This document shows, piece after piece, positions 1 to 64,000 of a DNA stretch of 64,000 nt. A program made the translations under genes and the position numbers. The notes beneath the pieces are model-generated. The model searched no databases and was not told the origin of the DNA. It saw only the letters and a program-made list of their open reading frames with translations. Every line of letters begins with the position of its first letter. The stretch's first letter is position 1. Source of the stretch: Alphaproteobacteria bacterium (GTDB lineage: Bacteria; Pseudomonadota; Alphaproteobacteria; SP197); the NCBI GenBank assembly GCA_965228895.1, contig OZ245842.1:4288001-4352000 (forward strand), in the 5' to 3' direction.

Positions 1-306
1 GCCGGCTACTACGCGGTAGGTGGTCTCGCCTGCCATGAGCGTCATGACAATGGGTTAAAGTCACTCAAGGGTCTGTTGCTCGGTGTCATTGCTAGTTGGG
101 TTGCGGTAACGGTCTGGACGTACTTTTTCAAGGGCAATCCTGTCGCCATGGGACTTGCGATGGGGATCATCGTTGTCGCACTTGTCCTGTCGACCAAGCT
201 GCGCTTTTGGGGCGACAACCATTTCATTGCGATGCCTCAAGCTTTCCTGGGTGCGACGATCTATTTTGGTTTGTTCAACACCTTCATGATGGCACAGGGT
301 GAATAG
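1..306 (+). pseudogene. 5'-partial membrane protein (DUF1097-like), 3'-truncated by the IS3 element
   Basis: Frame is open from base 1 (AGYYAVGG...LLGVIASW...MPQAFLGATIYFG) with hydrophobic helices. Its stop (304-306) lies inside the IS left inverted repeat. Confidence 0.5.
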
Positions 307-329
307 CCCCGCGTTTTCTAGACGCCTTC
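300..329. repeat. IS3 terminal inverted repeat (left)
   Basis: TGAATAGCCCCGCGTTTTCTAGACGCCTTC; 26/30 identical to the reverse complement of 1488-1517. Confidence 0.92.
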
Positions 330-1193
330 GGTCTTGGTTTTCTGCTGGCGTTCGAACTGGACGGGCGACAGCATCCCGTTTCTCACGTGTTTGCGCTTGG
401 GATTGTAGAACATCTCGATGTAGTCGAACACATCCTGCCTTGCCTCGGCGCGGGTCTTGTAGGTCCGGCGTCTTATCCGCTCGCGCTTCAGCAGGTTGAA
501 GAAGCTCTCGGCCACGGCGTTGTCATGGCAGTTCCCGCGCCTGCTCATCGAATGCTCGAGGTTGTGAGCCTTGATGAACGCCGCCCAGTCCATGCTGGTG
601 AACTGCGAGCCCTGGTCGGAGTGGACGAGCACCTTGTGCTTTGGCTTCCGGCGCCACACCGCCATGAGCAAAGCCTGCAGGACAACATCGGTCGTCTGGC
701 GGCTCTGCATCGACCAGCCGACCACACGGCGGGAGTACAGATCGATCACCACGGCCAGATAGGCGAAGCCTTCGAGCGTCCTGATATAGGTGATGTCGGT
801 GACCCAGACCCCGTCGGGCGCGTCCACATCGAACTGCCTATCCAGCGTATTGTCGACCACCACTGATGGCTTGCCGCCATAGGTGCCGGGCCGGCGCATG
901 TAACCGATCTGGGCCTTGATGCCTGCCAACCTGGCCAGACGGGCCACACGGTTCGGGCAGCACGTCTCGCCCTGGTCCAGCAGATCATCATGAAGCTTGC
1001 GATAGCCGTAGATCCTGCCGCTCTCCTTCCAGGCCTTCCGGATGAGTGCGGTCTGGCGGGCATCTTCGCGTGCCCGCTTGCTCAGCGGGTGCTTGAGCCA
1101 CGCATAGAAGCCGCTCGGATGAAGGCGCAGGCAGCGACACATCGCCCGTACCGAGAACACAGGGCGATGCCCGGCGATGAACGCGAATCTCAC
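318..1193 (-). CDS. IS3-family transposase OrfB (DDE)
   Basis: WVTDITY, HSDQGSQF and DNAVAESFF..LKRE motifs; GTG start overlaps a TGA. Confidence 0.95.
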   Translation of the reverse strand: MRFAFIAGHRPVFSVRAMCRCLRLHPSGFYAWLKHPLSKRAREDARQTALIRKAWKESGRIYGYRKLHDDLLDQGETCCPNRVARLARLAGIKAQIGYMRRPGTYGGKPSVVVDNTLDRQFDVDAPDGVWVTDITYIRTLEGFAYLAVVIDLYSRRVVGWSMQSRQTTDVVLQALLMAVWRRKPKHKVLVHSDQGSQFTSMDWAAFIKAHNLEHSMSRRGNCHDNAVAESFFNLLKRERIRRRTYKTRAEARQDVFDYIEMFYNPKRKHVRNGMLSPVQFERQQKTKTEGV

Positions 1194-1458
1194 TTTGCAT
1201 CCCTGGCGAAATACGCGGTGGCTTTTTTAGAATGTCGCGCTCCTCGGTCACGCGGGCGAGCTCGCGCTTCAGACGCCTGATCTCGGCATCCTTCCCGGCC
1301 TCTCCCGAAGATGCCCTCGCGTACTTCCGCTTCCAGGCGTAGAGCGAATGCTGGCTCACCCCAAGACGCTGCGAAACCTCCGCAACAGGATAGCCGCGCT
1401 CGGTGATCTGCGCCACCGCGTCCCGTTTGAAGTCCTCACTGAAATTGGCTTTACCCAT
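1190..1458 (-). CDS. IS3-family OrfA, apparently with a 1-nt deletion at the slippery A-tract
   Basis: FSEDFKRDAV...LGVSQHSLYAWKRKY...EIRRLKRELARVTEERDILKK. The usual tail ATAYFARDAK* is in the -1 frame after the A6G tract. Confidence 0.85.
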
Positions 1459-1487
1459 CTGTGCCTCCTTGCCTCAAAATTAGGGAA

Positions 1488-1517
1488 GAAGGCGTCTACA
1501 AATCTAGGGGCTATTCA
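1488..1517. repeat. IS3 terminal inverted repeat (right)
   Basis: Reverse complement is TGAATAGCCCCTAGATTTGTAGACGCCTTC. Confidence 0.92.
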
Positions 1518-2053
1518 CAACGATTGCATTGAGAACACGCAAACGTCGTCTCTCAAACTTGTCATCAAAGATTGGTCTTTCCCAACTTGGCGCGTAATCC
1601 GAATCCGACTGCTTTCGTACCCGCTCCTCTTCTTCATCCAGCAAACGGCGAATGTGAGGGTGTGCCTTTTCGGGTAGTCGAGGAACCGTAACTCTTGGAA
1701 CCATCTCTCTGACGTGTTCTGCGACATCAGAGATGTCGTTCTCGAACACCGGTGGTTCGGGATCCGAGTTAAGAATCTTATCCTTTGTCGGGGTGGAATA
1801 GTACCGATCAGCCCGACGGCCGATGCACACTTTGTCGGACATGCCAGGCCCACGTGCTGGTAACTCTTGGCGAGTTACACTCTTACCAGCGGTATGCTTG
1901 GCCCAATAGCCACGCGGGGGGTCTCGGAATGTTTGCTTTCTTGCATGCCTTGGCCAGCCCGACATCCGAAAGGCCAAACTCTTCGGCAAGCTTCCTTATC
2001 GGCCTAGTCCAAACAAGATCATAAAGCTCCTGGCGAGTGAAGGTGTGAGGCAT
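1518..2053 (-). pseudogene. Frameshifted, IS-truncated conserved hypothetical protein with N-terminal HTH-like motif
   Basis: ATG 2053 after GGAG reads MPHTFTRQELYDLVWTRPIRKLAEEFGLSDVGLAKACKKANIPRPP. It continues RGYWAK only if one base is removed from the G6 tract at 1916-1921. The 3' end runs into the IS. Confidence 0.8.
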
Positions 2054-2311
2054 CGCGCTTCTCCAGCAAATGTAGAGACTGACAATTGGTCAGCCTACAT
2101 CGGCCTAAGAAGCAGTTAGCTCGCTCGCCGCAGCAGAGTCATGTTCGCATCATGCCCTTTAAACCACCGCCAAATGACTGCGCGTTGAGGCCTCTTGAAT
2201 CCACGCCTCAAGGTTGAAGTTTCAATCGCCAATACACTATACTTTTAGGTGTAGTAGATTGTCGATAACCACGAGGGTGTCAGCTCTCACCTCAGCGTTG
2301 GAGTACCATGC

Positions 2312-2602
2312 ATGAAGCGATGGTCAGCATGGGTGGCAGCGACAGCATTCATAGGTGCGACTTGCCCGTCGCACGCCCAGCCGAGTGACGATGAGGTCCG
2401 CCGAATGATAATCGCTGAGTCAATCAGCTCTTATCCTGGACCTTGCGCGTGCCCTTACAACACCGCTAGCAATGGAAGCCGATGTGGCGGCAGAAGCGCC
2501 TGGAGCAAACCTGGCGGATACGACCCAATCTGCTATCCCGACGAGATCTCAGACGAACAGGTGGAGAGTTATCGTACGAGGCATGGCCTTCCAGCGAACT
2601 GA
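2312..2602 (+). CDS. Small secreted Cys-rich hypothetical protein
   Basis: Signal-peptide-like N-terminus; CACPYN..NGSRCGGRSAWSKPGGY.PICY motif; GGAG upstream. Confidence 0.75.
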   Translation: MKRWSAWVAATAFIGATCPSHAQPSDDEVRRMIIAESISSYPGPCACPYNTASNGSRCGGRSAWSKPGGYDPICYPDEISDEQVESYRTRHGLPAN

Positions 2603-2661
2603 AATGCGGCCGTGCAACACTGTCAAAAGAATTGCCAGCACCACGACGGAGGCTATGCCCA

Positions 2662-2943
2662 ATGACGACTACCTACATTGCCTGCCTGAGGAAAGACGCC
2701 CAAGGTCATCTCGTTGTCACTTTCCCCGATTGCCCAGACTGCAAAGCTACTGGGCGCGATCTAATTGAAGCTGCGGATCGCGCCGTCGACGCACTATCAA
2801 AGCACCTCGCAGAATCGGTGGCAGCAGGTGTAACCCTTCCAGTGCCTAGTACGTTTGATGACGTGCTCGAAATGTACGGGCCAGACTCCTCAATCCTGAT
2901 TGGGGTCGATCCGGAACAGCAATCTAATCCAGCAACTTCCTAA
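2662..2943 (+). CDS. HicB-like antitoxin domain protein (orphan)
   Basis: YIACLRKD..GHLVVTFPDCPDCKATGRDLIEA....DAL..HL.......LPVPS matches the HicB fold pattern; GGAGG RBS at 2648-2652. Confidence 0.75.
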   Translation: MTTTYIACLRKDAQGHLVVTFPDCPDCKATGRDLIEAADRAVDALSKHLAESVAAGVTLPVPSTFDDVLEMYGPDSSILIGVDPEQQSNPATS

Positions 2944-2954
2944 CGAGATGCGAT

Positions 2955-3827
2955 TCACGCCGCCTCAATCATCTTGTCGAACTCTTCTAAGATCGCTGGG
3001 TAGTGGCCATTGAGGTAGCGTCGGATTTGCTCGTTGTTGATTAACTTGACGATGTATCCCCGTGCCAAGACGAGATCCAGGTGATCAGCAGCGAAGGATC
3101 GTTCCGCCAGCCTAAACTCCCGTTCAAGGTTCGCGGATTCCTTTTCCATCGCGGCTGTTTGGTCGGCTGACAAGCCCTTCTTCCGCTTCTTTTTCTCGAT
3201 CAATTGCACCTGTGGCGTCGCCGCCACCAGTGATTTTGCATAGGGAACCGAGAACTTGTTCATCGCCACCATAAGCTCAGCGGCTTCAATCTGTCGAAGC
3301 TGTTTCAACTTCTTTAGCTGCAGGAAAGTGTTCAGCGGAACGTTCTTATCGTTGAGGATAGCCACGACCTCAGGACATATTCCGTTAAGCAGCTGTCTCT
3401 TCGCCCGAAGGCTTTTGATGTTGACGTTGAGTGCTTTTGCCAGTCGTTCCTCTGGAACACCTCTCTTAACGGCTTCGAGGATCATCCGGTGCTCCTGAAC
3501 GATTGTTAGCCGATTGATCCGCTTGTTGTACGTGAAAGACTCATCGTCAGTCGAAACCAGGCAAGTCACTGTGGTGTTGCCGAGATCTTTCAAGACCTCC
3601 AGGCGTAAATGTCCATCAACCAGCAGAAACTTCCCTCTTTTGTGCCGAGCAACAACCGGGGGCTCGACCATGCCTACCTCTTCTATTGAAGAGGCAATCT
3701 GAACGTACTTGGCGGAATGCTTGATTGAATCGGTGACCAACTTCAACGGCAGGATGTCTTTGATCGGGATGCCCACGCCATCCGGCTCAAATCCGATGGA
3801 AACCAACGGCTGTTCATCTTTGTTCAT
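2955..3827 (-). CDS. ParB-like protein with RepB-type C-terminal domain
   Basis: IASSIEEVGMVEPPVV...LLVDGHLRLEVL (ParB GxxR motif); central HTH-like segment; 4-nt overlap with upstream gene. Confidence 0.8.
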   Translation of the reverse strand: MNKDEQPLVSIGFEPDGVGIPIKDILPLKLVTDSIKHSAKYVQIASSIEEVGMVEPPVVARHKRGKFLLVDGHLRLEVLKDLGNTTVTCLVSTDDESFTYNKRINRLTIVQEHRMILEAVKRGVPEERLAKALNVNIKSLRAKRQLLNGICPEVVAILNDKNVPLNTFLQLKKLKQLRQIEAAELMVAMNKFSVPYAKSLVAATPQVQLIEKKKRKKGLSADQTAAMEKESANLEREFRLAERSFAADHLDLVLARGYIVKLINNEQIRRYLNGHYPAILEEFDKMIEAA

Positions 3828-4696
3828 GCGGCTTGCCTCGCGCGCTCAGCAAGATTGGCCGGCATGTCGTGCAAACCCTCGGCACGCAGCAACGTTACGA
3901 AATGCTCGTCAGAGAACAGCGTACGTAGCGCCTCGCCCAGAAACGTCAGCTGATCTCGTGCAGCATCAGCCTTGGCCACGAGCTGGCGTTTTCGCTCCGC
4001 GTCTTCATGATAGGCCTTGAGGAGCATTGTCGTGGAGACCTCGTGCGCCTTGGGCCGTCGGGTAGGGTTCGCGCCCTTTCCACTACGACGTCGTCTTTCA
4101 ATCACACGCCTAGCAGCGCGGAGTTCCTTGCCGCGGAGTTTGTTGCTCTCATAGGCGCGCTGCAGTGCTGCTTGGATGTCCGTGTCATCCGCCTCGGCAA
4201 TGTCCGTGGCAATAGTGATGGGGATCTGTCCGGTCTCGACAGCAGTGAGGAGCTTGTGCTCGCCCTTCGACAATAGCCGCAGAACGTCGCGCACATAGTC
4301 AATGGAAAGGCCGGTCTTTTTGGCGATCTCGGCAAGAGAATAGCCGCGCTCTGCCAGATTGCCGATGTTCGTCAGAAGCTCTACCGCACCATGGTTTCGC
4401 CTGGCGCAGTTCTCGACCAGGCTCATGACAAGACAGTCGTCTTGTTCGCCTTCGATGACAACGGCGGGTATCACTGGTTGTCCCAACAGTTGAAACGCCT
4501 CCAGTCGTCCCTGCCCGCACACCAAGTCGTAGCCCGGGCTGTTCCTTCTGCTGCGCCTGACGGTGATTGGGCGCTTCAATCCGACCCGCTCGATACTTGT
4601 CACGATCTCGTTAAAGACCTTGAGGTTTCTGCTCCTGGGATTGATCACCGAAATCGAGTCGATCGGAATCATTTCAACCCGAAGGTTTTGGTTCAT
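3824..4696 (-). CDS. ParB/RepB/Spo0J-family protein
   Basis: IVTSIERVGLKRPITV...LVCGQGRLEA, SLVEN..R, and HTH (YSLAEIAKKTGLSIDYV). Confidence 0.85.
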   Translation of the reverse strand: MNQNLRVEMIPIDSISVINPRSRNLKVFNEIVTSIERVGLKRPITVRRSRRNSPGYDLVCGQGRLEAFQLLGQPVIPAVVIEGEQDDCLVMSLVENCARRNHGAVELLTNIGNLAERGYSLAEIAKKTGLSIDYVRDVLRLLSKGEHKLLTAVETGQIPITIATDIAEADDTDIQAALQRAYESNKLRGKELRAARRVIERRRRSGKGANPTRRPKAHEVSTTMLLKAYHEDAERKRQLVAKADAARDQLTFLGEALRTLFSDEHFVTLLRAEGLHDMPANLAERARQAA

Positions 4697-6255
4697 GACA
4701 TGACCTCCATGACGTTGGTTCGGGCCGTCAGCTGAAAGAGCCCATCGAGCACCTCTGTTCGGTAGGCCTCTAAGGCGATCCAGTTGTTCTCTCTCAACCG
4801 CATGTACGGGAACGTGATCTCCGCTGTTGGGAACAGGAAGTAGTCGAGTGGAGAACGGTTAAGGGAGTCCATGCGTACAACAAGTGTAAGGTCTGACCGC
4901 AGTTCTTCATCTGGCCGTATGAGCCACTTTCTTGTCCCTTCGTCACTGGTACGGCAGCGTGCAACGCAGACATAGATCCGTATCTCATTGTTGACGCTGA
5001 GGACCGGGACATCAGTATCCTGCTCAACGCTCCCACCATTCTTCTCAATGACTTGGGTAGAGTGTGCGACGGTCTGGGATTGGACACTTCGGAGGGAAGC
5101 GGACTGTTCAAGGTGGCGGTAGTTTTTGTCGCCGTCATAGCCAACAAGCTCATAGGCTTTCCGCAAGCTGCCGAACCGTGTGTGATAGGATCTTGAACAT
5201 GGCACCTCACGGGCTCGATCGATGGAGTTGCTGGTCAGATAGCCCTGTGAATTCAGCAAGGACCTGAGTGCCTCAAGCATCTCGTCCTCGGTGTAGCGCG
5301 GTGTTCGCTCGCTTAGCTTTCTCTGTGCCGCCTCAAACAAAGAGCGCTCAACGATGGGCTCAAACGCGTTCTCGTGCTTGATCCACATGTCCTCGCGATT
5401 GCGGGTTCGGTCCGTTCCCAGTTTGAGCGACGTGCGGTTCCAAACATGGTGGCCGATATAGCGTTCGTTGTTCAGGGCCCGATTGACCGAGCCAATTGTC
5501 CACGGCTGTCCACTTGCTGTCCTGATGTTGCGCCGATTGAGCTCAGCAGCAATCTTGCTCTCTGAGAGACCCTCTTGGACGAATGCTGTGAAGATCCATT
5601 GGACCGCCTTGACCTCCCGCTTTGGACCGGGAACCAGAAGCGTTCGGTCGGAGTGCGCCGCTTTGTATTCGCCTGGCTTTAGGATGCCCTTTGGTCGACC
5701 ACGATCATCAACAACCATTCGCCTCAGGCCGAAGCCAGGCGGCCCGCCGGTGTAATAGCCAAGTATGACTAGCCGGGAGAGCCCGGCGAACACTTTGGCT
5801 GAAAGCTCCCGGCTGTACTCCGCCGCCATAGCGCGTTTGATAGTCTTAACGATGTTCGAAATCGGACTGCCGTCGTTCTCGAACAGCTCTGCGCAGTAGC
5901 GAACCTTGATGCCCTCGCGCTTGCAGATGTGTTCGTAGTAGGCGCTCTCATCGATATCCTGAAAGCGGCCCCAGCGACTGACGTCGTAAACCAGGATGAC
6001 GGAGTAGTCGGCATGGCCTGACTGAACATCCGCAAGGAGTTCTGACAACGCTTCGCGGCCGTCGAGAGTAAGGCCACTCTTTCCTTCATCAGCATAGGTG
6101 CGAACCACCTCAAGTCCGTTGCGGATGGCGAACCGGCCTATGGCCTCTTTCTGGTGAGCCGTTGAGTACTTCTGGTGTTCGGTGGACATGCGGACGTACT
6201 GGGCAGCACTGATTGTGCCACCTAGCTGCGTGAGGTCATCTGATCCTGCTGTCAT
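4693..6255 (-). CDS. Large serine recombinase
   Basis: YVRMSTEHQ catalytic motif, YDVSRWGR, and recombinase domain (GPPGFGL...IAAELN...LNNERYIG...FEPIV). Confidence 0.92.
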   Translation of the reverse strand: MTAGSDDLTQLGGTISAAQYVRMSTEHQKYSTAHQKEAIGRFAIRNGLEVVRTYADEGKSGLTLDGREALSELLADVQSGHADYSVILVYDVSRWGRFQDIDESAYYEHICKREGIKVRYCAELFENDGSPISNIVKTIKRAMAAEYSRELSAKVFAGLSRLVILGYYTGGPPGFGLRRMVVDDRGRPKGILKPGEYKAAHSDRTLLVPGPKREVKAVQWIFTAFVQEGLSESKIAAELNRRNIRTASGQPWTIGSVNRALNNERYIGHHVWNRTSLKLGTDRTRNREDMWIKHENAFEPIVERSLFEAAQRKLSERTPRYTEDEMLEALRSLLNSQGYLTSNSIDRAREVPCSRSYHTRFGSLRKAYELVGYDGDKNYRHLEQSASLRSVQSQTVAHSTQVIEKNGGSVEQDTDVPVLSVNNEIRIYVCVARCRTSDEGTRKWLIRPDEELRSDLTLVVRMDSLNRSPLDYFLFPTAEITFPYMRLRENNWIALEAYRTEVLDGLFQLTARTNVMEVMS

Positions 6256-6315
6256 CGCATCAGCCGCATACGTCGTTGATGCTAACGATCAGCCTAGATT
6301 GGGAGGATCAGGAAC

Positions 6316-6678
6316 ATGATTACGAAAATGGGCAACGTTCTTCCGGCCAGCGCTGGCGCCGGTCGACAAAGCCTTCCCTATGCGGCGTTGGTCTCGGGTG
6401 CCCTACGCACGGAGCTTGGTGATACCCACCGAGCCCTCAAGACGATCATGATTTGGACAGGCGTGAGCGAGAGGACCGCCAAGAACTGGTTCCTGGGTAC
6501 CGTGGGTCCTAACGGTGATCACCTTATCAAGCTCGTGAGACATTCGGATGCCGTCTACGAGGCCTTCTTCGCTCGAGCAGAGAGAAATCAGGCGATCACA
6601 ATCCGAAAGCTCCGTGCGACGCGAGCCGTTGTCCAAGAGCTTTTGGCCCACATCGATCGGCTGACCGACGAGGCTTAG
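6316..6678 (+). CDS. Small HTH-like protein divergent from the recombinase
   Basis: KTIMIWTGVSERTAKNWFLG..GP HTH-like pattern; GGAGG/AGGA upstream. Confidence 0.7.
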   Translation: MITKMGNVLPASAGAGRQSLPYAALVSGALRTELGDTHRALKTIMIWTGVSERTAKNWFLGTVGPNGDHLIKLVRHSDAVYEAFFARAERNQAITIRKLRATRAVVQELLAHIDRLTDEA

Positions 6679-6816
6679 CCTCACAATGGGCCAGGGCGAA
6701 GATTCTACTGGACGCAATCTGCACTTGTTCGCATTATGTTCTCACCATGAAGAGAGGCAGATTGGAGCGGAGGGGCTTCATGCGAAACGATCAAACAACA
6801 GGTTGGAGTCGGCCGC

Positions 6817-7074
6817 ATGGACGTCCTTTCATCACTCCTCTCCATCATCGAGAACAACTTGGAGGCGCTTGCGCCAATTCTTGCAGCACTCGTTGGGGTG
6901 TGGGCTTCAAGTCGGATGACACTGCGTAAGTCCGCTGGATGTGTCGACTGCGAATCCGATCACTCTGTGAACAACGAGGTCACGTTGAATGTAACAGTGA
7001 AGTTGAAAGATAACGCTCTATCAAGCCATGCAGCAGATCGGTGTCAGACCAGTGACCAATCTACAAACGACTGA
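6817..7074 (+). CDS. Hypothetical small protein with hydrophobic N-terminus
   Basis: 85-aa ORF with GGAG upstream; no recognisable family. Confidence 0.3.
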   Translation: MDVLSSLLSIIENNLEALAPILAALVGVWASSRMTLRKSAGCVDCESDHSVNNEVTLNVTVKLKDNALSSHAADRCQTSDQSTND

Positions 7075-7356
7075 GGTAACAAACCTGACGTTATCGGTCC
7101 CGGAATCGATCGAGTAATCTGCATTGTGGAAAATCGGCGCAAAGACGTTGCTTCGCATCAGTCAACTGGAGGCCCACCTTCCACGCGACTCTGCAACAGT
7201 GTTTTTGCAACACCGATCGACAGCAGCTTGCGTGTGTTGGTTTGCGTTGCGCAAACGTGGGTTAGCGGACGAATTAGCATAAAAATGAAACGGCAAAGGA
7301 GAAGTGAGGCAATAGAGATATGGGCCCCAACGCGTAGCGGGAGCCTAGTTCTCAGG

Positions 7357-9144
7357 TCAAGTACACGAATCGTCCGGCTGTGTGCTCGTCTCGGAAGGGG
7401 CCGCAGTGGGCGGTTTATTGAGTGGCAGTAGATCGCGCCACACCTGTGGCGGGACTGGCAGGCGATTGCAACGGCAGGCGGTCAGGAGTACCGGCCAATG
7501 CCCGAGGGCAATCGCCGACAGCCTGTCGAAATGTGGGTTGGCCGCGCATTCGGCAGAGATAAAGTCTAGCGTAGCGCGCGTGCCCGATTCGACCGGGATA
7601 CCGGTCAGCGCCGCGCCGTGGTTTTCTCCACCGAGATAAACCAGCGCTTCGCTGTCCTCGTCGGGTAGCCAAGTTTGGAAGGTGCAATGCCCCAGATCAT
7701 TAGCCTTAAATGCGGCGAGCTGGTCGACCACCGCTTCGTTACCAATCGCCGTTGCCCACAGCGCGAGCAGAGGATAGAGGATGCTGCCCTCGGTCGCTTC
7801 TGTGCGATACGCCTCAGTAGTTTCTGCCGGATGCTCGACTAGATACCAATAAGACCGGTGAGTCGTCGGGTAGAGTCCGTGCGACTGAAAGGCGAAGATC
7901 GTACTGTTGGTGAGCTCTTTAATCCAATCATCGATCGCGTTCCGAAATCGGGGGCGGCTTCCCAGAAGAGTAAAGCAAAGTGCGATATCGATCGCCTGCC
8001 AGTCGCCAACCGGTGACAGTAACGCGCGGTTGTTTGCGATGATTGCAATCAGCTGCTCGCAAAGTGCATCAATCCTGCCAATGGTGTCGGCGATTATTGG
8101 GATTCGAGGCGAATCTTCAGCATCGTCGAGCACGCTTGGGACGCTGTTAGTACCCGAAGCAAACCAGACTAGCCAGAGACCACGTAGAGCAATACGGCCG
8201 ATCGTCTCAAAAAGTTTCAGGTTTACATCAATCGAGGCATGAGAACCGACCGCTGCCGAAACCGCATGTCGGACATTGGCAAAGGGCAAGATCTTCTTGC
8301 CGTAGAGTTCCTCCCATATCGCAAAATGCAGCTCGACCAAGTCGTTAAAAGCCAGACCGGCATTTTCGGATGCCTTCGACGCCTTGCCGAGATCGTCGTG
8401 CAGCATGTGCCAAACATTGAGCGTAGCGAGCTCGCTCGCCCGGTAAGGAGCCTCGACATTGTCTGCCTCGCGCGCCCAAACAAACATAATCCAAAGGCAG
8501 ATATTGATTTGGCGTGCTCGAGCCAGCCGGCTCATCGGCCGGTCTCCTGTGTCGGCGAGTAACTGTCGAATCAGCTCTGCGAAATGGCCCATTGCGATAT
8601 CGGGCTCCTCCACCATTGCGACAGCCTTCCGGAGATGTCCGCGCAGCGGCGCCGGAAGCAGCTCTTCTCGCAAAACGCCATCAAGAACCGCCTGTGCGAG
8701 ACGATCACCGTTCCATTCCTCATAGGTGATCCGAGGGGTCGTGTTGTTCTTGATGTAACCATTGACCTCAGCGCGAACCTGCTCTTCGATGTCACCGCCG
8801 AAGCACAGGCAGATCGCGATCGGGAGCTCTGCGTATTCGACAGGAATTCGGGTGGCGATGTAGACGTCGCGGATCTCGTCGAGCGAGGGTCGAAGGCTCT
8901 GCGGCGAGGCGGTGTTCCAGCTGTTGCGGTCAAGGTCACCCGATTTTACCGAGAAGAGATGGACACGCTTTACACCGTCCCGTCCTGGCCCGACAGCGGC
9001 GACGTCAACACCGTACTGGCGGGTGCCAATCGCTGGCCGCGAAAACACGGTGAAGCCCATCTCGGTTAGCAGGTCGGGCAACACCGCGTCCAGCTCGCCG
9101 CGCTCGCGCAAGGATGCCAGATACTCGCGGATGACCAACTTCAT
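7357..9144 (-). CDS. Protein with N-terminal Mrr-like/PD-(D/E)XK nuclease domain and long helical C-terminus
   Basis: LPDLLTEMGFTV...GTRQYGVDVAAV...LFSVKSG...YEEWNGDRLA parallels the Mrr_cat pattern; ATGA overlap with upstream gene. Confidence 0.7.
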   Translation of the reverse strand: MKLVIREYLASLRERGELDAVLPDLLTEMGFTVFSRPAIGTRQYGVDVAAVGPGRDGVKRVHLFSVKSGDLDRNSWNTASPQSLRPSLDEIRDVYIATRIPVEYAELPIAICLCFGGDIEEQVRAEVNGYIKNNTTPRITYEEWNGDRLAQAVLDGVLREELLPAPLRGHLRKAVAMVEEPDIAMGHFAELIRQLLADTGDRPMSRLARARQINICLWIMFVWAREADNVEAPYRASELATLNVWHMLHDDLGKASKASENAGLAFNDLVELHFAIWEELYGKKILPFANVRHAVSAAVGSHASIDVNLKLFETIGRIALRGLWLVWFASGTNSVPSVLDDAEDSPRIPIIADTIGRIDALCEQLIAIIANNRALLSPVGDWQAIDIALCFTLLGSRPRFRNAIDDWIKELTNSTIFAFQSHGLYPTTHRSYWYLVEHPAETTEAYRTEATEGSILYPLLALWATAIGNEAVVDQLAAFKANDLGHCTFQTWLPDEDSEALVYLGGENHGAALTGIPVESGTRATLDFISAECAANPHFDRLSAIALGHWPVLLTACRCNRLPVPPQVWRDLLPLNKPPTAAPSETSTQPDDSCT

Positions 9145-10910
9145 CGCGCGATCCGTTCGGCACGGAAGACGCGCAGCTTATAGTCGAGGTTGAACGGTTC
9201 GAGCGTGTCGAGCCGCGGCAATTCGACGCTGTGGCTTACTGCGCCTAGCTTCATCTCAAGGCGCTCACTTTGTCCGCTGGGCCGCTCGAAGTAGCTGATC
9301 GAGCGGTTGCCGTAGAGCAGTACCGATCGTGAGACGAGCGACGCGAAAACCGATTTGTCTTCTGCTGCTTTGTGTGCAACCTGAAACGACTGGAGTCGCC
9401 GTTGATTCTCGATTAGCTTTTCGCGCTCGGAAGGCTGCAGCTCGCGGACATGGCCGATTGCACGCAGACCTTCTAGGTAGCCTTCGAGCCGCTCAAGAAG
9501 GGTTAGAACTAAAGGCGTTGCCGCGTCAGCCTCATCCTTTGCTTGTTCAGTGAGCCATTCGCTAAGTTCGCCCGGAAAGTTGAGTAGCAAAGGGTCGAAA
9601 AGATGCTCCCCAATTGACTCGGCGACCGCTTCCGGCGCGGCGCGTATCAAGGACAGTAGGATTGAGGCGACAGTGATCGGATGGAGGAACAGATGGCCGA
9701 TAGTTTTTCTAGCAAGGAACACCGCCTCTTCACCCGAAAGTGCCTTAGCGGCGAAGTCGATCCGAAACGTCAGGGGATCACCGTGGACCTGACTTATGAG
9801 TCCGCGGGCCGCGTCACCAAGCGGCCGCTTACCACTTAACAACCATTTGACTATCACATGGGCGAGTCGATCCGGCTCGAGCTGCAGTAGAGCATGGGCG
9901 CTGCCGCTCAGCACTTCGAAATCATGAAACTCGATATGAGCGACAAGGAGTGGCTCGAGCAGCGCCAGCGCCTCATTGAGCCGGCCCTTTCTAGTAAGTG
10001 CGCCGACGGCGTGGTCGATGTTCTGGAGCGTACCGATACTCTCAACACGGTCCTTAAGCAGGATGTTGATCAGTGCAGCAACGATCGCAGGCGACAGATC
10101 CTCGCCGCGAAGCCAAAGCGTCTGTGACAGGCGATGAATTGTCTCGTCCCCAGCGAAACTCGCCGCGGTCGCAATGATATTGAGCACCTCGGCCTCGTTC
10201 GCGCCGTGTGTACATAGCGCAATATCGACTGCCGCAGACGCGATGACTCCGCGCAGGTCGTCATCGACCGCTACGTCGATTGCGGTCTGTAACGCGGCGA
10301 GCGCCTTAGGCGCGAACGCAGATTCGCCGGTGAAGTCAAAGCTCCCGATCGCCGCCGCAGCGCCAAGTTGGGCAACCTTAGTTGGTTCTGCCAGATAGGT
10401 GATCATACGATCAAGCGCCGCGCCGGCATCCATACGTTCTAAGGCTTGGAGCGCCAACATCACAAACACTGCATCGTCAAGGCGGTCCGTGTCGATCAGG
10501 CCGAGTGTTTGCTCGGCGCGATCACCCTTCGCCGCCCAGTCGCGAAAGGCAGCATTGGGCCTGCCCGCGACACCGTCATTGCCCGCCGCCGCGACAAGCG
10601 CGCGGACCACGGCCATCATTGGCTCGACCTCAGCCTCAAGTTCGGGGATTACCTGAACGTAGAAATGCTGGACAGCGAAGAAGTCATAGTCCTCGCTTCG
10701 TCCGGCTTCGAGCGCAAGTGCGGGTGCTAGCATGTCGACGGTGCCAGCATTGTGCGCGGCCACTGCGGCCTCTCGTAGCGCCACCGCCTCGGGATCATTG
10801 CGACCACCCAGGATCGTCTCCGTGATCAGTTTCGGTAACGTGCCCGTCTCATCGTGCCTTACTATGTCGTCAATAGATCTTGACCTTGCCCCCGATTTGT
10901 CCTCGTTCAT
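9141..10910 (-). CDS. Uncharacterised 589-aa Ala/Leu-rich helical protein (HEAT/ARM-like?)
   Basis: Long ORF with amphipathic-helix composition, translationally coupled to the nuclease-like gene; the fold is an inference. Confidence 0.7.
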   Translation of the reverse strand: MNEDKSGARSRSIDDIVRHDETGTLPKLITETILGGRNDPEAVALREAAVAAHNAGTVDMLAPALALEAGRSEDYDFFAVQHFYVQVIPELEAEVEPMMAVVRALVAAAGNDGVAGRPNAAFRDWAAKGDRAEQTLGLIDTDRLDDAVFVMLALQALERMDAGAALDRMITYLAEPTKVAQLGAAAAIGSFDFTGESAFAPKALAALQTAIDVAVDDDLRGVIASAAVDIALCTHGANEAEVLNIIATAASFAGDETIHRLSQTLWLRGEDLSPAIVAALINILLKDRVESIGTLQNIDHAVGALTRKGRLNEALALLEPLLVAHIEFHDFEVLSGSAHALLQLEPDRLAHVIVKWLLSGKRPLGDAARGLISQVHGDPLTFRIDFAAKALSGEEAVFLARKTIGHLFLHPITVASILLSLIRAAPEAVAESIGEHLFDPLLLNFPGELSEWLTEQAKDEADAATPLVLTLLERLEGYLEGLRAIGHVRELQPSEREKLIENQRRLQSFQVAHKAAEDKSVFASLVSRSVLLYGNRSISYFERPSGQSERLEMKLGAVSHSVELPRLDTLEPFNLDYKLRVFRAERIAR

Positions 10911-11086
10911 GAGTTAGCCCTGTTCGTGATGCGGTCCCTTTGGGGCCGGGTTGCGAACTCGTGGGTGTGAGTCCGTCGAGGCATTGTCTAATCATCTGGC
11001 CGAAACGATTGCAACCGGCGCGACGGCTCCAACGCGACGAGAACTAAACTAAGCATAAACGAGACAGCTACCACGTAACCGGAACG

Positions 11087-14086
11087 CTACTTAATGCCGT
11101 ACTTAAGACGGCGCTTTACGAACGCAGGCTGCGACCCCTCCAGCACGTCAACTATGCGCCGATTCATCACAGGATTTTCGATCGAACCTGTTTCATAGGA
11201 GAACTTGTAGTTCTCAGACTTCTCAAGCTTCACGTAGACGATCTGCTCGGCATCGGCTCCAACTGCCAAGTTAGGGTTGTGCGTAACCAGCACGACCTGC
11301 CTGTGTTTCTTGGCATCGCGAATGCAATTCGCCAGCACTCTAAATATGCTCTCGTTGTCCAGATTGTCCTCAGGTTGATCAATGATGAGCGGCGTGTTCT
11401 TACGATCGAGCTGGAGATAGAAGATCAAGAGAAGCAGGCCTTTTTCTCCTGGCGAGAGCTCATTCAGGTTCTTCCCGCCGAGGCGCAACTCGTACCGCGA
11501 CGACAAGTAGTCGAGCGAGAACAGGAAATCGTATAGTTCTTTGGCATCGTGCGCTTGATCCGAAATTAGGAGGTCATCTCCATTGTGACGTCTCATACTT
11601 GCTAGGAGTTGCTCACAAAAGCCAATGACGGCTTCAAAATCATCCCAGTTTGTTTCACGGACGAGCCGGGCAAGTTCCTGCTGCGCATCCTGATCGTTCT
11701 TAAAGGGACCACGTCTGCGCTGATTGATCTGGTTAAGGAACTCACGCCGAAACTCTCGATCCACAATGAAGGAAGCCTCGATCTCGATCTCAAATCCGGC
11801 AGTCCGAACGGCCTGAAGACGCTCCTCAACGCTATTCTTCAGATCACGATAGAACTGGAGAACCTGACTCTTGCTCCGATATATTTCCTGAACAATTTCG
11901 CTTCGTTCTGCAACACGGTCGACAAGAGTAGTGGCTAGGGTTTCATCGACATACTTCAAACGGTCTTTTAGCCAGAGAAGTGTTTCGGGCTTTGGTTCTT
12001 CATCGTTTCCCGCCACCTCAAGGCGCTTTGCCTTCCATGCTGCGAACCGTTCGACATACGACTGGTAACGACGTTGTGGCGTACTCAATTGCTCTTTCAA
12101 ACGTTCAATCTCGGATTCAATAAACTTGTAGGCGTTGCGAAGGTCAGGAATCGTAGCCAGGCTTGAGAATGCCGTTTCTAGAGAAAACGCTAGCTCACTC
12201 TCAGCCTCAAGAGCGCTGATCCTTGCCTGCAACTCCTCAATCTTTGTCTGCACGGGTGCTGGATCGATCTCAAACTTGACCACATCCGAAACGGCGAGCT
12301 CTAAAGCGGCAAGTGGCTCTGTCAACTCTTCGATGCCTTCTCGCGTTTGCGAGTCGAGGCTCGTCAGCCTCTCCTTTAAGGAGACCGCAGATTGAAGGTT
12401 AGTCTTTAGCGTAGTGGTTTCGGCGATCCTCTGCTGCCGAGCCTCACTCACCGATGCGAGTAGTTTTGTGAGGCGGGCGACTTCCGCCGCAAGCCCTTTT
12501 TGCGCGTCGGATTCTGTATCTGGCTTCGCAACTTCCTTTGGTACAGCATCATCCAGGGCCTTCAGCTCTTCTGTCTTGGCCTCAATCTGCCCGATCAGCC
12601 GCTTCCGAAAATGTGGTGAACTTTGGTCCTCAAGGTCAACAATCTCGACGTTCAGCTCTCTAAGTCGCCTCTTCAGTGAGCTTATCTCCTGTTTGCTTTG
12701 TAGTGTCTTTGCCTCCTCCAGCTGTGAAAATGACGACGTTCCAAGCTTCTCTGTCTCCTCAACATGTGAGAAGACGACTTCCTCAATCTCTTTCCGAAAC
12801 TGCTCTATCTCGATTTCGTTCGTAAGTTGCTCAAAATAGTTCTGCGGCAGATATCGAACTGTCTCCGGCCTATCGCGGTCACAATGATCGATTAAATGTT
12901 TCTCTTCTCTCTTACTGGTATGCCATGTGATCGCCGCCTTGAAATTTTCCGCGTAGCCGCGCTGGCGAAACTTCTTGCTCTTGGAATCGTCAGCAAGGAA
13001 CGAAAAGTAATCTTCCTGATGGCTCTCGCCCAAGAGACCTAAGATATCGACAATGGCACTCTTGCCGCTGCCTTTGTTTCCGATGATAGCAGTCAGCTCC
13101 GGGTTTAGAGGTAACTCAACTCCTTTGAACCATCGCCCATTTGCCTCACCGTACCCGTCAACTTGGTCGATCTGCAGAAGACTGAGAAACTTGGTGCCGT
13201 CCTGTTCCTGGCGGACGATAACATCGGGTTCTGAGCCGATGAATACACGACTCTCCGGTTCATGGCATATCTGCTTCAGTCCCACAAACGTTGTATCTGC
13301 CTTGATCCAGGTAGGAGGAAATCCCGCAACATTACCGCCCAGACGCTCAAGGTCTTCAAAACTGTGAGCGTCACATCCGGATACAACAGGCTTGGGGGCA
13401 GACTCGCCTTCGGCATAGCGGTCTGCTCTTAGAAAAAAGGCCTTGTTACCAGCATTCCCGAAGAAGAGGTCACTTGCCCTATCGATGCGGTCCGCAAGAT
13501 TGACTTTCCGCGGGGACTCATTGTCGGTCGACCGCAGACCATTGTTGTTTGCAGGGAACGCAACGAGATAAGGTTTTGTATCGCCGAAAGTCTCATCAAG
13601 AGCCTCGGTTAAACTATCGAGACTGACGGTCGCGGCCATTATCTGCTCTTGAGTTTGCAGATCTGAACAGCGCTGACGAACGCTTGCATCGTCAATCGAC
13701 TGAGTATCGAGGTTGGTAAGAAATCGACCGATCCGGTCTTCGTTCGTAACATCAGGATCATTGTCGAAGATCACATGAATGTCCGGGTGGCTTCCGTCCT
13801 TGCTTATCGATTCAGAAAGCCGGAACTCAATATTCACGAAAAAAACCGATTTGGATTCAGCGTACTTCTCTGCATACCGCCTGCGTAGCTCGAAGAAGCT
13901 GTCACAACTAAAGTAGTCTGTTACGCCGAATACCTGAACCGGCGATGCTTCGAGTGTGTCAATGAATCTGTCCCAGACTGCATCATCAACCCCGCCATAG
14001 GCATTGTTCAATCTTGTTCCAGGTGCGTGCAGGTGGAGGTCCCAACGTCTCCACAAAGAACCATTGCTGGCAGCTTTGCTATCCAT
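11087..14086 (-). CDS. PHP-domain + coiled-coil ABC/SMC-type ATPase (Ppl / TrlF-family anti-phage protein)
   Basis: PHP motifs WDLHLH, GVTDY, GCDAH; Walker A GNKGSGKS; coiled coil; signature LSPGEK; Walker B LIIDQPEDNLD; H-loop VTHN. Confidence 0.85.
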   Translation of the reverse strand: MDSKAASNGSLWRRWDLHLHAPGTRLNNAYGGVDDAVWDRFIDTLEASPVQVFGVTDYFSCDSFFELRRRYAEKYAESKSVFFVNIEFRLSESISKDGSHPDIHVIFDNDPDVTNEDRIGRFLTNLDTQSIDDASVRQRCSDLQTQEQIMAATVSLDSLTEALDETFGDTKPYLVAFPANNNGLRSTDNESPRKVNLADRIDRASDLFFGNAGNKAFFLRADRYAEGESAPKPVVSGCDAHSFEDLERLGGNVAGFPPTWIKADTTFVGLKQICHEPESRVFIGSEPDVIVRQEQDGTKFLSLLQIDQVDGYGEANGRWFKGVELPLNPELTAIIGNKGSGKSAIVDILGLLGESHQEDYFSFLADDSKSKKFRQRGYAENFKAAITWHTSKREEKHLIDHCDRDRPETVRYLPQNYFEQLTNEIEIEQFRKEIEEVVFSHVEETEKLGTSSFSQLEEAKTLQSKQEISSLKRRLRELNVEIVDLEDQSSPHFRKRLIGQIEAKTEELKALDDAVPKEVAKPDTESDAQKGLAAEVARLTKLLASVSEARQQRIAETTTLKTNLQSAVSLKERLTSLDSQTREGIEELTEPLAALELAVSDVVKFEIDPAPVQTKIEELQARISALEAESELAFSLETAFSSLATIPDLRNAYKFIESEIERLKEQLSTPQRRYQSYVERFAAWKAKRLEVAGNDEEPKPETLLWLKDRLKYVDETLATTLVDRVAERSEIVQEIYRSKSQVLQFYRDLKNSVEERLQAVRTAGFEIEIEASFIVDREFRREFLNQINQRRRGPFKNDQDAQQELARLVRETNWDDFEAVIGFCEQLLASMRRHNGDDLLISDQAHDAKELYDFLFSLDYLSSRYELRLGGKNLNELSPGEKGLLLLIFYLQLDRKNTPLIIDQPEDNLDNESIFRVLANCIRDAKKHRQVVLVTHNPNLAVGADAEQIVYVKLEKSENYKFSYETGSIENPVMNRRIVDVLEGSQPAFVKRRLKYGIK

Positions 14087-14835
14087 TATGTGTTCACCGC
14101 ACTACGCTTGCCATCTGGCGCTCGAAGAATTGGGGTAGAACGTCAGTTCGTTGCCGGTTATGGCGGAAAAAGATCAGCCCCATGACCGGCAAAAAGCAGC
14201 CGTTGCTAGCGTAGTTAGGGTTAGCTCTCAGGTGATCAACTATCAACGACGGTCGGTTTCTTTGAACTTCGACTATGTGCTCCATATCTCCCCAATTCTT
14301 TGCGCAACCGTTGACCCACTGTTTGCTACATACGCCCGCCCAAGCTCATGTAGCACCTGAGCGGCAGGCCTAGTCTGTTCCAAGCACACCTCTAGAGTGA
14401 CCTCGGACAGACTGCGCCGAGCTCGTACCCGTTTGCCGACATCTCTCATAACCTGGGCATCACAACCAATGGATACACATCTGTTGAGCTGTGAGTAGTA
14501 TAGAGAGATTGAGAATTCCACAGAGATCGGTGGAAAGTACAAAGACCGGATCGCGGGAAATAGGTCAGCATCCCTGCAGCAGACTTGTTGCAAGGAGTAT
14601 CCGAACAACTCAGAGAATGGCAGCTTTCTGCTGGCTCAGAGGATTGTTAAGTTGCGGTGGTGACGACGCCGAAGGCTTTTTTCACCGCATACCTCGCCTA
14701 ACTTACTGATTTGGCAAAGTGGCGACGCAGTGGCTCTCCCCCAGCGCAAGGATCATCCCGTCGACCTAGTTGCATTCCTTCTCACCAATGCTAGCGAGCC
14801 AGTTTAGCTGGGCATTTCTCGGTGCCTCATAGTCC

Positions 14836-15336
14836 TTACTCCACGACAAATAGGGCCCGTGCGACGTCGTCTATCGCCGCAAGTGCTGAGAACTGTCCCT
14901 TTCTCACAATCCGAATGTTCGGCCGTTCCGCCTTTAGGCCGGTCTTATCGCCCTTGGTGTGCTTGCCGACTCGATCGCCCAGCGGCGGAAGTTGCTCCCC
15001 TGCCCGGCCGCCAAACCAGAGAAACGGCCCCAAATCCATCGTCTCGGGATCGAACCAGATCCAGATGACACAGCCGCTCGGCTTCTCCGCCAGATTGATA
15101 TGGATACCGACATTGGCCGTCTTCGCACCGCGGTAGCTGGCCTTGAACTGGACGTGGCGCAGGACGCCATTGGACTCCAGGACGAGGTCGTAGCCGGCAC
15201 GGTCGACATCGGCCCGAAGGACCTCGATGTCGCGGGTCCCCTGGCGCCAGAGGCAGCGCAGCAGATCGCCAATAAACAGATGCTCGATGACTTTCTCACG
15301 AAGACTGGAATCGACGGTGTGGGCGGGATCGGTCAT
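14836..15336 (-). CDS. Stand-alone PD-(D/E)XK-superfamily nuclease-like protein
   Basis: EKVIEHLF...DVDRAGYDLVL...RHVQFKAS (E...D...QxK); start ATG 15336 after AGGA. Confidence 0.7.
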   Translation of the reverse strand: MTDPAHTVDSSLREKVIEHLFIGDLLRCLWRQGTRDIEVLRADVDRAGYDLVLESNGVLRHVQFKASYRGAKTANVGIHINLAEKPSGCVIWIWFDPETMDLGPFLWFGGRAGEQLPPLGDRVGKHTKGDKTGLKAERPNIRIVRKGQFSALAAIDDVARALFVVE

Positions 15337-15415
15337 GGTTCGTCCTGACAAGCTGTTGTTCCGATTGCCTAAAGCGCGACGGTGATCGCTTCCTTGCCGG
15401 GCGAAGTCCAGCAAA

Positions 15416-15450
15416 ATGAGACTCATAGTCCGTAGACTAAAAGTCAACAA
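15416..15450 (+). promoter_or_regulatory. Tandem C-box operator of an RM controller protein
   Basis: ATGAGACTCATAGTC-CGTA-GACTAAAAGTCAACAA: two GACT-N3-AGTC palindromes (15420-15430, 15435-15445) 4 nt apart, the layout of PvuII/Esp1396I-type operators; ends 18 nt before the C-gene ATG. Confidence 0.85.
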
Positions 15451-15468
15451 AACTCGCCTTCTGGCTGC

Positions 15469-15687
15469 ATGGATGTGCGCCAACGGGTCGGTATCAACGT
15501 CAGGAAGTTCCGCAAGGAGCGGCAGCTTTCCCAGGAAAAGCTCGGTTTCGCGTGCGGCCGCGACCGCACCTATATCAGCGGCATCGAGCGGGGCGAGCGC
15601 AACCCGACCGTCGTCGTCCTGGAGGAGATCGCCAAAGCCCTTGGTGTGCCGACCTCACGCCTTCTGGAGGAGGTCGAAGGGACCTAG
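15469..15687 (+). CDS. XRE-family HTH protein of the RM controller (C protein) type
   Basis: VGINVRKFRKERQLSQEKLG..CG.DRTYISGIERGERNPTV..LEEIAKALGV; the RTYISGIERG.RN recognition helix is typical of C proteins; C-box upstream, no SD. Confidence 0.88.
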   Translation: MDVRQRVGINVRKFRKERQLSQEKLGFACGRDRTYISGIERGERNPTVVVLEEIAKALGVPTSRLLEEVEGT

Positions 15688-15791
15688 ATCCCACCGTTAA
15701 GCCGCAGAGTTCGGGCAAAGCCCGCCAAAACCAATGTAGAGGCGGAACGCCCGAGCCGGCGACCGGCCACGGCGCTGCTACGTAGCGGCGT

Positions 15792-16139
15792 TCATCCCCT
15801 CGTCTCCCGGGCCTGACGATCCGTGGGTACGGAGGGGTCGGTGCGGCGGAGCTTCGAGCGATACCAGCTCACCGATGCCAGGCTGGTCGAGGCGCCGGGG
15901 AACTTATCCTTGATCAAATCGAGGACCTCCTGATTGGTCTTGCCGGCCTCCAGCTCACGCCTGGCCGTCTCCCCGACCGACTTCCATCGCTCCGTAAAAA
16001 GGTAGTGATTCAGCGCCTCTCGGACGGCCTCGCTGACGGAGACCCGCGTGTCCTCGGCCATGTCGTGGAGGGCATCGACCAGTTCCTGGGGCAGGGTCAC
16101 CGTGACCCGGCGCATGTGATCGCTATCACCTCTGGTCAT
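15792..16139 (-). CDS. Ribbon-helix-helix (CopG-like) regulator with additional C-terminal domain
   Basis: MRRVTVTLPQELVDALHDMA....VSVSEAVREALNHYL; AGGAGAGG RBS. Confidence 0.8.
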   Translation of the reverse strand: MTRGDSDHMRRVTVTLPQELVDALHDMAEDTRVSVSEAVREALNHYLFTERWKSVGETARRELEAGKTNQEVLDLIKDKFPGASTSLASVSWYRSKLRRTDPSVPTDRQARETRG

Positions 16140-16159
16140 ACTAGTCCTCTCCTACATGA

Positions 16160-16209
16160 TTGACTCATAAGATCGCATACATCATATTGAGTATGAGCGA
16201 AGAAGACAA
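16160..16209. promoter_or_regulatory. Overlapping divergent sigma70-like promoters
   Basis: Plus strand: TTGACT(16160-65)-N17-CATATT(16183-88). Minus strand: TTGTCT(16209-04)-N17-TATGAT(16186-81). Confidence 0.6.
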
Positions 16210-16228
16210 GGCCTATGGAGTTGGACAC

Positions 16229-17521
16229 ATGCGCGACCTTAGCGTGACCGAGATACCCATTGCAGGGCTTGTGCCCTATCACCGCAACGCGCGGACACAC
16301 TCGAAGAAGCAGTTGCATCAGATCGCGGACTCGATCCGGACCTTCGGCTGGACCAACCCGATCCTGATCGACCGCGAGGGTGGCGTGATCGCCGGCCACG
16401 GCCGATTGGAGGCTGCCAAGCTGCTGGGCCTGAAGGCCGTCCCGACGATCCGTATCGAGGATATGAGTGAGGAGCAGAAGCGGGCCTACATCCTGGCCGA
16501 CAACAAGCTCGCCGAGAACGCCGGCTGGGATAACGAGATCCTTGCGCTGGAGCTGAAGGACCTGATCGACCTCGACCTTGAGATCGACATCACGTCAACC
16601 GGGTTCGAGATGGGCGAGATCGACGTCCTGATCGAGGGTCTGAACTCGTATACCGGACCGGACCCGGATGACGATATCCCGCCGGTCGACCCGGACCAAC
16701 CAAATGTCAGCGAGCTCGGCGAGCTCTGGCTGCTGGGCGATCACCGGCTGCTCTGCGGCAATGCCCTGGACGCTAAGATCTACGCGCGGCTGCTAGATGG
16801 CGAGCAGGCCCAGATGGTGTTCACCGACCCGCCCTACAACGTGCCCGTCGACGGTCATGTCAGCGGCTTAGGCTCGGTCAGGCATGCCGAGTTCGCGATG
16901 GCATCGGGCGAGATGTCGGAAGAGGCGTTCACGGCGTTCCTGAAGACCGTGTTCGGCCTCATGGTCGATCACAGCGTCGACGGCGCGATCCACTTCGTCT
17001 GCATGGACTGGCGCCATCTCTATGAGCTGCTGACTGCCGGCCGCGCCGCCTACAGCGAGCTGAAGAACCTCTGCGTCTGGAACAAGACGAATGGTGGCAT
17101 GGGGTCGTTCTACCGGTCCAAGCATGAGCTGGTCGCGGTGTTCAAGGCCGGCACCGCGCCACACGTCAACAACGTCGCGCTGGGCAGCCATGGCCGATAT
17201 CGCACCAATGTCTGGGACTACGCCGGTGCCAATGCGCTGGGCAACGGCCGCGACGAGGCGCTTGCCATGCACCCGACGGTGAAGCCAGTCGCCATGGTTG
17301 CCGATGCCATCCTCGACTGCTCGACCCGCGGCGGCCTGGTGCTCGACGCGTTCTCAGGCTCCGGCAGCACCATCCTGGCCGCCGAACGGACCGGACGGCG
17401 GGCGGCCGCGATCGAGATCGAGCCGCACTATGTCGACGTGGCGATCAGGCGCTTCGAAGCCTCGACCGGCATCGACGCGGTCGAGGCCAGGAGCGGCCTC
17501 AGGTTCCGGGAGCTGACATGA
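16229..17521 (+). CDS. ParB-N-terminal, phage-type N6/N4 DNA methyltransferase
   Basis: ParB motifs IAGHGRLEAA and ADNK; catalytic FTDPPYN; HPTVKPV; SAM-binding VLDAFSGSGST (beta-class order). Confidence 0.92.
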   Translation: MRDLSVTEIPIAGLVPYHRNARTHSKKQLHQIADSIRTFGWTNPILIDREGGVIAGHGRLEAAKLLGLKAVPTIRIEDMSEEQKRAYILADNKLAENAGWDNEILALELKDLIDLDLEIDITSTGFEMGEIDVLIEGLNSYTGPDPDDDIPPVDPDQPNVSELGELWLLGDHRLLCGNALDAKIYARLLDGEQAQMVFTDPPYNVPVDGHVSGLGSVRHAEFAMASGEMSEEAFTAFLKTVFGLMVDHSVDGAIHFVCMDWRHLYELLTAGRAAYSELKNLCVWNKTNGGMGSFYRSKHELVAVFKAGTAPHVNNVALGSHGRYRTNVWDYAGANALGNGRDEALAMHPTVKPVAMVADAILDCSTRGGLVLDAFSGSGSTILAAERTGRRAAAIEIEPHYVDVAIRRFEASTGIDAVEARSGLRFRELT

Positions 17522-17618
17522 GGATCTAACGGCGGGCGATGACCGGCCCGCCGAGAGGCAGGGCGCATACGAGCAACGACAGTTGGATTGACACCCAGAG
17601 CAAGCTGAGGACACGACG

Positions 17619-18116
17619 ATGGCTAAAAACCCAAACAGTAAGTCAGGCGACGAAGACGTCGGCTACCGCAACCCGCCGAAGGAGCACCGATGGCAGAAGG
17701 GCACATCAGGCAACCCAAAAGGCAGGCCGAAGGCATGTCAGAACTTCGAGACCGACGTCAAGGAGACCCTGAAAGAGCAGGTGACGGTCACCGAGAACGG
17801 CACGAAGAAGACGGTAAGTGCGCAGAAGGCCAGTCTGTTGCGCCTGAAAGAGAAGGCGCTCAAAGGTGATGCCCGGTCGCTCGACACGCTCCTGGATCTG
17901 GCGCGCATCCACAACAGCGAAGACCTAGCCGCGCAGGCCGAAGAGGCGCTCGACCCGTTGGATCAGGAGATCCTCGACGACTACTTCGAGCGGCGACTGG
18001 CACAGGAGGAGAGGCGACGGGCCGCCGAGGTCACCGAACCGCCGGTCGATGGCGATCACGAAGAAGAGAACCACGAAGACGATGAGGAGGACCCCGATGC
18101 CTGGCTCCTTGGCTGA
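17619..18116 (+). CDS. DUF5681-like protein, putative terminase small subunit
   Basis: VGYRNPPKEHRWQKGTSGNPKGRPK motif; overlaps the start of the terminase large subunit. Confidence 0.8.
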   Translation: MAKNPNSKSGDEDVGYRNPPKEHRWQKGTSGNPKGRPKACQNFETDVKETLKEQVTVTENGTKKTVSAQKASLLRLKEKALKGDARSLDTLLDLARIHNSEDLAAQAEEALDPLDQEILDDYFERRLAQEERRRAAEVTEPPVDGDHEEENHEDDEEDPDAWLLG

Positions 18117-19548
18117 CCGTCAGAGGCTCACCACACTCCTGCGAAAGGACCTGAATGCGTTCGTGCGCAAGGCGTTCAATACTGTGTCGCCAGGCGACAC
18201 GTACCTGAAGAACTGGCACATCGAGGCGATCACTTATGAGCTCTCCCGCTGCCTGGATGGCGACAACACCCGGCTACTGATCACGCAACCGCCGCGCTCG
18301 CTGAAATCTATCTGCAGCTCGGTCGCGTTCGTCGCCTGGGCGCTAGGCCACAATCCCAAACTGAGGTTCATCTGCGTGAGCTACTCCCAGGACTTCGCCG
18401 GTACGCTTGCCCGGCAGTTCCGCCAGGTGGTCGACAGCATCTGGTACAGGTCGCTGTTCCCCAGGATGCGGCTGACCAAAGACACCGGCACTGAGTGCGT
18501 CACCAGCGAGGGTGGTGGGCGCCTGGCGACCTCGATCGGCGGTACGCTGACCGGCCGCGGCGCCGACATCATCATCATCGACGATCCGCTGAAGGCCGAA
18601 GACGCTGCCTCAGACACTGCCCGAAAGGCCGTGATCGACTGGTACACCTCAACGCTCGTCACGCGTCTCAACGACAAGGAGCGCGGCGCCATCATCGTCG
18701 TCATGCAGCGACTACACGAGGAGGACCTGGCCGGTCACTTGTTGGAGCACCAGGATTGGCACCACCTCGACCTGCCGGCAATCGCGATCGAGGACCAGGA
18801 GGTCCGGATTGGGCCGGACCACGCCGACGTGCACATCCGCAAGGAAGGCGAACTGCTACACCCCGAGCGCGAGCCGTTATCGTCGCTCGAGCGCATCAAG
18901 GAGGAGATCAGTAGCCTGAGGTTCTCAGCCCAGTACCAGCAGCGGCCGGTGCCGTTGGGCGGCAACCTCGTCAAACGCGACTGGTTCAAGACCTACGACA
19001 CGCCGCCTGACTTGGGTCAAGGGAGCCGGATCGTCCAGAGCTGGGACGTCGCGACGACCGTGAGCGATACGAACAACTGGTCGGTGTGCACCACTTGGCT
19101 CATCAAGCAGAAAACGTTCTACTTGCTGGATGTCTGGCGCGGCCGCCTCGAATATCCGGACCTGAAGCGCAAGGTGATCGCACTGCAGGACGAACACGCC
19201 GCGCGGACGGTGCTGATCGAGAAGGTCAATCTTGGTGTAAGTTTAGTCCAGGACCTCAGAGTCGACAGCCCGGCCGGATTCCCGAATCCCATAGGGATCG
19301 TGCCGGACGGCGACAAGGAGACCCGGATGGAGGCGCAGAGCGCTAGGATCGAAGCGGGGCATGTCGTGTTACCCAAGAATGCGCCCTGGCTCGATACGTT
19401 CTTGAACGAACTGTTGGCATTCCCCTACGGGCGCCACGACGATCAGGTGGACAGCGTGTCGCAGTTCCTGAACTGGGCCTGGCTGCGTGACGGCAGAGGC
19501 ATGCGACTCGCGATCGTGCCGGGAGAAGCGATCCAACTGAACTACTAG
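18097..19548 (+). CDS. Phage terminase large subunit
   Basis: NWHI adenine-binding region, Walker A QPPRSLKS, Walker B IIIIDD, coupling motif MQR, nuclease acidic residues SWDVA, IEK and HDDQVDS; GAGGAGG RBS. Confidence 0.92.
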   Translation: MPGSLADRQRLTTLLRKDLNAFVRKAFNTVSPGDTYLKNWHIEAITYELSRCLDGDNTRLLITQPPRSLKSICSSVAFVAWALGHNPKLRFICVSYSQDFAGTLARQFRQVVDSIWYRSLFPRMRLTKDTGTECVTSEGGGRLATSIGGTLTGRGADIIIIDDPLKAEDAASDTARKAVIDWYTSTLVTRLNDKERGAIIVVMQRLHEEDLAGHLLEHQDWHHLDLPAIAIEDQEVRIGPDHADVHIRKEGELLHPEREPLSSLERIKEEISSLRFSAQYQQRPVPLGGNLVKRDWFKTYDTPPDLGQGSRIVQSWDVATTVSDTNNWSVCTTWLIKQKTFYLLDVWRGRLEYPDLKRKVIALQDEHAARTVLIEKVNLGVSLVQDLRVDSPAGFPNPIGIVPDGDKETRMEAQSARIEAGHVVLPKNAPWLDTFLNELLAFPYGRHDDQVDSVSQFLNWAWLRDGRGMRLAIVPGEAIQLNY

Positions 19549-19675
19549 GCGCATACGAATGCGCTACTTCAATGGGCTTTAGGGTTACAACGGCCCACAT
19601 CGATGCGCCCAGTCGGGCAGTTGGACTTTGCGGCCAAAGCAAGCGTCAGTGGCACTCGGAAGAAGGAGTGCCGGC

Positions 19676-19906
19676 ATGCGCAAACGCCAACGCAAGATCA
19701 TCACGCGACTGTTCGCAACCGCAACATCGTTGACAGAAGCTGCCCATGAAGCCTCCTGCGATGGTCAGGCGCACGATGCCGACACAGAGCAATATCAAGC
19801 GGCTGTGCGCCGCATTCTGTCGGCGACCCACGACATTAGGGTGCTGGCTGAGGTGATCGGCGAGTTGGTCGACCAAATGGACAATCCCGGAAGCACTCGG
19901 CCCTGA
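19676..19906 (+). CDS. Hypothetical small helical protein
   Basis: ATG after AAGGAG; 76 aa; no family recognised. Confidence 0.5.
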   Translation: MRKRQRKIITRLFATATSLTEAAHEASCDGQAHDADTEQYQAAVRRILSATHDIRVLAEVIGELVDQMDNPGSTRP

Positions 19907-20070
19907 AGTCCCGATGGAAAACGACTGGACAATGGCGGCCTAGCAAGCGTCCATGGTCGAACTGAAAGACCGCCTTCCTCTCGATCGCGCCCTGCCTGGC
20001 CAAGCCCGGAGGGCCTCAACAGGTGACAACGCTGGTATCGGACCGGTGCGACACATGAGAGGAAACGACC

Positions 20071-20340
20071 ATGTCATCTGCGACCACCAAGAAGGCCACC
20101 ACATCACGGGATCAAACCGCATCTGATCCCGTCGAGACCAAGACTGAAAAGGTGATCAAACTGCTGCGCCGCAAGAACGGCGCTACCATCGCCAACATCC
20201 AGAAGGCCACCGGCTGGCAGCCCCACAGCGTCCGCGGGTTCCTGTCGGGGACACTGAAGACGCGAATGGGCCTCGTCATTAAAGGCGAAACAGACGCAAA
20301 GGGCGTGCGCCACTATCGTATTGCCAGGCCTAGCAAGTGA
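20071..20340 (+). CDS. DUF3489-like winged-helix protein
   Basis: TK...VIKLLRRKNGATI..I..ATGWQPHSVRGFLSG.LK...GL.......G.RHYRI. Confidence 0.85.
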   Translation: MSSATTKKATTSRDQTASDPVETKTEKVIKLLRRKNGATIANIQKATGWQPHSVRGFLSGTLKTRMGLVIKGETDAKGVRHYRIARPSK

Positions 20341-20789
20341 TGTCGGCGCAACCAGTCAATATCGTGGCGCTTTCGGCGATGGGCCGAGACACACTGCTCG
20401 ATCTCTGGCGTCAGATTCATGACCACGACCCACCGCGCAACGCCAGCCGTCCGTTCCTGCGATACTGTATTGCCTACCGGCTTCAGGAGAGGGAGCACGG
20501 CGGGATAGACCCGGCGACACATCGTAAGCTCCATCGCCTGGCGATCGGCGGAGAGTACGCTGGATCTGCAGCACGGTCGCGAACCGCCATCAGACCGGGA
20601 ACGCGGCTTATCCGCACCTGGCAAGGTCGACCCTATGAGGCGACGGTTGTCGAAAATGGGTTCATGTTTGAAGGCAAGCGCTACCGATCGCTCTCGGCGG
20701 TCGCCCGCGCCATCACAGGAACCCGCTGGAACGGCTGGCGGTTCTTCGGTGTCGACCCCGGCCAACAAGGTAGCAAGAAGTGTCGCTGA
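20340..20789 (+). CDS. DUF2924-like protein
   Basis: IAYRLQE..HGG...PGTRLIRTWQG...Y.SLSAVARAITGTRWNGWRFFG; TGATG overlaps on both sides. Confidence 0.88.
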   Translation: MSAQPVNIVALSAMGRDTLLDLWRQIHDHDPPRNASRPFLRYCIAYRLQEREHGGIDPATHRKLHRLAIGGEYAGSAARSRTAIRPGTRLIRTWQGRPYEATVVENGFMFEGKRYRSLSAVARAITGTRWNGWRFFGVDPGQQGSKKCR

Positions 20790-22513
20790 TGGCGGTCAAG
20801 CGACCCAAGGCGACATGCGCCATCTACACCCGCAAATCGTCCGAAGAGGGGCTCGATCAGGCCTTCAACTCACTCGATGCCCAGCGCGAGGCCGGCGAGG
20901 CCTTCATCCATAGCCAGACCCATGAGGGCTGGCGTGTCCTGTCAGATCGCTATGACGACGGTGGCATCTCCGGTGCCACTATGGAACGCCCAGCCCTGAA
21001 GCGACTTCTGGCTGATATCGAGGCCGGCAAGATCGACGTTGTGGTGGTCTACAAGGTCGACCGGCTGACCAGGGCCCTCTCCGACTTCGCCAAGATGATC
21101 GAGATCTTCGACCGCCATGGCGTCTCGTTCGTCTCGGTCACCCAGCAGTTCAACACCACCACGTCCATGGGACGGTTGACCCTCAACGTGTTGCTGTCGT
21201 TCGCCCAGTTCGAGCGTGAAGTCACCGGTGAGCGCATCCGTGACAAGATCAGGGCGTCGAAGGCCAAGGGTATGTGGATGGGCGGCAGACCGCCGCTCGG
21301 CTTCGACGTCCGGGATCGCAAGTTGGTGGTCAACCCCGGCGAAGCGAAACAGGTGCGCTGGATCTTCCGGCGCTACCTGGACTTGGGTGCGATCAACCGC
21401 CTTCGCAGCGACGTCGTGAGCCAGGACATCACCAGCAAGGTCTACACCAGCAAAGCCGGGATCAGTTCCGGTGGCGGACCCTTCGGGCGTTCGGCCCTCC
21501 ATCGCTTGTTGGGCAACCACCTCTATGTCGGCGAGGTCGCCCATCGGGGCAACGTCTATCTGGGTGAGCATGAGGCGATTGTAGATCGCGAGCTCTGGGA
21601 CAAGGTACAGGCCTTGCTGGCAGAGAAACGGCAATGCGAACACGCCGGTCCGTCGACACGCCAGGTCAGCCTTCTCAAGGGCCTGATAGTTGATGCCAGC
21701 GAAAGGCGCCTGACCCCGATCCATGCCACGAAGAACGGCAAGCGCTATCGTTACTACGTCTCAAACTGCATTGTCAGCGGCTCGATCTGCGGAGCCGACG
21801 ACCGAACATGGCGCATCCCTGCTCACGAGATCGAGCAGCTGGCCATCAGCCAAATCAAAGACCTGCTCAGAGATCGCAGCAGGCTCTATGACGTTCTAAA
21901 GGCCGTGGATGCTTCGCTCGCGACAGCCGAGGCGACCTACGACCATCTGGCCGAGGTCGCCGATCGCTGGGACGAGCTTGTCCACCGCGACCAGCGCATC
22001 ATCCTCAGACACCTGCTGTCTCGCGTCACCATCGCCGATGATCAGGTCGAGGTTCACGTCCGTCCCGATGCGATCGCTCATATCGGTGTTTCAGGGGCCG
22101 ACAGCTTAATCGCTGCCAGGCCTGACGGGCGCGGCCGAACCGAGCCGGTGGTTCTGACGGTGCCCGCACGCCTGACGCGACGCGGAAGAGAACTCAAGCT
22201 CATCGTAACCGGTGAAGAGGTGGACGGCAGATTGCCGGACACCGACCTGATGGTCGCTGTGGCACGCGCCCGTCACTGGCTCGACCTCCTGATGACAGGC
22301 AAGGTCGCATCAATCAGGGATCTCGCCCTCAGCGAGAGGAAGCTCGAACGTCATATCGGCCAGCATCTAAGGCTCGCCTTTCTGGCACCCGACATCGTCG
22401 AAGCGATCCTTGATGGTAGGCAGCCACCTGAGCTCTCGCTACGCAAGCTCGTCAGGACCGACCCGCCGCTCGAATGGGGCGAACAGCGTCGACGGCTCGG
22501 ATTTGCTGGGTAG
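20789..22513 (+). CDS. Large serine recombinase (putative integrase of the tRNA-Ser element)
   Basis: CAIYTRKSSEEGL...SLDAQR, YKVDRLTR, SFAQFERE, recombinase domain; adjacent to the tRNA 3' end. Confidence 0.93.
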   Translation: MAVKRPKATCAIYTRKSSEEGLDQAFNSLDAQREAGEAFIHSQTHEGWRVLSDRYDDGGISGATMERPALKRLLADIEAGKIDVVVVYKVDRLTRALSDFAKMIEIFDRHGVSFVSVTQQFNTTTSMGRLTLNVLLSFAQFEREVTGERIRDKIRASKAKGMWMGGRPPLGFDVRDRKLVVNPGEAKQVRWIFRRYLDLGAINRLRSDVVSQDITSKVYTSKAGISSGGGPFGRSALHRLLGNHLYVGEVAHRGNVYLGEHEAIVDRELWDKVQALLAEKRQCEHAGPSTRQVSLLKGLIVDASERRLTPIHATKNGKRYRYYVSNCIVSGSICGADDRTWRIPAHEIEQLAISQIKDLLRDRSRLYDVLKAVDASLATAEATYDHLAEVADRWDELVHRDQRIILRHLLSRVTIADDQVEVHVRPDAIAHIGVSGADSLIAARPDGRGRTEPVVLTVPARLTRRGRELKLIVTGEEVDGRLPDTDLMVAVARARHWLDLLMTGKVASIRDLALSERKLERHIGQHLRLAFLAPDIVEAILDGRQPPELSLRKLVRTDPPLEWGEQRRRLGFAG

Positions 22514-22592
22514 ATCGCTGCCTCGTTCGTCCACTATCCATCCAATCTGACGACATCCACCTCGCCGAAAGTCCCTCCACAATCGGGCCAAC

Positions 22593-22754
22593 CGGAGACT
22601 GGCGGTGGATGACGGCGAGAGGCGCGATGACCGCAGTCTCCGCACTCACGCCAATGCACTTTCCACATTCGCAAAGGCCCGGCGTACGGGCGCTTCGCCG
22701 GCCGATACGACAACACCGAAAGCCGTTCCAGGTCATCTAGTTGGAGACTGGCGG
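22593..22754. repeat. GGAGACTG motif cluster / candidate att sites
   Basis: GGAGACTGGCGG at 22594-22605 and 22743-22754 (the second overlaps the tRNA CCA end); inverted copy CAGTCTCCG at 22634-22642. Confidence 0.65.
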
Positions 22755-22838
22755 AGGGAGCGGGATTCGAACCCGCGAGGGGCTTACACCCCAACACGCT
22801 TTCCAGGCGTGCGCCTTAAACCACTCGGCCATCCCTCC
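22749..22838 (-). tRNA. tRNA-Ser(GGA)
   Basis: GGAGGGATGGCCGAGTGGTTTAAGGCG CACGC-CTGGAAA-GCGTG, long variable arm, GGTTCGAATCC, CCA end; 90 nt. Confidence 0.97.
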
Positions 22839-22948
22839 TCGAAGCCGCGAAACCTAACCGCAGGCCGGGGCCGGCGCAAGCTGGCCGGAAACGGCTGAGC
22901 CCGGGGCCAATTCGGTGTAAGCTGACGCTCCCCTTCCGGTGACGGCCC

Positions 22949-23278
22949 ATGCGGCCGGGAGCGCTCAACTTGCGACGTCTCATGTCCTATCTTGGCCTGC
23001 TGCTGCTGGCTATCACTGCCGTCATCATCGTCGTTAATCTGTTCGGCGACGGCTGGCTTTCGCCAACAATCGCGGAGGTCTGGGCTTCGATTAACGCCAA
23101 TTCGCTGGTCGGCTTCGGCTCGCTCGTGGAAAACCAGATCGACCCGGATCTGTGGGTCGACTCGATCCTGCCGCTCTTGAGCCTCCCAGCCTGGTCAGTC
23201 CCGGCCGTTCTCGGCCTTATCCTCGTGCTGATCGGCAAAGGCGGCCGTCGCAAGCGCATGACGGCGGCGGGCGGCTAG
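22949..23278 (+). CDS. Small membrane protein
   Basis: Two hydrophobic segments and a basic tail; start uncertain. Confidence 0.6.
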   Translation: MRPGALNLRRLMSYLGLLLLAITAVIIVVNLFGDGWLSPTIAEVWASINANSLVGFGSLVENQIDPDLWVDSILPLLSLPAWSVPAVLGLILVLIGKGGRRKRMTAAGG

Positions 23279-23295
23279 AGCGATTCGATCGGCGG

Positions 23296-23937
23296 TCAGG
23301 TCTTGCGATAGATGACGTAGTGGACCGACGCGCCCTGATCTTTGAAGATTTCGTCCAGCCGGTTTTCGACCGTGGCGATGAGACCGTCCGTCTCAAACCC
23401 GTCGAGCATCGTCTTGAATCCTTTAGCGTCCCAGATGTCCTTATGAATGGTGAACGCCATCAAACCGCCCGGCATCAGGATACGCAGGATCTCCGGCAGA
23501 GGTTCGGGGCCGACATGGCCGCACGTGAAGGTGCCTGATGAAATCGCCGCACCATAGACGCCGTCGTCCAGGTCGAGCGGCAGGGTGATATCAGCGCGGA
23601 TCAACTGACGGTAGATGCCGCGCTCTTCGGCTTTCGCCAGCATCTCCGGCGTGATGTCGACGCCGTCGATATGGCGAAAACCCTGTTCGGCGAGATAGAC
23701 GGACGTGAGGCCGGTGCCGCAGCCGATATCGAGGACCGGCGTCGACACATCGTCGAGATGGGCGGCGAGCCGTCTTGCGATCCGGTCCGGTCCGACATAG
23801 CCGAGCTTGCCGACCATGTGGTCGTCATAAGCGCCCGACCATTCGCGATAAAATGCCTGTGCTTGATCGGCACCCTGGAGGCTATAGGCGCCTTGGACAA
23901 ATTCGTCCTTTTCCAGATCCTTCTTGTCGTCAGCCAT
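23296..23937 (-). CDS. Class I SAM-dependent methyltransferase
   Basis: [26 protein letters not shown]; start overlaps the lepA stop. Confidence 0.88.
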
Positions 23938-25732
23938 CAAGCCTGAGAGCGGCGAGGAACGCGTCCTGCGGGATCTCGACATCGCCGAACTGGCGCATGC
24001 GTTTCTTGCCGCGCTTCTGCTTTTCCAGAAGCTTGCGCTTGCGCGTGATGTCGCCGCCATAACACTTGGCCAGCACGTCTTTTCTGAGCGCGCTGATGGT
24101 TTCACGCGCGATGACCTTGCCGCCGATCGCCGCCTGAATCGGTATCTTGAAAAGCTGGCGCGGAATAAGGCCCTTCAACTTTTCACATACCGCCCGGCCA
24201 CGGCTCTCCGCGCGGCTGCGTTCGACGATCTGCGCCAGGCCATCGACCGCCTCGCCGTTGACCAGGATATCGAGGCGCACCAGATCGCCTTCGCGGTAGC
24301 CGTCGAGTTGATAGTCGAAGCTGGCGTAACCACGGCTGACCGACTTCAGGCGGTCGTAGAAATCGAACACGACCTCAGCCAGCGGCAAGCGATAGACCAC
24401 CATCGCGCGCGCGCCCGCATAGGTCAGTTCGACCTGCTCGCCGCGTTTATCGGTGCATAGCTGCAGGACCGCGCCCAGATATTCGTCGGGCACCAGGATG
24501 GTCGCCTTGATCCATGGCTCCTCGATCTTCTCGATGCGCGTGGGATCGGGCAGGTCGACGGGATTGTGCAGCTCCGACGCCTCGCCGCCGCGTTCGGTAA
24601 TGCGATAGACGACACTGGGCGCGGTCGCGATCAGATCCAGATCGAACTCGCGCTCCAGCCGCTCCTGAATGATCTCCAGATGCAGCAGGCCCAGGAAACC
24701 GCAGCGGAAACCCTGGCCTAGCGCGACGGAGCTTTCCGGCTCGAAATGGAAGCTCGCGTCGTTCAGCCGCAGCTTGCCCAGACTGTCGCGCAGGTCGTTG
24801 TAATCGCCGGCATCGGTCGGATAGAGGCCGCAGAAGACGACCGGCTGACTCGGCTTGAAGCCAGGCAGCGCATCCTCGGTGCGTTCGCGATCGTCGGTGA
24901 TCGTGTCGCCGACACGGCATTCGGCGATGTCCTTGATGGCGGCGGTGATGAACCCGATCTCGCCCGGCCCCAACTCGTCGACCAGAACGCCCTTGGGCGT
25001 AAAGATGCCGACCCGGTCAATATCGCGTACGGCGCTGGTACCCATCAGGCGGATGCGCTGGCCCTTGCGGATATGACCGTCGACCATGCGCAGCAGGATC
25101 ATGACGCCCAGATAGGCGTCATACCAACTGTCGACCAGAAGCGCCTTCAAAGGTTTCTCGGCGTCGCCCGCCTTGGGCGGCGGCAAGCGGTCGCAGATCG
25201 CCTGCAGCACGGCTTCGATGTTCTCGCCGGTCTTGGCGGAGACGGGCACCGCGTCGGACGCGTCGATGCCGACGACGTCTTCGATGTTCTGTTTGACACG
25301 ATCGACATCGGCGGCCGGCAGGTCGATCTTGTTGATCACCGGCAGGATCTCGAGATCCGCATCGACCGCCATATAGGCGTTGGCGACGGTCTGCGCCTCG
25401 ACACCCTGGGTCGAATCGACGATCAGCATGGCGCCCTCGCAGGCGCGCAGGGACCGGCTGACCTCATAGGTGAAATCGACATGGCCGGGCGTGTCGATCA
25501 GATTGATCAGATAGGTCTCGCCATCGGCCGCGACGAAACTCAGGCGCACCGTCTGGGCCTTGATGGTGATCCCGCGCTCGCGCTCCAGATCCATGGCGTC
25601 AAGCACCTGGCCGCGCATTTCGCGCGCGTCGAGCCCGCCGCACGCCTCGATCAGGCGGTCGGCCAAGGTCGACTTGCCGTGATCGATGTGCGCGATGATC
25701 GCGACATTGCGAATATGCGAAAGATCGGTCAT
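23930..25732 (-). CDS. lepA: Translation elongation factor 4 (LepA)
   Basis: [48 protein letters not shown]. Confidence 0.98.
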
Positions 25733-25742
25733 GGGTTTCCGT

Positions 25743-25842
25743 TTAGAGCAGATCCTGTCTTGATGGAATCGCTTCGCGATTCCGTCAAGGCGGGTGAATC
25801 TGCTCTACTCATAGATGGAGAGCGGATCGTGGTCCGCTCTAG
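25743..25842. repeat. Palindromic intergenic repeat, copy 1 (second unit internally deleted)
   Basis: TAGAGCAGATCC...GAATCTGCTCTA followed by AGAGCGGA...TCCGCTCTAG; homologous to 42393-42532; three GANTC sites. Confidence 0.85.
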
Positions 25843-25977
25843 GGCAGCGAAGGCGGAACATAAGCGGCCATGGCCCCTGGACGCAACCACGAGGGATAAA
25901 TGGCAACAAGGCGGTTCACCAGCGGGGTTCAAAGGCCCATGGTGGTACACGACCAAACCAACGGGAGCGCCAAGCCG

Positions 25978-26349
25978 ATGATCGATCATCTCGACACCTC
26001 GCCCGACGGCCGGGCCATGCGTTTCAGGGCTGGCGGTATCCTGACCCATGAGGACTATCAGGCGTTGATCCCCGTGCTTGAGCAGGCCATTTCCGAACAC
26101 GGCAAGATCTCCGTCCTGGTAGAGCTCGACGACATCACCGGCATCGAGGCGCGCGCGGTGATGGACGAATTTGCCTTTGATATCCACCACTTCCGCGATT
26201 TCGACCGGCTCGGCGTGATCGGCGAAGGAGCCTGGGAGGATTGGATGACCCGGGCCACCAACCCGCTGGTTCCAGGCGAGATGCGCTATTTCCCGGAAGC
26301 CGAAAGCGACGCTGCCTGGGCCTGGGTCCGGGGCCAGGAAAACTCCTAG
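25978..26349 (+). CDS. STAS/SEC14 (SpoIIAA-like) domain protein
   Basis: G.LTHEDY..LIP.LE...EHGKI.VL....FDRLGVIG...W......MRYF....DAAWAWV. Confidence 0.85.
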   Translation: MIDHLDTSPDGRAMRFRAGGILTHEDYQALIPVLEQAISEHGKISVLVELDDITGIEARAVMDEFAFDIHHFRDFDRLGVIGEGAWEDWMTRATNPLVPGEMRYFPEAESDAAWAWVRGQENS

Positions 26350-28748
26350 CCCCTTAGCTTACCGCCGGTGTTCTTCTCGACCGCCGCCACCACCTTGGCG
26401 GCGACCGCGTCGATCTCGTCATCGGTCAAGGTGCGCTCGCGCGGCAGCATGTGGACCGAGATGGCGATCGACTTCTGCCCCTCGCCCAGGGACGGTCCCT
26501 CGAACAGATCGAACACGTTAACGGCGGTAATCAAATCACGCTCCGCGACGGCCGCCGCGCGCACGACCTTCTCGGCCGGCACGTCGGCATCGACAAGGAA
26601 GGCAAAATCCCGTTCAACCGCTTGAAGCTGCGAGATGTCCAGGGCCGGACGCGTAAAGGTCTTCGACTTCGGCGCCGGCACATGTTCCAGCATGACCTCG
26701 AAACCGACAATCGGGCCGTCAATATCGATCGCCTTCAACACCGCCGGGCTGATCTCGCCAAAGGCCGCCAAGACATTGGGTCCCAGGCGCAACACACCGG
26801 AACGGCCGGGATGGAACCAGGCAGGCGCGTCGGTTGTGGTCTGCGCCTTGTCGACCGGCGCGCCGACAGCGTCGAGCACGGCAAGCGCATCGGCCTTGGC
26901 ATCGAAGGCATCGACTGGGCGCTCGCCTTCCAGCCAGTTGCGCGGCCCTGAAGCGCCGACGCGGATACCGGCGACCGAAGTCATCTGACCCTTGGGCGTG
27001 CGATCGACATAGGCCGGGCCGATCTCGAACAGGCCGAAGTCACGTTGGCCGCGCGCCAGATTGCGGCCGGCCGCCGCCATCAGGGCGGGCAGACCGGACG
27101 GACGCAGGACGTCCATGTCGGCGGAGATCGGATTTTCCAGCACCAGATCGTCATCGACACCGCCGAACAACTGCGCATGGGTGCGCGGCACGAAGGAATA
27201 GGTCACCGCTTCGTTCATGCCACGGCCGGCAAGCGCACGACGCGCCCAACGGACCCGCTTCTGCAACAGTGTCAGGATCGGTTTGGCGTAGGCGCTGAGG
27301 CGTGGCAGCGACACCGGCTCGATCGCGTCGAAGCCGTTGATGCGCAGGATTTCCTCGATGACATCGGCCTCGCACTGCATGTCGTGGCGCCAGGTCGGCA
27401 CGGTCACATCCCAGCGATCGTCGGCGGCATCCCTGACCCCATAACCGAGATCGCCCAGGATACGCTCGCTCTCGGCCTTGGCGATATCAATGCCGCCCAA
27501 GGACAGCACGCGCGACGGCCGCACCGCCATGGTCTGATGGTCGGTCGGCACCGCGCCCGCGATGACCGGCTCGCTCGCCTCGCCGCCGCAAATCTCCAGG
27601 ACCAGGCGCGTCGCGATCTCCATGCCATCGGGCGCGAAGGCGCCGTCGACGCCGCGCTCGAAACGGTGGCGCGCGTCGGTATCCAGTGCCAGCTTACGGC
27701 CGGTCGCGGCGGTGCGCAGCGGATCGAACAGCGCGATTTCCAGGAAACCGTTGACCGTATCCTCCTCGGCGCTTGTCGATTCACCGCCGATGATGCCGCC
27801 CAGGCCGAGCATGCCGCTCTCATCGACAATGGCCGTCATCTCGTCGTCGGCTTCGTAGTCTTTGCCGTTAAGCGCCAGGAAGGTCTCGCCCGACTTCGCG
27901 AGGCGCGCGCCGATCGTGCCCTTGACCTTGTCGGCGTCATAGATGTGCGCCGGGCGGCCGATATCGAGCGTCACCCAGTTGGTGATATCAACCAGCGCCG
28001 AGATCGGACGCAAGCCCACCGCAATCAGCTTCTGCTGCATCCAGGCCGGGCTCGGGCCGTTCTTGAGGCCCTTGAAGTAACGACCGATAAAGAGCGAACA
28101 GGCATCTTTCGTCTCATCGTCGAAGTCGAGCTTGATCGCCATCGGGCTCTTGAACGTGCCTTTGACCGGTGTGGTGTCGAGCGGCTTGAGCGTGCCCATG
28201 CCGGCGGCCGCCAAATCACGCGCAATGCCGCGCACGCCCAGGCAATCGCCCCGGTCCGGCGTGATCGAGATATCCAGCACCGCATCGTCAAGGCCCATGT
28301 ATGCCGCGAACGGTTCGCCGACGACCGCATCCTCCGGCAACTCGATGATGCCGTCGTGTTCGTCGGAAAGCCCCATCTCGCGTTCCGAACACAGCATGCC
28401 GTTCGACTCTTCGCCGCGGATTTTCGACGGCTTGAGCTTCATGTCGGTGCCCGGGATCGTGAGGCCCGACGCCGCAAAGACACCCTTCATGCCGGTGCGC
28501 GCGTTGGGCGCGCCGCACACGACCTGCACGGTCTCGGTTCCGTTATCGACCACGCACACCCTCAGCTTGTCGGCGTTGGGATGCTGTTTGGCCTCGACCA
28601 CGTATCCGACAACGAACGGCGCGAGTTCGCGTGCACGGTCGGTCACGCCGTCGACCTCCAGGCCGATGCGGTTCAGCGTGTCGGCGATCTCATCGGCGGA
28701 CGCCTCGGTATCGAGGTGGCGTTTGAGCCAATCAAGCGTGATCTTCAT
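26346..28748 (-). CDS. pheT: Phenylalanine--tRNA ligase beta subunit
   Basis: [39 protein letters not shown]-terminal FDX-ACB domain. Confidence 0.98.
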
Positions 28749-29824
28749 CGTGCCAGCCCGCCATAAAGGGTGGGCATGTCGAGCGCGGCGAAACCGTAAT
28801 GGCGCAGCCATCTGAGGTCGGCGTCAAAGAAGGCGCGGAGATCCGGAATGCCGTATTTCAGCATCGCAACACGGTCGATGCCCATGCCGAAGGCAAAACC
28901 CTGGTACTTGTCGGGGTCGATGCCGCCGTTCTCCAGAACACGCGGGTGCACCATGCCGCTGCCCAGAATCTCGAGCCAGCCGTGGCCACCGCCGATCTTG
29001 AGCTGGCCGCCTTCGAAGGAGCAGCCGATATCGACCTCCATCGACGGCGACGTGAACGGGAAATAGCTCGGACGGTAGCGCATCGGCACATCGTCGACCT
29101 GAAAGAACGCCTCGACGAAATCCCGCAGGCAGCCTTTCAGGTGGCCCATATGCGTCTTCTCGTCGATGACCAGGCCTTCGACCTGATGGAACATCGGCGT
29201 ATGGGTCATGTCGCTGTCGCTGCGATAGGTGCGGCCCGGGGCAATGACGCGCAGCGGCGGTTTGTTGTTCAGCATGTGGCGGATCTGCACCGGCGAGGTG
29301 TGGGTCCGCAGCACCGGCCGCTGGGACCGGTCTTGGGCCGACAGATAGAAGGTGTCGTGATCCTGGCGCGCGGGATGTTCGGGTGGAATGTTGAGAGCGC
29401 CGAAATTGTACCAGTCGTCCTCGATGTCCGGCCCTTCGGCGACCTCGAAGCCGAGTTCGCAGAAGATCGCCATGATCTCGTTGGTGACCTGACTGACCGG
29501 ATGCACGGTGCCTTGAAGCTCGGGCCTCACCGGCAAGGTGACGTCGATACGTTCCTCGGCCAGGCGGCGATCGAGTTCGCTGCGTTCGAGGTCGTCGCGG
29601 CGCGTCTCGATCGCCTCGGCGATGGCGTCTTTCAGACGGTTGAGCTCGGCGCCCAGTTCGCGGCGCTGATCGGCGTCGACCTGACCCAACTGTTTCATCA
29701 GCGCGGTCACCGCACCCTTTTTGCCGAGTGCGGCCACCCGGACGCCGTCCAGTCCTTTCAGGTCACCGGACTGCGACACCTGCTCAAGAAGGTCGTGGCG
29801 CAGCTTGTCGATCTGCTCCTGCAT
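28745..29824 (-). CDS. pheS: Phenylalanine--tRNA ligase alpha subunit
   Basis: [40 protein letters not shown]. Confidence 0.98.
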
Positions 29825-29908
29825 GGTCTTGCCTGTCTCTACACAAAACAAAGGGGGCCGTTGGCCCCCTCGTGGTCTGGTGATCGCGTTGGCGAAACGG
29901 TCCGTTGC

Positions 29909-30274
29909 TTACGCCGCGCTATCCCTGGCCGAGCGAGCCTGGTCGCACAGCTTGGCAAAGGAAACGGGCTCACGCGCCGCGAGGTCCGCCAGGACCTTGC
30001 GATCGAGCCCAACCCCCGCAAGCTTCATACCATGCATGAACTCGGAATAGGTCATCCCGTGCTGGCGCGCACCGGCGTTGATGCGCTGGATCCACAGGCC
30101 ACGGAACTGCCGCTTCCTGACGCGCCGGTCGCGATAGGCGTATTGCAGCGCCTTTTCGACCCGCTCCAGGGCGATCCGGTAGCAGTTGTTCGAGCGGCCG
30201 CGGTAACCCTTGGCCTGCTTCAGAACCTTCTTGTGACGTGCGTGGGAGGTGGTACCCCGCTTCACTCGCGCCAT
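29909..30274 (-). CDS. rplT: 50S ribosomal protein L20
   Basis: MARVKRG...AKGYRG...[21 protein letters not shown]. Confidence 0.98.
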
Positions 30275-30309
30275 CGTTCAATCCTTCTTCTTATCTAGGG
30301 CCCTGGCGA

Positions 30310-30507
30310 TCAGCCGTAGGGCATCAGCCGTTTGACCATCTTGACGTCAGCAGCATCGACCAGCGTGGTGCCCCGCGAGTTGCGGATGAAGCGCTTGGTG
30401 CGGCGGCGCATGAAATGCCGCTTGCCGGCATGATTACGCTTAATCTTGCCGCTCGCGGTCAGGCGAAAACGCCGCTTCATCGAGCTCTTGGTCTTCATCT
30501 TCGACAT
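30310..30507 (-). CDS. rpmI: 50S ribosomal protein L35
   Basis: MSKMKTKSSMKRRFRLTASGKIK...KRH. Confidence 0.97.
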   Translation of the reverse strand: MSKMKTKSSMKRRFRLTASGKIKRNHAGKRHFMRRRTKRFIRNSRGTTLVDAADVKMVKRLMPYG

Positions 30508-30585
30508 CGGGTCGATCCCAACAAAATCAACGACTTAGAACATGGGAGCCACCGATTCGGAAACCCGAACCGGTGGAGAGCCGGC

Positions 30586-30614
30586 CTTATATACGCCGAC
30601 CCTGCCCTTGGCAA
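30586..30614 (-). promoter_or_regulatory. Putative sigma70 promoter for rpmI-rplT
   Basis: Minus strand TTGCCA-N17-TATAAG, followed by a leader hairpin at 30549-30576. Confidence 0.55.
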
Positions 30615-30790
30615 GGGTTCGGGGGTGGGGTTAATGCCTGATTCGCTTGCGCTGGCGCCAGGCCAACCCGCTCCCCCTCTCGGCCACCCATGGCAGCATC
30701 CTCGGGGTGGCCTCGGCGAAAACGCCTCTCGGCGTTTTGCCCCGGAGGGAGGGGGAGAGTGCTGGCTTTGGCAACTAGACCGACATCACC

Positions 30791-31327
30791 CTAGCGCGGT
30801 GCGATCACCATGATCATCTGGCGGCCTTCCATCTTGGCCATGGCCTCGACCTTGGCGATCTCGTCGGTATCGGCGATCACCTTCTCTAGGAGACGGCTGC
30901 CGATTTCCGGATGAGCGAGTTCGCGGCCGCGGAAGCGAATGGTGATCTTCACCTTGTCGCCTTCCTCGATGAACTTGACCAGCGACCGCATCTTCACGTC
31001 GTAGTCGTGCGTGTCGATGTTCGGCCGCATCTTGATTTCTTTGACGTCGAACGTCTTCTGGCGCTTGCGCGCCTCGTTGGCCTTCTTCTGGGCTTCGTAC
31101 TTGTACTTGCCGAAATCCAGAATTTTGCACACGGGCGGGTCCGCGTTGGGCGATACCTCGACAAGGTCCAGCCCCACGGCATCAGCTGCCTGCATTGCTC
31201 GTTCGATTGAAACCACGCCGACCTGTTCGCCGTCGGCTCCGATAAGGCGCACCTGATTCGCGGTGATGCCATCGTTGGCCCGCGGTCCCGATTTGTCGGG
31301 CACGGGCGGTTGTCTGAGTCGTGCTAT
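30791..31327 (-). CDS. infC: Translation initiation factor IF-3 (ATA start)
   Basis: [40 protein letters not shown]; in-frame ATA lies 8 nt after AAGGAG and directly after an in-frame TAG. Confidence 0.96.
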
Positions 31328-31354
31328 CTAGTCATCTCCTTGTTGGGGCCGGGT

Positions 31355-33292
31355 TTAGGCCGGCGGTTGCGACTCGGTCTTGAGTCTATGAATGGCGTCG
31401 TCGAGCGCAAGTGATTGCTGATCCTTGCTTCCGAGTCGCCTCAACGAAACCGTACGCTCCTCGGCCTCGCGTTTGCCGACGGCCAGGATAACCGGCACCT
31501 TGGCGGTCGAATGGTGGCGTACCTTGTAGCCAATCTTGTCGCTGCCCGTATCAAGCACGCCGTGCATGCCCTGGACCTTCAGTAACTCGTGAACCTCGGC
31601 CGCATAGGCGTCCGATTCGTTTGTGACCGTGGCGACCGCGTACTGCACCGGGGCCAGCCAGAGCGGCAGGTTGCCGGCATAGTGTTCGATCAGGATCGCC
31701 AAAAAGCGCTCAAACGAGCCCAAAATAGCCCGATGCAGCATCACCGGGCGCCGTCTGGAGCCGTCTTCGGCGATATAGACCGCGTCCAAACGCTCCGGCA
31801 GGACAAAATCGACCTGAAGCGTGCCGCACTGCCAATCGCGGCCGATGGCGTCACGCAGGACGAACTCAAGCTTGGGTCCGTAGAAGGCGCCCTCGCCGGG
31901 GTTATAGACGAGATCGAGGTCGGCGGCCGCCGCCGCGTCCTTCAACGCGTCCTCGGCCTGGGTCCAGACCGCGTCCTCGCCGGCACGCACCTCGGGCCGG
32001 TCGGCGAACTTGACCACCATGTCGTCGAAGCCGAAGTCGCGGTAGATCGACGCGAGAAGCTCGCAAAAGCGAATCGTCTCCGCGGTGATTTGCTCTTCGG
32101 TACAAAAGATATGGGCATCGTCTTGGGTAAATGCACGCACCCGCATCAGACCGTGCAGCGCGCCTGAGGGTTCATAGCGCAGGCACGAACCGAACTCCGC
32201 CATCCTGAGCGGCAGATCGCGATAGCTCTTGACGCCCTGGCGGAAGATCTGCACGTGACATGGACAGTTCATGGGCTTCATAGCCCAAACACGATCGTCC
32301 TCGGTCTGCGCCGTGAACATGTGGTCACGGAACTTTTCCCAATGGCCGGACGCTTCCCACAGGCTGCGGTCGACCATCTGGGGCGTGTTGACCTCTTCGT
32401 AACCTTCGGCGTCAAGACGACGCTGCACATAGTCACGGGCGTTGCGGTAGAGCCGCCAGCCCTTGGCATGCCAGAACACCGAGCCGACCGCTTCGTCCTG
32501 GATGTGGAACAGGTCCATCTCGCGCCCGAGCCGGCGGTGGTCGCGCTTCTCGGCTTCTTCCAGGCGATGCAGATAGGCCTTCAGCTCGTCCTTGTTGCGC
32601 CAAGCCGTGCCATAGACACGCTGCAGCATCTCGTTGCGGCTATCGCCGCGCCAATAGGCGCCGGCCAGTTTCATCAGCTTGAACGCCTTGGGCAACTTGC
32701 CGGTCGACGGCAGATGCGGTCCGCGGCACAGATCGGTGAACCCGCCCTGGGTGTAAATCGAAATCACCTCGTCGTCGGGCAGGTCGCGGATGATCTCGGC
32801 CTTGTACGCTTCGCCGATCGACTCGAAGTAGGCGATCGCCTTGTCGCGGTCCCAGACCTCGCGCTCGATCGGCTCGTCGCGCCCGACGATCTCGGCCATG
32901 CGCTTCTCCATGGCCTCAAGGTCTTCCGGCGTGAACGGTTTCTCCCGTGCAAAGTCGTAATAGAAACCGTCTTCGATGACAGGGCCGATGGTGACCTGGC
33001 AATCGGGGAACAGTTCCTTGGCCGCTTCGGCCAAAACATGGGCGGCGTCGTGACGGATCAGTTCCAACCCGTCGTCGTCCTTGGCGGTGATCAAGGCGAC
33101 CTCGGCGTCGTGGTCGATCGGCGTTTTCAGGTCGATCAAGTTGCCGTCGACGCGAATGGCGAGCGCGGCCTTGGCGAGGCCCGGCCCGATGGATTCGGCG
33201 ATCTCCAGACCGGTGGTCGGCGCGCCATAACGGCGCTCGGAACCATCGGGCAATGTGATCGCGACTTCCGCCGCCTGGGCCTCAGCACTCAT
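31355..33292 (-). CDS. thrS: Threonine--tRNA ligase
   Basis: TGS domain, [37 protein letters not shown]. Confidence 0.98.
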
Positions 33293-33369
33293 CGTCGGTG
33301 CGACTCCGTGATTTCATTAGGTTTTTGTTGTCGGGAACTTGCCGCAACGTAGTGCGAATCGCCCGCCTG

Positions 33370-34293
33370 TCAAGCCACAGCGGGCGTGACGGCGATTACC
33401 TCTTCAACCGTTAAGTCGCCCAATCGGTCACGTTGCAGGATCGTGACGTCCGGGCCGCGCGGTGCCGTCAACGCCGGATCGGATGCCGCAGAGAAGAGAA
33501 CGACCGAAGGTGCGCCGGCCGTCGCCAGAAGATGCATCGGACCGGTGTCGTTGCCGATGACGCAGCGCGCCCGTCGCCCAATGGCGGCAATCTGCTCGAA
33601 CGTTGTGCGCCCACAAAGGTTGATCGCTTGCGGACAGGCCGTCGCGATCTCGTGCAAGACATCCGCTTCCGCGTTTGACCCCAGCAAAACGGGCACATCG
33701 CCGCGCTCGGCCAGATGCCGGGCAAGCTCGCCATAGGATGTCGCCGGCCAACGTTTATCGGGTCGGTGCGGCGCGCTGCCGGGCACCAGAACGGCGAACC
33801 TGTCCGGCAGACCGAGGTCGCCGAGATCCGCGTCAATCATCGAAAGATCGGGTGCCGGTATGGACTCGATGCCGGCAACGGCGAGTTGATCGGCCTGACG
33901 TTCGACCGTGTGCATGGCGTCGCGGTCTGGACGGTTCTGGCGGTGAGACGCGCCGATCGCAATGCCCGACCATTCCGGCTTCGGGTCGTTGAACAGGCGA
34001 AAATAGGAGCTGGAACGATCGGATGTCTGGAGGTCGTAGACGCGCCGGAACCGTCCGCCGCGCAAGCGCCGCTTCAGCGCGGCAATGCGGCCGAGCTGCC
34101 ATAGGCGCGGGCGCTGATCGAGCCAGACCTCGTCGAACCAGCCGCCCGCTTTCGCCAGACCTTTGTAAGGTGCGGTGGTCAACAGCACGATGTGGGCGTC
34201 CTTGTGCGCCTCGCGGATCGCCTGAAACGGGCCGGTCGACAAGACAAAATCGCCGAGCGCGCCAAGGCGGATGACGAGGATGGTCTCGCTCAA
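33370..34293 (-). CDS. Glycosyltransferase family 9 (LPS heptosyltransferase-like)
   Basis: ILVIRLGALGDFV, KRWP, IGNDTGPMH; TTG start overlaps the upstream TGA. Confidence 0.9.
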   Translation of the reverse strand: MSETILVIRLGALGDFVLSTGPFQAIREAHKDAHIVLLTTAPYKGLAKAGGWFDEVWLDQRPRLWQLGRIAALKRRLRGGRFRRVYDLQTSDRSSSYFRLFNDPKPEWSGIAIGASHRQNRPDRDAMHTVERQADQLAVAGIESIPAPDLSMIDADLGDLGLPDRFAVLVPGSAPHRPDKRWPATSYGELARHLAERGDVPVLLGSNAEADVLHEIATACPQAINLCGRTTFEQIAAIGRRARCVIGNDTGPMHLLATAGAPSVVLFSAASDPALTAPRGPDVTILQRDRLGDLTVEEVIAVTPAVA

Positions 34294-35471
34294 GGCCAAT
34301 CGATCAGCTCGCGATACACCGCGAGCGTGTCCGCGCACATGCGCGGCTTGGTGAAGTGCTCGGCGACCCGGGCGCGCGCCAGGGCCGACAGCCGCGCGCG
34401 GGCGTCGACACCCAGTTCCAGGGCGCTCATGATGCCGTCGGCCAGCGCCGTCGCATCATCCGGCGGCACAAGCCAGCCTGTCACACCGGGGTCGACGGTT
34501 TCGACGGCGCCGCCATGGCCGGTCGCCACAACAGGAACGCCCATCGCCTGACCTTCGACCGCGACGCGGCCAAAACCTTCCGGTTCGATCGAGGCCGATA
34601 CCACGACATCGGCCAGGCGATAGGCCGCCGCCATGTCCGTGCAGACGTCGATCAGAACAACCGTCGACGCCAGCCCGAGGGACTGGATCTTCTGCTCCAG
34701 CTCGCGATAGAGGCCCTCGCGGCCCGATCCGACGCCGACCATCAGGCAAATGACATCGTGCTCGGCCAACTGCGCCATGGCATCGACCATCACCATCTGG
34801 CCTTTCCAGCGGGCCAGGCGCCCGGGCAGCATGACGACGGGCTTGCCGTCGGGCAGGTTCCAGCGCGCCGCCAGGTTGGCGACACGGTCGGGCGACACGG
34901 CGGCCGGATCGAAATCGACGATATCGATGCCGCGCGGCACCACCCGCAGGCGATCATCGCCGATGCCATAGTTGTCGCGCACGTGTTGGCCGATGAACTC
35001 GGATATCGCGATGACCCTGTCGCCTTTGGTCATCACCGCGTTGTAGCGTTTCTTCAAGCCGTTCGAATAGTTGTAGGGCGCGTGGAAGGTGGTCACAAAC
35101 GGGCAGCCGACACGCTGCGTCGCGTGATAGGCGGACCAGGCCGGCGCGCGCGATCGCGCGTGAACCAGATCAACGCCCTCGGTGCGGATCAACTGGGCCA
35201 GCTTGCGCGCGTTGCGGCGGATGACCAGCGGGTTCTTGCTGGCGACCGGCAGGGTGATGAGCTCGGCCTTGGTGCGCAACAGGTTGGGCGCCAACTCGCC
35301 GCCGGCCGAGGCGACAAGAGCCCGGCCACCGACCTCGATCACCGCGCGCGCCATATCGATCGTCGCCCGCTCGGCGCCGCCGATCGCAAGCTCCGGCACG
35401 ACCTGAAGGATCACCGGACGGCGCTGTTCGGCGGATGCCTCGTCGGTGTTAGGATCGGCTTCATCGTTCAT
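34290..35471 (-). CDS. Glycosyltransferase family 4
   Basis: GGAER, HARSRAPAW, GRLARWKG, EGFGRVAVEGQAMG.PVV. Confidence 0.92.
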   Translation of the reverse strand: MNDEADPNTDEASAEQRRPVILQVVPELAIGGAERATIDMARAVIEVGGRALVASAGGELAPNLLRTKAELITLPVASKNPLVIRRNARKLAQLIRTEGVDLVHARSRAPAWSAYHATQRVGCPFVTTFHAPYNYSNGLKKRYNAVMTKGDRVIAISEFIGQHVRDNYGIGDDRLRVVPRGIDIVDFDPAAVSPDRVANLAARWNLPDGKPVVMLPGRLARWKGQMVMVDAMAQLAEHDVICLMVGVGSGREGLYRELEQKIQSLGLASTVVLIDVCTDMAAAYRLADVVVSASIEPEGFGRVAVEGQAMGVPVVATGHGGAVETVDPGVTGWLVPPDDATALADGIMSALELGVDARARLSALARARVAEHFTKPRMCADTLAVYRELIDWP

Positions 35472-35489
35472 GGCGGCGGAACCTAGCGC

Positions 35490-36239
35490 ATGTATGACGG
35501 GGAAACGACACCACAATGGCTCGACCGGGCCGACGGCGCGCGAATTGCGTATCACAAGCGCGACGGCGACGGTCCGGGGATCGTTTTCCTGGGCGGATAC
35601 GCCTCCGACATGACGGGAACCAAGGCCAGTTTCCTGGATGACTGGTGCCGCGCCAGAGACCGCGCCTTCCTGCGGTTTGATTACCAAGGACACGGCCAAT
35701 CCAGCGGCGCCTTTGCCGACGGCACCATCGGCCTGTGGGCCGACGACGCGCTGGCCGCTTTCGACAACCTGACCGAAGGCCCGCAGATCGTCATCGGCTC
35801 CAGCATGGGCGGGTGGATCATGCTGATTCTGGCCCTGGCGCGTCCCAAACGGATCGCCGGGCTGATCGGTATCGCGGCGGCCCCCGACTTCAGCCAGGAC
35901 CTTTGGTTGGGCCTGAGCGAGGAACAGCGCGAGACGGTTCACCGCGACGGCGCCATCGAACTCAGCGACGACGGTCAGCCTTATCAGGTCACCCGCGCCT
36001 TCTTCGACGACGGCCGGCAGCACCTGATGCTGCGCGCACCGCTTGCCATCACCTGCCCGGTGCGCCTGTTGCAGGGTATGCAGGACACCGCCGTGCCCTG
36101 GTCGACGGCGGTGACACTTGCCGATCGGCTCGAGGGCACCGACATTGCCCTGACGATGATCAAGGATGGCGATCACCGTCTGTCGCGTGATCAGGACCTC
36201 GCCCGGCTCGGCGCGGCGATCGATGAACTCACGCTCTAG
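35490..36239 (+). CDS. Alpha/beta hydrolase
   Basis: RFDYQGHG.S, GSSMGG nucleophile elbow, KDGDHRLSR. Confidence 0.92.
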   Translation: MYDGETTPQWLDRADGARIAYHKRDGDGPGIVFLGGYASDMTGTKASFLDDWCRARDRAFLRFDYQGHGQSSGAFADGTIGLWADDALAAFDNLTEGPQIVIGSSMGGWIMLILALARPKRIAGLIGIAAAPDFSQDLWLGLSEEQRETVHRDGAIELSDDGQPYQVTRAFFDDGRQHLMLRAPLAITCPVRLLQGMQDTAVPWSTAVTLADRLEGTDIALTMIKDGDHRLSRDQDLARLGAAIDELTL

Positions 36240-38714
36240 ATGACCGTGCTCGTGCTGCCATTGCTCCGGAGACGCGGCCAGACCCTCGCGGCGATTCTTG
36301 CCGTGGTGCTGTTTATCGCGTTCGGCAGCCGCATGGCGTTGGCAGAGGACAGCGTCAGCCAACGTGCGACTTTCGACCTAAGCGCCTCCTGGAGCCTCAC
36401 GCTGAACGCCGCGGAAGCTTACATCAATCAGAGCGGCACCACGCCCGAAGAAACGACCTACTTTCTAGAGCAGGCACGACGCGTCGATAAGGAAGTCGAC
36501 ATCGTCACGGCGAACGCCCAAGCGAGGATCGAGCAGATTGACGAGCTCTTGGCGACGATCAACGACGAGCGCCGGGGATCTGCCGGTGACCAGAGCCTGA
36601 TTGACCAGGCGCGCGCCGACCTGGAGCTTGAGCGTTCAGACCGTCTCAACCGGTTGGCGATCGCAGCCATCATGAACGACCGCACGGAAGGCATCATTCA
36701 TGAGCTGGCAAGCGATGAATGGCTGGCATCCGGACTTTGGACACGGTCGACGTTCTCGCCGTCATTGACGACATTCACACAAGCCGTCCCGTCCGCCGGC
36801 TCCATCGTTGCCAGCATCTTGCGCTCGCCGTTGATCTGGATTGCCGAGGTAGACGAGCAACCAGTGGCGGGAGAACAGACGATTTTGGGCCTGCTCGGCC
36901 TGATCGTCACACTGGGGCTGGGATGGGTCGCGCGATACTACATTCTTAAGCGGTTCGGCCGCGATCCCGCGATCAGCGAGCCCAGCTATTCGCGCCGCTT
37001 CATCGCAGCACTGGCGGTCGGCTTTGCCGGCGGCATCATACCGGCGTTCGTTGTCGGCCTGTTTCTCTATGATCTCTCCAGAACCCAGGCGTTTCTGACC
37101 GGCGACTTTGCCGCCGCGCTGCAAGGCGCCGGTTATGCCGTGACGTTTCTGTTCCTGGCCTTCGCCCTGATCAGGGGCGCTCTTTCGCCTGAACTGACGA
37201 CGTGGAAGATCACCGCGCTGACACCCGATTCCGCACGCCGGTTGAGTTGGCGGTGCAAATTGCTGGCGGTCGTCATCGCGATCGACATCTTTTTTACCAT
37301 TGCCGGCAACGCAAGCAGTGTCAGCCCCGCGCTGCGCGCCGTGGAAACGTTCATCACGACGGTCGTCGAGGGCCTGATCCTGCTGTCGCTTGCCTCGCCA
37401 AGTGTTTGGCAGCGCGAGGCATCGGAGGGCCAGACCGGCGCCATCGAAGGCGATCGCGGTGTCATCTCCCACCGCATGTGGGTCTGGATACGCCGCGCGA
37501 CGGCGCTGATCGTCATCCTGGGGCTTGCGAGTTCCATTCTCGGCTACATCGAGCTTGGCGCCTTCCTGGTCAAGAACATGCTGTCGACGGCTATCGTCAT
37601 CGCGATCATGTTCCTGTTGCGCGAAGTCCTGCGTGAAACGATCGGTCTTATCACCCGTTCCTACCTGATGCGCGAGAGACTGCGCGCCAGCCATCGCGCC
37701 CGACGCACGCTCAAGTTCTGGCTACGGTTGATCCTGGATCCGCTGATGGTTGTCCTGGTCCTGCTTATCCTGGCCAACGTTTGGGGCGTGCCGTTCAACC
37801 GGCTCGCCGCCTGGACCGGGGAAGCGCTGGAAGGTTTCAATGTCGGCAACGTACAGATCTCGTTGATCGACGTTGCGCTGGGCATAGCCACTTTCGTCGT
37901 GATCATCGTCGTCGTGCGCCTGATCCAGACCGTACTGCAGGACCACATCCTGCCCGAAAGCGGCTGGGACGAAGGCACGCAACACTCGGTCCTGTCGGTC
38001 CTCAGCTATGTCGGCTTCACCCTGGCGACGGTACTGGGCATTGCCGTCATCGGCGTCGACATGACGACCATCGGTCTGATCGCAGGTGGCCTATCCATCG
38101 GTATCGGGCTGGGTCTGCAAGGCATCGTCAACAACTTCATCTCCGGCATCATTCTCTTGATCGAACGGCCGGTAAAGGTCGGCGATTGGGTCATCGTCGG
38201 CCTGCACGAAGGTTTCGTGAAGCGGGTCAACATCCGTGCCACCGAGATCGAAACCTGGCAGCGGGCCAGCGTTATCGTGCCGAACGCCGAGCTGCTGAAC
38301 ACATCGGTCACCAACTGGACCCACCATGACCGCATGGGCCGCTTGGAGATCAGGCTTCGTGTGCCGCGTGGCACCGATGTCGATCTGGTGCAGGAAATCA
38401 TGCTGGACTGCGCCCAGAAACATGCCAGCGTCTCGTCGTGGCCGGAACCGTCGGCACTGTTCATGGATTTCGGCGAGAACGGTCTGGATTTCGAGCTGCG
38501 CTGTTTCACATCCGACAACGTGTGGGTCTACTTCATCGGCAGCGATCTGCGCTTCGCCATCAACCGTCGTCTGCGCGAGGAAGGTATCGAGATGGCCTTG
38601 CCGCAGCGTGTCATCCATATGGCCGAGGACGAACCGTCACCAAGGCCGCCGCGCGACAAGACCGATGACGACGCAGAGGCAGGTCAACCTGACAAGACTA
38701 GCCCCGCAACGTAG
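36240..38714 (+). CDS. Large MscS-family mechanosensitive channel
   Basis: Periplasmic helical N-terminus, multiple TM helices, IGLGLQGIVNNFISGIILLIERPVKVGDW, VPN..L....V.NW. Confidence 0.92.
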   Translation: MTVLVLPLLRRRGQTLAAILAVVLFIAFGSRMALAEDSVSQRATFDLSASWSLTLNAAEAYINQSGTTPEETTYFLEQARRVDKEVDIVTANAQARIEQIDELLATINDERRGSAGDQSLIDQARADLELERSDRLNRLAIAAIMNDRTEGIIHELASDEWLASGLWTRSTFSPSLTTFTQAVPSAGSIVASILRSPLIWIAEVDEQPVAGEQTILGLLGLIVTLGLGWVARYYILKRFGRDPAISEPSYSRRFIAALAVGFAGGIIPAFVVGLFLYDLSRTQAFLTGDFAAALQGAGYAVTFLFLAFALIRGALSPELTTWKITALTPDSARRLSWRCKLLAVVIAIDIFFTIAGNASSVSPALRAVETFITTVVEGLILLSLASPSVWQREASEGQTGAIEGDRGVISHRMWVWIRRATALIVILGLASSILGYIELGAFLVKNMLSTAIVIAIMFLLREVLRETIGLITRSYLMRERLRASHRARRTLKFWLRLILDPLMVVLVLLILANVWGVPFNRLAAWTGEALEGFNVGNVQISLIDVALGIATFVVIIVVVRLIQTVLQDHILPESGWDEGTQHSVLSVLSYVGFTLATVLGIAVIGVDMTTIGLIAGGLSIGIGLGLQGIVNNFISGIILLIERPVKVGDWVIVGLHEGFVKRVNIRATEIETWQRASVIVPNAELLNTSVTNWTHHDRMGRLEIRLRVPRGTDVDLVQEIMLDCAQKHASVSSWPEPSALFMDFGENGLDFELRCFTSDNVWVYFIGSDLRFAINRRLREEGIEMALPQRVIHMAEDEPSPRPPRDKTDDDAEAGQPDKTSPAT

Positions 38715-39602
38715 TTAATTGGTCTCGCTGCCCGACGCCATCGCAGCGGCGTCCGCCGCAATGCCCTCGCGATAGCTTGGATAGTGAAGCCGGACGCCGA
38801 GCTCGTCCTTGATTCGGCGGTTATCGACCCGCTTGTTGTCGCGATAGAAGCTCTTCGCCATATCCGAAAGCTCGGACTCGTCGAACGGGATCTCAGGCGG
38901 CGGTTCGATGCCGAGCAGATTGCAGACAAAAGCGACAACCTTGTCGGGCGCTTCCGCCTCGTCATCGCAGACATTGTAGATTCGTCCCGGGTGAACCTGC
39001 GCCATCGACGCGCGCAGCACCTGAACGATGTCGTCGACATGAATGCGCGAGAAGACCTGACCCGGTTTGACGACACGCTTGGCTCGGCCCGATTGCACCT
39101 GGCGCAAAACGCCGCGGTCCGGCCCGTAGATTCCGGCGAGTCGGAAGATGTGGACGGGCATGCCGTAGCGTTCGGCCATCATCAGCCACATCTCTTCGGC
39201 CTCCGCACGGCGGCGGCTTCGGTCCATGGTCGGCGCGGCCGGTGTCTCCTCATCCACCCAGCCGCCGTCATGGTCACCATAAACACCGGTCGTCGACAGA
39301 TAACCCGCCCAAACGAGGTCCTCGAGCACGGCAAGGTCGCCACCGTGCCAGAAAACCGGTGGCGCCGGCATGTCCGGTTGGGGCGGGATCGAATCCAGCA
39401 GATGGGTGGTGCCTGCCAATGCCTTCTGCGCGTTCTCCATGGCCGCTGTCGCGTCGAAGACGTGGGTCTCGATACCCTCGCCCTTCAGCGCCGCCTGTTT
39501 GTCCGCAGAACGCACCGTACCGGCAACCGTCCAGCCTTCCGCTTTGAGCGCTCGGGCGAGTGCAAGAGCGCTAAAGCCCAGACCAAAACAGAAAAGCTTC
39601 AT
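38715..39602 (-). CDS. SDR / NAD-dependent epimerase family protein
   Basis: [40 protein letters not shown]. Confidence 0.9.
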
Positions 39603-40732
39603 AAAGCAGCGTCCTTCCAATCGGGGTTTTGCCATTCGCTTCGAACATCGGCGTCGTCTTCGTCCGGCAAGTGCCGTGTACGCATGGCGTCGAACCGATC
39701 GGCCGGCACCAGCCGGGCCAGTGCCCAAACCGCCATCGCGCGCACCAAGGCGGACGCATCGTCGAGACGCGCAGCCGCGACATCGGCCAGCGCCACATCA
39801 CCGCTGTTGCCGATCGCGATTAGCACGTTGCGCACAAAGCGGTCCCGCCCCGTCCGCTTGATAGGCGAGCCACTGAACAACGCGCGAAAGGTTGTGTCAT
39901 CGAGGTCGGCCAAATCGGCCAAGCGTGGCGCGGTCAGTTCGACGCGCGGCAGGAACGCCGGTTCGCGTGTGGCGGCGGCAAACTTGTTCCATGGGCAGAC
40001 CGCCAGACAATCGTCGCAGCCGTAGATCCGGTTGCCCATGGGCGCGCGAAACTCACGCGCGATGTGGCCCTTGTGCTCGATCGTCAGGTAGGAAAGGCAG
40101 CGCCGCGCGTCCAGGCGGTAAGGCGCCGGGAATGCGTTGGTCGGGCAGACATCCAGGCAGGCGCGACAGGAACCGCAGTGATCGGCCTCTGGTTCGTCGG
40201 GATCGAGTTCCAGCGTCGTGAAGATCTCGCCCAGAAACAACCAGGAGCCGAACGCTCGCGACACAAGGTTGGTGTGCTTGCCCTGCCAGCCAACCGGCGT
40301 ACGCGCGGCCAGCGGCTTTTCCATCACCGGCGCGGTATCGACGAATACCTTGACCTCGCAGCCCGTCTCGTCGACCACGCGGCGCGCCACCGCCTTCAGG
40401 CGTTTCTTCATGACATCGTGATAGTCGCGGCCCTGGGCATAGACCGAGATCACGGCGCGGTCGCGACGGTCGAGCCGCGCCATCGGGTCGATGTCTGGCC
40501 CGTAGTTGGCGCCAACGACCAATACGCTGCGGACCGACGGCCATAGAGTCGTCGGCGCGGCGCGCTCGTCTATACGACGTTCCAGCCAATCCATATCGCC
40601 GGCATAACCGGCCGAAAGGAAAGCATCCAGATGGGCGCGGCCGACCGCTTTCGGTGTGGTGATGCCGGCCGTGTCGAACCCGGCCTCGCGGGCATAGTGA
40701 AGAAGGCTGTTCCGGCGCGCCTCGGCGTCCAT
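39599..40732 (-). CDS. queG: tRNA epoxyqueuosine(34) reductase
   Basis: [42 protein letters not shown]. Confidence 0.96.
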
Positions 40733-41400
40733 CAAAAGTCGAGGTCGTCGTAGTGCGACGATGGCCTGAGGCCCGGGATGCGGTCCTCCAGCAGCGGTTG
40801 GAACGAAGGCCTCGACTTGACCCGGGCATACCAGTCGCGCGCGGCGTCCTGATGGGACCACGGCACGTCACCAATGTAGTCGATCGACGAAAGCTGGGCT
40901 GCCGCCGCCACGTCGGCCATGGAGAAGCGTTCGCCGGCCAGCCATGCCCGGCGCTCGGTCAGATAGGCGATGTAGTCCAGGTGAACGCGGATGTTGGCGA
41001 GCCCGGCGCGCACGATGGCGGAGTCCGGCTCGCCGCGGCCCAGAAAGCGTTTCATAACCTTCTCGCCGAACACGTTCCGGGTTGCTTCCTGATAGAACTT
41101 GTCGTCGAACCAGGCGATCAACCGGCGGGTCTCCGCCCGCTCGGCCGGCGTCGCGCCCAAGAGGTCGGGCTGCGGCTGAACCTCCTGGAGGTACTCGGCA
41201 ATCGCACCGCTGTCGACAATAGCCGTGTCGTCAGCCTCGACCAGGACGGGCACACAGCCGGCAGGGTTCAGGCTCAAGAATTCGTCACGCCGCTCCCAGA
41301 CGTTTTCGCCGCGCAGTTCGAACGGCAGCCCTTTTTCTTTCAGGGTGATGCGGACCTTGCGGCAAAATGGCGAGAGCGGCATGTGATAGAGAATGCGCAT
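40732..41400 (-). CDS. fzlA: GST-family FtsZ-binding protein FzlA
   Basis: [31 protein letters not shown]-terminal YDDLDF; adjacent to queG. Confidence 0.8.
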
Positions 41401-41530
41401 GCCGCGAAGCTACTTGATGGCGCCGGTGGCGCAAAGGGAGAGATTGGACGCAGGCGATCAAACGTCGTTTGACCGGTCGTCTTGAGGCGTCGGCGGAGTT
41501 TGCGTCCACCCTCGTGGCGGATCGGAAGGG

Positions 41531-42232
41531 CTAAGCCAGGAAATCCGATTCCGGCGTGTTGACGGACAGATCGATGTATTCGACGTACTGGCCGGGCGGC
41601 ACGCGCTTCAGACTGTCATGGGTGACGCACGCCTCGACCAAGGCCTGGACCGGCCCCCGGCTGCCTTTCTTTCGCTCGATGTGGATGGCGGAAGCGCCAC
41701 CGGCGGCAAGCGGGAAAACATCCGCGCAACCGCTCGGTCGCACGGCGAGGTCGTAACCCAGGGCGATCTGATCTTCTGAGAGCAGTTCGAAACGATCGTG
41801 CGCATGGCGACCACGCGCCGACACGATCCAGTTGCTGGTCTCGTCAGGCAGAATGAGGTTCATGGTCGCGAAACACGTTGCCGACGGCCCACTGCCCCAG
41901 TCGACGCCCTCGGGCACGGTAAGGGACAGGCACATCGCGATGGCGCCGGGCAACGAAACACAATCGACCGGCACCGGCGCCAAGGTCAGATGTACATTGT
42001 GCGTCAACGGTTCGGTGTCCTTGCGGGACGTCGCGACCTCGGCGAGTTCCATGTCGGAGAGGCAACCGCGCCGGACCAGAATGGAGGCCAGGCGTCCGCC
42101 ATTGGCGGCCTGGGTTTGTAGCGCGTCAAACAGCTGATGATCGTTGATCAGACCGTATTCCTGCAGCATCCGGCCCAACCGAATATCGGTAGCCTGGATG
42201 GTTGCGCCCGCGCCAGCTGTGCTAATCGCCAT
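41531..42232 (-). CDS. MshEN (c-di-GMP-binding) domain protein with unknown beta-rich C-terminal domain
   Basis: RLGRMLQEYGLINDHQLFDALQTQ followed by RLASILVRRGCLSDMELAEV; GAGGGG RBS. Confidence 0.75.
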   Translation of the reverse strand: MAISTAGAGATIQATDIRLGRMLQEYGLINDHQLFDALQTQAANGGRLASILVRRGCLSDMELAEVATSRKDTEPLTHNVHLTLAPVPVDCVSLPGAIAMCLSLTVPEGVDWGSGPSATCFATMNLILPDETSNWIVSARGRHAHDRFELLSEDQIALGYDLAVRPSGCADVFPLAAGGASAIHIERKKGSRGPVQALVEACVTHDSLKRVPPGQYVEYIDLSVNTPESDFLA

Positions 42233-42392
42233 GTCAGCCCCTCACCTCACGACATCCACGAACGATCAAAAGGATCACCCGTACTACCCATTTTAGTTAG
42301 GACAAATGGATATTCCTGTGACGCCGCGCACAGATCAGCGGCCTGGCAGGGCTGTGGCGGTGGATAACCGGTGGGCGTGTGACGGCCGCGGG

Positions 42393-42528
42393 CTAGAGCA
42401 GATCCTGTTTTGATGGATTCGCTTCGCGATGACATCAAGACAGGTGAATCTGCTCTACTCATCGACAAAGAGCGGATTCACATGGTTGGATGGAACCGTT
42501 AAGCGGTTCCATCCAACCATGATCCGCT

Positions 42529-42532
<4 letters not shown>
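42393..42532. repeat. Palindromic intergenic repeat, copy 2 (two hairpin units, CTAG at both ends)
   Basis: CTAGAGCAGATCC...GAATCTGCTCTA plus AGAGCGGA..CATGGTTGGATGGAACCG-TTAAG-CGGTTCCATCCAACCATG..TCCGCTCTAG; the terminal CTAG contains the gltB stop codon. Confidence 0.88.
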
Positions 42533-47061
<4,529 letters not shown>

Positions 47062-47071
47062 GGCATCCCCC

Positions 47072-48520
47072 TTAGCCGGCAGCGCGCAGAGACGTCTGGT
47101 CCGCGCCGGCCTTGGCTTGCAGATAGTGGTGAATTCCCTCGGCGGCATCCCGCCCGTCGCGCACCGCCCACACGACAAGCGACGCGCCACGCACGATGTC
47201 GCCCGCCGCGAACACGCCATCCAGGTTCGTTGCGCCTGTCGTCAGCTTCGACTTGACCGTGCCCCATTTGGTCGTCACGAGATCGGGCACGTCGAACTGC
47301 GCAGGGATGTCGTCGGGATCGAACCCAAGCGCCTTCAGAACAAGCTGGGCATCTTGCCGGAACTCCGATCCCGGTACCGGCTGCGGCGTCAGGCGACCAC
47401 TTGAGTCAGGCTCGCCGAGCCGCATCTTGACCGCGCGAACGGCATCGACATGGCCGTCGCCCTGGAAGGCTTCGGGCAATGCCAGGAACTCGAAGACAAC
47501 GCCTTCTTCCATGGCATAGGCGACCTCGCGCTGGCTGCCCGGCATATTGCCGCGGTCGCGACGGTAAAGGCAGGTGACGGCGTTGGCGCCTTGGCGCACG
47601 GCGGTGCGCACGCAGTCCATGGCGGTGTCGCCGCCGCCGATCACAACGACGTCCTTGCCGGCCGCGTTCAAGACACCGCTGTCGAACGCCGGCACCACGT
47701 CGCCCAATCCTTTACGGTTGCTCGCGATCAGATAGTCGAGCGCCGGCACGATACCGTCCAGGCCGACGCCAGGCGCCTTGATGTCACGCGCCGTGTAGAC
47801 GCCGGTCGCAATCAGGATGGCATCATGACGCCCGCGGAGTTCCGCGAACGAGACGTCGCGGCCGACATCCGTGTTGGGATAGAGGCTGACACCGCCCTCG
47901 GCCAAGAGGTCGACGCGGCGCGAGACCACATGCTTCTCCAGCTTGAAGTTGGGGATGCCATAGACCATCAAGCCGCCCAGGCGATCGTGCCGGTCATAGA
48001 TCGCAACCTGATAGCCGCGTCGGCGCAGCATTTCGGCCGCCGCCATGCCGGCGGGGCCGGCACCGATAATGCCGACCGACTGCTCGCGTTCGCGCCGCGG
48101 GCGCGGCGGCTTGACCCAGCCGTTCGCGAAGGCAGTCTCGGTGATGTACTTCTCGACCGAACCGATGGTGACGGAGTCGAAACCCTTTTCGATCACGCAA
48201 TTGCCTTCGCAAAGGCGGTCTTGAGGGCAGATGCGGCCGCAGATTTCTGGGAAGTTGTTGGTCGCCGAAGCGACCTCATAGGCCTCCTCGAGCCGATCTT
48301 CGGCGGTCAACATCAGCCAGTCGGGAATGTTGTTATGCAGCGGGCAGTGCACCTGGCAGAACGGAATGCCGCATTGCGAGCAGCGCGACGCCTGTTCGGC
48401 CGCGAACTCACTTTGGAATTCGTCGAATATCTCCGCGAAATCTTCGCGCCGCACGCTGGCGTCGCGCTTGGGTGGCCGGCGCTGCGCCGTATCCACGAAT
48501 TTCAGCAGTTTCGCTGACAT
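47072..48520 (-). CDS. gltD: Glutamate synthase small subunit
   Basis: RCSQCGIPFC..HCP, GRICPQDRLCEGNC, GAGPAG, GGGDTAMDC, GASLVVWA. Confidence 0.97.
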   Translation of the reverse strand: MSAKLLKFVDTAQRRPPKRDASVRREDFAEIFDEFQSEFAAEQASRCSQCGIPFCQVHCPLHNNIPDWLMLTAEDRLEEAYEVASATNNFPEICGRICPQDRLCEGNCVIEKGFDSVTIGSVEKYITETAFANGWVKPPRPRREREQSVGIIGAGPAGMAAAEMLRRRGYQVAIYDRHDRLGGLMVYGIPNFKLEKHVVSRRVDLLAEGGVSLYPNTDVGRDVSFAELRGRHDAILIATGVYTARDIKAPGVGLDGIVPALDYLIASNRKGLGDVVPAFDSGVLNAAGKDVVVIGGGDTAMDCVRTAVRQGANAVTCLYRRDRGNMPGSQREVAYAMEEGVVFEFLALPEAFQGDGHVDAVRAVKMRLGEPDSSGRLTPQPVPGSEFRQDAQLVLKALGFDPDDIPAQFDVPDLVTTKWGTVKSKLTTGATNLDGVFAAGDIVRGASLVVWAVRDGRDAAEGIHHYLQAKAGADQTSLRAAG

Positions 48521-48777
48521 CTCATTCCCCTGGGACCGCCCCGCCATGGGGCTGGACTGGGTCTATAGGAGAAAAACGCAGGCGGTGCGAGGGAAATCGA
48601 CAATATAGGTCAATATAGGTGACACAAGTGAATCTGACTTTTTACGGTTCCCTGACAGCCGTCGACTTTTGCGCCTCACTCAGGAATCTTTAGGTCTGGT
48701 ATACTTACCTATTTATTCCCAACCTATCCACCGCAGGTGGGTGTTAGGATGCCGGCGCAGCCGGTCGGAGGGCGCGT

Positions 48778-49566
48778 TTGACACTATTCCAGCTTGCGGT
48801 GCTGGCGGTTATCCAGGGTATCACCGAGTTTCTGCCCATCAGTTCCTCAGGCCATCTGATTCTGGTTCCCGAACTGACCAGCTGGCCCGATCAAGGGCTG
48901 CTGATCGACGTTGCCGTCCATACGGGTTCCCTGCTGGCGGTGGTGCTCTACTTCATCCGTGATCTCTGGCAGCTGACACGCGGGCTTATCGCGCGCGGCA
49001 GCGCCAGCACGCGGCCCCAGGTCGGGATGCTGATCGCCGCGACCATCCCGGTCGGCATCGCCGGGTTCGCGGTGCACGAGATTGGCCAGGAAAACCTGCG
49101 CGATCCCCAGATCATCGCCTGGGCGACGATCGTCTTCGGCATCCTGCTCTATGTCGCCGACCGCGTCGGCATGACGCTTCGCCGCATGGAACACATGACA
49201 TGGGGCGCAGCGCTCACCATCGGCTTTGCCCAGGTTCTGGCGCTGATCCCGGGCACCAGCCGTTCGGGTATCACCATGACCGCCGCGCGGATGCTGGGTT
49301 TCGAACGGGCCGACGCCGCGCGTTTTTCGATGTTGCTGTCGATCCCGGTCATCCTGGCGGCTGGCCTGCTGGCCGGGATCGACCTCTACCAAGCCGGTGA
49401 CGCCAGACTGACGTCCGCCGCCCTGGTCGCCGGCGGCCTCGCCTTTGTCGCGGCCTACATCGCGATCTGGGGCCTGATGGCGTGGCTGCGCCGCGCTAGC
49501 TTCACGCCGTTCGTCATCTACCGCCTCATCCTGGGCGTCGGCTTGCTGATCTGGCTCTATACCTGA
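48778..49566 (+). CDS. uppP: Undecaprenyl-diphosphate phosphatase
   Basis: QGITEFLPISSSGHL, PGTSRSGIT. Confidence 0.97.
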   Translation: MTLFQLAVLAVIQGITEFLPISSSGHLILVPELTSWPDQGLLIDVAVHTGSLLAVVLYFIRDLWQLTRGLIARGSASTRPQVGMLIAATIPVGIAGFAVHEIGQENLRDPQIIAWATIVFGILLYVADRVGMTLRRMEHMTWGAALTIGFAQVLALIPGTSRSGITMTAARMLGFERADAARFSMLLSIPVILAAGLLAGIDLYQAGDARLTSAALVAGGLAFVAAYIAIWGLMAWLRRASFTPFVIYRLILGVGLLIWLYT

Positions 49567-49589
49567 ACCGTCAGCCGGCCAGCTGACGG

Positions 49590-50540
49590 CTATCCGAACT
49601 TCGGCCGGCCCTTCAGACCGCCACGCCGGTATTGGGCCAGATATGTCGGAACAATGACTTCGACCGTCGTCGGGTTGATGCCCAGCTCAGCCAGTCCCGG
49701 TTTGTCGCCGGACGCCACGTTATCGATCTGCATCAAACGCACCTGATCCGGCGTGACCAGGGGCACCGGCATGAATTGCAGAAACAGCGCCTGCAGGTGT
49801 GCGACCGCATAGGGCAGTGGCAGCAGCTCGCAACGGCGCTGGGTCTCGCGCACGACGATCTTCATGAGGTCGCGGAACGTGTAGACGGTGGGCCCGCCCA
49901 GCTCGAAGACCTGTCCCTGCGTCGCCGGATCGTCCAGGCAGGCGACGATGGCCGAGGCGACGTCACAGACATATACCGGCTGGAACCGCGTCTTGCCGCC
50001 GCCAAACAGCGGCAGCACCGGCGACACCACGGCGAGCTTGGCGAACAGATTGAAAAACCCGTCCTCGGGCCCGAAGACAATGCTGGGCCGGATGATGGTG
50101 GCGCCGGGGAAGGTCTCGGTCACGATCTTCTCGGCGGATGCCTTGGATTTCGCATAAGACGAGGGCGAACTCTCAGAGGCGCCGATCGCCGAAATCTGGA
50201 TCAGACGCTCGACCCCGTGGGCCTTGGCCGCGTTAGCGATATGGCGGGCGGCCTCGACATGGGTGCGCGCGAAGTTCTGGCGGCCGCGCTCATACAAGAT
50301 GCCAACCAGGTTGATAACCGCGTCGGAGCCGCGAATGGCCGCGTCGACCGAAGCCTGGTCACCGACGTTGGCGGCAACCGGGACGATCTGGCCGACATCG
50401 CCCAGCGGCTTCAAGAACAGCGCCGCTTCCGGGTCACGGCCGGCAACAACGATGCGCCAGCCGTCATCGGCCAGCCGCTCGACGAGATAGCGGCCGATAA
50501 AGCCGGAACCGCCGAAGATCGTGATCTGACGTGGTTTCAT
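49590..50540 (-). CDS. Complex I NDUFA9-like SDR protein
   Basis: IFGGSGFIGRY, GDVGQI, VINLVGIL, RPSIVFGPED, FQPVYV.DVA. Confidence 0.92.
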   Translation of the reverse strand: MKPRQITIFGGSGFIGRYLVERLADDGWRIVVAGRDPEAALFLKPLGDVGQIVPVAANVGDQASVDAAIRGSDAVINLVGILYERGRQNFARTHVEAARHIANAAKAHGVERLIQISAIGASESSPSSYAKSKASAEKIVTETFPGATIIRPSIVFGPEDGFFNLFAKLAVVSPVLPLFGGGKTRFQPVYVCDVASAIVACLDDPATQGQVFELGGPTVYTFRDLMKIVVRETQRRCELLPLPYAVAHLQALFLQFMPVPLVTPDQVRLMQIDNVASGDKPGLAELGINPTTVEVIVPTYLAQYRRGGLKGRPKFG

Positions 50541-50620
50541 GGGTTTCTCCAGGCACGGTCGCTGCCGTGTGGCGCGCATCTTATCGCCGGAATTGGGCCA
50601 GGCAAGCGGGCACGAAGCCG

Positions 50621-50649
50621 TTGACAGCGCGGGGCCGTGCGCATAGTGA
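50621..50649 (+). promoter_or_regulatory. Putative sigma70 promoter of tRNA-Leu
   Basis: TTGACA(50621-26)-N17-TAGTGA; perfect -35 and a -10 lacking the last T, as is common in Alphaproteobacteria. Confidence 0.6.
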
Positions 50650-50659
50650 CACAGCCCGG

Positions 50660-50746
50660 GCCCAGGTGGCGGAATTGGTAGACGCGCAGGTTTCAGGTAC
50701 CTGTGGGGGAAACCCCGTGGAAGTTCGAGTCTTCTCCTGGGCACCA
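50660..50746 (+). tRNA. tRNA-Leu(CAG)
   Basis: GCCCAGGTGGCGGAATTGGTAGACGCG CAGGT-TTCAGGT-ACCTG, variable arm, GTTCGAGTC, CCA end. Confidence 0.97.
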
Positions 50747-50813
50747 AGTTCTCGGATCGCACGCCAAATCAGTGCGGTCACAGGCAGGCTTCCTGCGACA
50801 GAACGGTTCCTTT

Positions 50814-51425
50814 ATGGCGCATATTCTTTATCAAGGTGACCTCCCGGACGATCTCGACCTCGGCCCGGTCGTCGCCATCGATACCGAGACCATGGGTCTC
50901 GACCTGAGCCGTGATCGGTTGTGCCTGGTCCAGTTGTCGTCGGGCGACGGCAACGCCCATCTGGTCCAGTTCGCCAAAGGCGCGTATGACGCGCCCAACC
51001 TGAGCGCGCTGTGCGCCAACCCGGATGTTCTGAAGCTCTTTCATTTCGCGCGTTTCGACCTGGCAGCGCTCTATCGCTATCTGGGCATTGTCTGCAGCCC
51101 CGTCTACTGCACCAAAATCGCGTCGAAATTCGTACGCACCTTCACCGACCGCCACGGCCTGAAGGATCTGTGCAAGGAGCTGCTGGACGTCGATATCTCC
51201 AAACAGCAGCAAAGCTCCGATTGGGGCGCGGCGGAACTGACCAACGACCAGCTCAAGTATGCGGCGTCGGATGTGCTGCACCTCCACCGTTTAAGGGAAC
51301 GGTTGGACGAGATGTTGGTCAGGGAGGGCCGTGACGGCTTGGCGAAAGCGTGTTTTGACTTCCTACCGTACCGCGCCCAACTCGACCTTTTGAACTGGGA
51401 CGAGCCGGACATCTTTTCTCACTGA
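50814..51425 (+). CDS. rnd: Ribonuclease D-like 3'-5' exonuclease
   Basis: AIDTETMGL...DRLCLVQ, FHFARFD, TDRHGLK, QSSDWG, YAASDV. Confidence 0.9.
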   Translation: MAHILYQGDLPDDLDLGPVVAIDTETMGLDLSRDRLCLVQLSSGDGNAHLVQFAKGAYDAPNLSALCANPDVLKLFHFARFDLAALYRYLGIVCSPVYCTKIASKFVRTFTDRHGLKDLCKELLDVDISKQQQSSDWGAAELTNDQLKYAASDVLHLHRLRERLDEMLVREGRDGLAKACFDFLPYRAQLDLLNWDEPDIFSH

Positions 51426-51535
51426 TCGCAGGGCAGGGCTTGCGCCGGTTAACGGCGGCCCCACCTATGTGGTAAGTTATTGAAACAAAAAGACGCGCTG
51501 CGCATTAGGGTGGCCGCCACGACGCCCGATTCGGA

Positions 51536-52213
51536 GTGACTGTGACGACAGAGCAGATTGATAGCCGCCAGGCTGGATCGCACGGCTGGGTGGTGACGCC
51601 CAACGTCCGCCGTGCCCGCCTGACGGGCGGCTACAGCCGTTTTGTCGCCTTTATGCGCTGGCTGCTGCCGATTGGCGCTGTGGCGCTGGCGGCCGCGTTG
51701 ATCGCATGGCCGTACATCGAATCGCGCGACGAGGGCTTCACCCTGATGATGTCGGATCTCGAGGTCGATGACGCCGGCCGCCTGGTGATGGATAACGCTC
51801 GTTTTCTGGGCACCGACGACAAGGGCCAACCCTATACGGTCACCGCGATCGCGGCCTGGCAGGACCCTAACGAGGACGAAATCATCAACCTGGAGACGCT
51901 GCAGGGCGATATCACCCTTCAATCCGGCGCCTGGATTGCCATCAGTGCGGCGACAGGACGCTACGACCGGCCGGCCGAACGACTGATCCTGGAGCACGAT
52001 GTCAGTGTCTTCACCGACGAAGGGTATGAACTTCATACCGACGTCGCCGAGTTTGACCTGAGCCAGGGCACCGGCTGGGGCGACAAGCCGGTCTCCGGTC
52101 AAGGTCCAGCCGGTTTGCTGGAAGCCCAGGGTTTTCGTCTTTCTGAAGGAGACGGCAAAATTCATTTCGTCGGCCCCGTCCACATGACGCTGTTTCCGGG
52201 ATCCGCCGAATGA
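51536..52213 (+). CDS. lptC: LPS export protein LptC
   Basis: N-terminal TM followed by a beta-jellyroll pattern (G.D..GQPYTVTA..A); upstream of lptA/lptB. Confidence 0.85.
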   Translation: MTVTTEQIDSRQAGSHGWVVTPNVRRARLTGGYSRFVAFMRWLLPIGAVALAAALIAWPYIESRDEGFTLMMSDLEVDDAGRLVMDNARFLGTDDKGQPYTVTAIAAWQDPNEDEIINLETLQGDITLQSGAWIAISAATGRYDRPAERLILEHDVSVFTDEGYELHTDVAEFDLSQGTGWGDKPVSGQGPAGLLEAQGFRLSEGDGKIHFVGPVHMTLFPGSAE

Positions 52214-52734
52214 AGCGGGTGATAGCGGGCCTGACACTGAGCGCGCTGCTAGCGGCCGCCCCGGTTTATGCACAGGTCGTCGACTCCGGCTCCCACGATA
52301 CGTCGCTGCCGATCGCCATCACGGCCGACGCCATGGAGGTCGAGCAGGAGTCCCAGCGGGCGATTTTCCTGGGCGCGGTCGACGTTGAGCAAGGCGATCT
52401 GCGGCTCAAAGCCGACGAGCTGATTGTCTACTACCGCGATAAAGAGGCCCAGGACGACAACGCGATCTACCGAATCGAGGTCACCGGCAACGTGACGTTC
52501 GCCGCGCCGAACGAGACTGCAAAAGGCGACTTAGGAGTCTATGATGTCGATGTCGGTACCATCACACTGTCGGGCAATGTCGTGCTGACCAGCGGCGAAA
52601 ACGTCATTCGTGGCAACGAAGCCATCATGAACCTGGAAACGGGCAAGAGCGAGGTGCGCGGCGGCGCCGGTGACGATGGCCGCGTCGAAGGTCTGTTCGT
52701 CCCCGACAAATCGGGTGACGAGGAAACGCCATGA
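52210..52734 (+). CDS. lptA: LPS transport periplasmic protein LptA
   Basis: Signal peptide; PIAITAD.MEV, F.G.V.VEQGD..L.AD, GNVVL..G.N. Confidence 0.9.
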   Translation: MKRVIAGLTLSALLAAAPVYAQVVDSGSHDTSLPIAITADAMEVEQESQRAIFLGAVDVEQGDLRLKADELIVYYRDKEAQDDNAIYRIEVTGNVTFAAPNETAKGDLGVYDVDVGTITLSGNVVLTSGENVIRGNEAIMNLETGKSEVRGGAGDDGRVEGLFVPDKSGDEETP

Positions 52735-53519
52735 CGGAGTCCACGTTGACCTCTTTGACCAAAGCCGCCAATGCCGGACCGAAGCTCGTCACCGACAATG
52801 TCGGACTGGTGGCCGAGAACCTGGGCAAGAGCTACCACAAGCGCCCGGTTCTGCGTGACGTCAGCCTGGGCGTCGAACGTGGCGAGGCGGTTGGCTTGCT
52901 GGGTCCCAACGGCGCCGGCAAGACGACGTGCTTTTATCTGATCACCGGCCTGATCACCGCGGACGCAGGCACCATCTCACTCGACGGCGATAACATCACC
53001 GAACTGCCGATGTACAGGCGCGCCCGACTTGGGATCGGCTATCTGCCCCAGGAAGCATCGATCTTTCGCGGCATGACCGTCGAAGCCAACATCCGCGCCG
53101 TACTCGAAGTTGTCGAAAAGAACCGCGAAGTCCGCGAGCAGATGCTGGACGAACTGCTGGCCGAGTTCTCCATTTCGCATCTTCGGCGCGCGCCGGCCCT
53201 GGCGCTGTCAGGTGGTGAGCGGCGGCGTGTCGAAATCGCCCGCGCGCTGGCCTCGCGGCCCAGCTTCATGCTGCTGGACGAGCCGCTCGCTGGCATTGAT
53301 CCCATCGCGGTCGGCGAAATTCGCGAACTCGTTTCGCACCTCAAGGATCGGGGAATCGGTGTTTTGATCACCGACCACAACGTTCGCGAGACATTGGATA
53401 TCATTGATCGCGCTTACATCCTCCATGAGGGTACACTGATGATGGAGGGCGCTCCCTCCGAGATTGTCGCCCATGAGGGCGTCCGTCGAGTCTATCTGGG
53501 CGACCGCTTCCAGCTTTAG
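52731..53519 (+). CDS. lptB: LPS export ABC ATPase
   Basis: GPNGAGKTT, GYLPQEASIFR, LSGGERRRVEIAR, ITDHNVRETL. Confidence 0.97.
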   Translation: MTESTLTSLTKAANAGPKLVTDNVGLVAENLGKSYHKRPVLRDVSLGVERGEAVGLLGPNGAGKTTCFYLITGLITADAGTISLDGDNITELPMYRRARLGIGYLPQEASIFRGMTVEANIRAVLEVVEKNREVREQMLDELLAEFSISHLRRAPALALSGGERRRVEIARALASRPSFMLLDEPLAGIDPIAVGEIRELVSHLKDRGIGVLITDHNVRETLDIIDRAYILHEGTLMMEGAPSEIVAHEGVRRVYLGDRFQL

Positions 53520-53528
53520 GCATTCATC

Positions 53529-55019
53529 ATGGCAATGTCCGCCAAACTCGATCTTCGGCAGTCACAGACGCTTGTCATGACGCCGCAGCTGCAGCAGGCG
53601 ATCAAGCTGCTGCAGCTGTCGAATATCGAGTTGGCCGCGTTCGTCGAACAGGAACTGGAACGCAATCCCCTGCTGGAGCGGGCACAGTCCGACGCCGATA
53701 CCGGCGAAACACAATCTGACCAGCCGACGGACACGCCGGCGAACAGTGACACCGCGGAATCCGACTTTGGCCGTGCCGATCAGCCTACCGGCGAACCCGC
53801 CGAAGGTGGCGACGATGTTGCCGTGGGTTCCTACGATTCCAGCCCCTTGTGGCAGGGATCGATGTCGGGCGGCCGTTTCGACGGCGACGATCTGGCTGGC
53901 GTCGAGCAAACCGTCGCCACAACCGCATCGCTCTATGATCACCTGGCGCGTCAGATCTATTTGGAAATCTCGGAACCGGCAGAGCGGATCGCCGCGACCT
54001 ACCTGCTCGATCTGCTCGACGAAGCCGGTTATCTGGCCGGTGACCTGGACGAAGCCTCACGCCACCTTGGCTGTACGCGTGCCTTCCTGGACCGGGTGGT
54101 CGACAAGGTCCAACACTTCGACCCGCCGGGTATCTTCGCGCGCGACCTCAAAGAATGCCTGGCGCTGCAACTGACCGATCTAAACCGGCTCGACCCGGCC
54201 ATGCAGGCGCTGCTCGATAACCTCGAACTGGTCGCGCGGCGCGACATGGCCGAGCTCAAGAAATGCTGCGGCTGCTCCGACGACGACATCGCCGACATGC
54301 TGGGCGAACTCAAGGCGCTCGACCCCAAACCCGGTCTCAGGTTCGATGCCGAGCCCTCCCAGACCGTCATCCCGGACGTCAACGTCCGGCCCAAGCAGGG
54401 CGGCGGCTGGCAGGTGGAGTTGAACAGCGACACCCTGCCGAAGGTGCTGACCAACCAGCGCTACTATGCGGAGATCAGCAGCGGTGCGCGCAACAAGGAA
54501 GACAAGGAGTTCCTTGCCGAAAAGTGGAATTCCGCCAACTGGCTGGTCAAGGCCTTGGATCAGCGGGCCCGCACCATCCTGCGTGTCGCGCGCGAAATCG
54601 TCCGTCAGCAGGATCTGTTCTTGATTAAGGGCGTCGAGCATCTGCGCCCGCTCGTCCTGCGCGACATCGCCGAGGTGCTGGAACTGCACGAAAGCACCGT
54701 CAGCCGCGTCACCAGCAACAAATACATGGCGACGCCGCGCGGCATCTTTGAGTTGAAGTACTTTTTCACCGCGTCGATAGGCAGCACAGGCGACGGACCC
54801 GCGCATTCGGCCGAGGCGGTCCGCCACCGTATCAAGGCGCTGATTGATGCCGAACCACCAGATAAGGTGCTATCTGACGACGGTCTGGTGGAAATCCTGA
54901 AGGCCGACGGCATCGACATCGCCCGGCGCACGGTCGCGAAATACCGTGAATCCATGCGGATTCCATCCTCTGTGCAGCGTCGGCGAGACAAGAAAGTTCG
55001 CGCAACGTCAAAGACTTAG
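53529..55019 (+). CDS. rpoN: RNA polymerase sigma-54 factor
   Basis: MTPQLQQAIKLLQL, HESTVSRVT, RpoN box ARRTVAKYR. Confidence 0.98.
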   Translation: MAMSAKLDLRQSQTLVMTPQLQQAIKLLQLSNIELAAFVEQELERNPLLERAQSDADTGETQSDQPTDTPANSDTAESDFGRADQPTGEPAEGGDDVAVGSYDSSPLWQGSMSGGRFDGDDLAGVEQTVATTASLYDHLARQIYLEISEPAERIAATYLLDLLDEAGYLAGDLDEASRHLGCTRAFLDRVVDKVQHFDPPGIFARDLKECLALQLTDLNRLDPAMQALLDNLELVARRDMAELKKCCGCSDDDIADMLGELKALDPKPGLRFDAEPSQTVIPDVNVRPKQGGGWQVELNSDTLPKVLTNQRYYAEISSGARNKEDKEFLAEKWNSANWLVKALDQRARTILRVAREIVRQQDLFLIKGVEHLRPLVLRDIAEVLELHESTVSRVTSNKYMATPRGIFELKYFFTASIGSTGDGPAHSAEAVRHRIKALIDAEPPDKVLSDDGLVEILKADGIDIARRTVAKYRESMRIPSSVQRRRDKKVRATSKT

Positions 55020-55050
55020 CCTCAAAATTCGATCTAAGTTGCGACCGCGC

Positions 55051-55079
55051 TTGAGTCGGGCCACATCCAGCGCTATATG
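55051..55079 (+). promoter_or_regulatory. Putative sigma70 promoter upstream of hpf
   Basis: (C)TTGAGT-N17-(C)TATATG, close to the alphaproteobacterial CTTGAC/CTATAT consensus. Confidence 0.55.
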
Positions 55080-55208
55080 TGCGCTCCCCAAATTGGGGCC
55101 GGGGTACCGGGCGGGCGCGCTGGTATTCTGAGAAGACCGAGGACAAACGGTCGCCCGATGCAATCGCATCGACCTTATGACGCTGCGTTTTACGATACAG
55201 GAACCAAC

Positions 55209-55505
55209 ATGAAGATCGCCGTAACCGGGCATCAGATTGATATTGGCGATGCCCTGAGACAGCACGTGGCCGAGCGGCTAGAGCATGGCGTCAGCAAGTA
55301 TTTCGACGATGCGATCGAGGCGCACATTCGGTTTTCGCGCGAGGGTAACCTTTATCGCGCGCATGTCTCGGCCCATGTCGGCAAGGACATCTCCGCCGAA
55401 GGCCAAGCCGATGACGCGGATATCTACGCGAGCTTCAACGCCGCGGCCGAACACGTGGAAAAGCAACTGCGGCGCGTTAAGCGCAAACTGCGGGACCATC
55501 ATTGA
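55209..55505 (+). CDS. hpf: Ribosome hibernation promoting factor, short form
   Basis: MKIAVTG.QIDIGDALR.HV...KYF...DIYASF..A...EKQLRR.K.KLRDHH; 98 aa. Confidence 0.92.
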   Translation: MKIAVTGHQIDIGDALRQHVAERLEHGVSKYFDDAIEAHIRFSREGNLYRAHVSAHVGKDISAEGQADDADIYASFNAAAEHVEKQLRRVKRKLRDHH

Positions 55506-55556
55506 GGTGATGCCCGCCGCCCGTGCAAGGCCGGCGGACACGCCCAAAGGAAGACC

Positions 55557-56021
55557 ATGGAGATAACCGATATTCTGAAGCAAGAGGCTGTCATCGCCCA
55601 TCTGAAGGCCGGCAGCAAAAAACAAGCGCTTCAGGATTTGGCCCATCGCGCCGCCGGAATTGTCGGCCTCGATGAGCGCACCATCTTTGATGCCCTCTTG
55701 GAACGCGAGCGGCTCGGCACCACCGGCGTCGGCTTAGGCATCGCCATTCCGCACGCCAAGATGCCCAATCTGGACCGGTTGCACGCGGTGTTCGCGCGGC
55801 TCGATACGCCGGTCGACTTCGAGGCGATCGACGAACAGCCGGTCGATCTCATGTTCCTGCTCCTGGCGCCCGAATCTGCCGGTGCTGACCATTTAAAGGC
55901 ACTGGCCCGCGTCTCGCGCTTGCTGCGCAATCAGGTCGTCTGCGAGAAACTGCGCGGCGCCGACAGTGCCGAGGCGATCTTCGCCCTGCTCTCCGATACC
56001 GAGGCCAGCCAGGCCGCCTGA
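55557..56021 (+). CDS. ptsN: PTS EIIA(Ntr)
   Basis: ERERLGTTGVG.GIAIPH, PVDL.FLLLAPE.AGADHLKALA. Confidence 0.96.
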   Translation: MEITDILKQEAVIAHLKAGSKKQALQDLAHRAAGIVGLDERTIFDALLERERLGTTGVGLGIAIPHAKMPNLDRLHAVFARLDTPVDFEAIDEQPVDLMFLLLAPESAGADHLKALARVSRLLRNQVVCEKLRGADSAEAIFALLSDTEASQAA

Positions 56022-56027
56022 TCCCAG

Positions 56028-56477
56028 ATGACCCTGATCCATGGCACCTCGATCCTTGTGGCGGGTGCCGGTGTTTTGCTCCGGGGCCCATCGGGCAGCG
56101 GCAAGTCGGATCTGGCGTTCCGCATGATCGAAGCCGGCCAGGCCATCCTCATCGCCGACGATCAAACCGATCTGCGGCCCGTTGACGGCCAGCTCAACGC
56201 GACATGCCCGTCCCGGTTGGCCGGCCTGATCGAGGTGCGCGGCATCGGCATCTTGCGGCGCCCCCACAGGACGGAAGCGGCCATCGGCCTGGTCATCGAC
56301 CTTGTCGCTCACAACGAGGTGCCGCGCCTGCCCGATGCCCTGACGACCTCGCTGGAGGGGGTCACGGTGCCGCAATTGAGCCTGTGCGCGTTCGAGGCAT
56401 CAGCCCCAGCCAAGGTCGTTGCCGCCGCTGAGGGTGTTGCCACTGCCCGCAACAAATCCCGCATCACCCATGTCTGA
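56028..56477 (+). CDS. hprK: Short HPr kinase/phosphorylase
   Basis: GVLLRGPSGSGKSDLA, IADD, G.IEVRGIGI. Confidence 0.9.
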   Translation: MTLIHGTSILVAGAGVLLRGPSGSGKSDLAFRMIEAGQAILIADDQTDLRPVDGQLNATCPSRLAGLIEVRGIGILRRPHRTEAAIGLVIDLVAHNEVPRLPDALTTSLEGVTVPQLSLCAFEASAPAKVVAAAEGVATARNKSRITHV

Positions 56478-57384
56478 CAGCAACAACGGCGTGTTGCCGC
56501 TGGTGCTGGTCAGCGGCCTTTCCGGCGCCGGGCGCAGCACGTCGTTGCGCGCGCTGGAAGATGAGGGTTATGAGGCCGTCGACAACCTGCCGATGTCGTT
56601 GCTGGAGACCTTGATTACGGCAGAAACCCAACCGCCCCACGGTCTTGCCATGGCGGTCGACGTCCGCTCGCGTAACTTCGACGCGGCGGCCTTTGTCGCG
56701 ATCGTCGAGCGGTTGCGTAAACGCCCGGGCCTGGCGCTAAAGCTGATCTTCCTCGACAGCGATACCGACGTCCTGCAACGCCGCTATACGGAAACCCGCC
56801 GCACCCATCCACTCGCCGGCGAACGGTCGGTCACCGCCAGCATTGAGCTGGAACGGGGCCTGATGGCCGTCGTTCGCGACGCCGCTGATCTTGTAATCGA
56901 CACCAGCGACCTGAGCGGGGCGGACCTGAAGCGGATCATCGTCGGCCAACTCGCCTTGCAGGAGAGCGGCCGCCTGGGACTGTTCGTCACGTCGTTTTCC
57001 TACCGCCTGGGCCTGCCGCGCAACGCCGACCTGGTGTTCGATGTCCGTTTCCTGGCCAATCCCCACTATGTCGACGATCTCAGCCCCCTGACCGGCCGGG
57101 ATTCGCCCGTCGGCGCGTTCATCGAGCAAGACCCCTCATTCCAGCCGTTTTTTGACCGTTTGAGCGGACTTTTGGCCGATTTGCTGCCGGCCTACGAGCG
57201 CGAAGGCAAGTATTATCTGACCATCGCGGTCGGCTGCACCGGCGGCCAGCACCGCTCGGTTTTTGTTGCCGAGCGCCTTGCCGCTCTGTTAAGCGAAGAC
57301 CACCGCGTCCACCTGGAGCACCGCGACCTGGCTTCGGCGCTGGCGCGCAACAGGGACGCCAACAAAAACAGCGGCGCATCATGA
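56470..57384 (+). CDS. rapZ: RNase adapter RapZ-family protein
   Basis: SGLSGAGRS, VDNLP, RRYTETRR.HP, DVRFLANP, GCTGGQHRSV. Confidence 0.95.
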   Translation: MSDSNNGVLPLVLVSGLSGAGRSTSLRALEDEGYEAVDNLPMSLLETLITAETQPPHGLAMAVDVRSRNFDAAAFVAIVERLRKRPGLALKLIFLDSDTDVLQRRYTETRRTHPLAGERSVTASIELERGLMAVVRDAADLVIDTSDLSGADLKRIIVGQLALQESGRLGLFVTSFSYRLGLPRNADLVFDVRFLANPHYVDDLSPLTGRDSPVGAFIEQDPSFQPFFDRLSGLLADLLPAYEREGKYYLTIAVGCTGGQHRSVFVAERLAALLSEDHRVHLEHRDLASALARNRDANKNSGAS

Positions 57385-57785
57385 TTGGTTTGGTTCTGGT
57401 GACTCACGGGCGATTGGCCGAGGAGTTTGTCGCCGCCACGGAGCACGTGGTCGGCGAACAGCGCAATGTCAAAACCGTCTGTATCGGCCCGGATGACGAT
57501 ATGGAACAGCGGCGTAAGGATATCCTGGCGGCGATCGCCAAGGTCGATGATGGCGATGGCGTCATCCTGCTGACCGACATGTTCGGCGGCACGCCGTCGA
57601 ACCTGGCGATTTCGGTCATGGACACCGGCAACGTCGAAGTCATTGCCGGCATCAACTTGCCGATGCTGATCAAACTGGCCAGCGCGCGCGAGACCGAGAC
57701 CTTGGCCAGTGCCGTCGCCCAGGCGCAGGAGTCAGGGCGCAAGTACATCAATGTTGCGAGCAGCTTGCTGAACGCACGAGGCTAA
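57381..57785 (+). CDS. PTS EIIA, mannose/fructose type (ManX-like)
   Basis: VLVTHG.LA, LTDMFGGTPSN, GINLPMLI. Confidence 0.93.
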   Translation: MIGLVLVTHGRLAEEFVAATEHVVGEQRNVKTVCIGPDDDMEQRRKDILAAIAKVDDGDGVILLTDMFGGTPSNLAISVMDTGNVEVIAGINLPMLIKLASARETETLASAVAQAQESGRKYINVASSLLNARG

Positions 57786-57791
57786 GCGGCC

Positions 57792-58082
57792 ATGTCCGGC
57801 CGGGAGACAGGGGCCGGGGGAATGGGCCTTCAACTATTGATTATCAACGAGCGCGGCCTTCACGCACGCGCCGCCGCCAAGTTCGTTGCGACGGTGCAGG
57901 AGTTCGAGGCCGAGGTCGAGGTCAGCAAGGACGGCATGTCGGTCTCCGGGCGATCGATTATGGGATTGATGATGTTGGCAGCAGCACCCGGCACCACGAT
58001 TGATGTCACCGCGCAAGGACCGGACGCGCCGGCGGTGCTGGCGGCTTTGCAGTTCCTGGTCGACAGCCGGTTCGATGAGTAG
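57792..58082 (+). CDS. ptsH: HPr/NPr phosphocarrier protein
   Basis: IN.RGLHARAAAKFV, SIMGLMMLAA. Confidence 0.93.
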   Translation: MSGRETGAGGMGLQLLIINERGLHARAAAKFVATVQEFEAEVEVSKDGMSVSGRSIMGLMMLAAAPGTTIDVTAQGPDAPAVLAALQFLVDSRFDE

Positions 58083-59847
58083 ACAACGCAAGACATCACG
58101 CTCGAACGTCATCCTGCGAGGATTGGGCGTTGCGCGCGGCATCGCCATCGGTCCGGCGCACATCGCCGAAAGCGGCACGCTTGACGTGCCGACCCACGAA
58201 CTCGCGAAGTCGGCGATCGACGATGAGATCGAACGCTTCCACGCCGCCATCGCGGAAGCGGGCACGCAGATCGACAAGCTCAGACGCAAAGCCTCGTCCT
58301 TGCCCGAAAGCGCGGCCGAAGAGCTCGGCTATCTGCTCGACGCCCACAACCATATGCTGGAGGGCTCGCGTCTGGTGCGCGGCGTCGACAAGCGCATTCG
58401 CGACGAACGCCTGAATGCGGAAGCCGCCGTCTCCCAGGAAGTGTCGGAGATCGCGCAGGTCTTCTCGCAGATGGAAGACAGCTACCTCGCCGCGCGTGCA
58501 CGCGATGTCCGTGATGTCGGCCAGCGTCTGTTGCGCTGCTTGATGAAGACACCGTATCAGGCTTTCACGGACCTGCCCGAGGGTTCGGTGATCGTTGCCG
58601 ACGAACTGACCCCGGCCGATACCGCACTGCTCGACCCGCACAAGATCGCCGGCTTCGTGACGGCCACCGGCGGCGCCCAGGATCACACCGGCATCATGGC
58701 GCGTTCCTTGGGCCTGCCCGCGGTCGTCGGCATGGCCGAACTGCTGCAGCAGGTGCGCCCGGGCGACATGGTGATCGTCGATGGCGGCGCGGGACAGATC
58801 ATTTTGAACCCCGACGCCCAGACCATGTCGCGCTACCAGACGCGCCGTGCCGAACTGGTGCGCCAGGCACGCAAGCTCGATCGGTTGCGCGACGTTCCCG
58901 CTGTGACCCGCGATCAGGAACTGGTCAGGCTGCAGGCCAATATCGATCTGCCCAACGAGATCGACGCCGCGCTGTCGTCCGGCGCCGAAGGCATTGGCCT
59001 TTTCCGGACCGAGTATGTCTTCATGAACCGCGATGACCTGCCCGACGAGGACGAGCAATACGTCCAGCTACGCAGCATCGTGGAGGGCATGGAAGGCAGG
59101 CCGATCACGATCCGCACGCTGGATGTCGGCAACGACAAGCTGCCCTATTCGCTGGACGAGCACATGACCACAAGCCCCAATCCAGCCATGGGCCTGCGCG
59201 CCATCCGTCTGTCGCTGAAGTTCCAGAAGCTGTTGGAGGCCCAGCTCGCCGCAATCCTGCGCGCCGGCGCCCACGGCCCCGTCCGTATCCTGCTGCCCAT
59301 GATCAGCAGTCCCCAGGAGGTGCGCGAGGTGCGCGACGCCATGCGCAAGGTTGTGCGACGCCTGAAGCGGCGCAAGGTCGCGATCGCCGACCCGCTGCCG
59401 CCGATCGGCGCCATGATCGAGATTCCCGGTGCCGCGCTCGCCGCCGACAGCCTGGCGCGCGACTGCGAGTTCTTCTCGATCGGCACCAACGATCTCACCA
59501 TGTACACGCTGGCCATCGACCGCGGCGACGATCAGGTGGCCCATCTCTATAGCCCGCTGCACCCGGCGGTCCTGCGCCTGATCCAGTTCACCACGGCTGC
59601 GGCGCTGAGAGCGCGCATTCCGATCAATGTCTGCGGCGAAATGGCCGGCGACGAGCGCATGACGGCGCTGCTGCTGGGGCTTGGCATCCGCGACCTCTCG
59701 ATGACCGCGACGGCGCTGCCCCGGGTCAAGCAGCGCATCCGCGCCCTCGACCTCAACGAGGCGACAAAACGCACCCAGACCATCATGGATCAGTCCGATC
59801 CCGGCATGGTCGCGGTACTCCTGGATGACTTCAACGCCCTGCCGTAA
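58075..59847 (+). CDS. ptsI: PEP-protein phosphotransferase (Enzyme I, no GAF domain)
   Basis: GG..DHTGIMARSLG, GIGLFRTE, MIEIP, FFSIGTNDL.MY, CGEMAGD. Confidence 0.93.
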   Translation: MSRQRKTSRSNVILRGLGVARGIAIGPAHIAESGTLDVPTHELAKSAIDDEIERFHAAIAEAGTQIDKLRRKASSLPESAAEELGYLLDAHNHMLEGSRLVRGVDKRIRDERLNAEAAVSQEVSEIAQVFSQMEDSYLAARARDVRDVGQRLLRCLMKTPYQAFTDLPEGSVIVADELTPADTALLDPHKIAGFVTATGGAQDHTGIMARSLGLPAVVGMAELLQQVRPGDMVIVDGGAGQIILNPDAQTMSRYQTRRAELVRQARKLDRLRDVPAVTRDQELVRLQANIDLPNEIDAALSSGAEGIGLFRTEYVFMNRDDLPDEDEQYVQLRSIVEGMEGRPITIRTLDVGNDKLPYSLDEHMTTSPNPAMGLRAIRLSLKFQKLLEAQLAAILRAGAHGPVRILLPMISSPQEVREVRDAMRKVVRRLKRRKVAIADPLPPIGAMIEIPGAALAADSLARDCEFFSIGTNDLTMYTLAIDRGDDQVAHLYSPLHPAVLRLIQFTTAAALRARIPINVCGEMAGDERMTALLLGLGIRDLSMTATALPRVKQRIRALDLNEATKRTQTIMDQSDPGMVAVLLDDFNALP

Positions 59848-59951
59848 GGCATCATCTTGCCTGGACGGCCGGGGTCCCCATTTGTTAAGCCGTGCCCGGC
59901 GCCCGTCCGATGGCATCCGCCATGGATTTTCTAGAGAGAATGGATCGAAGA

Positions 59952-61247
59952 ATGAGTGACTTCAGCGACTACAAGGTTGCCGATATCAGCCTGGCCGATT
60001 GGGGCCGCAAGGAGATCGAACTGGCCCAGGTCGAGATGCCGGGCCTGATGGCAATCCGCGACGAGTATGGCGCGAAGAAGCCGCTGAAGGGCGCCCGCAT
60101 CACCGGCTGCCTGCACATGACGATCCAGACTGCCGTTTTGATCGAAACCTTGGTCGATCTGGGCGCCGAGATCCGCTGGAGCTCGTGCAACATTTTCTCA
60201 ACCCAGGATCAGGCGGCCGCCGCCATCGCGGCTGCCGGCATCCCGGTCTTTGCCTGGAAGGGCGAGTCGGAGGAAGAGTATTGGTGGTGCATCGACCAGA
60301 CCATCGAAGGTCCGGACGGTTGGCGCCCCAACATGCTGCTGGATGACGGCGGCGATCTGACCCAGGTCATGCACGAAAAGCACGCCGATCTGATGAAAGA
60401 CGTGAAGGGTGTCAGCGAGGAAACCACGACGGGCGTCGCGCGCCTTTATCAGATGGCGCAGCACGGCGAACTCCTGGTGCCCGCCTTCAACGTCAACGAT
60501 TCCGTTACCAAGTCGAAGTTCGACAACGTCTATGGCTGCCGCGAAAGCCTGGTCGACGGCATCCGCCGCGCCACCGACGTCATGATGGCCGGCAAGGTCG
60601 CCGTCGTCGCAGGTTACGGCGGCGTCGGCAAGGGATCGGCTCAGTCGCTGCGCGGCGCCGGCGCCCGGGTCAAGGTAACCGAGATCGACCCGATCTGTGC
60701 GCTCCAGGCGGCGATGGACGGTTATGAGGTCGTCACCATGGATGACGCCGCCTCCCAGGCCGACATCTTCGTCACCGCGACCGGCAACCGCGATGTCATT
60801 ACCGTCGACCACATGCGCGCCATGAAGGACCGCGCCATCGTCTGCAATATCGGCCACTTCGATAACGAGATTCAGGTCGATGCGCTCAGGAACCAGAAGT
60901 GGCACAACGTCAAGCCGCAGGTCGACGAGATCGAGTTCGCCGACGGCAAACGCATCGTCTTGCTGGCCGAAGGCCGCCTGGTGAACCTTGGCTGCGCCAC
61001 CGGTCATCCCAGCTTCGTCATGAGCGCCAGCTTCACCAACCAGGTGCTCGCCCAGATCGAGCTGTGGACCCATCCCGACAAGTACGAGCGTCAGGTCTAC
61101 GTGCTGCCCAAGCACCTGGACGAGAAGGTCGCCCGGCTGCATCTGGAAAAGGTCGGTGCCAAGCTGACCGAACTGACCGACGATCAGGCGAGCTATCTCG
61201 CCATCGATCAGGCTGGCCCGTACAAACCCGAGGAATACCGGTACTGA
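59952..61247 (+). CDS. ahcY: Adenosylhomocysteinase
   Basis: [53 protein letters not shown]. Confidence 0.98.
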
Positions 61248-61585
61248 TCGACGCCGTAGAAGACCGGAAGCAGGCGGCCCGGCTCTCGCCAGCCGGCATC
61301 TGACCAGCTTCCGGCTTCGTGCGCGGTGCCTCGTGGACACCACATATAGACGGCGGCTGACACAGGCCACAACCGTGTGTGGTGACACCCCCTTGCCCGC
61401 AGCCTAGACTCGGCATCGACGATCGGCAGGTTGGGGGGCACGAATGTCGGGGGTTCGTTTCGCGGCCGTTATGGGGACGGTTGGCGGCCATGCGTCAAGG
61501 CGCACTGTCAAAACGACAGAGCCGTCAACCAGACATGGCCAAGACAGTGGCAGTTTGATCACCGCAGCCAGCCACCGGCCGCGCC

Positions 61586-63052
61586 ATGTCCTGGTTTGAC
61601 AAGCACACCGTGCCCGAGACGAAACACCGGAACGGTGAGGACGACCAGTCTGGCAGTCGTCTATCCAGACGCCGCCTTGTTCAGGCACTCGCACGACGGA
61701 ATGCCGAAGAGGTCCTGAACACCGGCCCGTGGTCAATTGCCATGGGCGTTTTGATTATCGTTGTCTACTCCGTCCAGATCTTCGACGGCAGCGAGACGTC
61801 CTATGACTGGGGCAGCTTCTGGGCCCTGCTTGCCACACTCCTCGCCCTGGCCTTGGCCTGTCTGGCGACGGGCGGGTTGCTCGGCTTTCTGTTTAGCATT
61901 CCGCGCACCGCATCCACCCCGCCGCCGCAACCGGAACCACAAGCCGAACCGCAAGGCGGCGAGGCGGCCGGCAACGGTCAGCCTGCTGCGCGCCGCAGCA
62001 ACCCTGTCGCCAGCCATAACGTCAACACGAACCTGGAAGAGATCTCCGACTGGCTGACGAAAATCGTCGTTGGCGTGACGCTGGTACAGCTCACCGAAAT
62101 CATCGGGTTTATCGACCAGATTACGGCGAACATCCAGGCTGGCTTTCCCAACGCATGTGAGGCGAACCAGACCGGATGCATCATCGGTCTGGGCACATTC
62201 TCTGCTGCGGTCATCATTCTCTTCTTCGCGATTGGGCTGCTGTTCGGCTACCTCTGGACACGCCTTATGGTGCAGGGCGCGATCAAGGACGCCGACCTCT
62301 CCTTGGTCGGAAAACTGAAGGACGAGGTCGAAGAAAAACGCGAAGCACTCGACCGCCAAAAGCACAAGGCTGACAGCGATGCCTCGGCGATCAGCTTGTC
62401 GACCAAAATTCTAACGGCGCCGCCTGACGCCGAACTGCCCAGCCAGGAGGCGATCAATGAGGCTCTGGTGGATGCCAGCAAGGACATCCGGTCGATCATT
62501 TTCTACCGCGCGCGCATTCAACGGTCCGAGAACAAATCGCCGCCGGACACCTCAAAGATGGAACGAACCATCCCAATCTTCTGCGCCCTTATCAACGCCG
62601 ACGTGAAACTGCATAGCGGCAAGCCAATCTATCACCAGAACTTCGCGCAACTCGCCTATGCGCTCAAAGATCGTCTGCCAAAATCGGGCTCCGACAAGAA
62701 TCCAGACGATTATCAGCAGGCCATCGGCTTCCTGGACAAGGCCATTCTCATTCGCCCCGATGACGAAGCTCAGAAATGGCCGCTCTACGAGTATAACCTG
62801 GCGCTATGCCAGATAAGGCTGGATCAGTCCTTTAACGCGGGTCAGGCCAATCCGGATGCGGAAGCCGTTAAGGTGGTCGTCGACAACCTGAAAGCCGCAT
62901 GCGCGGCACCGTGGATCAAGGACCATGTGGTGCCGGATGACCAATTGGTCGGCGCCTGGCTTGAGACGAACGGCCTGGAGGTGGCGGACTTGTTGGCGGG
63001 CAAAGAACAACAAACGCCACCACCAACGACGGACCCGCAAACCGCGAGCTAG
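61586..63052 (+). CDS. Multi-TM hypothetical protein with C-terminal TPR-like helices
   Basis: About four hydrophobic segments with GGLLGFLFSIPR, NTNLEEISDWLTKIVVGV and LFGYLWTRL; TPR-like AQLAYAL..DYQQAI..LDKAI..YNLALC. Confidence 0.75.
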   Translation: MSWFDKHTVPETKHRNGEDDQSGSRLSRRRLVQALARRNAEEVLNTGPWSIAMGVLIIVVYSVQIFDGSETSYDWGSFWALLATLLALALACLATGGLLGFLFSIPRTASTPPPQPEPQAEPQGGEAAGNGQPAARRSNPVASHNVNTNLEEISDWLTKIVVGVTLVQLTEIIGFIDQITANIQAGFPNACEANQTGCIIGLGTFSAAVIILFFAIGLLFGYLWTRLMVQGAIKDADLSLVGKLKDEVEEKREALDRQKHKADSDASAISLSTKILTAPPDAELPSQEAINEALVDASKDIRSIIFYRARIQRSENKSPPDTSKMERTIPIFCALINADVKLHSGKPIYHQNFAQLAYALKDRLPKSGSDKNPDDYQQAIGFLDKAILIRPDDEAQKWPLYEYNLALCQIRLDQSFNAGQANPDAEAVKVVVDNLKAACAAPWIKDHVVPDDQLVGAWLETNGLEVADLLAGKEQQTPPPTTDPQTAS

Positions 63053-64000
63053 CCCTCCTCGATCCGAAGCCGCTCGGCGTCAAGGCAGAGGGCGAGGATA
63101 AAGCCCAGGGCTGCAAAGGCGAATGGGAGCCAGAATGACTGCTGCATGCCTGCGGCAAAGGCATCGCCCAGGGCTGTGTGGATTTTGTCGGCGGCGTCGG
63201 CGCCGTACTTGGCGATGATGCCGCTTGCCGCCTCACCATGGGCGCTGGCGGTGTTGAGAGCCGCCTGATCGGCGGCCGTCACGTTGAGGCCGACGGCTTC
63301 GAAGGCACGCGCCAGCCCATCGCGGCTGGTCACAAACAGGATCGCGGTTGCGCCGGCGACGCCAATGGCGCCCAGGCCCAAATGGAACATGTAGGAAAGC
63401 CCGCCCGCCAATCCGGCGCGTGACGGATCGGCGGCGCTGACCGCCGCGGTCCCGGCCGGACCGAAGACAAGCGCGCCGCCGACGCCCATGACCAACATGG
63501 GCGCTATGGTGCCGACGTAACCCCACGACGTCGGCATGAAAACGATACCGAGTGACGCCAGCGCGGCAAGGGCGTAACCCGACGCTAGCAGGCGCTTGGG
63601 ACCAATGGTGTTGTAGAACCGTCCGATCGTCGTGTTGCCGATGGCGATCACGATCAGAATGGGCAGAATACCGATCGCCGACCACATCGCCGACCAGCCG
63701 AACACCTTGTGGTAGTACTGCGGCAGATAAAGGAACAGCAGCATGACCGGCGGCGTCATGAAGCCGTTCATCAGAAGCGCCAGTAGCACCTGATGGTTCT
63801 TCATCATGGGCGGCGGCACCATGGGATCGCGCACCCAGCGTTCGACAATGGGAAACGCGACAAACATCACGACGCTGAAGACGAAGAGGCCGACGACCGC
63901 CACCGACGTCCAGCCCCAGTCAGCGCCGATATCGAGGCCGTAGAGCAAACCGAAGACCGCCAGCGACAGGACGGCCATGCCGAGCACATCGATGCGTTCG
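63049..64000 (-). CDS. MFS transporter (DHA2/EmrB-like), 5' end outside the window
   Basis: D.LG..L motif, F...ER...DPM.P, YLPQY...VFGWS, RAGLAGG, AF..GM; many TM helices. Confidence 0.85.
   Translation of the reverse strand, partial: ERIDVLGMAVLSLAVFGLLYGLDIGADWGWTSVAVVGLFVFSVVMFVAFPIVERWVRDPMVPPPMMKNHQVLLALLMNGFMTPPVMLLFLYLPQYYHKVFGWSAMWSAIGILPILIVIAIGNTTIGRFYNTIGPKRLLASGYALAALASLGIVFMPTSWGYVGTIAPMLVMGVGGALVFGPAGTAAVSAADPSRAGLAGGLSYMFHLGLGAIGVAGATAILFVTSRDGLARAFEAVGLNVTAADQAALNTASAHGEAASGIIAKYGADAADKIHTALGDAFAAGMQQSFWLPFAFAALGFILALCLDAERLRIEEG

Follow-up and report, generated by a model that had tools for sequence, protein, structure and literature searches.

Introduction

Among known integrative satellites, the cf-PICIs encode a TerS and a TerL of their own together with capsid, portal, protease and head-tail adaptors or connectors, package themselves independently of the helper terminase, and borrow only tails. 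Classical PICIs and SaPIs integrate at fixed sites and have an integrase, a regulator of repressor type, a packaging gene by which helper capsids are redirected, and defence or accessory cargo. PICIs carry TerS only and use the TerL of the helper. A primase-replicase and, in many cases, a gene for capsid morphogenesis complete them, at a median length of 9.5 kb. P4-like satellites share a core of psu, delta, sid, alpA and primase, and the PLE core consists of RepA and PLE-specific genes. Marine VEIMEs and PICMI-type minimal satellites are integrative elements of small size, recognised in sequence data or in particles. One source gives PICIs five core components, mentions TerL and capsid of cf-PICIs and reports that SatelliteFinder accepts a tyrosine or a serine integrase interchangeably (PMC10085698); another states that PLEs use a serine recombinase and that some VEIMEs carry serine recombinases and TerS (PMC9618062). 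In the passages of the latter on VEIMEs, small terminases and 'motor-like ATPases' are mentioned and a large terminase is not. Phage WO of Wolbachia and Acidithiobacillus phage AcaML1 encode a ParB_N-methylase and a terminase, and their prophages end in DUF2924 plus a large serine recombinase. In RcGTA-type clusters and HK97-like phages, portal (PF04860) and capsid (PF05065) genes come after TerL; a head-tail cluster of the RcGTA kind also has a prohead protease gene there and has no integrase.

The locus studied here resembles each of these systems in part. As in cf-PICIs, an integrative element appears to bring its own TerS and TerL, TerL being certain and DUF5681 taken as TerS by position and model, but no capsid, portal, protease, head-tail adaptor or primase-replicase was found, and integration relies on a large serine recombinase paired with DUF2924. 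It parallels classical PICIs in overall composition but has its own complete TerL, and searches found neither replication nor capsid-remodelling genes. A serine recombinase is common to PLEs and the island, and no primase or replicase was matched in the scanned ORFs. From VEIMEs as described above it differs in its large terminase. The interval from terminase to DUF2924, filled in WO by genes for head, baseplate and tail, contains cargo or almost nothing in the islands, and their TerL is of the Terminase_6 type rather than the lambda type of WO. From RcGTA-type and HK97-like clusters it is set apart by its ParB-methylase, DUF5681 and recombinase (0/8 such loci); recombination genes lie downstream of TerL, and PF04860 and PF05065 were not matched in the genome. 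We read the region, with a probability of about one half, as the conserved core of an integrative island of phage origin, a satellite-like element that supplies its own terminase. It belongs to a widespread family of mobile islands that is apparently undescribed.

Organization of the module

The window analysed is a 64,000-nt stretch of an alphaproteobacterial genome, and coordinates refer to it unless stated otherwise. The module consists, in order, of an RHH regulator, a ParB-methyltransferase, DUF5681, TerL, DUF3489, DUF2924 and a large serine recombinase, all intact, and ends 10-30 nt from a tRNA-Ser(gga) gene. The RHH (CopG/Arc-like) regulator gene (15792..16139, minus strand; RHH_1, 1.4e-10; Arc-like and CopG-like repressor PHROGs) is divergent to the packaging operon. 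Direct reading of the 53-nt divergent control region (16140..16192) revealed a promoter-like TTGACT-17 nt-CATATT and an imperfect inverted repeat. An 87-aa ORF on the minus strand (16136-16399) that overlaps the N-terminus of the methylase is probably spurious. To the left of the RHH gene, translation identified an XRE-type HTH protein of 72 aa (15469..15687, plus strand) that matched C.BclI (5.2e-11) and C.AhdI (7.2e-10) in a phmmer search of the PDB. It is closest to the controller (C) proteins of restriction-modification systems and is a possible regulator at the module's left edge, its position suggesting that it belongs to the element. PICI regulation relies on alpA, merR or stl; neither the RHH nor the XRE/C-protein-like gene is a listed homologue, and the small regulators at the RHH position in other loci are non-orthologous, such as the HTH_3 gene in L047. 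HTH_3 or weak MerR-like genes occur in related loci.

The packaging operon begins with a ParB_N/Srx-like domain fused to an N6/N4 DNA methyltransferase (16193..17521, plus strand; ParB_N 5e-07, N6_N4_Mtase 1.2e-26, phrog_498 4.6e-126). Its ORF is open from a TTG at 16160, the in-frame ATG at 16193 being the more likely start. The DUF5681 protein occupies the TerS position (17619..18116, plus; 6.4e-23) and its gene overlaps by 68 nt that of an intact TerL with ATPase and RNaseH-like nuclease domains (18049..19548, plus; phrog_38 7.8e-115, Terminase_6C 2.8e-11). The next ORF, of 92 aa (19628..19906, plus), has no Pfam or PHROG match and has two paralogues (55-61%) in a third island of the same genome. 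It is followed by a small, probably DNA-binding DUF3489 protein (20071..20340, plus; 1.4e-23), by DUF2924 (20337..20789, plus; 5.7e-42) and by the large serine recombinase, the integrase (20780..22513, plus; Resolvase 4.5e-39, Recombinase 7.2e-12, phrog_95 1.8e-100), with overlaps of 4 nt between DUF3489 and DUF2924 and 10 nt between DUF2924 and the recombinase. The first-pass annotation had described a co-oriented, tightly coupled ~7-kb module with a divergent RHH gene and no decayed ORF. All genes that it named were recovered at or near the places it gave, intact and coupled, and the 92-aa ORF and the HTH gene are additions to its list.

The integrase lies at the tRNA-proximal end of the element, in keeping with the terminal integrase of PICIs. 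Comparison with two sister-species genomes placed the junction with the chromosome, the attR region, at 22514..22748, homology to both beginning at ~22718-22739. The integration target, tRNA-Ser(gga) (22749..22838, minus strand; ARAGORN; Rfam tRNA, 61.9 bits), faces the recombinase gene with its 3′ end, and in one sister genome only a C-terminal remnant of the recombinase is left at this tRNA gene.

Extent of the island and its cargo

The island extends beyond the 22 kb visible at first, forming a low-GC tract of ~57 kb (genome positions 4,253,500-4,310,740). Profile searches of the part of the ~50-kb low-GC cargo visible in the window (1..15468) identified IS3, a HicB-like gene, a second serine recombinase with two ParB/RepB-like genes, Olokun OloA/OloB, a 999-aa SMC/ABC-type ATPase and a weak PD-(D/E)XK ORF, and the cargo continues upstream with copper/mercury resistance, IS110 and IS3. 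No direct repeat of at least 11 nt was found that would mark the left end. Since the GC content of the module is host-like (61-64%, GC3 0.76-0.84) and that of the ~50 kb to its left is lower (50-59%), the cargo may consist of islands of their own that accumulated next to a small element.

The ~50 kb to the left of the module contain 22 ORFs of 230 aa or more. The 21 that were scanned matched no virion, replication or relaxase family, and two of them had no match whatever; the remaining ORF, outside the scan, is 291 aa, exactly as long as the IS3 transposase ORF (318-1193), which was scanned. The earlier claim that the visible island has no portal, capsid, tail, replication or relaxase gene therefore holds for the scanned ORFs both there and in the rest of the ~50 kb. 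With all module ORFs included, no primase, replicase or helicase-primase family was matched either, although a pac-type terminase normally requires concatemers, a point against the satellite reading. Relaxase and T4SS genes, as expected of an ICE or integrative mobilizable element, were not matched among the scanned ORFs of this island, a scan that covered only part of the small ORFs.

Olokun accompanies the module here, and CBASS, type I R-M and EcoRII/Dcm do so at other loci. Such defence cargo is typical of satellites and defence islands, and this richness in defence genes also suits an unlikely reading, raised in the first-pass annotation too, in which the module is a weapon rather than a vehicle. 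Terminase and methylase would then disturb the packaging of phages that infect the cell: they might cut or mis-package phage concatemers, for instance, or titrate procapsids. The element would spread rarely or by other means. The selection on TerL described below and the lack of detected replication genes fit a benefit to host or island as well as they fit transfer. However, an integrase at a tRNA site always accompanies the module, which moves from one distant lineage or site to another, and interference would need no fixed-order set of TerS-like partner, methylase and integrase. The two functions are not exclusive, as satellites interfere by packaging themselves.

The terminase and its putative small subunit

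In the TerL phylogeny, a branch supported by an SH-aLRT of 100 separated all 34 proteins of island contexts from 10 portal-linked rows and from L046, which has no linked portal. The island clade is deep, with identities down to ~40% and intact ORFs. The first reading had noted that catalytic motifs are retained in this TerL, and this extends to the clade: K86/S87, D178/D179, D333, E391 and D465/D468 are kept in 32-34 of the 34 proteins. TerL is under purifying selection (dN/dS 0.10 at dS 0.21, and 0.12-0.23 elsewhere), so the relaxed selection that would have marked a decaying gene is not seen. No TerL of a cultured phage exceeds 38% identity to the island TerL, and the nearest portal-bearing relatives, which share 41-48% identity and branch immediately beyond the island clade, belong to head clusters of the RcGTA/HK97 type. 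Because of this kinship, any helper is probably of the HK97/RcGTA type.

The same kinship can be read differently. The module could serve as a fixed packaging origin, in the manner of lateral transduction or a GTA, from which the neighbouring chromosome including the defence cargo is packaged in situ, without excision, into helper or GTA heads. The lack of detected replication genes is compatible with this, as are the island sizes of ~57-60 kb in this genome, larger than most known satellites. We nevertheless consider it unlikely: 13 of 22 carrier genomes lack a PF04860 portal and this genome has no match to an HK97 portal or capsid, transcription from terS to terL in the common arrangement runs away from the cargo and into core genes, and a conserved integrase with multiple tRNA targets favours movement of the element itself.

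A complex model predicts that the C-terminal helix of DUF5681 (residues 109-136) lies on residues 20-59 of TerL, with a median ipSAE of 0.83 against 0.01 for the best control. Among solved complexes, 58 of 80 attained that mark, and among mismatched pairs, 2 of 110. Model runs had at least 86% of contacts in common and a partner pLDDT of at least 65. No solved TerS fold matched DUF5681, and we propose it as the small terminase subunit from its position and the complex model. DUF2924 (AF2 model, pLDDT 81) gave no significant fold match either. It adjoins the serine recombinase also in phages WO and AcaML1, and since it is translationally coupled to the recombinase everywhere, a role as constant accessory subunit fits at least as well as that of a regulated directionality factor.

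Recurrence across genomes

The module is no chance remnant. The same genome has a second full copy with ~50% identity and the same gene order at tRNA-Met, and a partial third copy without terminase at tRNA-Ser(cga). That similar gene strings recur in Alphaproteobacteria had been suggested earlier, and the survey bears this out: a TerL relative (E<=1e-60) was present in 41 of 401 sampled genomes of the class. Among the 40 best loci, TerL is linked to DUF2924/serine recombinase in 22, with these genes co-oriented downstream of TerL in 19 and divergent upstream in 3; a portal gene follows TerL in 8, and 10 have neither. The methylase precedes DUF5681-TerL in 25 of these 40 loci and in 60 of the best 80 IMG/VR contigs, while ParB-methyltransferase or DUF5681 occurs in 0 of the 8 portal-linked loci. 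Of the same 80 contigs, 63 (45 + 7 + 8 + 3) are recombinase-linked and 3 portal-linked. A tblastn match to DUF3489 precedes DUF2924 in about half of related loci.

The tRNA association also recurs. At 9 of 19 loci of type A and 1 of 3 of type B, the 3′ end of the recombinase gene faces a tRNA 3′ end that lies within ~0.2-1.1 kb, and the same arrangement is seen in both full copies and the third island of this genome and in L156, L157 and L164. tRNA-Ser(gga) itself also flanks related elements in L042, L047, L142, L156 and L157.

Virion genes and the origin of the islands

The genome gave 0 matches to PF04860, PF05065, PF05136, PF05133, PF03864, PF10145 and PF04984, and the portal, major capsid and tail genes of an intact temperate tailed phage were found neither in the element nor in the genome. 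With these searched hallmark families missing, any helper must come from outside. No portal family lay near any module in the 22-23 carrier genomes searched; anywhere in these genomes, PF04860 occurred in 9/22, PF05136 in 3/23 and PF05133 in 0/23. Portal and capsid genes in the element or in most homologous loci would have refuted the first-pass annotation; they were found neither in the element nor beside island TerLs. In tblastx comparisons of the three islands with 11 phage/GTA loci, only methylase, TerL, DUF2924 and recombinase matched.

The shell search covered three to four portal and two capsid families, which a divergent or novel shell gene could escape, and several island ORFs have no family match. 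The islands might then be complete viruses or virus-like elements with shell genes that are too divergent or lie elsewhere in the genome. This is extremely unlikely, given that the genome-wide hallmark searches were negative, that this island contains no portal-sized unannotated ORF, that the gaps after TerL, from 55 nt up to 10 kb long, contain defence or metabolic genes wherever they were scanned, and that in many members the space from the flanking genes to the tRNA seems to be no more than ~5-8 kb.

An ordinary decaying prophage end, a WO-like temperate phage minus its structural block, would explain the backbone shared with WO, in which methylase and TerL are followed by head and baseplate genes and the prophage closes with DUF2924 and its serine recombinase. 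Several related loci are indeed visibly decayed: methylase and DUF5681 are gone from L020, TerL is split in L058, and in a metagenome contig the interval between methylase and the 92-aa ORF is too short to hold TerL. Yet a portal adjoins TerL in 0 of 34 island-clade loci, the clade, though deep, keeps intact ORFs, catalytic residues and low dN/dS, and the architecture is conserved in the genome loci and IMG/VR contigs counted above. The WO TerL is annotated as lambda-like and no stretch of it matched the islands, and the distance from cultured phages also speaks against this reading. We regard decay as very unlikely here and as largely refuted as a general explanation. Recurrence of the gene string, lack of detected shell genes and purifying selection thus make the poorly described satellite-like class with its own terminase, as first suggested, the best reading.

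A possible route of transfer

Islands of this class probably spread by loading themselves into the capsids of another phage; excision, packaging, the helper and the role of the methylase are what we infer, and no credible excision joint was found in assembled contigs of public runs. The serine recombinase with its coupled DUF2924, and usually DUF3489, inserts the element at a tRNA 3′ end, and a small repressor-type gene (here RHH, possibly also XRE/C-protein) stands divergent to the ParB-methyltransferase-DUF5681-TerL operon. On infection by a helper phage, or its induction, the operon would be derepressed and the element would excise. DUF5681 would bind a site on the element and recruit TerL, which would dock on helper procapsids and pump in element DNA modified by the methylase. 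Cargo such as defence and metal resistance genes, between TerL and the recombination genes or beyond the methylase, would travel along. The TerS-TerL pair is exchanged between elements that are otherwise close. L048 and L056 share 83% identity in the methylase, 91% in DUF2924 and 80% in the recombinase, but only 54% in TerL and 56% in DUF5681, which fits matching to different helpers.

Organization and boundaries of the module

The module at tRNA-Ser(gga) is best read as a satellite-like integrative element that comes with a terminase and a methylase of its own and would take its capsids from elsewhere, a reading to which we assign a probability of about one half. The 5.53-Mb genome lies on one contig, with the window at 4288001-4352000, and ORF calls combined with Pfam and PHROG matches recovered the gene string that the first-pass annotation had claimed. 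An RHH regulator (15792-16139, minus strand; RHH_1, 1.4e-10) stands divergent to a plus-strand series made up of a methyltransferase with ParB_N and N6_N4 domains (16160-17521; phrog_498, 4.6e-126), DUF5681 (17619-18116; 6.4e-23), the large terminase TerL (18049-19548; phrog_38, 7.8e-115; Terminase_6C, 2.8e-11), a 92-aa ORF with no family (19628-19906), DUF3489 (20071-20340; 1.4e-23), DUF2924 (20337-20789; 5.7e-42) and a 577-aa large serine recombinase (20780-22513; Resolvase, 4.5e-39; Recombinase, 7.2e-12). The string ends at tRNA-Ser(gga) (22749-22838, minus strand; ARAGORN), whose 3′ end faces the recombinase and which alone was matched in an Rfam search of window 14-24 kb. For the methylase, an in-frame ATG (16193) is the probable start. 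The 53-nt divergent gap between the methylase and the RHH gene holds, by eye, a promoter-like TTGACT-17-CATATT and an imperfect inverted repeat, and an 87-aa minus-strand ORF that overlaps the ParB domain (16136-16399) is probably not a gene. Composition across the 15.4-22.75 kb block is host-like (GC 61-64%; GC3 0.76-0.84 for the larger genes).

The right boundary could be placed. Homology to two genomes of the same genus starts at window 22718-22739, 10-30 nt outside the tRNA, and continues into a flank of core genes (lepA, pheT). One same-genus genome carries at the same tRNA just the C-terminal 205 residues of a related recombinase, which indicates a recurrently used attachment site. On the left side there is no synteny with the two same-genus genomes that would mark an end. 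Direct repeats above chance were found neither among exact k-mers of at least 14 nt nor by blastn-short around the tRNA and across 80-110 kb upstream; at a length of at least 11 nt, 11 of 13 related loci had none and the other two had single 11-mers. The absence of direct repeats is expected for serine integrases and is no guide to the left end.

Just left of the module, a 72-aa HTH gene (15469-15687, plus strand) resembles the controller proteins of restriction-modification (R-M) systems (C.BclI, 5.2e-11) and abuts an opposite-strand 215-aa ORF with a weak PD-(D/E)XK match (together 14836-15687). Neither is conserved in related loci, and the two might make up an R-M-like unit together with the ParB-methyltransferase.

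Search for virion genes and for excision joints

The proposed lack of virion and replication genes held when the low-GC stretch upstream was scanned. The scan covered 21 of 22 ORFs of at least 230 aa and 14 smaller ones, the remaining large ORF being 291 aa, the same length as a scanned IS3 transposase ORF. No virion, replication-initiator, primase or relaxase family was matched among the scanned ORFs, and two of the 21 had no match at all. The whole genome gave no match to PF04860, PF05065, PF05136, PF05133, PF03864, PF10145 or PF04984; the Mu portal family PF06074 was also unmatched, a result that is uninformative because the control genomes were silent too. Among carrier genomes, PF04860 occurs in 9 of 22, PF05136 in 3 of 23 and PF05133 in 0 of 23, and none of the portal families lies near the module in these 22-23 genomes, the closest being 110 kb away. 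A tblastx comparison of the three islands of this genome with 11 phage or GTA loci gave matches to nothing but the methylase, TerL, DUF2924 and the recombinase.

No credible excision joint was found in Logan contigs of four public runs, which is uninformative on excision or expression, and an apparent skip from 16340 to 25382 had only 20 nt on one side. Less probable rivals of the satellite-like reading are that DNA is packaged in situ, that the terminase acts solely by interfering with phages, and that the element is a virus with hidden shell genes.

Phylogeny, selection and exchange of the terminase

In the TerL tree, a branch with SH-aLRT 100 separates all 34 rows with island context from ten portal-linked rows and locus L046. 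Thirty of the 34 had been labelled by context beforehand; the other four (L021, L031, L053 and L057) had no context label and joined the group once the first tree had been seen. That first tree also placed two cultured-phage rows (L074 and L075) inside the island clade on branches of 3.25 and 2.27. Since these branches are very long, the placement was deemed unreliable and the rows were dropped from the rebuilt tree. The portal-linked relatives just outside the clade belong to RcGTA/HK97-type head clusters and share 41-48% identity with the window TerL.

As first supposed, the terminase appears intact. The residues that we take to be the P-loop lysine and its neighbor (K86, S87), Walker B (D178, D179) and the nuclease acids (D333, E391, D465, D468) are conserved in 32-34 of the 34 island TerLs and in 12-13 of 13 others. 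TerL dN/dS is 0.10 in the single unsaturated pair (dS 0.21) and 0.12-0.23 where dS > 1. Against the alternative that the module is a decayed prophage or remnant stand these conserved motifs, the low dN/dS and the separation of island rows; it is poorly supported.

The elements are mosaic. Between two loci of one genus (L048 and L056), identity is 83% for the methylase, 91% for DUF2924 and 80% for the recombinase, whereas TerL and DUF5681 share 54% and 56%. This contrast indicates that the TerS-TerL pair has been exchanged as a unit, and such cassette exchange is a possible determinant of helper range.

Candidate roles of DUF5681, DUF2924 and DUF3489

DUF5681 occupies the small-terminase (TerS) position and its gene overlaps that of TerL; the protein shows an invariant basic motif at its N terminus and long helices at its C terminus. 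The modelled complex sets a C-terminal helix (residues 109-136) on TerL residues 20-59 and 257-261, with a median score of 0.83 against 0.01 for the best control. Of solved complexes, 58 of 80 attain this mark, as do 2 of 110 mismatched pairs. Model runs had at least 86% of contacts in common, with partner pLDDT of at least 65. The predicted complex thus supports binding of DUF5681 to TerL. Foldseek of the DUF5681 fold against the PDB gave no match at E<=0.001, and no solved TerS fold was matched; the best hit of the wide VIA search (Z 5.1) was an unrelated helical chain, and in BFVD the matches were other DUF5681 phage proteins only. For DUF2924 no significant fold match was obtained, those to a CcrM chain and an MPND DNA complex being too weak for use, and DUF3489 matched no PDB sequence. 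DUF5681 is put forward as a candidate new small-terminase family and DUF2924 as a candidate partner of the serine integrase.

Recurrence in genomes and metagenomes

The recurrence of the gene string in Alphaproteobacteria, suggested in the first-pass annotation, was borne out by a survey of 401 species-level genomes sampled evenly from the class, in which TerL relatives (E<=1e-60) occur in 41 genomes including the present one. The 40 best loci outside the window were retrieved with ~5 kb upstream and 14 kb downstream and classed from tblastn searches that used the module proteins plus nine probes for portals, connectors and capsids. In 22 of the 40, TerL is linked to the recombinase: DUF2924 and the recombinase follow TerL co-oriented at a gap of 0.27-9.7 kb in 19 (17 with both ParB-methyltransferase and DUF5681) and lie divergently before the methylase in three (all three with both). 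A portal follows TerL in eight loci, none with the methyltransferase or DUF5681, and Pfam confirmed PF04860 and PF05065 in two portal-linked loci. The remaining ten show neither arrangement within the retrieved stretch, and five of them have the methyltransferase and DUF5681; two of the ten carry a second recombinase type (that of window 4693-6255) and three are truncated by contig ends. Recombinase- or methylase-linked copies occur in roughly one in twenty of the sampled class genomes.

The 3′ end of the recombinase faces the 3′ end of a tRNA at ~0.2-1.1 kb in nine of the 19 co-oriented and one of the three divergent loci (Val, Met in four, Ser-cga in two, Ser-gga in two, Ser-tga). A tRNA lies 4.4-6.8 kb off in three more loci, and the remaining loci have none in the retrieved stretch. 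The tRNA-Met beside rpoD/dnaG is occupied by four copies from three families. Cargo beside TerL in the scanned loci includes a CBASS set (patatin, CD-NTase, E1/E2) with a C5 methylase, and further a type I R-M HsdR, EcoRII, a DsbD-like protein, an ADP-ribosylglycohydrolase and others. In a phylum sample of 401 genomes, 22 had relatives at E<=1e-80; 14 loci were added, four of them with the full string, and two of these four belong to another class and also sit at tRNA-Ser(gga). A related-locus search of genome contigs with a single TerL query gave two weak loci.

A scan of IMG/VR with the TerL alignment found 573 relatives. The best 80 lie on contigs of 4-35 kb, all of them filed as viral; among these 80, the recombinase-linked element type accounts for 63 and a portal-linked arrangement without methylase or DUF5681 for three. 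The recombination genes are co-oriented after TerL in 45, divergent upstream in seven, inverted after TerL in eight and upstream but co-oriented in three, and 14 contigs have TerL with no recombinase. All 80 contigs lack terminal repeats and hence give no sign of circles. The top TerL match in the phage collection, at only 37.6% identity, comes from a 5.4-kb faecal scaffold on which the recombinase, DUF2924, methylase and DUF5681 are also encoded; the portal follows TerL directly in the four cultured phages examined.

In a permuted order on IMG/VR contig L137, DUF2924, recombinase, methylase, DUF5681 and TerL share one orientation, and tRNA-Gln comes directly after TerL. In some members it is thus the terminase end, not the recombinase end, that abuts the tRNA. 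The marine metagenome runs X3 and X4 contained relatives only. A 4.7-kb contig from X3 (record 17), aligned to window 16796-22776, is 85-90% similar over the methylase end, the 92-aa ORF, DUF3489, DUF2924 and the recombinase, with only ~1.1 kb where DUF5681 and TerL (2.4 kb) belong; it is either a terminase-less relative or a chimeric assembly.

Other islands in the same genome

By tblastn with the module proteins, a second full copy in the same order was found at genome 322,286-328,134, adjoining tRNA-Met (identities: methylase 58%, DUF5681 29%, TerL 53%, DUF3489 40%, DUF2924 38%, recombinase 49%). This second complete copy led us to reject a chance remnant. A third set at tRNA-Ser(cga) (875,6xx-878,788) comprises the 92-aa ORF, DUF3489, DUF2924 and the recombinase with no terminase, and a ParB-methylase stands 53 kb off at the opposite end of the low-GC stretch. 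The second and third islands extend over 321,968-~381,600 and 875,634-~934,000, and the three low-GC stretches are each ~57-60 kb, with rough bounds drawn from GC and a few flanking core genes. Stretches of such similar length may point to a capsid (headful) limit or be a coincidence.

A fourth, different small island (L173; 1,226,108-~1,240,000) sits at tRNA-Lys(ctt) and carries a tyrosine integrase and a TIR-domain protein. Its 540-aa ORF has a weak TerL_ATPase match (25 bits), and no portal-sized ORF follows this terminase-like gene.

Comparison with known satellites

Known satellites borrow the large terminase of the helper (PICI, P4, PICMI) or build their own capsid (cf-PICI). If the satellite-like reading is true, bringing along the packaging motor alone would be a third hijacking strategy, and it would explain the frequent labelling of isolated terminase genes as 'defective prophage' or 'viral contig'. 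Like cf-PICIs, the island has a TerL and a putative TerS; cf-PICIs, however, additionally make capsids. The definition of a PICI (PMC10085698) names five components: integrase, regulator, primase-replicase, capsid-morphogenesis gene and TerS. The last three are absent or different in the island. For VEIMEs, the accessible part of PMC9618062 describes small terminases but not TerL, which the island has. Phage WO (PMC10299305) shares the backbone, but there the head and baseplate genes separate the terminase from DUF2924-recombinase. The WO TerL is of the lambda type. No account of the island architecture was found in the literature, with the supplements of PMC9618062 and PMC10085698 and subscription journals outside the scope of the search.

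More tentatively, the islands may form a major unrecognised class of satellites that needs no capsid or replication genes. Such elements would combine a complete, swappable TerS-TerL cassette and a methylase with tRNA integration by a DUF2924-assisted serine recombinase, and could ferry up to ~60 kb of defence and metal-resistance genes inside helper capsids. They would extend beyond Alphaproteobacteria to at least one other class of the phylum. Since they carry Olokun, CBASS, R-M and copper/mercury resistance, the islands may be an important route for the spread of anti-phage systems and of resistance to these metals.

Low-GC cargo to the left of the module

Leftward of the module, GC falls to 50-59% over ~50 kb (genome 4,253,500-4,303,500). 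GC changes sharply at ~15.0-15.5 kb, which suggests separate histories for the 7-kb core and the 50-kb cargo. The cargo includes IS110 and IS3 transposases, a P-type ATPase, a MerR regulator, PCuAC, CtaG, two SCO1 proteins, DsbA/ScsC, DsbD, a multicopper oxidase, a MerA-like flavoprotein and a HicB-like protein. A complete Olokun defence pair (OloA 8.6e-99, OloB 7e-206) and, next after it, a 999-aa SMC/ABC-type ATPase lie at window 7357-14086 (minus strand); the ATPase has weak matches to the mad3, Ppl, AriA and GajA models. A second serine recombinase of 520 aa and then two 290-aa ParB/RepB-like genes form one operon (window 2955-6255, minus strand). The same trio occurs in the related locus L051 at 44-51% identity, 6 kb past its ParB-methyltransferase/TerL module, and in L030 a relative of the 520-aa recombinase stands before the module. 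The trio may be an alternative integration module of the same kind of island or a separate, stacked element.

Two minor features were also noted. At genome 4,267,094-4,289,193 (window up to 1193), two oppositely oriented 291-aa ORFs flank ~21 kb of mercury- and copper-resistance genes in what looks like a composite-transposon layout; the right-hand ORF (window 318-1193), the one of the pair that was scanned, is an IS3-family transposase. Downstream of lepA, an 84-nt element (window 25744-25828) is a dispersed MITE/REP-like repeat, with dozens of copies at 83-95% identity in both same-genus genomes and a very high summed depth of contigs.
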